NCBI RefSeq assembly: GCF_000025945.1
Contig: NC_006138.1
Coordinates: 570,001 to 602,000 of the forward strand
Direction: 5' to 3'
Origin: Desulfotalea psychrophila LSv54
Lineage (GTDB): Bacteria; Desulfobacterota; Desulfobulbia; Desulfobulbales; Desulfocapsaceae
Length of the DNA: 32,000 bases
Shown here: piece by piece, positions 1 through 32,000 of the stretch
How the letters are laid out: each line of letters starts with the position of its first letter
Numbering within the stretch: position 1 is the stretch's first letter
Notes under the pieces: model-generated
Seen by the model: the letters and a program-made list of their open reading frames with translations, nothing else
Told to the model about the DNA's origin: nothing
Database searches by the model: none
Program-made: the position numbers and the translations under genes

Positions 1-104
1 CCGGGCCGGAGAGCACCATACCCGCCTCATAGGTGTCGAGAATCTCGTACTCATGGTAGGCCTTCTTGTTTTTACAAACTATCTTAATACCCATCTCTTT
101 CTAT
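1..104 (-). CDS. smpB: SsrA-binding protein SmpB, N-terminal fragment (gene continues beyond the window start)
   Basis: The reverse complement of 104..1 reads [31 protein letters not shown]. This matches the canonical SmpB N-terminus pattern (NKKAxHxY...EAGxxLxG). It is absent from the ORF track because it is open at the window edge. A GAAAGAG Shine-Dalgarno-like element lies just upstream of the ATG at 104. Confidence 0.8.
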
Positions 105-127
105 CCTCAACCCAGCAACCCGTCTTT

Positions 128-1651
128 CTAGGCGCTGAAGGGTTTAAAATTATCATCGGAGGTGACCCGCAGGACTTCTTCGCAAGTGGTTATCCCTGCC
201 TGTACCTTCTGCCAAGCATCCTCTCTTAAGGTAGTCATTCCCTCACGAATTGCAAGCTGTTCTACATCGCCACCCAGCTCACCAGTACCAATCAACCGTT
301 TCAGGGGCGGTGATACAGGAAAAATCTCGAAGATGCCACATCTGCCTCTATAGCCGGTACCACGGCACTCCCGACAGCCCTTGCCCCTCTTCAAACGCAT
401 CTCGCCATCGCCCTCGACAGGAAAGCCCATCCGCCGCAGCTCCTGACAACTCACCGAATACTCCTCGGCACAGGAGGTGCAAATAGTCTTGACCAGACGT
501 TGGGCCATACAGCCAAGCAGGGTGGAGGCAATCATAAATGGTTGCAGGCCCAGATCCTCAAGACGGGCCACTGCACTGGCGGCATCGTTGGTATGAAGGG
601 TGGAAAAGACCAGATGGCCGGTCATGGCCGCCTGGACCGCATGGGCCGCTGTTTCATGATCACGAATCTCCCCGATCATAATAATATCGGGATCCTGCCG
701 GAGAATATTACGCAGAATGGTTGAGAAGGTGACGTCGATCAGTGGCTGAACGGCAATTTGATTAAACTCCTCATAGACCATCTCCACAGGATCTTCAACG
801 GTGACAATATTCTTCTCTGAGCTGGAGATAGCCTTGAGGGTGGAGTAGAGGGTCGTCGATTTACCACTACCCGTCGGCCCGGTCACCAGGAAGATACCGT
901 GGGGGGCAGCTATACAACTATTATAGACATGCAAATCACGGGGAGAGAGACCAAGGCCCGAAATATCCTGAAAGATGACCGAGGGATCAAGGATACGCAT
1001 CACCACCTTTTCGCCAAAGGAGACGGGCACCGTCGACACCCGCACCTCAACCTCCAGATTATTCTTAGCTCCCAGTTTAATACGGCCATCCTGTGGTCTT
1101 CGTTTTTCTGCAATATCGAGACGGGCTAAAAATTTTATCCGAGAGATCAGGGCAGAGTGAACGGCCTTGGGCAGGGTATAGATGATATGGAGGGCCCCAT
1201 CTATACGAAAACGGACCATGGTCGTTTCCCGTTTGGGCTCAACATGGATATCACTGGCCCGCTGATCCAGGGCATACTGAAAGATATGGTTCAGAGCAGA
1301 CTTTATATGCTGATCAGAAGAGGTCAGCTCCTTGGTGGAAGATATCTTCACATACCTCTCAAGATTGCCTATATCCACAGACATATCATCCCGGAAGGAG
1401 CCACATTGACTCTCTGCCGCCGAGATAGAGCGTTGAAAACCAAAAAATTCCGACAGTATTTTCCGTATATCTGCCTTAGTGGCCAGACAGGCGGAAACCT
1501 GAAGCTGATTTGCCTGCTCAATATCATGCAGGACATCCTTACTATCGGGATGATAAACGGCCACCTTAAGATGAGTCCCCTTTTGCTCTATGGGCACAAT
1601 AAGATGGCGGGAGGCAAAGCTATAGGGGATTGTCTTGGTGACAATATTCAT
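128..1651 (-). CDS. GspE/PilB-family type II secretion / type IV pilus assembly ATPase (catalytic portion)
   Basis: 507-aa ORF. It has Walker A GPTGSGKST, an Asp box/Walker B (DPDIIMIGEIRD), a His box (TGHLVFSTLHTND) and a C-terminal tetracysteine CTSC...CRECRGTGYRGRCGIFE, typical of GspE/PilB. No cognate GspF or pilin genes are nearby. Confidence 0.9.
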   Translation of the reverse strand: MNIVTKTIPYSFASRHLIVPIEQKGTHLKVAVYHPDSKDVLHDIEQANQLQVSACLATKADIRKILSEFFGFQRSISAAESQCGSFRDDMSVDIGNLERYVKISSTKELTSSDQHIKSALNHIFQYALDQRASDIHVEPKRETTMVRFRIDGALHIIYTLPKAVHSALISRIKFLARLDIAEKRRPQDGRIKLGAKNNLEVEVRVSTVPVSFGEKVVMRILDPSVIFQDISGLGLSPRDLHVYNSCIAAPHGIFLVTGPTGSGKSTTLYSTLKAISSSEKNIVTVEDPVEMVYEEFNQIAVQPLIDVTFSTILRNILRQDPDIIMIGEIRDHETAAHAVQAAMTGHLVFSTLHTNDAASAVARLEDLGLQPFMIASTLLGCMAQRLVKTICTSCAEEYSVSCQELRRMGFPVEGDGEMRLKRGKGCRECRGTGYRGRCGIFEIFPVSPPLKRLIGTGELGGDVEQLAIREGMTTLREDAWQKVQAGITTCEEVLRVTSDDNFKPFSA

Positions 1652-1950
1652 ATCAAGATCCAGAGGATCAAGCTTTTTAACTCCAGACGACGGGCATAAG
1701 CCACCGTCCGCATAATAAGCTCTTCATCCACCAACCTGCTCTTATCACCGCCACTCTGAAAATTAAATGCGGCGATCACATCAACGAGATCAACCCTATT
1801 CTTCTCTTCACGCTCTGCACGAGGCAGGGCCCTCAGTAATTTCTGCCGCTGTTTACCCTTTTCCAGACCAATAATATCCCGCTGTTTAGGGCTGATTATT
1901 TCCTGCTCCACGAGAAGGTCGAGCAGGGATTCGCTATTAATAAATTTCAT
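1648..1950 (-). CDS. 100-aa ORF resembling the N-terminal (T2SSE_N-like) segment of the downstream GspE-family ATPase; probably the 5' part of one gene interrupted by a frameshift
   Basis: Its stop overlaps the ATPase ATG (ATGA). In the ATPase frame the sequence upstream of the ATG stays open and reads ...GVKKLDPLDLD-MNIV. Adding one base to the T5 run at 1674..1678 (A5 on the coding strand) fuses the frames as ...RTVAYARRLELKKLDPLDLDMNIVTKTIP... This fits the usual T2SSE_N pattern. Confidence 0.5.
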   Translation of the reverse strand: MKFINSESLLDLLVEQEIISPKQRDIIGLEKGKQRQKLLRALPRAEREEKNRVDLVDVIAAFNFQSGGDKSRLVDEELIMRTVAYARRLELKSLILWILI

Positions 1951-2043
1951 CTATGACCCTCTTTATTTATAAAAACAAACCATGAGCATTCAATCATTTT
2001 ACCAATAGGCAGTTAAAGAAAAGAGACTGGGCCCCGCCACGGC

Positions 2044-3861
2044 TTAACTACCACCGGCGGCTGAGTCCAAATAATTCTGGCCCAAAAACATCTCTATTCT
2101 CTGCCTATAATAATCCGCCCTATCTGGATCTCCGCGCAGGGCAAGACGCTCTGTCTGTACGGCAAGCCCCTTTCTACCCGTAGCCCAATATGCAGTGGCC
2201 AGGGTATCGAGAATATGGCTCTGCTGAGAGAGAAAGGCAGCCGTTTCCGCTAAAGCCAGGGCCCTTTCAGGATCACGCAGTTCCCTGCCCTCCACGGTAA
2301 GGAGAAGCCAGGAGAGGTTATTGAGCAGTTCTGCATTCTTAGGATCTAAGGCAACCGTCTTTTCATAGGCGGCAAGGGCCTGTTCTGTTCTCTTTTGGCT
2401 GAGGTAGACGTCTCCCAGCAGATGCTGCCAGAGAACATTATTTGGCTCCTCAGCGGCCTTATGAATAATGGTGGCAATGGCATATTTTTCCTTATACTCA
2501 AGCTCCATCTTTTCAACAGAAATAGAGTTTAAAAGAAAAAAGAGGAGGGTCGCACCGATAAAATAGGAGGCCAGACAGCAGGCCAAAATACGATTATGCC
2601 TCTTAACCCGAGAAGCATCCACCTCAGCCTGAGCCAGACAATCTATACGTTGGCCCAAGCCAAAGTGATGCCAACTCGGCTCCTCTCGTTTTGTCCCGGT
2701 AAAGAGAGAAATTTTTTCAAAGGCTGCGATCAGGGGAGAGGCAGAGCCCATAACAGAGATGGTATAGAGATCCGCCTGTCTCTCAAAGTTACGAATAAAA
2801 AAACCAAAAAAATATCTGAAGTAGAGGACGAGAAGAAGCACAAGAGGAATGCCGCTGGCAAGAGAGGCAAGGTTCTCCGAATCCACCCTGCCCGAAACCG
2901 CAAGGGCCATAACGGGCGGCAGACTGAGGACGGTATAGAGTAGAGGCTCTATCAGCCAACCAACGATGACACTAAAACCAAGAATGAGACAAATGTAGAA
3001 GAAGATATGTCCACGTTTGACATGGGCTATTTCATGGGCCATAATAGCGTCCAGTTCGTCACTATCCATGGTCTCGATAATTGCCGGGGTCAAGAGAATA
3101 TAGCGAAGGCCAGGGATAACGCCCACTACACCCGCCGTCATGGCCCTACCCTCCAGCAGGGGCCAGATAAAATACTGGGCAGAAAATTTCTGCCGGGCGC
3201 AGAATCGATCCAAATGGTCACGCAGAGGACCTGCCGGCAGAGGGGTGCATCTCCACAATCTACGAATAAGAGGCGGTAAGAGCAGGAGGACAAAGACAAA
3301 GAAGAGAGCAAAGAGATACAGCTCTCCCCGCTCACCGACAAAGATATTTTCCGCACCGGAAATGGGTAGCCCCTGAACAATATCCACTGCCAGGGAAAAT
3401 ATCATCCAGGGCAAAATAATGGGCAGACTACTGCCAATATTAGCGACAATAAATCGCCACCGCCCCTGGCCGCCGCCGGTAATACGGGCATGACAGGCAC
3501 TTCCCTCTGCCCACATGACGGCCAGAAGAAAAAGGAAAAAACAGAGGGCAGCAATATCTGCCAGGGCCGGCAAATGCCCCGCCAGGGAAAAAAACTGAAA
3601 ATAATACTTCAGGTTAAACAGATAAAAGCCCAGCCCATAAAAGACCAGAGCAATAATTGAAAGCCTCCTCTCAGTCTGCAGATAGCTGCCGACCCCAGCG
3701 CCTGCCAACCGTCTAAAGAGACGGCGACAGATACCTCTATAGCCTATAACCAGAGCCATAAGGGCAAGGAGGGGCCAGAGGGAAGAACCCGTCGGTTCAA
3801 TATTGGGGCTGAAACTAAAGATAAAGATAGCCACCAAAAAATATATGAAATTGTTATACAT
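2044..3861 (-). CDS. Integral-membrane M48-family Zn metalloprotease with C-terminal TPR repeats
   Basis: 605-aa ORF with multiple hydrophobic segments and an HExxH motif (MAHEIAHVKRGH). The C-terminal roughly 130 aa are TPR-like (AAYEKTVALDPKNAELLNNLSWLL...). The start lies 18 nt after the sbcC stop, so it is probably co-transcribed. Confidence 0.8.
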   Translation of the reverse strand: MYNNFIYFLVAIFIFSFSPNIEPTGSSLWPLLALMALVIGYRGICRRLFRRLAGAGVGSYLQTERRLSIIALVFYGLGFYLFNLKYYFQFFSLAGHLPALADIAALCFFLFLLAVMWAEGSACHARITGGGQGRWRFIVANIGSSLPIILPWMIFSLAVDIVQGLPISGAENIFVGERGELYLFALFFVFVLLLLPPLIRRLWRCTPLPAGPLRDHLDRFCARQKFSAQYFIWPLLEGRAMTAGVVGVIPGLRYILLTPAIIETMDSDELDAIMAHEIAHVKRGHIFFYICLILGFSVIVGWLIEPLLYTVLSLPPVMALAVSGRVDSENLASLASGIPLVLLLVLYFRYFFGFFIRNFERQADLYTISVMGSASPLIAAFEKISLFTGTKREEPSWHHFGLGQRIDCLAQAEVDASRVKRHNRILACCLASYFIGATLLFFLLNSISVEKMELEYKEKYAIATIIHKAAEEPNNVLWQHLLGDVYLSQKRTEQALAAYEKTVALDPKNAELLNNLSWLLLTVEGRELRDPERALALAETAAFLSQQSHILDTLATAYWATGRKGLAVQTERLALRGDPDRADYYRQRIEMFLGQNYLDSAAGGS

Positions 3862-3879
3862 AAAACCAACTCTCCGTTT

Positions 3880-6800
3880 TTAAAGCAGGCGACAGCCAGG
3901 GCCCTGAATGGAGCTCCTGCCTCCAGAAAGAGGCATCACCTGTATTTGCGTTGCTATCCGTTCTTTAAGGGCGGGGACATGGGAAATAACGCCGATAAGT
4001 TTATCTTCCTGCCGCAGACCAGCAAGCGTCTCCAGGGCAACCTCCAGAGCGTCATCATCCAGGGTGCCAAATCCCTCATCAAGAAAAAGAGAATCCACCC
4101 GCACCTTGCGACTGGCCATAGAGGAGAGCCCTAGAGCAAGGGCCAGACTGACAATAAAGCTCTCACCACCGGAGAGGTTTTTAGTCGAGCGCAGATCACC
4201 GCCCTGATAGTTATCCACAACCTGCAGTTCCAGAGGCTTTTCCGCATCACGGATAAGCAGATAACGATCTGTCATCTTCACCAGTTGGCGGTTGGCCTGA
4301 TGCACCATCAGTTCAAAGGTCAACCCTTGCGCAAAATCACGATATTTTTTACCGTCGGCGGAACCGATCAGTTCATGAAGCAGATCCCAACGGCCGCACT
4401 CTTTTTTCTGTGCCTCGATGGCGGGTTGCTTTTCCTTAATCCGCTCCTTGATTGCTCTATTCTCGTTCAGCCTGTGCCTGAAACCGGCAATGGCATCGCC
4501 TAATTCTTTCAGGGATTCTCCATACTCTTTGAACTGCGCCTCCAGCTCTTCAAGAGATTTATCAGTAAGCTTCTTTGCTATTTCGGAGGCCAAGCGCGTC
4601 TCCCGGTCTTTCTGCCTGCCCTTCAGTTCCGTCCCAGCATCATCCAGTTTCCTTGCCCGGTAAGACAAGGCTTCCCGCTCATTATTTGTCAGCCTGGCCT
4701 CAAGGAACTGTTTTTCCTCTGCAAAGCCCGCCGGTTCCAGTGCTGTTGAGAAGTCTGTTTCCGCTTTTTTTAGATCCGGCTCTCTTTGCTCAATACGTTT
4801 TCCCAGGGATTCAACATGGGCCCTTGCAGTCGTTAGTTTCTCCTGCAGTCCACTGTTCAGGCTTCTGGCTCTCTTTTCCGCTTTCTCGGCATCCGCAATA
4901 GCCTCGTTCAGACGGCCTTCTTGATCGGCGGGATTTTTGTCGCCATACAGTTTCTTGCGTTGATCCGTTCCATCGGCATGTTCCCGTTGAAGCCGTTTCA
5001 GGTTTTCCTGCTTTTCATTCAGAGCCGCGCTTTGAATTTCAATCACGGCAGTAAGACGCTTCATCTCACTGTTGATGGTAGCGATCTGTTTTTCGATGTC
5101 ACTCTTTTGCCAGACCTGTTCCTGCCATTTTTTCTGCCGTGACTTGAGAGATTCGAGCAGTGATGAGACTTGAGCCTCCGGTATTTCCGTGATGCCAAGC
5201 GGCTGAAGCTTCCCTGATACCGCCAGCTTCAGTTCTTTGAATCCGCTCCGGAATTTTTCCAAACCACCCTGCAATTCCGTGAAATCTTTTTCAACGGCCC
5301 TCTTATCGTTGGCTACATTGCTTTCCAGCTTTTCGCTGTTCTCCAGATCTCTGCGGGCAGTGGTTTGTGCTTCTTCCAGTTTTTTGACGATAGCCTCCTG
5401 ATCCTCTGCCCTAGAGATCAGCCTGGTCAGTAACTCGATCTTCTGCTCGTTTTCATCGGGAACCGGTACATTACCCTCGGCAAAAGGATGCTCGGTTGAA
5501 CCGCAGAGCGGACAAGGTTTGCCATCTTCCAGCTTAGCCCGGTGATCTTCAAGCTCCTCGATCTTTCTGATGTATGCGATTTCACGTAGCAGGGTCTCCT
5601 TTTCGGTGCGATATTCCCGGAGCAAGTTATCGCCCAGTAATTCGCTCAAGGTATCCTTGCCTTGCCGAAGATTTCCTGCGGCATCCTCAAGCTTCTGCCT
5701 ACGGATGGCGCTCTGCTTTGTGGTATCCTCCAGCTTCTTTGCCGCTTCTACCATGGCAGTAGCAGCATTTTTGAGATCGGTTTCTTTCTGAGTAATCTCC
5801 CCTTGTCTGGCGAGTAGGTTGCCGAACTGTTCTTCGATGCCTGCCAGACCACTGATCAGCCATTCATCCTGTGCATGCTCTTTGAGGTATTGTTCTGCAA
5901 GCTCCAGTGATCTTCCAGCCCCAGTCCGCTTTTCCTGTTCTTTCACCCAGGTCTGCCTGTCCGTCTCAATCTTTGCTGCTTCCCTGCTACAGGTCTCATC
6001 GCCTTCCGAAACAGCCTTTGCCCGGTCCGTAATCTGTTGATCAAGAGATCGAATTTTCTGAATCAAAGGTGCTGCCGATTTCAAATTCTCTTTTGTTTTG
6101 AGGGTGAGTTGTTCGGTGCTTTTAAGGGCTTCAGCTTGCGTATTTGTCGATGTCTCCAGTTCAGGAAACGCGGCGTCCTCTTTTTTCAATGCAGCCTGAT
6201 CTTCAGACTGCTGTTTGCGGAGGGCGGTGAGGCTTGCATATGTCCCATCCAGCGAAGCAGCTCTGACGGCCTGTTCAAGTTTACCACGTTTCGGCTTGAA
6301 AGTTTCAACCTCGGTTTGCAGTTTTGCCGCCTCATCCGTAAGGCTATCTATTTCCCTTTGCAGGCCTTCGGTGGTGGCAAGCCATGTAATGGCTTTGCCG
6401 GTTTCGGTTGATTTAGCGACAAGCTCAGTCCCCTGTTTCTGCTTTGCCTCAAGATTCTGCTCAATCTCTTTTTCCTGTTCCGGCTCTAGAGTCACAATGC
6501 TGGAAGTTTCGGCCTGCAACAAGTTCAGATTTTCCCGCTCATCACGCCAACGCTCATGCACCCTCTGCGAGATGGTACTGTATATCTCCGTACCGGTAAT
6601 CTGTTCAAGAATGGGACTGCGCTTATCACCGGCCGCCTTCAAGAAGGTATCAAAGCCTCCCTGGGCCAGGAGAATAGAACGGGTGAACTGCTGAAAATCC
6701 ATCCCCGTCACCTCTGCCACCACCTTGGGAACATTGCTCTTTTTCGACTCTATGATCTGACCACTGCTGACATCGGCTATTTCATGTCTCTGATCGGCAA

Positions 6801-7125
6801 GCTTAGCACCCGGTTTTTTTCGGGCCCGATGCTGCCCCCAGTGACAGGAGAAGATTCCCGCCTGGGTACTGAAGACAATCTCGGCAAAACATTCACCCGT
6901 CTGTCGGGACATGATCTCGTTGGTCGTCTTATTTACCTTGTCCAGGCGGGGGGTTTTGCCATAGAGGGCAAGACAGATGGCATCAAGGATGGTTGATTTA
7001 CCGGCCCCCGTCGGCCCGGTAATGGCAAAAATACCATCGGCCAGATATTCGGCAGCGGTAAAATCAATGGCCCACTCCCCCACCAGGGAGTTGAGGTTCT
7101 TAAATCGAAGTTGTAATATTTTCAT
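3880..7125 (-). CDS. sbcC: SbcCD nuclease ATPase subunit SbcC (SMC-like)
   Basis: The N-terminus MKILQLRFKNLNSLVGEWAIDF with Walker A GPTGAGKST is followed by a long coiled coil. A zinc-hook CxxC (GKPCPLCGSTEHPF) follows. It also has the ABC signature LSGGESF and Walker B LFLDEGFG. The track ORF extends to 7281, but that extension overlaps sbcD. The ATG at 7125 lies 16 nt after the sbcD stop (7142). Confidence 0.9.
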   Translation of the reverse strand: MKILQLRFKNLNSLVGEWAIDFTAAEYLADGIFAITGPTGAGKSTILDAICLALYGKTPRLDKVNKTTNEIMSRQTGECFAEIVFSTQAGIFSCHWGQHRARKKPGAKLADQRHEIADVSSGQIIESKKSNVPKVVAEVTGMDFQQFTRSILLAQGGFDTFLKAAGDKRSPILEQITGTEIYSTISQRVHERWRDERENLNLLQAETSSIVTLEPEQEKEIEQNLEAKQKQGTELVAKSTETGKAITWLATTEGLQREIDSLTDEAAKLQTEVETFKPKRGKLEQAVRAASLDGTYASLTALRKQQSEDQAALKKEDAAFPELETSTNTQAEALKSTEQLTLKTKENLKSAAPLIQKIRSLDQQITDRAKAVSEGDETCSREAAKIETDRQTWVKEQEKRTGAGRSLELAEQYLKEHAQDEWLISGLAGIEEQFGNLLARQGEITQKETDLKNAATAMVEAAKKLEDTTKQSAIRRQKLEDAAGNLRQGKDTLSELLGDNLLREYRTEKETLLREIAYIRKIEELEDHRAKLEDGKPCPLCGSTEHPFAEGNVPVPDENEQKIELLTRLISRAEDQEAIVKKLEEAQTTARRDLENSEKLESNVANDKRAVEKDFTELQGGLEKFRSGFKELKLAVSGKLQPLGITEIPEAQVSSLLESLKSRQKKWQEQVWQKSDIEKQIATINSEMKRLTAVIEIQSAALNEKQENLKRLQREHADGTDQRKKLYGDKNPADQEGRLNEAIADAEKAEKRARSLNSGLQEKLTTARAHVESLGKRIEQREPDLKKAETDFSTALEPAGFAEEKQFLEARLTNNEREALSYRARKLDDAGTELKGRQKDRETRLASEIAKKLTDKSLEELEAQFKEYGESLKELGDAIAGFRHRLNENRAIKERIKEKQPAIEAQKKECGRWDLLHELIGSADGKKYRDFAQGLTFELMVHQANRQLVKMTDRYLLIRDAEKPLELQVVDNYQGGDLRSTKNLSGGESFIVSLALALGLSSMASRKVRVDSLFLDEGFGTLDDDALEVALETLAGLRQEDKLIGVISHVPALKERIATQIQVMPLSGGRSSIQGPGCRLL

Positions 7126-7141
7126 AGTATCAGAGGCACTC

Positions 7142-8380
7142 CTACTCCCTATTCTCGTCCTTTTCCAACAGATCCCGGACAATTTCGCCATAACTCGCCG
7201 CCAGTTCAGCCCGCGTCCCCTCATCAAGATCGTAGGCACTGAGACAACGGTCAAAGACCTCCTCCAGACCAAGATCATCAAGGCTCTCCTCGTCCTCTAG
7301 CTGACAGAGAATCTGCTCGCGAATATTCAAATTCTTAATCCGCAGCACTGTAACCTGACTCCCCTCAAGGGCAGACTCTATCTGCTGACGAAGATCGGCA
7401 ACGGGTAGCTCGCCAGTATACTCCACCTGCAACCAGAGACTCCCCTCTGCCTGCCGGTATTCGGCAAGACGGATGAGTATCTCTTCTAGCGAACCAGATA
7501 CCGTCGCCAACTGTTGAAAACAAGGGACGGCGACAAGCTCCAAACGAGGAGGAGCCTCTACGCCCGGTAGAAACTCTGCCTCCACCACAATTTTTTGTTG
7601 GCTCGCCTCACCAAATCCCATGGGCAGGGGGGAACCCGAATAGCGAATCACCTCACTGCCGGCAACCCTCTGCGGAACATGGAGATGGCCCAGGGCCAGA
7701 TAGTCAAGGTGGCAAGAGATGGCGGCCGCCTCGACGGAGGCAAGGGTGCCCACATAGAGATCACGCACCCCATCGCCATCAACGGTTTTACCGCCAATGG
7801 TAAAGAGATGGCCCATGCCAATGATTGGTATATACCTCTCCTCCTGTCGCTGTTTCTCCAGGGCTATTGCCACCACCTGCTGATAATGCTCTTCAATGCC
7901 GGCAATAAGACGCAGTTGCTTATCGGCACAGGATTCACCGAGGACAAGCGTTCGCACATCACGGTCCCGCAGATAGGGAACGGCACAGACCAGAGCCTCC
8001 ACCTGCCCCGTCCCATCCCTTAGGGCAATGACCTCCTCCTCGGGCAGAGCTGTTTTAGCGCCAACCACATGAACATCAAGGGCTCGAAGCAACTCCTTGG
8101 GAGCATCCAAAAAAGAGGGAGAATCATGATTACCGCCAATTATAACAATGTGGTGACAGCAGGAGCCTGCCACCCGGCAGAGAAAGGCATAGTAGAGCTC
8201 CTGAGCCCTGTTGCTGGGAGTAGAGGTATCAAAGATATCGCCTGCCACCAGCAGGGTATCGACCTCCCTCTCCATGATGGTTTCAGCGAGCCAGTCTAAA
8301 AAGAGGGCAAATTCCCGGTAACGTTTATGGCCATAGAGGCTTCGTCCCAGATGCCAGTCAGAGGTATGGAGAAATTTCAT
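7142..8380 (-). CDS. sbcD: SbcCD nuclease subunit SbcD (Mre11-like phosphoesterase)
   Basis: 412 aa. It has MKFLHTSDWHLG, the calcineurin-like phosphoesterase motifs GDIFD and GNHD, and ALGHLH. It lies immediately upstream of sbcC. Confidence 0.9.
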   Translation of the reverse strand: MKFLHTSDWHLGRSLYGHKRYREFALFLDWLAETIMEREVDTLLVAGDIFDTSTPSNRAQELYYAFLCRVAGSCCHHIVIIGGNHDSPSFLDAPKELLRALDVHVVGAKTALPEEEVIALRDGTGQVEALVCAVPYLRDRDVRTLVLGESCADKQLRLIAGIEEHYQQVVAIALEKQRQEERYIPIIGMGHLFTIGGKTVDGDGVRDLYVGTLASVEAAAISCHLDYLALGHLHVPQRVAGSEVIRYSGSPLPMGFGEASQQKIVVEAEFLPGVEAPPRLELVAVPCFQQLATVSGSLEEILIRLAEYRQAEGSLWLQVEYTGELPVADLRQQIESALEGSQVTVLRIKNLNIREQILCQLEDEESLDDLGLEEVFDRCLSAYDLDEGTRAELAASYGEIVRDLLEKDENRE

Positions 8381-8880
8381 ATCGTTATATCTGCTATAGA
8401 TTGCAAAATCTAAAATGTTCTTTGATGTTTAGTGACTTAGAATATTTTTTATTACCAGAGGCGAAGAGCTCGGTGGTAAACATTAACAGGCTACTCGCAT
8501 CCAGCCCTTATGGCAAAACATCCGTGCCCCTTTCTGCTACACTGTAAGTAGTAGAGGCCAATCAAGCTGGAAAGAAAAACTTCTAGCAAATTTTTCCGCC
8601 ATCCTGAGCAGCCAAGAAGCAATCTAGCCTATCTCTCTTTGAACTGCAGGGGAATATTATACTCAGGCTGGCTTCTCATCAGCATTGGCATACCGGTACC
8701 GTGGGAACAATTTCAGCAGGCATCAAGGAGACGCCCGTAGATCAGCCACAATTCTGAAAACAACTGAGGACTGCATATCTGGCAGGCATTACTCCTAAGC
8801 AAAGATCAGGACTGGAATACGGCAAAAGAGGTGTCAAAACCAATAAAAACGGAGAAAAAAGATCTATGCTTAAGATTAAA

Positions 8881-8909
8881 TTTACTAATCAAGTTTTCAT
8901 GCTTATATT
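8881..8909 (+). promoter_or_regulatory. Possible sigma-70 promoter for pfs-luxS
   Basis: TTTACT, a 17-nt spacer and TATATT, about 55 nt upstream of the pfs start. Called by motif only. Confidence 0.3.
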
Positions 8910-8966
8910 TCTAAGGTCGGCCTGAGAACAAGAAGCGCGACGGATCTTCTCTTTATAAAAAACACT

Positions 8967-9683
8967 ATGGTGGATATCTTGAAAGTCGGAATTATTGCAG
9001 CAATGGAGGAAGAACTTACACTCTTAGTTGATCGCCTCGATAACTGTGAGGAAGTACAGCTAGGTCATTGTAAGTATTACACTGGCCAGATCAATGGAGT
9101 TGAGGTTGGACTCATGCGCTGTGGCATTGGCAAGGTAAATGCAGCGATAGGCACCACTCTAATGATAGATAAGCTGAAACCAAAATGCCTTATCAACACC
9201 GGCGTTGCCGGCGGCTTTATCAATGAGATGAACGTTGGTGATATTGTTATCTCCTCATCCGTTCGCCACCACGATGCCGACGCCACTGCCTTTGGCTATG
9301 AGTTGGGACAGATCCCCGACATGCCCTCAGAATTCCAAGCTGACAGGCGACTGGTTGAGATGGCCACCAAGGTTAACCTGAAGAGCAAGGCCCGTATCTT
9401 CGAAGGACCGGTCTTCTCAGGCGACTCCTTTATCCATACCACGGAACAGGTGGAAAATATTCTGAAAAATTTTCCCCAGATCATGGCGGTGGAGATGGAA
9501 GGTGCATCCATTGCCCAAACCAGCCATCTCTTTAATATCCCTTTTGTCCTGATCCGCTCTATCTCTGATAAGGTCCGCGAAACAAAAAGTGCCGATACCT
9601 ATACCCAATCCATGGAAGAATCTGCCAAAAACTCCGTACAGGTTGTTTTCGAAATGGTTGAGCAACTCAAGGAGGGAATGTAA
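8967..9683 (+). CDS. mtnN: 5'-methylthioadenosine / S-adenosylhomocysteine nucleosidase
   Basis: 238 aa. ...KVGIIAAMEEELTLL... parallels E. coli Pfs MKIGIIGAMEEEV, and the PNP_UDP_1 core (VEMEGASIAQ) is present. An in-frame TTG at 8979 would give MKVGIIAAMEEE and may be the true start. Confidence 0.85.
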   Translation: MVDILKVGIIAAMEEELTLLVDRLDNCEEVQLGHCKYYTGQINGVEVGLMRCGIGKVNAAIGTTLMIDKLKPKCLINTGVAGGFINEMNVGDIVISSSVRHHDADATAFGYELGQIPDMPSEFQADRRLVEMATKVNLKSKARIFEGPVFSGDSFIHTTEQVENILKNFPQIMAVEMEGASIAQTSHLFNIPFVLIRSISDKVRETKSADTYTQSMEESAKNSVQVVFEMVEQLKEGM

Positions 9684-10163
9684 ATGGAAAAGATAGCAAG
9701 TTTCACCATCGACCACACCAAACTCAAGCGTGGAGTCTATGTCTCCCGCCAGGACAAGGTCGCAGGCAATGTAATAACCACCTTTGATCTCCGTCTCAAA
9801 GAGCCCAATAATGAGCCAGCACTTGACGGGGCAGCTAGCCATACCATCGAACATATTGGTGCCACATTTCTGCGCAACCATAAGACATGGGCTGACAGAA
9901 CAATCTATTTTGGCCCCATGGGATGCCAAACAGGGTTTTACCTCATCCTCGCTGGCGACTGGAAGGCCAAGGACATTGTACCCCTGATGCAGGAAATGTT
10001 TGCTTATGTTGCCCAATTTACAGGAACTATTCCTGGAGAGAGTGCCGTTGAGTGTGGTAATTTCCGTTTTATGGATCTGATCCAAGCCAAAGAGGAAGCA
10101 GGAAAATACTTTACTGAAGTTCTGGACAATATTGCAGAAAAGAACCTGTCCTATCCCTCCTAG
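9684..10163 (+). CDS. luxS: S-ribosylhomocysteine lyase (AI-2 synthase) LuxS
   Basis: 159 aa with the HTIEH metal-binding motif and typical LuxS length and sequence (FTIDHTKL..., GCQTGFY). A strong AAGGAGGG SD is present. The ATG directly abuts the pfs TAA. Confidence 0.9.
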
Positions 10164-10175
10164 AAGAGAGACATT

Positions 10176-10625
10176 CTATCCCCGCCTTTTAGAGAACATT
10201 TTTTTGTTCCCTGAATAGTGGGGATCCAACTCATAGATATTTGCAATCTGTCTATGCGTTCGCTTTATTTTTGAAATACGCCTGTCCTGACGTAAAATAT
10301 TCCTTCCGGCACGATATACCAAATACCCCCCCAGCCCCACAAATACGGCGAGGAGGCAATAGAGAAGTACGACCAGAGAGAATACATCTGAGATGTGATA
10401 CTGTTTGGAGGTTGCAACCAACAGTCCCAAAACGGAGAGAGGCAGGGCAAGAGTTACAATTCCTATTTTCATCATGGCCAGCGAGGTACGCTTTTCCGCA
10501 AGCACACTCAAGATCTGAGCCGAAGCCTCCGCCACGTTTCTATCATCTTCTTTCTGCTTTTCACTCTCTCTCATAACCGATCCGCACCGTTTTTCCCGCC
10601 TGAGCAACCTTTCCGTATCACCCAT
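10176..10625 (-). CDS. DUF202/YidH-like small membrane protein (paralogue 1)
   Basis: It has an AEKRTSLAMMKIG motif (DUF202 ERT-x-LA-x-x-RT type) followed by 2-3 TM segments. It is a paralogue of 10768..11124. An alternative ATG lies at 10574. Confidence 0.6.
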   Translation of the reverse strand: MGDTERLLRREKRCGSVMRESEKQKEDDRNVAEASAQILSVLAEKRTSLAMMKIGIVTLALPLSVLGLLVATSKQYHISDVFSLVVLLYCLLAVFVGLGGYLVYRAGRNILRQDRRISKIKRTHRQIANIYELDPHYSGNKKMFSKRRG

Positions 10626-10767
10626 CCTATGGCAAGGCTATACCGAAACCACTCAGAATATTATCTATCAATAGCCCACAAGAACTCAAGATCCCATCAT
10701 CCTTCTAAACAAGGAAGCTATAAGAATAGCATCTTAGACTAAATACGCAAGCGCTAGAGACAATAGG

Positions 10768-11124
10768 CTAAAGTGCCAGTTCCTTATGATGGGATTTAAT
10801 TTCCGAGATAAGGGCATCCTGATAGAGGACATTACGCAGGGCCCGAAAGATAAAATAACCACCCAAACAGACCAACATAAGAAGAATACCAATAAGGGGA
10901 ATTAAAAACGAGATAACCCCCATTATATGATAGTATCGTGAGGTTGCTACAAGCAGACTCAAGATAGAGAGGGGAAGCGCCAAGGTTGCAATCCCAGTCC
11001 TCATCAAAGCCAGCGAGGTACGCTTTTCAGCAAGAATCAGCTGGATATTTCTTGCCGCAATGGTACTGCTACGTCTCTCAGCTTCACCTTTCTCAACTTC
11101 GACCATCTGTTCCATAATAATCAC
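10768..11124 (-). CDS. DUF202/YidH-like small membrane protein (paralogue 2)
   Basis: AEKRTSLALMRTGIATLALPLSILSLLVATSRYYH is clearly homologous to the neighbouring ORF (…AEKRTSLAMMKIGIVTLALPLSVLGLLVATSKQYH). Confidence 0.65.
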   Translation of the reverse strand: MIIMEQMVEVEKGEAERRSSTIAARNIQLILAEKRTSLALMRTGIATLALPLSILSLLVATSRYYHIMGVISFLIPLIGILLMLVCLGGYFIFRALRNVLYQDALISEIKSHHKELAL

Positions 11125-11433
11125 ATCCTAAAGCTATCCCTTCCCCCTTATCTATTGATGAGATAAGAATTATCAGAGTTTAGGGTAGAGGCTCGCGGTT
11201 GGGAAGTCTCTCGCTCAGATACAGGGGGTATTACTGGGAGGTTATACCGAGGCCACATCTCTAGCATATTGGCCTATAAAAAATCAATAGTATTTACCAG
11301 TTAAAATTTTTCCCTAGGGGAAAAAACCCTCCGATCCAGCGACTCTCTCTCCACCTCCCCCTTGTTTTCCCTCTATACTCAGCATAAACTGATGAATACC
11401 CTAAAAAATCAAACCCTACCGTTGAGAATAATT

Positions 11434-11940
11434 ATGAAGAGAGACTTCTACCAATTTTCAGCAACAAACCTGCAGGGCCAGAAGATAGCCATGAAGGAGT
11501 ATCGGGGCAAGGTGATGCTGGTGGTAAACACCGCCAGTAAATGCGCCCTGAGCTCGCAACTCAGGGGCTTAGAGATACTTTATAAGAAATACGCCCCACT
11601 AGGATTTGTGGTTCTGGGTTTTCCCTGCAATCAATTCACCCCTCAGGAATCCAGAGACGCGCAGAACATTGCCGAAGAGTACCTCCTCAACTACGGTGCC
11701 TCCTTTCCCCTCTTCACCAAAACAGAGGTCGTTGGCAAGGGAGCCCACCCCCTCTTCTCCTATCTGGAAAATAGATTAGAGGGCATAATGGGTCCCGACA
11801 TTAAATGGAACTTCACAAAATTCCTCATCGACCACAGGGGAGATCCGGTAAAGAGGTTTGCCCCCATCACCGCCCCAGCTATAATCGCCCCGGATATAGA
11901 AATACTCCTATCTGCGCAGAGCACTGCAGGCGAGCAATAG
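11434..11940 (+). CDS. Glutathione peroxidase family (Cys-type) thiol peroxidase
   Basis: GPx signatures are present: NTASKCA (peroxidatic Cys), LGFPCNQF and WNFTKFLI. The track ORF begins at a TTG (11362). ATGs at 11392 and 11434 are in frame, and 11434 gives a typical 168-aa protein. The start is uncertain. Confidence 0.8.
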   Translation: MKRDFYQFSATNLQGQKIAMKEYRGKVMLVVNTASKCALSSQLRGLEILYKKYAPLGFVVLGFPCNQFTPQESRDAQNIAEEYLLNYGASFPLFTKTEVVGKGAHPLFSYLENRLEGIMGPDIKWNFTKFLIDHRGDPVKRFAPITAPAIIAPDIEILLSAQSTAGEQ

Positions 11941-12516
11941 CTATTCTATATCCAGATCGTATTTGCTGAGCAGGCCATCCAACCCCATCATGGAAAATTT
12001 TGCCTTTTTCAGCCTGTTGGCATCGGGATCTATGCAGAAGTAGAAGGCAGAACGAAAATCGGCCTTTATCAGAGTCGTACCCTCAAAGGCAGCGCCCTGC
12101 AGATCACAGTCGGCAAAAAGCGCCGCCGTCAGATTTGCCCCGACAAAATCCACCTCTTCAAGCCGACAGTCCCGAAAGCTGGTCTTCTGGATCTCCAATC
12201 CCCGAAAGGAAGAGAAATCAAGAATACAGGTATCAAAGGAGAAGGAGATAAGAAAGGAGTTACAGAGGTCAAAACGCATCCCCAGTAACTTACAGTCCTT
12301 AAACGCCACGTCCCGAAGGGTAACACCATCGATCTTGGCCGAGGAAAGATCGCAATTTTCAAAACGACAGTTAATAAAAACAGAGCCAGCCAGAGAGGCA
12401 GAGGCCCAGTTACAAGCGGTAAAGAGACAACCTTCATATTCGGCGAGAGGAAAACTCATCTCCCGAAAATCCTGCTGCTCAAAAATTTGTTCTTCTATAT
12501 ATTTCATACTATCCAC
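11941..12516 (-). CDS. Pentapeptide-repeat protein
   Basis: 191 aa of tandem A(D/N)LxX-type pentapeptides (CRFENCDLSSAKIDGVTLRDVAFKDCKLLGMRFDLCN...). Its stop codon abuts the gpx stop. Confidence 0.8.
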   Translation of the reverse strand: MDSMKYIEEQIFEQQDFREMSFPLAEYEGCLFTACNWASASLAGSVFINCRFENCDLSSAKIDGVTLRDVAFKDCKLLGMRFDLCNSFLISFSFDTCILDFSSFRGLEIQKTSFRDCRLEEVDFVGANLTAALFADCDLQGAAFEGTTLIKADFRSAFYFCIDPDANRLKKAKFSMMGLDGLLSKYDLDIE

Positions 12517-12549
12517 AGAGCCAGGGGTAATCTTAACAATTACCCCTAA

Positions 12550-13032
12550 TTATTTTAAAATCCCAGCTTTCGCATCCACGCCATTTATTTTAGCAAAAAG
12601 CGCATTCATCATAGAGTCAATTCGTAGTGAAGCTTTACCAAATTTACTCGGGCTGGCCGTTACCTCTGGAACCTCATATCTTGCTTCGCCAACTCTCTGC
12701 CCCCCATAAAAGGCATCTATCCTCGCATCTTCCAGATAGAGAGCCATGTCCCAAGTCCAATGCCCTACATACTCCAGAGTTAGTTTCTCAAGGTCATGCC
12801 GAGAACCATCGGCTACAACCTCATAGCGATAATCATGCCTTTGCAACCAGGCCTCTATCGTCTGCAAAAATCCAGCACGGGTTTCTCTATCATCCACCAC
12901 AACAATATTAACTTCCCGGTCCAATTGAGAAATTGGCTGCACAGTATATTGGGGAGCTCCACAGGCAGACAAGAGCATAACGAACAGAGACATAACAAAA
13001 ATTCTAGCCACAAAACACCTCAATAGTTTCAT
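12550..13032 (-). CDS. Hypothetical lipoprotein
   Basis: 160 aa with a signal peptide ending in the lipobox LLSAC|G. No recognisable catalytic motif. Confidence 0.6.
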   Translation of the reverse strand: MKLLRCFVARIFVMSLFVMLLSACGAPQYTVQPISQLDREVNIVVVDDRETRAGFLQTIEAWLQRHDYRYEVVADGSRHDLEKLTLEYVGHWTWDMALYLEDARIDAFYGGQRVGEARYEVPEVTASPSKFGKASLRIDSMMNALFAKINGVDAKAGILK

Positions 13033-13044
13033 CTTTCATCACTC

Positions 13045-13087
13045 GGCAAAAGAGAGAGATCCCCTGACAATCTCCCGAAAGGGGATC
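13045..13087 (-). terminator. Likely rho-independent terminator after tctA
   Basis: A perfect 8-bp stem, GATCCCCT (13058..13065) with AGGGGATC (13080..13087). On the minus strand it is followed by a U-rich run (UCUCUCUUUU). Confidence 0.45.
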
Positions 13088-13098
13088 AGACCATTTTC

Positions 13099-14580
13099 CT
13101 AAACAGCTGCTGCCAAGCGACGCTTTTTAATGATCTGCCAAACAGGCGTGGCAATAAGGACAACTATAACAGCCCAAAGGCCCAAGGCCTGGGGACTGGC
13201 AAAGAAGATAGAATAACTACCATGCCCCATAATAAGTGCCTGAGCAAATCCTGTTTCGGCAATAGGACCCAGAATAAGACCGAGAATCAGGGCGCCGAGA
13301 GAGAAACCAGCCCGATGGAGGAGTACCGCTGTAATACCGCAGGCAAGAGCGACAAAGATATCAAAGAGACTGTTATTCATCGCATATGCCCCCAAAACAG
13401 AGAAGAGGCAGACAACAGGGATCAGCAAATTGATCGGGGTCAAGGCAATTTTGGCAAAATAGGGCGCCATGCAGAGGCCCATCACCAGAAAGACCAGATT
13501 GGCCACAAATAGGGAGAGAATAAAGGCATAGGTCATGGTGCCGTGGACGGTAAAGAGATCCGGCCCGGGAATAAGTCCATGGACAAGCAAGCCACCGAGC
13601 AGAGCAGCCGCTACACTGTTACCCGGAATACCCAGGGTAAGGGTGGGGATGAGAGAACCACCGACACAACCATTATTTCCAGCCTCAGCAGCTGCAATCC
13701 CCTCGGGATTGCCATGGCCAAAGAGCTCTTTGTTCTTCGAGCGCTGTCTGGCAATATTATAGGACAAAAAGGCGGCAATGGTTGCCCCCTCGCCCGGCAG
13801 AATACCAACAACCGTGCCCACAATGGACCCGGTACCAATGAACTTAGCAAGACCCTTGGGCATGGGTTCCCTCTTCATCTTGGTCAGCTTACTGGTATCG
13901 GCAACGATATTTTTTTCACCGGTCAGCTCCAACATCTGAGAGATAGAGAAGAGACCAATGAGGGCTGGCATAAAGGCAACCCCGTCAAAAAGATCAGTAA
14001 TGCCTCCAGTATAGCGCAACATCCCCGAAATGGGATCTGTACCCACCACTGCTACAACAAGGCCAAGCAGACCTGAAATAAGCGCCTTGATAAGACGACT
14101 TTCATCCTCAGCCATGGAGACAATTCCCGCCAGACCGAGAAGGGCGAGAAGGAAATATTCCGGTGGACCGAAGCTCAGGGCAAAGGAGGCCAGAATAGGT
14201 GCCACCAGGAGAAGCACCAGGGTGGAAAATGTTCCACCGACAAAACTAGAGATAACAGAAACCTTAAGCGCCAATCCTCCCTGCCCCTTCTGGGTCATGG
14301 GATAGCCCTCAAGAGCGGTGGCAACGGCAGCCGGAGTCCCTGGGGTCCGCAACAGAATAGCAGGAATAGAGCCACCGTACATGGCGCCACAGTAAACACC
14401 ACCCATAAGGAGCAAACCTGTGAGCGGTTCTAAGGCAAAGGTAATGGGGATCAAAAGGGCAACCGCCATGGTAGCTGTAAGTCCGGGCATTCCACCTACC
14501 AGAACACCCGATACTGTACCAATAAACACTGCAAGCAGTGAAATCGGTGTCATGAGTTGAGTAAAGGCATCAACAAGCAT
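13099..14580 (-). CDS. tctA: Tripartite tricarboxylate transporter large permease TctA
   Basis: 493-aa polytopic membrane protein with typical TctA sequence (GMPGLTATMAVALLIP..., GYPMTQKGQGG). It lies in tctC-tctB-tctA order. Confidence 0.85.
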   Translation of the reverse strand: MLVDAFTQLMTPISLLAVFIGTVSGVLVGGMPGLTATMAVALLIPITFALEPLTGLLLMGGVYCGAMYGGSIPAILLRTPGTPAAVATALEGYPMTQKGQGGLALKVSVISSFVGGTFSTLVLLLVAPILASFALSFGPPEYFLLALLGLAGIVSMAEDESRLIKALISGLLGLVVAVVGTDPISGMLRYTGGITDLFDGVAFMPALIGLFSISQMLELTGEKNIVADTSKLTKMKREPMPKGLAKFIGTGSIVGTVVGILPGEGATIAAFLSYNIARQRSKNKELFGHGNPEGIAAAEAGNNGCVGGSLIPTLTLGIPGNSVAAALLGGLLVHGLIPGPDLFTVHGTMTYAFILSLFVANLVFLVMGLCMAPYFAKIALTPINLLIPVVCLFSVLGAYAMNNSLFDIFVALACGITAVLLHRAGFSLGALILGLILGPIAETGFAQALIMGHGSYSIFFASPQALGLWAVIVVLIATPVWQIIKKRRLAAAV

Positions 14581-14601
14581 TATTTTCCTCGTTCGGATCG
14601 A

Positions 14602-15054
14602 TTAGGTAAACCAGATACGCTCTGGCAGAGGCACTGAAAGTAGTTGTTCAAAGACAAGGTAGACAAAGAACAGCACTCCTGCTGATGTCAGGACAATACC
14701 TAGCTTTTTACGGGCGCCGAGGGTGATCATGCCCGCAGGAAGAAACAGGGCTGAGGCCATATAGAAACCAAGGGGTTCCAGGGCAACTGAATAGAGAAGA
14801 AGAAGGGCCAAAATCCCCCAAAAACGGAGCGGTGCCTTGCTGATAATGACCTTATCTCTTCCCGCACCTACCTTTGAGAGGCAGAGAAAAAATTCAGCCG
14901 CACAGAGCAGACCAAGTGACAGGGCAAGGAAACGAACATAGTTAGCCGTTGAACCCTGTACGCTCTCAGGATAACTTGCCGTGCTTCTATAAAGAAGCAC
15001 GGCAAGAATCAAGAAGGCGCCTAGAAATAATAGTTCCATTGCGCGTTTTGACAT
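14602..15054 (-). CDS. tctB: Tripartite tricarboxylate transporter small subunit TctB
   Basis: 150-aa protein with 4 TM segments, located between tctC and tctA. Confidence 0.7.
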   Translation of the reverse strand: MSKRAMELLFLGAFLILAVLLYRSTASYPESVQGSTANYVRFLALSLGLLCAAEFFLCLSKVGAGRDKVIISKAPLRFWGILALLLLYSVALEPLGFYMASALFLPAGMITLGARKKLGIVLTSAGVLFFVYLVFEQLLSVPLPERIWFT

Positions 15055-15060
15055 AGCTCT

Positions 15061-16002
15061 CTACCAGGGATTGTTATCATAGAAAGATTGGGTTTCTGCT
15101 TTAAGCTCTAGCAAATACTTAAGATATTCAGCACCATTCAGGGGCCAAAGAGTAAAGACCTGCTTGGTGCACTCGGCAATGAAGGTGGGATCTTTTTGCA
15201 CCTGAGCAAGAAGGTCATCAAGCTTGGCAAGAATTGCAGGATCAACCTGAGCAGGGGCAACAAAACCACGGGTGGCGGTCATGGTTACCTCAAAACCCTG
15301 CTCGATTGCAGTTGGAACGTCAGCAATAATCGGAGAACGACTCCCATCAAGAATAGCAATAATACGCGCCTTGCCAGCCTTATGCTGCGCCTGCAGCTGA
15401 GAGAGATTCATGATACTTGCATCAACGTGGGCGCCAAGAATCATTGCCTTTTGCTCGGTTGAGCCCTTGGTTGGCATAAGGTTAAATTTTATGTCTGCCA
15501 TTTTCTCAATCTTTTTGGCCGCAATAAAGTCATCGGAACCAATGCCGTTTACAGCAGTGGTAAGACTACCTGCCTTGGCGGCCTTAATGAACTGGGACAT
15601 ATTGGTGATATTGCTATCGGTGGGCACGGCAACAATCAAAGGATCCTGCATAACGTTACCCATTACATGAAAGCTATCAAGGGTATAACGGGCGCGCTTG
15701 GAAACAATGTGAGCCACAACCTGGGTGGTAAAAACCATACCAATGGTATGTCCATTTGCCTTGGCTCGGGCAATTTCTTCAAAACCCTTTTGACCACCAG
15801 AACCAGGAACATTCTTGATGACAAAGTTTGCCTCAGGCCAGAATTTCTTGGCTGATTGAATAAAGAGACGGGCAGAAGCATCGGTGGAGCCACCGGCCTT
15901 GGAAGGAACAATAATAGTAATAGGTTTCTTACCAGGATAGTCCTTGGCAAGAGCGGGCATGGCAAACATCAAAATAGCCAACAAAATCAAAATCTTCTTC
16001 AT
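15061..16002 (-). CDS. tctC: Tripartite tricarboxylate transporter substrate-binding protein TctC (Bug family)
   Basis: 313 aa with a signal peptide and the Bug/TctC hallmarks PGKKPITIIVPSKAGGSTD and NVPGSGG. An AGGAGA SD is present. Confidence 0.85.
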   Translation of the reverse strand: MKKILILLAILMFAMPALAKDYPGKKPITIIVPSKAGGSTDASARLFIQSAKKFWPEANFVIKNVPGSGGQKGFEEIARAKANGHTIGMVFTTQVVAHIVSKRARYTLDSFHVMGNVMQDPLIVAVPTDSNITNMSQFIKAAKAGSLTTAVNGIGSDDFIAAKKIEKMADIKFNLMPTKGSTEQKAMILGAHVDASIMNLSQLQAQHKAGKARIIAILDGSRSPIIADVPTAIEQGFEVTMTATRGFVAPAQVDPAILAKLDDLLAQVQKDPTFIAECTKQVFTLWPLNGAEYLKYLLELKAETQSFYDNNPW

Positions 16003-16273
16003 AAACTTTCTCCTTAAAATTTAATAAAAACACCATATATTATAGTCTAAAACGATAAGACACATTGTAAAAGGGTCTTCTATGTACAGGTCGGCAGGAG
16101 GCTTGTCAATACTGCCACTCTATAATGAGAAACAATATTTAATTAAAGCAAAATAGATGTATATTAGCGTGAGTTGTTGCTATTTACTTATAACATATCA
16201 TTGAGTAGGCTAAGGTCATTACTACCTCAAAAAAATTTAGCACCCCTTAACACTAAACACAATTAAAAATATC

Positions 16274-16867
16274 ATGGATTTTATCTTCCCCCTTATCAGT
16301 TACCTATTGGGAGCAATCCCCTTTGGACTCCTTATCGGCAAGCTTGCAGGCCGAGATGTTCGCCTCGAAGGCAGCAAAAACATCGGTGCCACAAACGTCA
16401 GTCGCATACTTGGCAAAAAGCTTGGTTTTGCCACCCTCCTCTGCGACAGCCTCAAGGGTTTCCTACCAATGGTTCTGGCGGCAACCCTTTTACCATCTTC
16501 AGAAAACAGAGAACTCATTGTCTGCCTCTCGGGAGTAATGGGCGTCCTTGGCCATATGTTTCCCGTCTACCTGGGATTCAAGGGAGGCAAGGGAGTGGCC
16601 ACGGGGCTGGGAGTTTTCCTCTTTCTCTCTCCAGCAGCAATTGCCATCAGCCTCGGAGTTTTTGCGGCCTCTGTTTTTTTCTCAGGATTTGTCTCGGTGG
16701 GATCGCTACTGGCCTCAGGACTTATCCCCCTCTGGCTCTATCTGCTCGGTGCCTCTCAACTAAAGATTATCACCGCAGGATTTGTGGCTCTGCTTATCTG
16801 GATTAAACATAGAAAAAATATCAAACGATTGATGACCGGTACAGAAAAGAGCTGGAAGAAGAAATAG
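16274..16867 (+). CDS. plsY: Glycerol-3-phosphate acyltransferase PlsY
   Basis: 197 aa. It has LLGAIPFGLLIGK and GSKNIGATNV (PlsY motif GSGNxGATN) and a multi-TM topology. Confidence 0.9.
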   Translation: MDFIFPLISYLLGAIPFGLLIGKLAGRDVRLEGSKNIGATNVSRILGKKLGFATLLCDSLKGFLPMVLAATLLPSSENRELIVCLSGVMGVLGHMFPVYLGFKGGKGVATGLGVFLFLSPAAIAISLGVFAASVFFSGFVSVGSLLASGLIPLWLYLLGASQLKIITAGFVALLIWIKHRKNIKRLMTGTEKSWKKK

Positions 16868-16902
16868 GCCAAAATTACAGAAGATGCATCGGTAATTTTG
16901 CC
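16868..16902. terminator. Hairpin between convergent plsY and the regulator gene (possible bidirectional terminator)
   Basis: A 9-bp stem, CAAAATTAC (16870..16878) with GTAATTTTG (16892..16900), and a 13-nt loop. The stem is AU-rich and there is no strong U tract. Confidence 0.35.
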
Positions 16903-16926
16903 AAGGTCAACATGAGCAAAATAAGC

Positions 16927-18318
16927 CTAAGAGCTTATCCCGTATTTTTTTACCTTTCGGGAAAGAGTCGAACGTTCTACCTTAAAGACCTTGGCCAGGC
17001 TTGAGATAGAATCATGATTCTGCATGCCATAGCGTATGGCCTCTTTCTCCACCGCCTCCATAATATCCTTGAGACTTTTACCACGAAAAAATTTTTCCAA
17101 ATGAAGATCTAAGCCAGCCACCTGCTCACCTTGATCTATATCTCCCCCCTGGCCCCTGTGAATATCCTGTATGGCAAGAGGAAGATCTGCCAGACCAATG
17201 GCTTCATTCTCACAGCTTACCACCAGGCTGAGTATGATGTTTTCAAGTTCCCAAACATTACCTGGCCACTGATAGAGAGACATTGCCTCTTCAACTTCAG
17301 GCAACAAACGGAGCCTACGCTGGTACTGAAGACAAAATCTTTCGAAAAACATATGCGCAAGCGGAATTATATCGACCTTACGTTCACGCAGTGGCGGGAT
17401 ATGAGAAACAGCAACTCGCAGACGATAAAAAAGATCCTGCCTGAAACGCCCCGCCTTCACCTCTTCCTCTAAATTCCGACGGGTTCCGGCAATAATACGC
17501 ACATCGCCTCGTCCATCCTGAAGTGCCTCTAGCAGGCGACTCTGGAGGGGGAGAGGCAGTTCACCAATTCCATCCAGAAAAAGAGTGCCATGCTCGGCAG
17601 CCGTTAAAAACCCCACGCTATCCCCAATATCTATACCTGAAAACTTCTTCGATACTTGATCGACTAGCTCTGACTCTTCAAAATTCTCAGCAATATGGGT
17701 ACAATCAATTTTAAAGAATTTTTTGTCCCGACGGGGACTCATTTCATGTATTTTTCTGGCGAGAATATCCTTGCCTACCCCTGGCTCTCCCAATAACAAA
17801 ATTGTTGCATCGGTGCTCGCTACCCACTCAAGTCTCTGTAAGAGATCCAACATCCCCGAACTCTGAGCCACCAAACGATGCTCTTTAGAGAGAAGTTCCT
17901 CTTTGACCTTGCTGGCCCGCTCGCCCCGACCTGCCTCGGAGCTGTGGGTGACATCACGCACAAAGGTCACCACAAGCTCTACTTCTCCATGGACATCAAA
18001 CAGAGGATGCTCCGCAAGCAGAATCTTCTTGTCACCAACAAGCTGCACGCTGCTGAAGCTCTCACCCGTCCGCACAATTCCAGCATGCTCTACGCCAACA
18101 AAGATACCATCTGCATCAAGGTCATAGACACTCCTGGCCAAAAGATCCTCAGCACGAAGCCCCATCAGCTCTTCGTAGGCCCTATTCAGAGCAAGGGTGA
18201 TTCCCTCTCGATTAGTTATATACAGACCATCAGTGCATAAATTAAAAATTCCAGAGAGATTGTCAGCAATGCGTTGACGATATTCGGGACAAATATATTT
18301 TGAAATTAAACCGGCCAT
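16927..18318 (-). CDS. PAS / AAA+ (sigma-54-interaction-like, degenerate) / Fis-type HTH transcriptional regulator
   Basis: 463 aa. It has an N-terminal PAS-like region (DGLYITNREGITLALNRAYEELMGL), Walker A GEPGVGKD and a C-terminal HTH_8 (ISSLAKVFKVERSTLSRKVKKYGI). Where GAFTGA is expected it reads KFSGID. Walker B reads LFLDG instead of LFLDE. The segment after LLEALQDG is shortened to RGDVR. Confidence 0.85.
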   Translation of the reverse strand: MAGLISKYICPEYRQRIADNLSGIFNLCTDGLYITNREGITLALNRAYEELMGLRAEDLLARSVYDLDADGIFVGVEHAGIVRTGESFSSVQLVGDKKILLAEHPLFDVHGEVELVVTFVRDVTHSSEAGRGERASKVKEELLSKEHRLVAQSSGMLDLLQRLEWVASTDATILLLGEPGVGKDILARKIHEMSPRRDKKFFKIDCTHIAENFEESELVDQVSKKFSGIDIGDSVGFLTAAEHGTLFLDGIGELPLPLQSRLLEALQDGRGDVRIIAGTRRNLEEEVKAGRFRQDLFYRLRVAVSHIPPLRERKVDIIPLAHMFFERFCLQYQRRLRLLPEVEEAMSLYQWPGNVWELENIILSLVVSCENEAIGLADLPLAIQDIHRGQGGDIDQGEQVAGLDLHLEKFFRGKSLKDIMEAVEKEAIRYGMQNHDSISSLAKVFKVERSTLSRKVKKYGISS

Positions 18319-18470
18319 AAGAACCTAAAGATAAAATACAGCCTCTGCATCTTCCACAGGAGACTTTAAGAGAAAAGGATGCCAGAACAACTAACATAAA
18401 AGCAGGCTTCCATCCACAAAAACTGCCTTAAAATGCGAAAATACGAATAAGCACAGACTTATAAAAGATT

Positions 18471-18513
18471 AAAAAAAAGCCCCTATCTTCTGTTCTCACA
18501 GAGGCTAGGGGCT
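18471..18513 (-). terminator. Rho-independent terminator after cassette copy 1 (ald)
   Basis: On the minus strand the stem AGCCCCUAGCCUCUG-UGAGAA-CAGAAGAUAGGGGCU is followed by U8 (plus-strand A8 at 18471..18478). Confidence 0.7.
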
Positions 18514-18600
18514 AAAACAAAAACTCTACCAGATTGGTGGGGCAGGAGATCCTCCCCCGCCTCTATGCCAATAGGGCCTAATCTGTTTTTGAGGTATTCT

Positions 18601-19716
18601 CTATGCGAGAACCTCTTCTACTGGGGTGTAAGGCATGTCGAATGCATCACATACACCTTTGAAGGTAAGTTTTCCTTCGTGTACGTTCAAACCAAGTGCA
18701 AGAGCGTGGTTGTCCTGACATGCTTTTTTCCAACCTTTGTTTGCAAGTTGTACTGCAAATGGGAGGGTTGCATTGGTAAGAGCCATGGTAGAGGTCAAAG
18801 GTACTGCGCCAGGGATGTTAGCAACACAGTAATGAACGATCTCGTCTACAACGTAGGTAGGATCGGTGTGAGTGGTAGGCTTAGAGGTCTCAAAACAACC
18901 ACCTTGATCGATAGCAACATCAACAATAGCAGTCTTAGGACGCATAAGTTTAAGATCTGCGCGGGTAAGTACTGAAGGAGCCTTAGCGCCTGGGATAAGT
19001 ACCGCACCAACCACAAGGTCAACCTGTGGAAGAAGCTCGTGGATAGCAGCTTTAGAAGACATGATGGTGGTACAGTTAGCAGGCATTACATCTTCAAGAT
19101 AACGAAGACGATCAAGGTTGATGTCAAGAAGGTAAACTTGAGCGCCAAGTCCACAAGCCATCTTAGCAGCCTGAACACCAACAACACCACCACCGATAAC
19201 CATGATTTTAGCTGGAGCAACACCCGGTACACCACCGATGAGTTTGCCAATTCCGCCGTTTACAGCCTCGAGAGCCTTAGCACCCTGCTGAATTGCCATA
19301 CGACCAGCAACCTCAGACATTGGGGTAAGAAGAGGAAGTGAACGATCTGCCATTTGAACAGTCTCGTAAGCGATACAGGTAGCGCCAGATGCAACCAAAC
19401 CATCGGTTTGTGGCTTATCTGCTGCCAAGTGAAGGTAAGTGAAAACGATTTGACCTTTACGGATCATTGCGTACTCAGAAGGCTGTGGCTCTTTAACGTG
19501 CATTACCATATCAGCTTTTGCATAAACATCTGCAGCTGCATCAATGATGGTAGCGCCTGCTGCTACGTATTCTGCATCAGAGAAACTAGAACCAAGACCA
19601 GCACCTTTCTCTACAATTACATCGTGACCATTAGCTACCATGGTTACAACTCCGCCAGGGGTCATACAAACACGATCTTCTTTGATTTTAATTTCTTTTA
19701 AGATACCTACAATCAT
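18601..19716 (-). CDS. ald: L-alanine dehydrogenase (copy 1)
   Basis: 371 aa. MIVGILKEIKIKEDRVCMTPGGV... matches the AlaDH/PNT family, with a Rossmann fold VMVIGGGVVGVQAA. An AGGAGAAG SD is present. Confidence 0.9.
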   Translation of the reverse strand: MIVGILKEIKIKEDRVCMTPGGVVTMVANGHDVIVEKGAGLGSSFSDAEYVAAGATIIDAAADVYAKADMVMHVKEPQPSEYAMIRKGQIVFTYLHLAADKPQTDGLVASGATCIAYETVQMADRSLPLLTPMSEVAGRMAIQQGAKALEAVNGGIGKLIGGVPGVAPAKIMVIGGGVVGVQAAKMACGLGAQVYLLDINLDRLRYLEDVMPANCTTIMSSKAAIHELLPQVDLVVGAVLIPGAKAPSVLTRADLKLMRPKTAIVDVAIDQGGCFETSKPTTHTDPTYVVDEIVHYCVANIPGAVPLTSTMALTNATLPFAVQLANKGWKKACQDNHALALGLNVHEGKLTFKGVCDAFDMPYTPVEEVLA

Positions 19717-19775
19717 TTTACTTCTCCTAAATTATTAACGTATATAAATAACTGCTACTTATAAATGGGTACTAC

Positions 19776-21155
19776 TTATTTTTGATCAGCAAAAGCCAGA
19801 TCAAGAGCATTTATAACTTCATCAATCTCAGTTTTGCTGGAGATCAATGCAGGGCTAAATGCAAGGGTGTTGTTGTGCTTCTCAAAAGATCGATTAGTAC
19901 GACCAATGATAACACGACTCTTAGCTGCACAGTGACCCGCAACACCTGCGGCAACAGACTCATCAACAGGCTCTTTGGTTGTACGATCTTTAACAAGCTC
20001 AAGACCTTGAAAGAGACCTTTACCACGAACATCGCCAATGATTTCGTACTTATCTTTAAGCTCGAAAAGACGATCAGAAAAGTAATCTCCCATCTTAACA
20101 ACATTGTCAAGAAGATTCTCACGAATGATGATGGCCATGTTCTCAAGAGCGGCTGCAGGACCTGCGGTACATCCACCAAAGGTAGAGATATCACGAAAGT
20201 AATGCATTTTATCACTTGGATCAGCCTTGAAACGATCAAATACAGCCTCGGTGGTTGTGGTACAAGAGATACCTGCGTATCCACTTGCTACACCCTTGGC
20301 CATGGTAACCATGTCAGGAACTACATCAAAGTGCTGATAACCAAACCACTTACCGGTACGACCAAGACCACATACAACCTCATCAATGTGAAGAAGTACG
20401 CCATGACGATCACAGATCTCACGGATGATTGGGAAGTACTCTGGTACAGGAACGATTACACCACCACCTGCGGTGATAGGCTCAAGAATGATTCCACCAA
20501 CGGTCTCTGGACCTTCCGCTTGGATGAGATCTTCAAGGGCATGAGCACACTCGATATTACATTCGCCATATTTTTTACCGAAAGGACAGCGGTAACAACA
20601 GCAGTTGGTAAGCTCAACAAAACCTGGAGCAAATGGACCATACTGTGCTTTACGCTCGAACTGACCGGTGGAGCTCAAAGCGCCAATGGTAGTTCCATGG
20701 TAGTCACGGTCGCGGTAGATGATCTTGTTCTTCTTGCCATCACCTTCAAGGTGAGCAAGCTGACGAATGATCTTAAAACACTTCTCATTTGCCTCAGAAC
20801 CTGAGTTTGAGTAGTAGACACGATCCATTCCTGGCATCTTGTCAAGAAGAGCTTCAGCAAACTGAGCGCCTGGAACACTACCTGCACTTCCTGCGAAGTA
20901 ACAGAGTTTTACCAACTGATCACGTACAGCATTGGCGATAGACTCACGACCATATCCAACGTTTACAGTCCAAACACCACCGGATACTGCATCAAGGAAC
21001 TCATTGCCGTTAGCATCCTTGATACGCATTCCCTTACCCTCAACAACTACCATAGGAGCAGCACCGTCTTTATCATAGGCGCTATGTTGAGTGAGGTGAT
21101 GCCAGCAATTTTTTTTATTTTGGGCGATAACTTTTTTCATTGCTTCTTGTGTCAT
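19776..21155 (-). CDS. Class-III (omega) pyridoxal-phosphate aminotransferase, probably pyruvate-dependent (copy 1)
   Basis: It has class-III aminotransferase features: SGSEANE, the HIDEV.GLGRTG region and the MAKG PLP-lysine motif. The track start at 21173 lies inside the SD. The ATG at 21155 (MTQEAMKK...) is preceded by TAGGAGAAG at proper spacing. Confidence 0.85.
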   Translation of the reverse strand: MTQEAMKKVIAQNKKNCWHHLTQHSAYDKDGAAPMVVVEGKGMRIKDANGNEFLDAVSGGVWTVNVGYGRESIANAVRDQLVKLCYFAGSAGSVPGAQFAEALLDKMPGMDRVYYSNSGSEANEKCFKIIRQLAHLEGDGKKNKIIYRDRDYHGTTIGALSSTGQFERKAQYGPFAPGFVELTNCCCYRCPFGKKYGECNIECAHALEDLIQAEGPETVGGIILEPITAGGGVIVPVPEYFPIIREICDRHGVLLHIDEVVCGLGRTGKWFGYQHFDVVPDMVTMAKGVASGYAGISCTTTTEAVFDRFKADPSDKMHYFRDISTFGGCTAGPAAALENMAIIIRENLLDNVVKMGDYFSDRLFELKDKYEIIGDVRGKGLFQGLELVKDRTTKEPVDESVAAGVAGHCAAKSRVIIGRTNRSFEKHNNTLAFSPALISSKTEIDEVINALDLAFADQK

Positions 21156-21227
21156 GATACTTCTCCTATTCATCCATCTATTAAGAAAGGAGGTGCCTGG
21201 AGTAATCCAGACACCTTCTACTATTTC

Positions 21228-22382
21228 CTAGAAATGTTTTTCCAACATGGTCAAGAGTTGCTTCTCATTACCCTGACGTGGATTATTATCCATCAAACGC
21301 TTAGCTGCTGCAGCGCGGGTAGCAATTCCTGGCAGATCTTCTGCGGTCACACCATAAGGAGCAAGGCCTGGAGCAATATCAAGATCTTCAAGCATTTGCA
21401 CAAATGCATCTGCACAGTAAGCTGCGCGATCTTCTACTGGCTCGTCGCTCTCCACAACGTGGCTCAAGATATCAGCAACAACTGCATACTTCTCTGGGTT
21501 AGACATGTAGTTGTAATCGATACCGATTGGAGCTACTGCTGCCATAAGCAAACCGTGTGGCAACTTATACTTTGCAGGAACAGAGGTACCAACAGCGTGG
21601 ATAACACCGTTCTGGGTATTACCAAAACCCATTCCAGCAAGGGCAGAACCGTAAAGCATTGCCTCACGAGCCTCAAGATTATTACCGTTGGCATATGCCT
21701 TGCGGATATTCTTAGCAATAATCTTCATTGCCTGAAGATTAAGGGCATCCGTGAATGGAGTAGACATAAGGCCTACAAAGGATTCCATGGCGTGAACAAA
21801 GGCATCAACACCGGTCATTGCGGTTATATGTGGTGGAAGACCTGTAGTCAATGCTGGGTCAAGGATAACAGCAGATGCGTAGATATAGTCACTAACGATA
21901 CCAAGCTTTGCGCCGGTCTCGTTGTTGGTGAGTACAGAGATAGAGGTCATCTCGCTACCGGTACCAGCGGTGGTTGGCACTGCAATAAGTGGCATACATG
22001 GTCCAGGAACAACATCAACACCGAAATATTTAGAGATTGGACCTTCGTGAACGGCAAGAACGGATGCAGCCTTGGCGGTATCAAGAGCACTACCACCACC
22101 AAAACCGATGATAACGTCTGCCTTGAATTCCTTAGCAACATCAGCACAATGCTGAATAGAGGTTGCGTTTGGTTCAAGCTCTGCTTTTGCATAAAGAACA
22201 AATTCAATACCTGCATGGGCAAGAGCTTCCTCTACTGCAATGTGCAAACCCAGTGAAGCAAGACCTGGATCAGTCACGATGATGGCGCGCTTGCCACCAA
22301 GACGTTTTACCTCTTTACCTGCGTCAGCAATAGAGCCTGCACCGTGAACAATCTTACTTACGGATTTGAATGTATGGAGCAT
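21228..22382 (-). CDS. Iron-containing (group III) alcohol dehydrogenase / aldehyde reductase (copy 1)
   Basis: It has the Fe-ADH motifs GFGGGSALDTAKA and metal-binding His residues (VHAMESF, IHAVG). The track ORF starts at a GTG (22391). The ATG at 22382 (MLHTFKSV...) follows a GAAGGTG SD. Confidence 0.85.
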   Translation of the reverse strand: MLHTFKSVSKIVHGAGSIADAGKEVKRLGGKRAIIVTDPGLASLGLHIAVEEALAHAGIEFVLYAKAELEPNATSIQHCADVAKEFKADVIIGFGGGSALDTAKAASVLAVHEGPISKYFGVDVVPGPCMPLIAVPTTAGTGSEMTSISVLTNNETGAKLGIVSDYIYASAVILDPALTTGLPPHITAMTGVDAFVHAMESFVGLMSTPFTDALNLQAMKIIAKNIRKAYANGNNLEAREAMLYGSALAGMGFGNTQNGVIHAVGTSVPAKYKLPHGLLMAAVAPIGIDYNYMSNPEKYAVVADILSHVVESDEPVEDRAAYCADAFVQMLEDLDIAPGLAPYGVTAEDLPGIATRAAAAKRLMDNNPRQGNEKQLLTMLEKHF

Positions 22383-22531
22383 GTTAGTCACCTTCTGCTT
22401 TTATTATATAAATTACATAAACACTGCCAGCTACTCAGTGAGGGGCATCAGCCTCTCTTAGAAAGGCATGATAACTTGCTTAAGCATAGTCTCTTCCTTC
22501 GAAAGAAATCATCCTCAACCTTTATAATACA

Positions 22532-22547
22532 TGCAATGGACATGCCA
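22532..22547 (-). promoter_or_regulatory. Sigma-54 (-24/-12) promoter P1 for cassette copy 1
   Basis: The minus strand reads TGGCATGTCCATTGCA, which is TGGCAT-N5-TTGCA against the consensus TGGCAC-N5-TTGCW. It lies about 140 nt upstream of the ADH start. Confidence 0.8.
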
Positions 22548-22630
22548 TTCAAAAGAAAACTCTGTAACTACTTGTTTTTCTTTACTTTATCATAAGCACA
22601 AAATATCCTACCAAACAGCCATGAGTCAAT

Positions 22631-22674
22631 ATTGCATCGTTAACTACCACCAGCCCCAATCTTCGCGATGCAAT
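22631..22674. promoter_or_regulatory. Putative enhancer (UAS) for P1: 9-bp inverted repeat ATTGCATCG ... CGATGCAAT
   Basis: The arms are perfect, at 22631..22639 and 22666..22674, 85-130 bp upstream of the -24 element. The distal arm block CGATGCAAttTCAACT is conserved upstream of P2 at the same distance. Confidence 0.55.
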
Positions 22675-22918
22675 TTCAACTTACTTCCGAAATAACAAAA
22701 AAAGGAGGAGGAAAAAAGAGAACAGAAACAGGAGGAAAGAAGAGTCCTGCCAACCAGCAAAAAAAAACAAGCGAGGCAAGGTGAGATCACTTATAACATC
22801 GCAACATCGTCCAGCCAGAGAGGAAAGCCCAGGCGCAGAGAGCAGGAAAAACAAATTCATTTATCGGCCCTTTCAGGCAATTCTTTTTTGCATTAACTCC
22901 CAAAAAACGCAAGCCAGC

Positions 22919-22957
22919 AAAAAAAAATCCCCAGGCTCTAAAAAGAGCTTGGGGATT
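22919..22957 (-). terminator. Rho-independent terminator after cassette copy 2 (ald)
   Basis: On the minus strand the stem AAUCCCCAAGCUCU-UUUU-AGAGCCUGGGGAUU is followed by a U9 run (plus-strand A9 at 22919..22927). Confidence 0.75.
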
Positions 22958-23049
22958 CAGCAAGGAGCGACAACCCAAAAGAGAATGGAAACCTAAACTC
23001 CCACCCTCTATTCAACCAAGGCTACAACTTGCCTTTTTTGAGGTATTCT

Positions 23050-24165
23050 CTATGCGAGAACCTCTTCTACTGGGGTGTAAGGCATGTCAAATGCATCACA
23101 TACTGCTTTGAAGGTAAGTTTTCCTTCGTGTACGTTCAAACCAAGTGCAAGCGCTCTGTTGTCCTGACATGCTTTCTTCCAACCTTTGTTTGCAAGTTGT
23201 ACTGCAAATGGAAGGGTTGCATTGGTAAGAGCCATGGTAGAGGTCAAAGGTACTGCGCCAGGGATGTTAGCAACACAGTAATGAACGATCTCGTCTACAA
23301 CGTAGGTAGGCTCGGTGTGAGTGGTAGGCTTAGAGGTCTCAAAACAACCACCTTGATCGATAGCAACATCAACAACAGCAGTCTTAGGACGCATAAGTTT
23401 AAGGTCTGCGCGGGTAAGTACTGAAGGAGCCTTAGCGCCTGGGATAAGTACCGCACCAACCACAAGGTCAACCTGTGGAAGAAGCTCGTGGATAGCAGCC
23501 TTAGAAGACATGATGGTGGTACAGTTAGCAGGCATTACATCTTCAAGATAACGAAGACGATCAAGGTTGATATCAAGAAGGTAAACTTGAGCGCCAAGTC
23601 CACAGGCCATCTTAGCAGCCTGAACACCAACAACACCACCACCGATAACCATGATTTTAGCTGGAGCAACACCCGGTACACCACCGATGAGTTTGCCAAT
23701 TCCGCCGTTTACAGCCTCGAGAGCCTTAGCACCCTGCTGAATTGCCATACGACCAGCAACCTCAGACATTGGGGTAAGAAGAGGAAGTGAACGATCTGCC
23801 ATTTGAACAGTCTCGTAAGCGATACAGGTAGCGCCAGATGCAACCAAACCATCGGTTTGTGGCTTATCTGCTGCCAAGTGAAGGTAGGTGAAAACGATTT
23901 GACCTTTACGGATCATCGCGTACTCAGAAGGCTGTGGCTCTTTAACGTGCATTACCATATCAGCTTTTGCATAAACGTCTGCAGCTGCATCGATGATGGT
24001 AGCGCCTGCTGCTACGTATTCTGCATCAGAGAAACTAGAACCAAGACCAGCACCTTTCTCTACAATTACATCGTGACCATTAGCTACCATGGTTACAACT
24101 CCGCCAGGGGTCATACAAACACGATCTTCTTTGATTTTAATTTCTTTTAAGATACCTACAATCAT
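23050..24165 (-). CDS. ald: L-alanine dehydrogenase (copy 2)
   Basis: 371 aa, with 4 substitutions relative to copy 1 (I/V, D/E, H/R, G/A). Confidence 0.9.
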   Translation of the reverse strand: MIVGILKEIKIKEDRVCMTPGGVVTMVANGHDVIVEKGAGLGSSFSDAEYVAAGATIIDAAADVYAKADMVMHVKEPQPSEYAMIRKGQIVFTYLHLAADKPQTDGLVASGATCIAYETVQMADRSLPLLTPMSEVAGRMAIQQGAKALEAVNGGIGKLIGGVPGVAPAKIMVIGGGVVGVQAAKMACGLGAQVYLLDINLDRLRYLEDVMPANCTTIMSSKAAIHELLPQVDLVVGAVLIPGAKAPSVLTRADLKLMRPKTAVVDVAIDQGGCFETSKPTTHTEPTYVVDEIVHYCVANIPGAVPLTSTMALTNATLPFAVQLANKGWKKACQDNRALALGLNVHEGKLTFKAVCDAFDMPYTPVEEVLA

Positions 24166-24207
24166 TTTACTTCTCCTAAATTATTAACTTATATAAATGA
24201 ATATTAC

Positions 24208-25587
24208 TTATTTTTGATCAGCAAAAGCCAGATCAAGAGCATTTATAACTTCATCAATCTCAGTTTTGCTGGAGATCAATGCAGGACTGAAGGCAAGGGT
24301 GTTGTTGTGCTTCTCAAAGGATCGATTAGTACGACCAATGATAACACGACTCTTAGCGGCACAGTGACCCGCAACACCTGCGGCAACAGACTCATCAACA
24401 GGCTCTTTAGTGGTACGATCTTTAACAAGCTCAAGACCTTGAAAGAGACCTTTACCACGAACATCGCCAATAACTTCGTACTTATCTTTAAGCTCGAAAA
24501 GACGATCCTGGAAGTAATCTCCCATCTTAACAACATTATCAAGAAGGTTCTCACGAACGATGATGGCCATGTTCTCAAGAGCGGCTGCAGGACCTGCGGT
24601 ACATCCACCAAAGGTAGAGATATCACGAAAGTAATGCATTTTATCACTTGGATCAGCCTTGAAACGATCAAATACAGCCTCGGTGGTTGTGGTACAAGAG
24701 ATACCTGCGTATCCACTTGCTACACCCTTAGCCATGGTAACCATGTCAGGAACTACATCAAAGTGCTGATAACCGAACCACTTACCGGTACGACCAAGAC
24801 CACATACAACCTCATCAATTTGAAGAAGTACGCCATGACGATCACAGATCTCACGGATGATTGGGAAGTACTCAGGTACAGGAACAATTACACCACCACC
24901 TGCGGTGATAGGCTCAAGAATGATTCCGCCAACGGTCTCTGGACCTTCCGCTTGGATGAGATCTTCAAGGGCATGGGCACACTCGATATTACATTCGCCA
25001 TATTTTTTACCGAAAGGACAGCGGTAACAACAGCAGTTGGTAAGCTCAACAAAACCTGGAGCAAATGGACCATACTGCGCTTTACGCTCGAACTGACCGG
25101 TGGCACTGAGAGCACCAATGGTAGTTCCATGGTAGTCACGGTCGCGGTAGATGATCTTGTTCTTGGTGCCATCACCTTCAAGGTGAGCAAGCTGACGAAT
25201 GATCTTAAAACACTTCTCGTTTGCCTCAGAACCTGAGTTTGAGTAGTATACACGACCCATTCCTGGCATCTTATCAAGAAGAGCTTCAGCAAACTGAGCA
25301 CCAGGAATACTACCTGCACTTCCTGCGAAGTAACAGAGTTTTACCAACTGATCACGTACAGCATTGGCGATAGACTCACGACCATATCCAACGTTTACAG
25401 TCCAAACACCACCGGATACTGCATCAAGGAACTCATTGCCGTTAGCATCCTTGATACGCATTCCCTTACCCTCAACAACTACCATAGGAGCAGCACCGTC
25501 TTTATCATAGGCGCTATGTTGAGTGAGGTGATGCCAGCAATTTTTTTTATTTTGAGCGATAACTTTTTTCATTGCTTCTTGTGTCAT
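24208..25587 (-). CDS. Class-III (omega) aminotransferase (copy 2)
   Basis: It shows 8 substitutions relative to copy 1. The ATG at 25587 is preceded by the same AGGAGAAG SD. Confidence 0.85.
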   Translation of the reverse strand: MTQEAMKKVIAQNKKNCWHHLTQHSAYDKDGAAPMVVVEGKGMRIKDANGNEFLDAVSGGVWTVNVGYGRESIANAVRDQLVKLCYFAGSAGSIPGAQFAEALLDKMPGMGRVYYSNSGSEANEKCFKIIRQLAHLEGDGTKNKIIYRDRDYHGTTIGALSATGQFERKAQYGPFAPGFVELTNCCCYRCPFGKKYGECNIECAHALEDLIQAEGPETVGGIILEPITAGGGVIVPVPEYFPIIREICDRHGVLLQIDEVVCGLGRTGKWFGYQHFDVVPDMVTMAKGVASGYAGISCTTTTEAVFDRFKADPSDKMHYFRDISTFGGCTAGPAAALENMAIIVRENLLDNVVKMGDYFQDRLFELKDKYEVIGDVRGKGLFQGLELVKDRTTKEPVDESVAAGVAGHCAAKSRVIIGRTNRSFEKHNNTLAFSPALISSKTEIDEVINALDLAFADQK

Positions 25588-25660
25588 GATACTTCTCCTA
25601 TTCAATCCATCTACAGAGAAAGGAGGTGCCTGGAATCATCCAGACACCTTCTACTATTTC

Positions 25661-26815
25661 CTAGAAGTGCTTTTGCAACATGGTCAAGAGTTGTTTCTCG
25701 TTACCTTGGCGTGGATTATTATCCATCAAACGCTTGGCTGCGGCGGCGCGGGTAGCGATTCCTGGCAGATCTTCCTCGGTTACACCGTAGGGAGAAAGGC
25801 CTGGAGCAATATCAAGATCTTCAAGCATTTGCACAAATGCATCTGCACAATAAGCGGCACGATCTTCTACCGACTCTTCACCAGCCACAACGTGGGTAAG
25901 GATATCAGCAACAACTGCATACTTCTCTGGGTTAGCCATATAGTTGTAATCGATACCAATTGGAGCTACTGCTGCCATAAGCAAACCGTGTGGCAACTTA
26001 TACTTTGCAGGAACAGAGGTACCAACAGCGTGGATAACACCGTTCTGGGTATTACCAAAACCCATACCAGCAAGAGCAGAACCGTAAAGCATCGCCTCAC
26101 GAGCCTCAAGATTATTACCGTTGGCATATGCCTTACGGATATTCTTAGCAATAATCTTCATCGCCTGAAGATTAAGGGCATCTGTGAATGGAGTAGACAT
26201 AAGGCCTACAAAGGATTCCATGGCGTGAACAAAGGCATCAACACCGGTCATTGCAGTTATATGTGGTGGAAGACCTGTAGTCAATGCTGGGTCAAGAATA
26301 ACAGCAGCTGCGTAGATATAGTCACTAACGATACCAAGTTTTGCGCCGGTCTCGTTGTTGGTGAGTACAGAGATAGAGGTCATCTCGCTACCGGTACCAG
26401 CGGTGGTTGGCACTGCAATAAGTGGCATACATGGTCCAGGAACAACATCAACACCGAAGTATTTAGAGATTGGACCTTCGTGAACGGCAAGAACGGATGC
26501 AGCCTTGGCGGTATCAAGAGCACTACCACCACCAAAACCGATGATAACGTCTGCGTTAAAAGCCTTAGCAGCATCAGCACAGTCTTGAATAGAGGTTGCA
26601 TTTGGTTCAAGCTCTGCCTTGGCGTAAAGAACAAACTCAATACCAGCAAGAGCCAATGCCTCTTCCACAGCTACATGCAAACCAAGTGAAGCAAGACCTG
26701 GATCAGTTACGATAATGGCACGCTCGCCACCAAGACGTTTCACCTCTTTACCTGTGTCAGCAATAGATCCTGCACCGTGAACGATCTTACTTACAGATTT
26801 AAATGTATGAAGCAT
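25661..26815 (-). CDS. Iron-containing alcohol dehydrogenase / aldehyde reductase (copy 2)
   Basis: It has the same motifs as copy 1. The ATG at 26815 follows a GAAGGTG SD, with an alternative GTG at 26824. It differs from copy 1 at about 18 residues. Confidence 0.85.
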   Translation of the reverse strand: MLHTFKSVSKIVHGAGSIADTGKEVKRLGGERAIIVTDPGLASLGLHVAVEEALALAGIEFVLYAKAELEPNATSIQDCADAAKAFNADVIIGFGGGSALDTAKAASVLAVHEGPISKYFGVDVVPGPCMPLIAVPTTAGTGSEMTSISVLTNNETGAKLGIVSDYIYAAAVILDPALTTGLPPHITAMTGVDAFVHAMESFVGLMSTPFTDALNLQAMKIIAKNIRKAYANGNNLEAREAMLYGSALAGMGFGNTQNGVIHAVGTSVPAKYKLPHGLLMAAVAPIGIDYNYMANPEKYAVVADILTHVVAGEESVEDRAAYCADAFVQMLEDLDIAPGLSPYGVTEEDLPGIATRAAAAKRLMDNNPRQGNEKQLLTMLQKHF

Positions 26816-26857
26816 ATTAATCACCTTCTACGTTTTATAGTTAATATTTATATTAGC

Positions 26858-28345
26858 TTACGCTTCTTTGGATGCTGGCTGCTGAGCCGGAGCTTTTTTA
26901 CCTTTACCAAAGAAAACTCGACGTGAACTTCCTAAAATGAGAGTACTCTGCTCTTCCGTGGTAAGGGCTTTAAAATCACCCATTCTTGCATTATAGAACC
27001 AAGCGCCAAGGATAACCCAGAGACAGAGAGCAACCCAAGACTGCATGCCAATGGCACCGGGTGAACCCGGAACGGTAAGAAGCAAAATACAGACAACAGA
27101 ACTAATTGAGCCAAGCACTGCATGCATAACACCTCTCTTATTCTGGGCATGCTTCATTACCTTATAGGCACTGAGGCAAGAGATAAGATAGGCAATAACA
27201 GTACCGACAGCAGACATATCAACAACCCAATTCAATACTTCACGACCAAAGAAGGGCGCGGTTACGGCAATGGCAAGAACAAAGAGGATCGCCTTATGAG
27301 GGGTTTGGTATTTTGGATGGATATCAGCAAACCAAGATGGCAGGATGGTTGCCCGACCCATGGCAAAGAGCAGACGAGAAGATGCAATAAAGAAACCATT
27401 GATTCCGGTAAAGATTGCGGCAAGAACAGCAGTGGCAAGAATCACACTACCAACCCGACCAAGGGCCATGTTTGCTACGGTTCCGGTAGCCCAGGGGCTA
27501 TTCATGGCGAGAAGCTCTTTATATGGCATGATGCAGGCAACGGCGATGGTTACCATTGCATAAAGGACAATGCCCCAGCCAATTGCGGAAAGCATGAGCT
27601 TTTCAGCGCGCTTGTGCGGGAAGTCGAATTCCTCAGCTGCCTGAGGAATGGTATCAAAACCCACATAGAGCCATGGTGCAATGGCAACAATGGCCATAAT
27701 ACTGGCAAGCGGGCTCTTGTTATCAGCAAAAAGAGGAGAGAGGTTAGAAACAGCTGCAGTCTCATGGGAAACGGAACCGCCGAAAACAATAAAGACACTA
27801 GCACAGAGGGCAAAGGCAAGGAATACCTGAATCTTACCAACAAGATCTGCGCCACGGAAATTCAAAAACCCACAAAGACAGAGTATGCCGACCAGCATGG
27901 CTATCTCACCTGCATAGACATCCCAGCCAACAATGGAGTACAGCATCCCTACTTCAAAGACGCCCGGGAAAACAAAACGGGTCAGCAGAGAGACAGCTGT
28001 CGCATTCAGGGCAATGATACAGATATAACCAAGCACAAGGGCCCATCCACAGATAAAGGCCACGGTGGGACCAAAACCAACAAAGGAGAAGGCAAAAGCT
28101 CCGCCGGTCACCTTGTACTTACTCACCATATTTCCGTAACTGATTGCCACGGAAAACAGCATTACACCACCCAGAACAAAACCGATGCAAGAGGCAAGTG
28201 GCCCGGCCTGAGGCAAAAAGCGTAGACCTGGTAAGACAAATGCACCCCATCCAAGAATCGCACCCAAGGCGAGGGCCCAAGCCTGAACGGGCTTAATCGA
28301 CTTCTTCAATTCTGCTCTTTCAGTCACTGCTGCTTTCTTATCCAT
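26858..28345 (-). CDS. APC-superfamily amino acid/amine permease
   Basis: About 495 aa with roughly 12 TM segments and a typical APC N-terminus (VQAWALALGAILGWGAFVLPG). The ATG at 28345 (MDKKAAV...) follows a GGGAG SD. The track start at 28375 is a TTG. The gene stops 42 nt upstream of ADH copy 2. Confidence 0.8.
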   Translation of the reverse strand: MDKKAAVTERAELKKSIKPVQAWALALGAILGWGAFVLPGLRFLPQAGPLASCIGFVLGGVMLFSVAISYGNMVSKYKVTGGAFAFSFVGFGPTVAFICGWALVLGYICIIALNATAVSLLTRFVFPGVFEVGMLYSIVGWDVYAGEIAMLVGILCLCGFLNFRGADLVGKIQVFLAFALCASVFIVFGGSVSHETAAVSNLSPLFADNKSPLASIMAIVAIAPWLYVGFDTIPQAAEEFDFPHKRAEKLMLSAIGWGIVLYAMVTIAVACIMPYKELLAMNSPWATGTVANMALGRVGSVILATAVLAAIFTGINGFFIASSRLLFAMGRATILPSWFADIHPKYQTPHKAILFVLAIAVTAPFFGREVLNWVVDMSAVGTVIAYLISCLSAYKVMKHAQNKRGVMHAVLGSISSVVCILLLTVPGSPGAIGMQSWVALCLWVILGAWFYNARMGDFKALTTEEQSTLILGSSRRVFFGKGKKAPAQQPASKEA

Positions 28346-28494
28346 CAAAATGCGCTCCCAAAACTGTGCTGCCAAAAACGACAGCTTATAAATAATAAGT
28401 GATGACCCTAACTGTCATCACGTAAAAGTCTCAATTCATCTGAGTCACAAAGTTTTTGGTGCAAAAAAACTGCTCCTTCGCCTTCGACCCACCA

Positions 28495-28510
28495 TGCAAA
28501 GCCCATGCCA
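28495..28510 (-). promoter_or_regulatory. Sigma-54 (-24/-12) promoter P2 for permease + cassette copy 2
   Basis: The minus strand reads TGGCATGGGCTTTGCA (TGGCAT-N5-TTGCA). It lies about 150 nt upstream of the permease ATG. Confidence 0.8.
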
Positions 28511-28586
28511 CAATTTAAAAATATACCATAAGACAACGACTTTACTCAGCTTGCCGCTAGAGCATTCCGCGCAACAATGAAATTTT

Positions 28587-28637
28587 AATGCATCCTAAAC
28601 TCATTTAATCGAATTAGCCACATATTTACGATGCAAC
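28587..28637. promoter_or_regulatory. Putative enhancer (UAS) for P2: AATGCATCC ... CGATGCAAC
   Basis: Half-sites lie at 28587..28595 and 28629..28637. CGATGCAAcaTCAACT starts exactly 120 bp from the -24 GG, as it does at P1. Confidence 0.5.
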
Positions 28638-29045
28638 ATCAACTCATCATTGTATCAAAAAATGACGTCTCACAAAGTGATATTTTTCACATCTCAACAA
28701 AGGTCTTACAATTAACTAGTTTAACACTGCTTTTTTTGTGAAGTAACTGAGTTTACACCCTTCGCCATATCCTCAACAAAAACAAAAATGAGTCCATTAT
28801 GAATTAAACAGGTAAATGAGGACAATAATAAAACAGCACGACTTAAACAGCTCCTCCTACCAAGAAAGGCATATACCTCACAGCCAACATCCTGTTTTGA
28901 CAAAAAAATAGCAATAGCTTATATTTTTTCCACAGCTATCGCCCAGCAATTGATAGCCGAACCCAATAAAAACAATCTACAGAACTTAAGCCTTCAGTAT
29001 CGCCCATGAATACAAGCAAATAAACCTTCATCAATAGGACATGAC

Positions 29046-29757
29046 ATGAAAGAGAAAACACTTCAGGCTATTTACCAAACCTTTAATCAATGGAACGATG
29101 GTGAAAAATCCTGCCACAGGGGTTGCTCCACCTGCTGCACGCAAAATATCACTGTCACAGCAACAGAGGCCGAACTTATACATAAGTTCGCAGTAGAAGA
29201 GGACAAACAGGAGTGGCTGGCTGAAATACTTTCCGCAAAACGTGACCTCGAAAAACCCAAGATGACCACCAACGACTTCGCCAAGGCCTGTTTGGAAGGA
29301 AGAGACGTAGACCCCGGCACCATGGGGCTCCCTTGCCCCCTGCCCATTCCTCAAAGAGAACATCTGCCAAATCTACTCGGTACGCCCCTTTGCCTGCCGT
29401 GCCTTTGTCTCAAGTTCACCCTGCAGTCAGAATGAACCTGCGACCATCTCAGAAGGCTACGCAGCAACGGTTACAGCGGTAAGCCAGATAATTGAGCACC
29501 TTGGCCAAAAAGAGTACTGGGGAAATTTATTCGATGTCCTTATTGCCATGTCGGATATCTCTGCGTATAAAGAGACTGCAGAAAAATTGACTGCAGTAGA
29601 GACATTTAACGCTCGCCTGAGAACACTTACAGCTAAACCGTTGACGGGCTTCCTGCTTACCGAAGAAGATTTACAGGTAGCAGGCCCACTGCTTCAGTCC
29701 ATTTTTTCCACCAAAGTGGATGAAAAAAGCATAGAAGACATACTTAACGGAAAATAA
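29046..29757 (+). pseudogene. YkgJ/UPF0153-type CxxCxxCC Fe-S/Zn-binding protein, reading frame broken by a +1 shift
   Basis: Frame A (29046..) encodes ...CHRGCSTCC... Frame B (open 29311..29757) encodes ...CPFLKENICQIYSVRPFACRAF..., the second hallmark motif of the family. The two frames can only be joined between 29311 and about 29340, where a C5 run lies (29336..29340). Confidence 0.7.
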
Positions 29758-29768
29758 GGAAACAGACC

Positions 29769-30386
29769 ATGACCAACAAGACCACAGTTCATTTAACAAT
29801 CATGCTGCCAGCAGGGCGCCTTCCCCTCGATGTCATGAAGACAGCCCAAGCTCTTGCTGAACAATATAAGCTTGAAATTTTCTTCACAACTGCCCAAAAC
29901 CTTCGCCTCCTCAATGTACCAGAGAATCTTGTTGAAGAAATCAAAGCGCCTCTCTTGGCACTTGGCGTGACCTTTAAGGCCCCCGGTGGCTTTCCACTGC
30001 CACGAATTTGCGTTGGCGCCCCACACTGTCCTGGCGGAAACGGAGCAACCGATAAGCTCTCTGCAAAAATCCTCGACAAATTCAGTAAACGTGAAAAAAC
30101 CAAGGCAAAATTTAAAATTGCCATCTCCGCCTGTTCCACTGGATGTTCAAATCCAAGAACAACAGATATCGGTATTGTCATGGGCCCCAAGGGCCTCACC
30201 CTATATCTCGGCGGCAAGGGAGGCGTTAGCCCACAGACAGGGATTCGTGTTCTAAAGGATGTAAGCGAAGAGACACTGCTGAACGCCATCGAAACCTTAG
30301 TTGAGTTTCATGACAAAAAAACTGAAAAGAAACAAAGAATTGCCAAATTATTAGACGATCCTGAATTCCCCTTTGCTCAAATATAA
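29769..30386 (+). CDS. Small siroheme/[4Fe-4S]-type nitrite/sulfite reductase-like protein (low-molecular-weight assimilatory-type SiR candidate)
   Basis: 205 aa with the NIR_SIR cluster motif Cys-X5-Cys (CVGAPHC) ... Cys-X3-Cys (CSTGC). An AGGA SD is present. It starts 11 nt after the preceding gene. Confidence 0.7.
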   Translation: MTNKTTVHLTIMLPAGRLPLDVMKTAQALAEQYKLEIFFTTAQNLRLLNVPENLVEEIKAPLLALGVTFKAPGGFPLPRICVGAPHCPGGNGATDKLSAKILDKFSKREKTKAKFKIAISACSTGCSNPRTTDIGIVMGPKGLTLYLGGKGGVSPQTGIRVLKDVSEETLLNAIETLVEFHDKKTEKKQRIAKLLDDPEFPFAQI

Positions 30387-30416
30387 TTAACTGGCACTGG
30401 AGAAAGAAATACTAAG

Positions 30417-30463
30417 CCACGGGAACAGACAGAAACAGGGTCTATTACCGTGGTTCTTTATTC
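30417..30463 (+). terminator. Possible terminator after the small sulfite-reductase gene
   Basis: The CCACGG...CCGTGG outer stem has internal AGAC/GTCT pairing and is followed by TTCTTTATT. The hairpin is imperfect with a large loop. Confidence 0.3.
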
Positions 30464-30803
30464 TATTAAACCAGAACAGTAACTTCAGTCGCCATCTCAA
30501 CAAAAACTATTTCTCAAAAAATTATCACCACCACACCTCCTAACTTCATTAACAAGTTATGCCTAGCGACAAGCAGAGAACCAGCCACAATCTATCTCCT
30601 CTAAGAACCTTGTTAAGTGAGACGCCTGAATAGATCCTTTATTCCAAATAAAAAAATACTTGCTTTTTTGCCATTTATTATGGTGCACACATAGAAAGAC
30701 GGGGTATTATTCCCCAACGGCTGTAGCGCCGGAGTAAGTATTTCATAAACCCCTCATAATAGATGAAGAGTTTCCTTCTAAAAAACAAGTTAAGGAAAAA
30801 AAA

Positions 30804-32000
30804 ATGGCACAGCGTGTTTTAATTATTGGAGCAGTAGCTCTTGGCCCAAAAGTTGCCTGTCGTTTGAGACGAATTGATCCAGATGCAGAGATAACAGTTC
30901 TTGACCGTGACAAACTCATCTCCTACGGTGGCTGCGGTATCCCCTACTATGTTGGCGGTGACGTTTCAGACATCGAAGGCTTGCGATCTACCCAATCTCA
31001 CACCATCCGCGACAGCAAGTTCTTTGGCGAAGTAAAGGGTATTGACGTAAGAACTCAAATTGAAGCAATTGAGATCCTTCGTAAAGAAAAGCAAGTTCGC
31101 ATTCGCGACTTAAGAGACAACAGCGAAGAGCTTCTCTCCTATGACAAACTTGTTTTCGCAACAGGTGCCTCTCCAATACGCCCTCCTTTCCCAGGTGCTG
31201 ATCTCCCTAACGTATCTATCGTTTCCAACCTTCACCATGCAGAGGCAATCAAAAAACGCCTTGCTCAAGGTAAGATTGGCAAAGCTGTTGTTATCGGTGC
31301 TGGTGCTATCGGTATCGAAATGGCAGAGGCGTTGACCGATCTCTGGGGAGTTGAAACCACCATCATCGAGATGGCCGACCAGGTGCTTCCACAGGCTATT
31401 GGTGGCAACCTTGCTACCGTAGTTCAGCGCCACCTTGAAGAGAGCAACGTCGAAGTACTTGTCTCTGAGCGTGTTAGCGGCATCACCAAGGCTGACGACA
31501 GCGACACCCTCACCGTATCTATCACCGATAGAACGATCGACTGTGATATCGTTATTCTCTCCACCGGAATTCGCCCTAATACCGAGCTTGCCAAGGCAGC
31601 AGGACTCGCTGTTGGTCAATTCGGTGGTCTCCTGGTAGATCGTCGTATGCGTACCAGCGATCCACACATCTATGCTGGTGGTGACTGTGTTGAGGTTCGT
31701 AACCTTGTAAGCGGTGCCAACCAGATGATGCCTCTTGGCTCTCTTGCTAACCGTCAGGGTCGTATTATTGCAACCAACATCAATGGTGGCAGCGCCCACT
31801 TCCCAGGAACCGTTGGCACCTTCTGTATCAAAGTTTTCGAACTCGGTGTTGCAACCGCTGGTTTGACTGCCCGTCAGGCAAAAGCTGCAGGGTTTGATCC
31901 GGTTGTTTCTATTGTTACTCAGGCTGACCGGGCTCACTTCTACCCAACCTATCAGGCTATGTACATAGCCCTTATTGCCGATCGCAATTCCCGCAAGGTA
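30804..32000 (+). CDS. FAD-dependent pyridine nucleotide-disulfide oxidoreductase, CoA-disulfide reductase / NADH oxidase family (3' end beyond window)
   Basis: The open frame from the ATG at 30804 to the window end (399 codons) is missing from the ORF track because it is unterminated. It has the FAD fold VLIIGAVALGPKVA, a single redox Cys in SYGGCGIPYY (compare CoADR SFANCxLPY), the NAD fold AVVIGAGAIGIEMAE, and GGDC. Confidence 0.85.
   Translation, partial: MAQRVLIIGAVALGPKVACRLRRIDPDAEITVLDRDKLISYGGCGIPYYVGGDVSDIEGLRSTQSHTIRDSKFFGEVKGIDVRTQIEAIEILRKEKQVRIRDLRDNSEELLSYDKLVFATGASPIRPPFPGADLPNVSIVSNLHHAEAIKKRLAQGKIGKAVVIGAGAIGIEMAEALTDLWGVETTIIEMADQVLPQAIGGNLATVVQRHLEESNVEVLVSERVSGITKADDSDTLTVSITDRTIDCDIVILSTGIRPNTELAKAAGLAVGQFGGLLVDRRMRTSDPHIYAGGDCVEVRNLVSGANQMMPLGSLANRQGRIIATNINGGSAHFPGTVGTFCIKVFELGVATAGLTARQAKAAGFDPVVSIVTQADRAHFYPTYQAMYIALIADRNSRKV

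Follow-up and report, generated by a model that had tools for sequence, protein, structure and literature searches.

A degenerate enhancer-binding-protein homologue, predicted to lack sigma-54 activator function, beside the duplicated taurine operon of Desulfotalea psychrophila

Results

Genes and features of the locus

The window analysed was a stretch of 32,000 nucleotides of the Desulfotalea psychrophila LSv54 genome; its features are collected in Table 1. The regulator P0001 gave Pfam matches to PAS_4, Sigma54_activat (E 4e-39, 134 bits), AAA_lid_14 (E 6e-19) and HTH_50, which place it in the PF00158 AAA+ family with the lid type of enhancer-binding proteins (EBPs) and bear out the NtrC-type PAS-AAA+-HTH architecture given in a preliminary description of the locus. 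Of the checks proposed there, the results of three are given below: alignment to Sigma54_activat with scoring of the motifs, an AlphaFold model and a search of the genome for other EBPs. The Sigma54_activat score was well under those of P0005 (225 bits) and P0130 (212 bits), two intact EBPs of the same organism, and P0001 scored far under every NCBIfam equivalog cut-off. P0001 is a singleton, since nothing more than 51% identical to it was found among 5.8 billion proteins. All 463 codons of the reading frame are intact, with no stop, frameshift or truncation, and both N- and C-terminus align with homologues; codon usage does not stand out from the rest of the window and separates none of the explanations considered here.

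The gene follows directly on copy 1 of a duplicated taurine operon, sarD-tpa-ald, which is driven by the neighbouring sigma-54 promoters P1 and P2 and whose sarD product passes the NCBIfam SarD equivalog (723.6 bits; cut-off 700). With a stem-loop and T-run in between, the P0001 gene is a predicted transcription unit of its own, behind the terminator of the upstream taurine operon. No sigma-54 promoter was found 5' of the P0001 gene or of tctCBA.

Table 1. Coordinates of the features within the window.
Feature	Positions	Strand	Basis and remarks
P0001 gene, 463-aa degenerate PAS / AAA+ / lid / HTH enhancer-binding-protein homologue	16927..18318	(-)	ORF and Pfam
PAS sensor domain, aa 18-128	17935..18267	(-)	Pfam PAS_4, E 3e-07; fast-evolving
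AAA+ alpha/beta subdomain, aa 149-305	17404..17874	(-)	Sigma54_activat; fast-evolving
Walker A GEPGVGKD, Lys kept, position 3 T to P (T179P)	17767..17790	(-)	alignment
L1 loop region VDQVSKKFSGIDIGDSV for FGYxPGAFSGAxxKGKx, GAFTGA lost	17614..17664	(-)	alignment
Walker B TLFLDGIGE, catalytic Glu to Gly	17560..17586	(-)	E250 is E in 119/119 homologues
DGRGD junction of 11-residue in-frame deletion	17503..17517	(-)	pre-sensor-I insertion / L2 hairpin removed
Sensor I AGTRR (family AATNR), Thr kept, Asn to Arg (N280R)	17476..17490	(-)	alignment
Arginine-finger motif FRQDLFYR, retained	17422..17445	(-)	R293 invariant; R299 is R in 117/119
AAA+ lid subdomain, aa 306-388	17155..17403	(-)	AAA_lid_14, E 6e-19; normal rate
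Sensor II GNVWE, Arg to Trp (R356W)	17248..17262	(-)	R in 119/119 homologues
C-terminal Fis-type HTH, aa 413-461	16936..17082	(-)	HTH_50; recognition helix ERSTLSRKVKKY; conserved
Stem-loop and T-run after ald copy 1	18478..18513	(-)	16-nt arms, 88% complementary; between taurine operon and P0001 gene
P1, -24/-12 sigma-54 promoter TGGCATGTCCATTGCA of sarD-tpa-ald copy 1	22532..22547	(-)	
P1 upstream activator site (putative), inverted repeat AGTTGAAATTGCATCG-N26-CGATGCAATATTGACT	22624..22681	(-)	
P2, -24/-12 sigma-54 promoter TGGCATGGGCTTTGCA of permease-sarD-tpa-ald copy 2	28495..28510	(-)	
P2 upstream site TTGCATCG	28629..28636	(-)	offset -126 from TGGCA, as in P1

Lesions in the AAA+ motor

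Loop L1 contacts sigma-54 through its GAFTGA motif, and ATP hydrolysis relies on three cis-acting residues: Walker B Glu, sensor I Asn and sensor II Arg. Lesions at these positions were scored in a 120-sequence alignment of P0001 and its 119 closest homologues. The GAFTGA loop, reported as missing in the preliminary description, is indeed absent: P0001 has ESELVDQVSKKFSGIDIGDSVGF at the position of the family stretch ESELFGYxPGAFSGAxxKGKxGF, with KKFSGI against GAFSGA (115/119 homologues) and the flank ELFGY changed to ELVDQ. Columns F219, G220, G224, F226 and G228 are invariant across the other 119 sequences; P0001 itself keeps F226, S227 and G228. The replacement arose through point substitutions; a compensated frameshift was ruled out, because stops interrupt the other frames and the codons of the DNA can be aligned one to one.

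The change of Glu to Gly in Walker B (GTLFLDGIGE), likewise described before, was confirmed. The short segment after LLEALQDG was found to be a real deletion of 11 residues, the homologues reading DGEIxRVGxTKxxKVD where P0001 reads DGRGD and the Q267-V273 interval holding 5 residues against 16 in 119/119 homologues; its former label of arginine-finger segment was wrong, because the deletion took out the pre-sensor-I/L2 hairpin (role of this loop: PMC2745333) and left the fingers in FRQDLFYR in place. DNA comparison showed a clean in-frame excision of 33 nt that removes exactly one surface hairpin and is the sole indel within the AAA+ core.

Three further lesions had escaped the preliminary description: sensor I N280R (column 280 of the homologues: N 110, S 6, H 3; R never), sensor II R356W (GNVWELEN against the family GNVRELEN) and Walker A T179P (T in 117/119). 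A278, which is A in 119/119 homologues, is changed as well. The changes at F219, G220, G224, E250, A278 and R356 and the 11-residue deletion each occur in 0/119 homologues; out of 105 columns invariant in 19 homologues, 18 are altered in P0001, with a cluster at residues 214-250. What P0001 lacks of a functional activator is the GAFTGA/GAFSGA motif of L1, the L2 hairpin and part of the catalytic set (K183, D249, T279, R293 and R299 present; E250G, N280R and R356W lost). Without L1, L2 and these three catalytic residues, P0001 almost certainly cannot hydrolyse ATP or remodel the sigma-54 holoenzyme, as had been proposed from the motifs, and P1 and P2 would then need another EBP.

Retained parts, fold and rates of evolution

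K183 of the P-loop, invariant in the family, is kept, and FRQDLFYR of P0001 aligns with FREDLYYR of NtrC1, whose R299, named as arginine finger, corresponds to R168 of PspF (PMC7175178). The AlphaFold model was confident (mean pLDDT 85.9), with low values only in two linkers and in the L1 loop (residues 220-233, pLDDT <50). Foldseek comparison of the model with EBP AAA+ domains gave target-normalised TM-scores of 0.83-0.85; the best E-value was obtained with the unconventional EBP NtrX.

In a relative-rate test, changes unique to P0001 were counted domain by domain against those unique to its sister P0002: PAS, 27 vs 8; AAA core, 35 vs 10 (3.5 times faster, p about 2e-4); lid, 17 vs 9 (not significant); HTH, 3 vs 4. 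The rate contrast between HTH and AAA core within P0001 gave a Fisher p of 0.01. All these rate tests draw on few sites (49 in the HTH) and presuppose the tree topology. An acceleration of 3-4 times was observed in the PAS domain and the ATPase core only, the lid and HTH evolving at the sister rate, and is not the uniform unconstrained substitution across the gene that marks a pseudogene. The invariant PAS positions G61, L77 and N78 are altered; the PAS acceleration would be compatible with a new ligand and equally with overall decay. About 60-95 replacements are specific to the P0001 lineage, and if this extra divergence were neutral, the probability of meeting no stop codon would be about 0.006-0.12 (indels not counted). 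No orthologue carrying the lesions of P0001 was found: no homologue is more than 51% identical, and none has them. Constraint on the degenerate protein is indicated only indirectly, by the intact frame and by the rates of the HTH and lid.

The HTH clade and its sites

The HTH of P0001 is 67-71% identical to those of P0002-P0004, P0007 and P0008, against 37-44% for other clades, and the recognition helix ERSTLSRKVKKY is common to P0001 and this clade. The intact PAS-EBPs P0002, P0003 and P0004 are 49-51% identical to P0001 over the full length, with the same domain order and length; their HTH is 67% identical to that of P0001, and the recognition helix starts with ERSTLSRK in both. Unlike P0001, they retain GAFSGA, DE, the L2 hairpin, sensor I and sensor II, and they adjoin a sigma-54-like promoter with GTGCA-N4-TGCAC sites, whereas the P0001 gene has neither. 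The P0002 and P0004 genes immediately precede those of a glycyl radical enzyme and its activase (NCBIfam HpsG equivalog), and the sulfonate glycyl-radical-enzyme operons next to the genes of the P0002-P0004 clade carry repeated GTGCA-N4-TGCAC palindromes; the P0001 gene, unlike those of P0002 and P0004, is not adjacent to such an operon. P0007, a relative of P0001, reads GAFPGA.

The palindrome is absent from every intergenic region of the window; a scan of the window with up to 2 mismatches gave four matches, all coding and below the shuffled expectation, and neither a candidate binding site nor a target gene for P0001 was found in the window. The targets of P0001 are predicted to be sites of the GTGCA-N4-TGCAC type outside it. 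The earlier suggestion that P0001 acts at the TGCATCG sites found no support, its HTH belonging to the GTGCA-N4-TGCAC clade of P0002-P0004. Among the best 120 relatives of the Desulfosediminicola glycyl radical enzyme (all at least 76% identical), none was from Desulfotalea psychrophila; the same list includes the enzymes of Halodesulfovibrio and Desulforhopalus.

The taurine operons and their activator

The same operon was found at six Desulfovibrionaceae loci, with SarD 59-82% identical and the same -24/-12 element, in a SarD genome scan that did not return the source genome itself. The P1 half-sites recur upstream of the orthologous operon in loci L007-L012; at least one kind of the TTGCATC(G)/AATGCAA sites is present in 6/6 Desulfovibrionaceae loci, and both kinds are present in 4/6. 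The permease-sarD-tpa-ald cassette appears, from these comparisons, to move between genomes of the Desulfovibrionaceae and of the Desulfobulbales type.

A large PAS-EBP beside the taurine operon was verified at three loci: L008 (Halodesulfovibrio; positions 6434-8200, 588 aa, divergent from the operon), L016 (Desulfosediminicola; P0133, adjoining the operon) and L017 (P0128, adjoining the operon). The EBPs beside the operon are 576-588 aa long and at some loci divergently transcribed; the family as a whole spans 574-588 aa. TTGCATC is present in L016 and was not found in L017; the upstream site of the TTGCATCG type travels with the 574-588-aa PAS-EBP in other genomes. These proteins resemble P0001 in the PAS / AAA+ / HTH_50 order and in their genomic association with permease-sarD-tpa-ald; they differ in being only 31% identical to it, in having about 125 additional residues at the N-terminus, in intact motifs and in the recognition helix (SQSTVVRKAQRY). 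A remnant of a cognate taurine EBP was looked for in the window by tblastn with the Halodesulfovibrio protein, which matched only the P0001 gene (31%).

Desulfotalea psychrophila possesses sigma-54 and about 19 EBPs (PMC3162934, supplement). The search for other EBPs in this genome yielded the intact P0130 and P0005. P0130 (574 aa) is 58% identical to the Halodesulfovibrio taurine-operon EBP, has intact motifs (GAFSGA, DE, RRLGGTK, GNVRELR) and carries a near-identical recognition helix. The earlier view that P1 and P2 need another EBP is supported by this orthologue of the EBP beside the same operon elsewhere: P0130, encoded outside the window, probably activates P1 and P2, and synteny in other genomes suggests that it binds TTGCATCG.

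Discussion

The explanation preferred here, to which a probability of roughly 0.5 is given, is that P0001 is a lineage-specific degenerate EBP, probably an ATPase-independent DNA-binding regulator, and that P1 and P2 are activated by P0130. Judged by its HTH, P0001 would descend from the PAS-EBP clade (P0002-P0004) that serves sulfonate glycyl-radical-enzyme operons; in its lineage L1 would have been overwritten by substitutions, the L2 hairpin deleted and three cis ATPase residues lost, with a foldable AAA+ core, the P-loop Lys, the Walker B Asp, both arginine fingers, the lid and a constrained HTH kept. Such a protein, its DNA binding presumably retained, could resemble TyrR, NtrX and VpsR in serving as a repressor or sigma-70-type regulator, and would possibly still bind a nucleotide or ligand. 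It would not be the activator of P1 and P2; the taurine cassette would belong to P0130, and the adjacency of P0001 to the taurine operon looks like an island arrangement rather than a regulatory pairing.

That P0001 is instead a functionless relic, its target sulfonate glycyl-radical-enzyme operon lost and its gene drifting to a pseudogene, is possible, if doubtful. The target may have disappeared when the organosulfonate island was rearranged or partly acquired, and the frame may be open by chance or youth. Every functional motif was hit at once and the PAS sensor was accelerated too, as decay would have it, but the HTH and lid kept the sister rate against an AAA core 3.5 times faster, the lone indel of the AAA+ core is in frame and excises exactly one surface hairpin, and the fold is confidently predicted. 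No stop or frameshift interrupts the 463 codons despite the replacements counted above, at the low probability already given. A singleton without an orthologue, with no neighbour gene of the type controlled by its relatives and no predicted binding site in the window, is what a relic would look like; the missing Desulfotalea psychrophila glycyl radical enzyme points the same way, although this absence concerns the best 120 matches only.

An anti-activator or, as the preliminary description put forward, a heteromer partner at P1 and P2, damping or tuning the taurine operon, is an unlikely role for P0001. It may sit on the upstream sites of the two promoters, or co-assemble with the activator via arginine fingers and ring interfaces; the retention of the arginine fingers, P-loop Lys and lid with the cis catalytic residues lost would suit this, and co-operating EBP pairs are known (HrpR/HrpS; PMC3105312). 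The P0001 gene does lie immediately downstream of copy 1, but as a predicted transcription unit behind a terminator, and a P0001-like protein was found directly beside the taurine operon in no other genome examined; a 483-aa PAS-EBP of L016 (37% identical to P0001) is in the same island but adjoins glycyl-radical-enzyme genes. The pattern ST-x-x-RK occurs in the recognition helix of either EBP type, and a TGCA core is common to the two kinds of site; against this, the HTH of P0001 falls in the GTGCA-N4-TGCAC clade and not in the P0130 clade that travels with TTGCATCG, and the identity to the cognate type of EBP is 31%. Quite improbable, too, is a dead-subunit EBP that would bind nucleotide without hydrolysing it and modulate the taurine operons via their upstream sites or the activator ring; such a protein may occupy or bridge sites, or may use its arginine fingers to poison or tune the activator's ring, and would amount to a naturally evolved pseudo-ATPase anti-activator on an EBP scaffold.

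It is very improbable that P0001 still works as a sigma-54 activator, with F-S-G of KKFSGI touching sigma-54 from an atypical contact loop: F226, S227 and G228 are retained and two sigma-54 promoters adjoin the gene, but three catalytic residues (E250, N280 and R356) and the whole L2 loop are jointly lost at positions invariant across the family, and in PspF and NifA one substitution in GAFTGA or in the pre-sensor-I insertion cripples activation or ATPase (PMC3162934, PMC2745333). A sequencing or assembly artefact, for which no support was found, is hardly credible in view of many independent point substitutions with a clean 33-nt in-frame deletion, alternative frames full of stops, and the indexing of P0001 on a contig of finished-genome size.

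The preferred reading of P0001 as a degenerate regulator bears on annotation. A domain-based annotation would wrongly call the protein a sigma-54 activator, and a regulon built on the assumption that it controls the taurine genes beside it would be false. A testable taurine regulon is offered by the TTGCATC(G)...ATGCAA element, the family of 574-588-aa PAS-EBPs and the permease-sarD-tpa-ald cassette. If functional, P0001 would be among the most thoroughly stripped natural EBP derivatives, with L1, L2 and three catalytic residues gone, and would allow one to ask what use such a scaffold has once the motor is gone; if a relic, it would be a snapshot of an orphaned activator decaying domain by domain.

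Comparison with known systems

A class of unconventional EBPs with a defective or absent GAFTGA motif has been defined (PMC6158489, PMC3162934); defects of this sort occur in about 2% of EBP homologues (PMC3162934), and GAFTGA-less EBPs that work without sigma-54 are known (PMC6158489, PMC3162934, bioRxiv 10.1101/2023.06.06.543975). The remark in the preliminary description that a pseudo-EBP beside sigma-54 promoters is unusual was overstated, such proteins having been described (PMC3162934, PMC6158489). P0001, with its defective GAFTGA motif, belongs to this class. It is not in the defective-GAFTGA list of Francke et al., whose sole Desulfotalea psychrophila entry is another protein, with DAFIG (PMC3162934).

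The members compared were TyrR and DhaR of E. coli, PhhR of P. putida, HupR and NtrC of R. capsulatus, NtrC of Caulobacter, NtrX of B. abortus, VpsR of V. cholerae and HsfA of M. xanthus. P0001 has in common with them a sensor, a Sigma54_activat AAA+ domain and a Fis-type HTH without a functional GAFTGA loop, and with VpsR also a non-consensus Walker B (VpsR: PMC6158489). The described proteins have known sigma-70 targets and belong to families of conserved orthologues, whereas P0001 is a singleton; L1 is deleted in them and overwritten by substitutions in P0001, which has also lost its sensor I Asn and sensor II Arg and which its excised L2 hairpin may set apart further; the sensor is a receiver or ACT domain in them and a PAS domain in P0001. 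The Walker B Glu missing from P0001 is the one removed in NtrC1 E239A (PDB 3M0E) and in the E108 mutants of PspF; Walker B Glu variants of NtrC1 and PspF bind ATP and do not hydrolyse it (PMC7175178). Those are laboratory point mutants that keep L1 and L2, whereas P0001 is natural and carries several further lesions.

Lesions of P0001

P0001: The degenerate regulator encoded on the minus strand matched PAS_4, Sigma54_activat (E 4e-39, 134 bits), AAA_lid_14 and HTH_50 in Pfam; many NCBIfam equivalogs of enhancer-binding proteins (EBPs) were matched, every score being far under cut-off. Its motifs were checked in three alignments (NtrC1 from the PDB; the 19 nearest homologues; 119 homologues), and in all three the loss of GAFTGA and of the Walker B Glu, claimed in the preliminary description, was confirmed: the GAFTGA loop (L1) reads ESELVDQVSKKFSGIDIGDSVGF instead of the family ESELFGYxPGAFSGAxxKGKxGF; Walker B reads LFLDGIGE. 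A frameshift pair as the origin of the L1 replacement was rejected, the change being one of point substitution. DGRGD takes the place of a 16-residue stretch (DGEIxRVGxTKxxKVD) present in every homologue; the shortened segment described earlier is a deletion, but its label as the arginine-finger segment was wrong, the piece lost being the pre-sensor-I insertion hairpin (L2; for its role see PMC2745333). FRQDLFYR with R293 and R299 is intact in the NtrC1 alignment; the arginine finger is NtrC1 R299 / PspF R168 (PMC7175178). Three further lesions, absent from that description, were found: sensor I, N280R (AGTRR vs AATNR); sensor II, R356W (GNVWELEN vs GNVRELEN); Walker A, T179P. The deletion and the changes at F219, G220, G224, E250, A278 and R356 each occur in 0/119 homologues; 18 of the 105 columns invariant in the 19 homologues are altered, mostly at residues 214–250. 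Retained: P-loop Lys, Walker B Asp, the two arginine fingers, the lid and an HTH under constraint.

Kinship and evolutionary rate

The best non-self match among 5.8 billion proteins is only 49–51% identical, so P0001 is a singleton; P0005, an intact EBP named Desulfotalea psychrophila LSv54 from the same contig, is 49% identical. The HTH is 67–71% identical to that of relatives P0002–P0004, P0007 and P0008 vs 37–44% for other clades; in the PAS domain and the AAA core no clade is nearer than another. Relative-rate test (sister P0002, outgroup P0005), unique changes in P0001 vs P0002: PAS, 27 vs 8 (p = 0.002); AAA alpha/beta, 35 vs 10 (p = 2.5e-4); lid, 17 vs 9 (not significant); HTH, 3 vs 4 (no difference); HTH vs AAA core, Fisher p = 0.01. 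The ATPase core is normally the slowest-evolving part of an EBP; in P0001 this order is reversed. P0007 and P0008 (GAFPGA/GAFPGG; Walker A GEVGVGKG) have AAA cores evolving as fast as that of P0001 and may form a second atypical branch of the HTH clade; no obvious -24/-12 element was seen at P0007.

Coordinates of the features (window numbering; L, loci in other genomes)
Feature	Coordinates	Remark
P0001 ORF	16927-18318 (-)	463 aa
Stem-loop terminator	18478-18513	between P0001 gene and upstream taurine genes
sarD-tpa-ald copies 1 and 2	18586-22391; 23035-26824	tandem
Amino-acid permease gene	26858-28375	heads copy 2 only
P1, -24/-12 element	22547-22532	TGGCATGTCCATTGCA
P2, -24/-12 element	28510-28495	TGGCATGGGCTTTGCA
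Conserved control regions	22392-22760; 28376-28740; L007-L012	in L007-L012 ~150 nt upstream of permease genes
Further exact TTGCATCG copies	17805-17812 (+); 28183-28190 (-)	within P0001 and permease genes, respectively
Ferredoxin-like protein	29769-30386 (+); L016:9165-9782	205 aa; same size in L016
tctCBA operon	13099-16002 (-)	past plsY from P0001 gene
110-nt direct repeat	10393-10502; 10925-11034	74% identical, spaced 532 nt
Taurine PAS-EBP family	L008:6434-8200; L016:10001-11734; L017:3304-5034	574-588 aa; includes P0130
Glycyl radical enzymes	L016:1-9100; L001:11968-15595; L003:2465-6136	pass HpsG (sulfopropanediol) equivalog cut-off
P0007	L004:255-1667	adjoins HDOD-GGDEF gene

Taurine cassette and its promoters

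Directly upstream of P0001, behind the terminator, three genes are duplicated: an Fe-alcohol dehydrogenase (723.6 bits vs the cut-off of 700 of the NCBIfam SarD, sulfoacetaldehyde reductase, equivalog), a class-III aminotransferase and an alanine dehydrogenase. The trio is the taurine-to-isethionate module sarD-tpa-ald; nucleotide identity between the copies is 96–97% in ald and tpa, and 88% where sarD begins (5' end). GC3 of the region is 0.34–0.38 vs 0.40–0.64 (mostly 0.45–0.59) in the other genes of the window.

The two -24/-12 elements, P1 and P2, are real; they are the sole matches of TGGCA-N6-TTGCW in the window (2 vs 0.32 expected). In both, TTGCATCG precedes TGGCA by exactly 126 nt, the remaining flanks being unrelated; the P1 site is an inverted repeat with 16-nt arms. 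The two further TTGCATCG copies within coding sequence are probably due to chance.

Other features of the window: the 205-aa protein (nitrite/sulfite-reductase ferredoxin-like and 4Fe-4S domains), whose Desulfosediminicola counterpart is flanked by TauE and the taurine EBP, may belong to the conserved content of organosulfonate islands; the TctC-TctB-TctA operon (tripartite tricarboxylate-type transporter) has no -24/-12 element upstream, only a TGGCAG...TTGACA stretch; the 110-nt repeat overlaps a 149-aa ORF whose sole Pfam match is weak (E 0.0085, under the gathering threshold).

Candidate activator of P1 and P2

A SarD genome scan gave permease-sarD-tpa-ald operons in six loci: four in Halodesulfovibrio and close Desulfovibrionaceae relatives (80–82% identity), two in more distant Desulfovibrionaceae (59–70%). 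A TGGCAC-N5-TTGC promoter is found in 6/6, and TTGCATC(G) at -102 to -144 and/or AATGCAA at -77 to -91 likewise in 6/6 (both in 4/6); the flank ATGCAAnAnTGACTCA is common to P1 and these loci. Conservation of promoter, TTGCATC(G)...ATGCAA element and flank suggests that the whole cassette, control region included, was moved horizontally.

In Halodesulfovibrio aestuarii (L008) the operon is adjoined by a divergently transcribed PAS-EBP of 588 aa whose motifs are intact and whose identity to P0001 is only 31%. Two orthologues of it, P0133 (Desulfosediminicola; L016) and P0128 (L017), likewise adjoin sarD-tpa-ald, with a permease in L008 and L016; in L016 the sarD promoter is preceded by TTGCATC. 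Members of this family carry an extra N-terminal region of ~125 aa having no Pfam match; no paper naming the family was found. The family is a candidate for the sigma-54 activator that responds to taurine.

P0130 (574 aa, 58% identical to the L008-type EBP, named Desulfotalea psychrophila) is encoded on the contig of P0001, not in the window. Motifs: GETGTGKT, GAFSGA, LFLDEIGE, RRLGGTK, FREDLYYR, GNVRELR, all intact; recognition helix SQSTVVRKAQRY vs SQSTIVRKAQRY in the Halodesulfovibrio EBP. The genome holds sigma-54 and ~19 EBPs (PMC3162934 supplement). P0130 is the best candidate activator of P1 and P2, which supports the earlier proposal that these need another EBP. This regulon assignment is the more useful by-product of the analysis.

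Relatives and targets

The genes of P0002 and P0004 immediately precede those for a glycyl radical enzyme and its activase. The enzyme matched the NCBIfam HpsG equivalog (1510–1572 bits); an 88%-identical protein bears the JGI name isethionate sulfite-lyase. The substrate assignment is ambiguous, since the L016 enzyme shares an island with taurine genes. The regulator-enzyme spacers contain three GTGCA-N4-TGCAC-like palindromes and a TGGCACG-N4-ATGTA element. The recognition helix of P0001 starts with ERSTLSRK, as in P0002/P0004; no GTGCA-N4-TGCAC palindrome was found between genes anywhere in the window. The 120 top-ranking relatives of the Desulfosediminicola enzyme, all at least 76% identical to it, include none from the contig of P0001, a hint that this genome may lack the ancestral target.

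Function of P0001

P0001 is very probably unable to work as a sigma-54 activator: L1, L2, Walker B Glu, sensor I Asn and sensor II Arg are all lost, and in PspF and NifA a single change is enough to abolish function at several of these sites (PMC3162934, PMC2745333, PMC7175178). This supports the earlier view that it probably cannot remodel sigma-54 holoenzyme by itself.

State of the gene: the frame is open through 463 codons; the 58–95 lineage-specific replacements would, if neutral, be accompanied by 3–5 stop codons (P(no stop) ~0.045 to 0.006, frameshifts not yet counted); the sole indel of the AAA+ core preserves the frame and takes out exactly one hairpin; codon usage is ordinary. AlphaFold2 (120-sequence alignment) gave a mean pLDDT of 85.9, low only at the PAS-AAA linker (126–145), the rewritten L1 (220–233) and the pre-HTH linker (394–403); Foldseek gave the best E-value for the unconventional EBP NtrX, then FleQ, LuxO and NtrC1, and target-normalised TM-scores of 0.83–0.85 for the domain-only AAA+ entries (FleQ, LuxO, NtrC1). 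These points, indirect for a singleton, favour a protein still made and still DNA-binding.

P0001 would then be an unconventional EBP that regulates without ATPase activity by binding DNA at sites beyond the window, P0130 serving P1 and P2 (probability about 0.5). An orphaned relic in early decay is the less likely reading, against which the uninterrupted frame, in-frame indel and fold speak; it is unlikely that P0001 acts on P1 and P2 as an anti-activator or as a heteromer partner. A still-working activator is highly improbable given the five losses. A sequencing or assembly artefact is likewise highly improbable.

Comparison with known systems

EBP homologues without GAFTGA form a class already on record (TyrR, DhaR, PhhR, HupR, HsfA, NtrX, VpsR; also NtrC of R. 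capsulatus and Caulobacter; PMC6158489, PMC3162934, bioRxiv 10.1101/2023.06.06.543975), ~2% of EBP homologues (PMC3162934). By structure P0001 fits this class, whose functional criterion is regulation at sigma-70 promoters; like VpsR, it has a degenerate Walker B. It differs from the class as a singleton with a PAS sensor, L1 being overwritten, not deleted, and L2, sensor I Asn and sensor II Arg being lost besides.

Follow-up and report, generated by a model that had tools for sequence, protein, structure and literature searches.

Tandemly duplicated sarD–tpa–ald genes behind sigma-54 promoters in Desulfotalea psychrophila LSv54: a probable taurine-to-isethionate module

The question raised by this part of the Desulfotalea psychrophila LSv54 chromosome is which pathway is encoded by a set of three enzyme genes that occurs twice in succession, and whether both copies are real and in use. 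The window (the whole 32-kb stretch of DNA analysed) contains genes DP0539–DP0549, seven of which, all co-oriented on the minus strand, form two transcription units. The unit behind promoter P2 has the order APC permease–sarD–tpa–ald–terminator and comprises DP0547 (26858–28345; Pfam AA_permease and AA_permease_2), sarD-B (DP0546, 25661–26815; ORF also given as 25661–26824), tpa-B (DP0545, 24208–25587; also given as 24208–25605) and ald-B (DP0544, 23050–24165). The unit behind P1 has the order sarD–tpa–ald–terminator and comprises sarD-A (DP0542, 21228–22382 from the RefSeq start; longest ORF 21228–22391), tpa-A (DP0541, 19776–21155 from the RefSeq start; longest ORF reaching 21173) and ald-A (DP0540, 18601–19716). 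Pfam and NCBIfam support the domain assignments of all seven ORFs, and the layout proposed in an earlier sequence-only reading of this DNA was borne out, with the permease end at 28345 agreeing with an ATG start.

Both iron-type alcohol dehydrogenases (Fe-ADHs) exceed the 700-bit cutoff of NF050025, the NCBI curated equivalog model for the sulfoacetaldehyde reductase SarD, with 723.6 bits for sarD-A (whose RefSeq product name is sulfoacetaldehyde reductase) and 728.3 bits for sarD-B; on this model Bilophila wadsworthia SarD scores 752.8 bits and IslA-linked paralogues only 460–509. With B. wadsworthia SarD the enzyme shares 63% identity, and alignment A2 shows no variation at the Fe-ADH ligand positions (D196, H200, H265 and H279) or in the GGGS motif. 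The aminotransferase, a taurine:pyruvate aminotransferase (Tpa) candidate, is 60% identical to B. wadsworthia Tpa over 448 aa, its full length; tpa-A contains Pfam Aminotran_3, retains the PLP-lysine motif VTMAKGVASGYA of that protein, and has homologues with 65–73% identity that bear the JGI label taurine-pyruvate aminotransferase. None of the NCBIfam models, including GabT, BioA and ArgD, reached its cutoff against the aminotransferase, and B. wadsworthia Tpa has a parallel score profile, likewise below the cutoffs, which indicates that NCBIfam holds no Tpa-specific model; we infer specificity for taurine from the 60% identity. Alanine dehydrogenase is assigned through the TIGR00518 equivalog (ald-A, 497.7 bits against a cutoff of 391.85) and shares 52% identity with its B. 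wadsworthia counterpart.

A class-III aminotransferase combined with Ald and an Fe-ADH is also compatible in domain content with another omega-amine, such as GABA (to 4-hydroxybutyrate), beta-alanine (to 3-hydroxypropionate), hypotaurine or homotaurine, and the sequence-only reading had held that GABA and beta-alanine fitted equally well. They do not: the curated cutoffs are missed, with only 221 of the 500 bits required for 4-hydroxybutyrate dehydrogenase and 245 of 523 for lactaldehyde reductase, and both ADH copies pass the SarD model. The aminotransferase scores, which could be taken to favour another amine, are matched by those of B. wadsworthia Tpa, and synteny with the characterised cluster extends over more than 40 loci. 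The related suggestion that the copies have diverged in substrate draws on the 19 residue differences between the two SarD proteins, but only 9 separate the Tpa and 4 the Ald copies, and dN/dS is about 0.1. A substrate other than taurine, for either or both copies, is therefore distinctly improbable.

We put at roughly 80% the probability that these genes encode the opening part, from taurine to isethionate, of the anaerobic taurine pathway of Bilophila type, the assignment first favoured for the locus and one that the family-level tests, identities and synteny support. Taurine would be taken up by the permease DP0547, and Tpa would transaminate it with pyruvate to yield sulfoacetaldehyde and alanine. 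Ald would turn alanine back to pyruvate, releasing NH4+ and NADH, and SarD would consume this NADH in converting sulfoacetaldehyde to isethionate. Overall, taurine + H2O would give isethionate + NH4+, neutral in NADH and pyruvate, so that the three genes would constitute a self-contained module. A search of the literature found no enzyme, growth or expression report on taurine for D. psychrophila.

The ald–tpa–sarD cluster of B. wadsworthia and the activities of its enzymes are established (Peck et al. 2019, PMC6386719; Xing et al. 2019, PMC6453916), the ADH being named TauF in the second paper. The sarD–tpa–ald genes are syntenic with this cluster, in which the same three enzymes are encoded in one operon behind a sigma-54-type promoter (TGGAAC-N5-TTGCT) and a common upstream 15-mer, with IslAB encoded at a separate site in the genome, as it most likely is in D. 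psychrophila. The two loci differ in gene order (sarD–tpa–ald versus ald–tpa–sarD), in transporter (APC permease versus TRAP DctPQM) and in host (a marine psychrophilic sulfate reducer versus a gut member of the Desulfovibrionaceae), and only D. psychrophila has the enzyme block twice and no canonical activator adjacent to it.

Closer counterparts are found in Halodesulfovibrio (68–85% amino-acid identity) and Desulfosediminicola (D. ganghwensis; 75–80%), which share the permease–sarD–tpa–ald order, the transporter type and an upstream sigma-54 promoter with D. psychrophila, itself a member of the Desulfobulbales. Their operons, on which our literature search found no paper, are unlike that of D. 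psychrophila in being single-copy and in adjoining a full-length canonical enhancer-binding protein (EBP) of 577–588 aa; in Desulfosediminicola, again in contrast to D. psychrophila, IslAB, TauE and a TRAP transporter are also contiguous with the cassette, and the IslA scores 1524 bits to PDB 5ymr. DP0547 reached no NCBIfam equivalog cutoff, and its description as a putative taurine importer comes from synteny, orthologues of 50–75% identity adjoining the cassette in Halodesulfovibrio, Desulfosediminicola and several Desulfovibrionaceae MAGs. DP0549 (29769–30386, plus strand), divergent from the permease operon, is a small sulfite/nitrite-reductase-like protein of 205 aa (Pfam NIR_SIR_ferr and NIR_SIR) with a linked orthologue, 58.5% identical, next to TauE within the Desulfosediminicola taurine/isethionate locus.

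IslAB, Xsc and TauE or another sulfite exporter were not found within the 32-kb window. The earlier remark that islAB and xsc are missing from it thus holds, but the fate of isethionate is not as fully open as was then supposed, given the relative with islAB beside its cassette and a glycyl-radical enzyme (GRE) listed for D. psychrophila itself. The latter, WP_011190268.1, is among the predicted IslA-type GREs with at least 62% identity to IslA (Peck et al. 2019, Table S1, PMC6386719), a table that includes 'other C-S cleaving GREs', so that the protein could instead be a DHPS lyase. Two GRM1 microcompartment loci are also known in D. psychrophila (PMC4207490). On the strength of the literature and the locus of the relative, isethionate would most likely be cleaved by an IslA/IslB glycyl-radical lyase encoded elsewhere on the chromosome, and the sulfite released would enter dissimilatory sulfite reduction. 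The Tpa–Ald–Xsc pathway of Taurinivorans muris (PMC10507020) and Ruegeria pomeroyi has the same ammonia-releasing pair, but there Xsc cleaves sulfoacetaldehyde directly without SarD, T. muris lacking both sarD and islAB (PMC10507020), whereas the window encodes SarD and no Xsc.

The same chemistry could, however, serve nitrogen assimilation or deamination only, with taurine as an ammonium source and isethionate excreted rather than desulfonated. The module alone gives just NH4+ and isethionate, the window has no islAB, xsc or sulfite exporter gene, and sigma-54 promoters have a classic association with nitrogen control, although the cassette of the taurine-respiring Bilophila also lies behind such promoters. 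Nitrogen-assimilation pathways from taurine through sulfoacetaldehyde to excreted isethionate are documented in Klebsiella oxytoca TauN1 as well as in Chromohalobacter salexigens and proposed in Bifidobacterium kashiwanohense (PMC6616044), but they use a 2-oxoglutarate-dependent aminotransferase (Toa) with an SDR (IsfD) or TauF, the latter only 28% identical to SarD, together with an exporter and without Ald. SarD-type clusters have been described in dissimilation, and both the IslAB genes adjoining the cassette in the family relative Desulfosediminicola and the GRE listed for D. psychrophila speak against excretion, which we consider unlikely.

Exact matches to the sigma-54 consensus TGGCAY-N5-TTGCW occur only twice in the 32 kb scanned, both on the minus strand and each in the intergenic region immediately upstream of its unit: P1 (TGGCATGTCCATTGCA, 22532–22547) and P2 (TGGCATGGGCTTTGCA, 28495–28510). 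Shuffled sequence is expected to give 0.15 matches, and two were reached in 1 of 100 shuffles. The predicted sigma-54 control of both units is not special to this locus, as 22 of 24 related loci, including that of Bilophila, have such promoters upstream of the cassette. Candidate upstream activator sites at P1 (22624–22681, minus strand) consist of an inverted pair with TTGCATCG / CGATGCAA and an exact copy of the 15-mer ATGCAATATTGACTC, which recurs with at most two mismatches in 16 of 29 upstream regions (those of 27 related loci plus P1 and P2), B. wadsworthia among them. At P2 the 15-mer is weak, with only two matches of three mismatches each; a TTGCATCG element (28629–28636, minus strand) is placed 125 nt upstream of its -24 element, a spacing shared with P1.

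Predicted intrinsic terminators follow ald-A (18471–18513, minus strand; stem-loop then U8, -22.3 kcal/mol, z = -2.5) and ald-B (22917–22958, minus strand; stem-loop then U9, -26.1 kcal/mol, z = -3.4), the latter forming the boundary between the units. Minus-strand hairpins are also predicted right after the sarD-A stop codon (21191–21216, without a U-run; -21.8 kcal/mol, z = -4.0) and after that of sarD-B (25624–25649; -22.0 kcal/mol, z = -4.3); relatives have GC-rich, non-homologous hairpins at the same position.

The neighbouring sigma-54 activator gene, DP0539 (16927–18318, minus strand), proved to be degenerate. Its product is a PAS, AAA+ and HTH regulator that scores only 134 bits to Pfam Sigma54_activat and, aligned with NtrC1 and 13 cassette-linked or isl-linked EBPs, has KKFSGI where GAFTGA is expected, LDG instead of LDE in Walker B, a pre-sensor-I loop shorter by some 11 residues and an HTH not orthologous to theirs; its closest relative is an isl-linked EBP of 483 aa (37% identical). 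Judged from this alignment, DP0539 lacks features required for sigma-54 activation. A linked activator is conserved across the loci of relatives, Bilophila included, and by sequence its orthologue in D. psychrophila is DP0355, a canonical PAS-containing EBP some 184 genes away that shares 58% identity with the cassette-linked EBP of relatives and carries GAFSGA, LDEIGEL and the conserved HTH. Control of each unit would run through a sigma-54 promoter and upstream sites of its own, with DP0355 as the likely activator.

The enzyme block of 3.8 kb is duplicated in tandem (about 18586–22400 and 23035–26833), with 93–98% nucleotide identity between the copies and amino-acid identities of 98.9% for Ald, 98.1% for Tpa and 95.1% for SarD. 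Near-identical tandem repeats are sometimes misassembled, and one copy might alternatively be a decaying, unexpressed remnant. Between the copies, however, there are 153 substitutions at ungapped positions, and neither the flanks nor the promoters are the same, so that the duplication is not an assembly artefact, and each has its own entries in GenBank and RefSeq within a single chromosome record of 3,523,383 bp. All six duplicated ORFs are intact, dN/dS is close to 0.1 in all three gene pairs (0.11 for tpa), and there is a separate terminator and exact sigma-54 promoter for each copy, which makes artefact or remnant hardly credible: the duplication is real. The differences between copies are clustered in a mosaic (dispersion 4.5, against at most 2.1 in permutations). 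In our reading both are held under purifying selection and partly homogenised by gene conversion, and hence both are probably expressed. The claim that two separately promoted copies are an undescribed arrangement stands; the tandem duplication was absent from all of the approximately 90 other related loci examined.

The gene set is thus most probably the known Bilophila-type set for conversion of taurine to isethionate and ammonia, found here in a cold-loving marine sulfate reducer. It is unusual only in the tandem repetition of its three enzyme genes, with a separate sigma-54 promoter for each copy, an arrangement whose purpose is plausibly to raise enzyme dosage.

The enzymes, regulator and permease encoded at this locus are 100% identical to CAG35268-CAG35276, which correspond to DP0539-DP0547 of Desulfotalea psychrophila. 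All on the minus strand, the genes are ordered ald-A, tpa-A, sarD-A (copy A), ald-B, tpa-B, sarD-B (copy B) and an APC permease gene, where ald encodes alanine dehydrogenase (Ald), tpa taurine:pyruvate aminotransferase (Tpa) and sarD sulfoacetaldehyde reductase (SarD), a member of the Fe-ADH family, and ald is the last gene in each of two units. With the RefSeq start sites, Tpa has 459 aa and SarD 384 aa, both shorter than the longest ORFs, and the permease ATG falls at 28345, the end coordinate that the sequence-only reading had given. The identities of Tpa, Ald and SarD, the two intact units, their sigma-54 promoter elements and their terminators are established by homology, curated cutoffs and synteny.

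The reductases exceed the 700-bit cutoff of the SarD equivalog NF050025 with 723.6 bits for copy A and 728.3 for copy B; the Bilophila wadsworthia and Halodesulfovibrio proteins score 752.8 and 722.6. Fe-ADH paralogues that are not SarD, whether encoded beside the isethionate sulfite-lyase IslA or elsewhere, reach only 325-509 bits, so the cutoff discriminates, and RefSeq already names both copies 'sulfoacetaldehyde reductase'. Ald likewise passes its model (TIGR00518, 497.7 bits vs a cutoff of 391.85). The aminotransferase is 60% identical to B. wadsworthia Tpa over 448 aa, its full length, and keeps the PLP-lysine motif; the best NCBIfam model for both proteins is NF005812, where both fall just below the cutoff, and their score profiles are alike. 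Identity, score profile and synteny together mark it as an orthologue of Tpa, a statement about orthology and not about substrate specificity. Its scores lie far below the cutoffs of BioA, ArgD and GabT-type models, and the nesting in housekeeping clades that the sequence-only reading had named as one refuting outcome does not occur. A cysteine cluster, NCCCYRCPFGKKYGECNIEC (C-x-C-x2-C-x8-C-x3-C), occupies residues ~191-209 of the 465-aa tpa-A ORF (19776-21173, minus strand) and is the same in copy B; it is kept in 106 of the 120 closest homologues, is absent from B. wadsworthia Tpa and may be a clade-specific metal or Fe-S site. The PDB holds no solved structure of SarD or Tpa.

Two other assignments of the same domains were considered. 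A GABA route through GabT and 4-hydroxybutyrate dehydrogenase (4HbD) would need enzymes that the models do not recognise here, as the alcohol dehydrogenase scores 220.9 bits on the 4HbD model NF058672 (cutoff 500) and the aminotransferase is below the cutoffs of all GabT-like and 'aspartate aminotransferase family' models. The alcohol dehydrogenase is also far below the cutoff of the lactaldehyde reductase model, and because the 4-hydroxybutyrate dehydrogenase and lactaldehyde reductase models both fall so short, GABA and beta-alanine are not the equal fits for which they had been taken. A nitrogen-assimilation cluster of the Toa-IsfD/TauF type would combine a Toa that depends on 2-oxoglutarate with an SDR (IsfD) or TauF-type reductase and an exporter for isethionate. 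Here the reductase is SarD-type, the aminotransferase gives only 188 bits against the Toa entry in the PDB (6jix), and no TauE or IsfE homologue is encoded in the window.

The assignment to Tpa, Ald and SarD places the locus in a pathway worked out in B. wadsworthia, where Tpa acts on taurine and pyruvate to give sulfoacetaldehyde and alanine, Ald restores the pyruvate, a co-encoded Fe-ADH known as SarD or TauF uses NADH to reduce the sulfoacetaldehyde to isethionate, and sulfite is released by IslAB, encoded in a separate cluster (Peck et al. 2019, PMC6386719; Xing et al. 2019, PMC6453916). In D. psychrophila taurine would be the substrate and the APC permease the putative importer, giving a redox-neutral net conversion of taurine and H2O to isethionate and NH4+; the isethionate would then be cleaved by a distant IslAB and the sulfite respired. 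Tests at family level support the pathway proposed from the sequence alone. The B. wadsworthia locus (L010) consists of dctMQP, a PAS-type sigma-54 activator and then divergent ald-tpa-sarD. In D. psychrophila these three enzymes are encoded in another order, and an APC permease takes the place of the TRAP transporter. The order permease-sarD-tpa-ald is also found in Halodesulfovibrio spp. (68-85% amino-acid identity), in two uncultured contigs and in Desulfosediminicola ganghwensis (75-80% identity), which we take to belong to the same family as Desulfotalea. The locus is read as a known pathway in a new host, and its one unusual feature, an enzyme block repeated in tandem behind a sigma-54 promoter of its own, leaves the mechanism unaltered. 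Literature searches on the locus tags, or on sigma-54 with taurine and Bilophila, returned nothing relevant, and no taurine-dependent enzyme assay or expression study of D. psychrophila turned up in the papers searched.

The duplication is real and maintained. The repeat comprises ~18586-22400 and ~23035-26833, with both promoter regions outside it, and the copies share 98.3% (ald), 97.1% (tpa) and 92.8% (sarD) nucleotide identity, or 98.9%, 98.1% and 95.1% amino-acid identity, respectively, with dN/dS of 0.10-0.13 for the three gene pairs; over the first and the last 300 nt of sarD the copies diverge by 10-18%. The 153 substitutions between them are strongly clustered (index of dispersion 4.5 vs at most 2.1 in 2000 permutations), and the copies match without a break for up to 281 nt (P = 0.0005), a pattern expected for gene conversion between old paralogues, which also accounts for coding regions that resemble each other much more closely than the promoter regions do. 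No tandem second copy occurs in ~90 related loci (on 80 contigs from genomes, 6 from metagenomes and 4 retrieved by protein identity), and the metagenome scan contained no closer relative above 84% identity. Both ald genes (18601-19716 and 23050-24165) match a Logan contig (L087:8390-9515) at 90% nucleotide and 94.6% amino-acid identity, whereas sarD-tpa is only 74% identical to the same contig, so the history of the cassette is mosaic, with ald recently exchanged between lineages. Import of copy A along with an L087-type promoter was rejected, as homology to L087 begins only with the start codon of sarD. The duplication probably pays through gene dosage; in Taurinivorans muris, which is without sarD, both Tpa and Ald rank within the top thirteen proteins by abundance (PMC10507020).

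Each unit has its own promoter. Exact matches to TGGCAY-N5-TTGCW lie at 22532-22547 (P1) and 28495-28510 (P2), the only two in the window vs 0.15 expected, both on the coding strand and ~150-165 nt 5' of sarD-A and of the permease gene respectively; with -24 GG and -12 GC elements at the correct spacing before the first gene, they have the form of promoters of sigma-54-dependent operons. A stem-loop followed by a U-run stands 3' of each ald (-26.1 kcal/mol for ald-B, -22.3 for ald-A), and these promoters and terminators bear out the two-unit layout described from sequence alone, with a promoter at each unit and a terminator after each ald. Of 24 related loci, 22 have a sigma-54 promoter in front of the cassette. 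Candidate activator sites include TTGCATCG, exactly 125 nt 5' of the -24 element at both P1 and P2, and, in the P1 upstream region, an inverted pair and an exact ATGCAATATTGACTC. The candidate 15-mer site ATGCA-W3-TTGACTC is exact at P1 and present with at most two mismatches in 16 of 29 upstream regions (27 related loci plus P1 and P2). This 15-mer also stands before ald in the B. wadsworthia locus, along with a TGGAAC-N5-TTGCT promoter. Directly 3' of the sarD stop codon in both copies is a minus-strand hairpin (21191-21216 and 25624-25649; -22 kcal/mol, z ~ -4); relatives sharing the gene order have unrelated GC-rich hairpins at this position. A conserved RNA element within the operon, with a role in stability, processing or partial termination, is thereby suggested. 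No Rfam family was found in the window.

The activators adjacent to the cassette in related loci form one orthologous group (B. wadsworthia and L087 proteins 47% identical over full length) with a nearly invariant helix-turn-helix (HTH), GSTYKAAK-LKVSQSTIVRKAQRY. The regulator next to copy A, DP0539 (16927-18318, minus strand), is a sigma-54-activator paralogue that falls outside this group at 31-33% identity. It has KKFSGI in place of GAFTGA and Gly in place of the Walker-B Glu (LDG), a position at which the NtrC1 entry 3m0e carries an Ala mutation; its pre-sensor-I loop is shorter by ~11 residues and its HTH differs. The GAFTGA loop, Walker-B Glu and pre-sensor-I loop are kept in every cassette-linked or isl-linked relative examined, and DP0539 thus lacks the intact GAFTGA and Walker B of a cognate enhancer-binding protein (EBP). 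Elsewhere in the genome, DP0355 (CAG35084, 574 aa) is the canonical orthologue, 58% identical to the Halodesulfovibrio-type activator and with GAFSGA, LDEIGEL and the conserved HTH present, and it probably drives P1 and P2. DP0539 may be in decay, may act as a TyrR-like sigma-70 regulator or may be a negative modulator. It is unlikely, in our estimate, that the gene is not dead and that its product, naturally ATPase-impaired and GAFTGA-less, modulates both taurine promoters, by site competition or by poisoning of the DP0355 hexamer; if it did, the duplication would give a two-promoter system tunable in dosage and not simple redundancy. Upstream of P2, tblastn found no remnant activator gene. 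The degenerate regulator beside the cassette is a side curiosity.

Directly downstream of DP0539 is a TctCBA tripartite tricarboxylate-type transporter (13099-16002, minus strand). Its inclusion in the taurine system was too weak to retain, with weak Tct homologues in only two of 90 loci (L040 and L051, both SarD-containing) at 27-41% identity, and a link to sulfonate transport is unproven. The remainder of this side (128-12516) holds unrelated housekeeping-type genes, namely a GspE-like ATPase (128-1651), an M48 peptidase with TPR repeats (2044-3861), two large ORFs (3880-8380) that are presumably SbcC/SbcD-like, Pfs (MTA/SAH nucleosidase) and LuxS (8967-10163), glutathione peroxidase (11362-11940) and a pentapeptide-repeat protein (11941-12516).

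As for the fate of isethionate, genes for IslAB, Xsc and TauE are all absent from the window. The Desulfosediminicola cassette directly adjoins genes for a TRAP transporter, IslA, IslB, a 483-aa EBP, TauE, a 205-aa NIR_SIR protein and a 577-aa EBP, and this IslA scores 1524 bits to D. vulgaris IslA (5ymr) vs 1215 to the DHPS lyase 6lon. D. psychrophila WP_011190268.1 is listed in Table S1 of Peck et al. 2019 among glycyl-radical enzymes (GREs) at least 62% identical to IslA, a table that also covers other C-S-cleaving GREs (PMC6386719); the same paper gives Q193, C468, E470 and G805 (B. wadsworthia numbering) as signature residues of IslA. By accession offset WP_011190268.1 is probably about DP3023, far from the locus, and it is an unproven candidate for IslA as opposed to another C-S lyase. 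The genome also has a second, atypical GRM1 microcompartment locus (Axen et al. 2014, PMC4207490). Divergent from the permease operon is DP0549 (29769-30386, plus strand), a 205-aa NIR_SIR protein with a C-x5-C ... C-x3-C pattern that we take to bind siroheme/[4Fe-4S]; upstream of it, the small ORFs at 29046-29435 and 29548-29757 match no family. DP0549 shares 58.5% identity with its orthologue next to TauE in the taurine/isethionate locus of Desulfosediminicola, so the earlier link to a 'small sulfite reductase' gains synteny support, limited to one family, and DP0549 may have a role in sulfite handling.

The Tpa/Ald/SarD isethionate route was worked out in a human-gut pathobiont, B. wadsworthia (PMC6386719; PMC6453916), and the understanding of how it works is unchanged by this locus. 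A complete and duplicated set in an Arctic-sediment sulfate reducer puts the pathway in cold marine sediments, and the single-copy sets of Halodesulfovibrio and Desulfosediminicola fit this picture. As an abundant osmolyte in such sediments, taurine could be a source of sulfite for respiration. The locus predicts taurine use by D. psychrophila, and the conserved PAS-type sigma-54 activator, here DP0355, would together with its upstream site mark out a regulon of the taurine pathway that has yet to be described.
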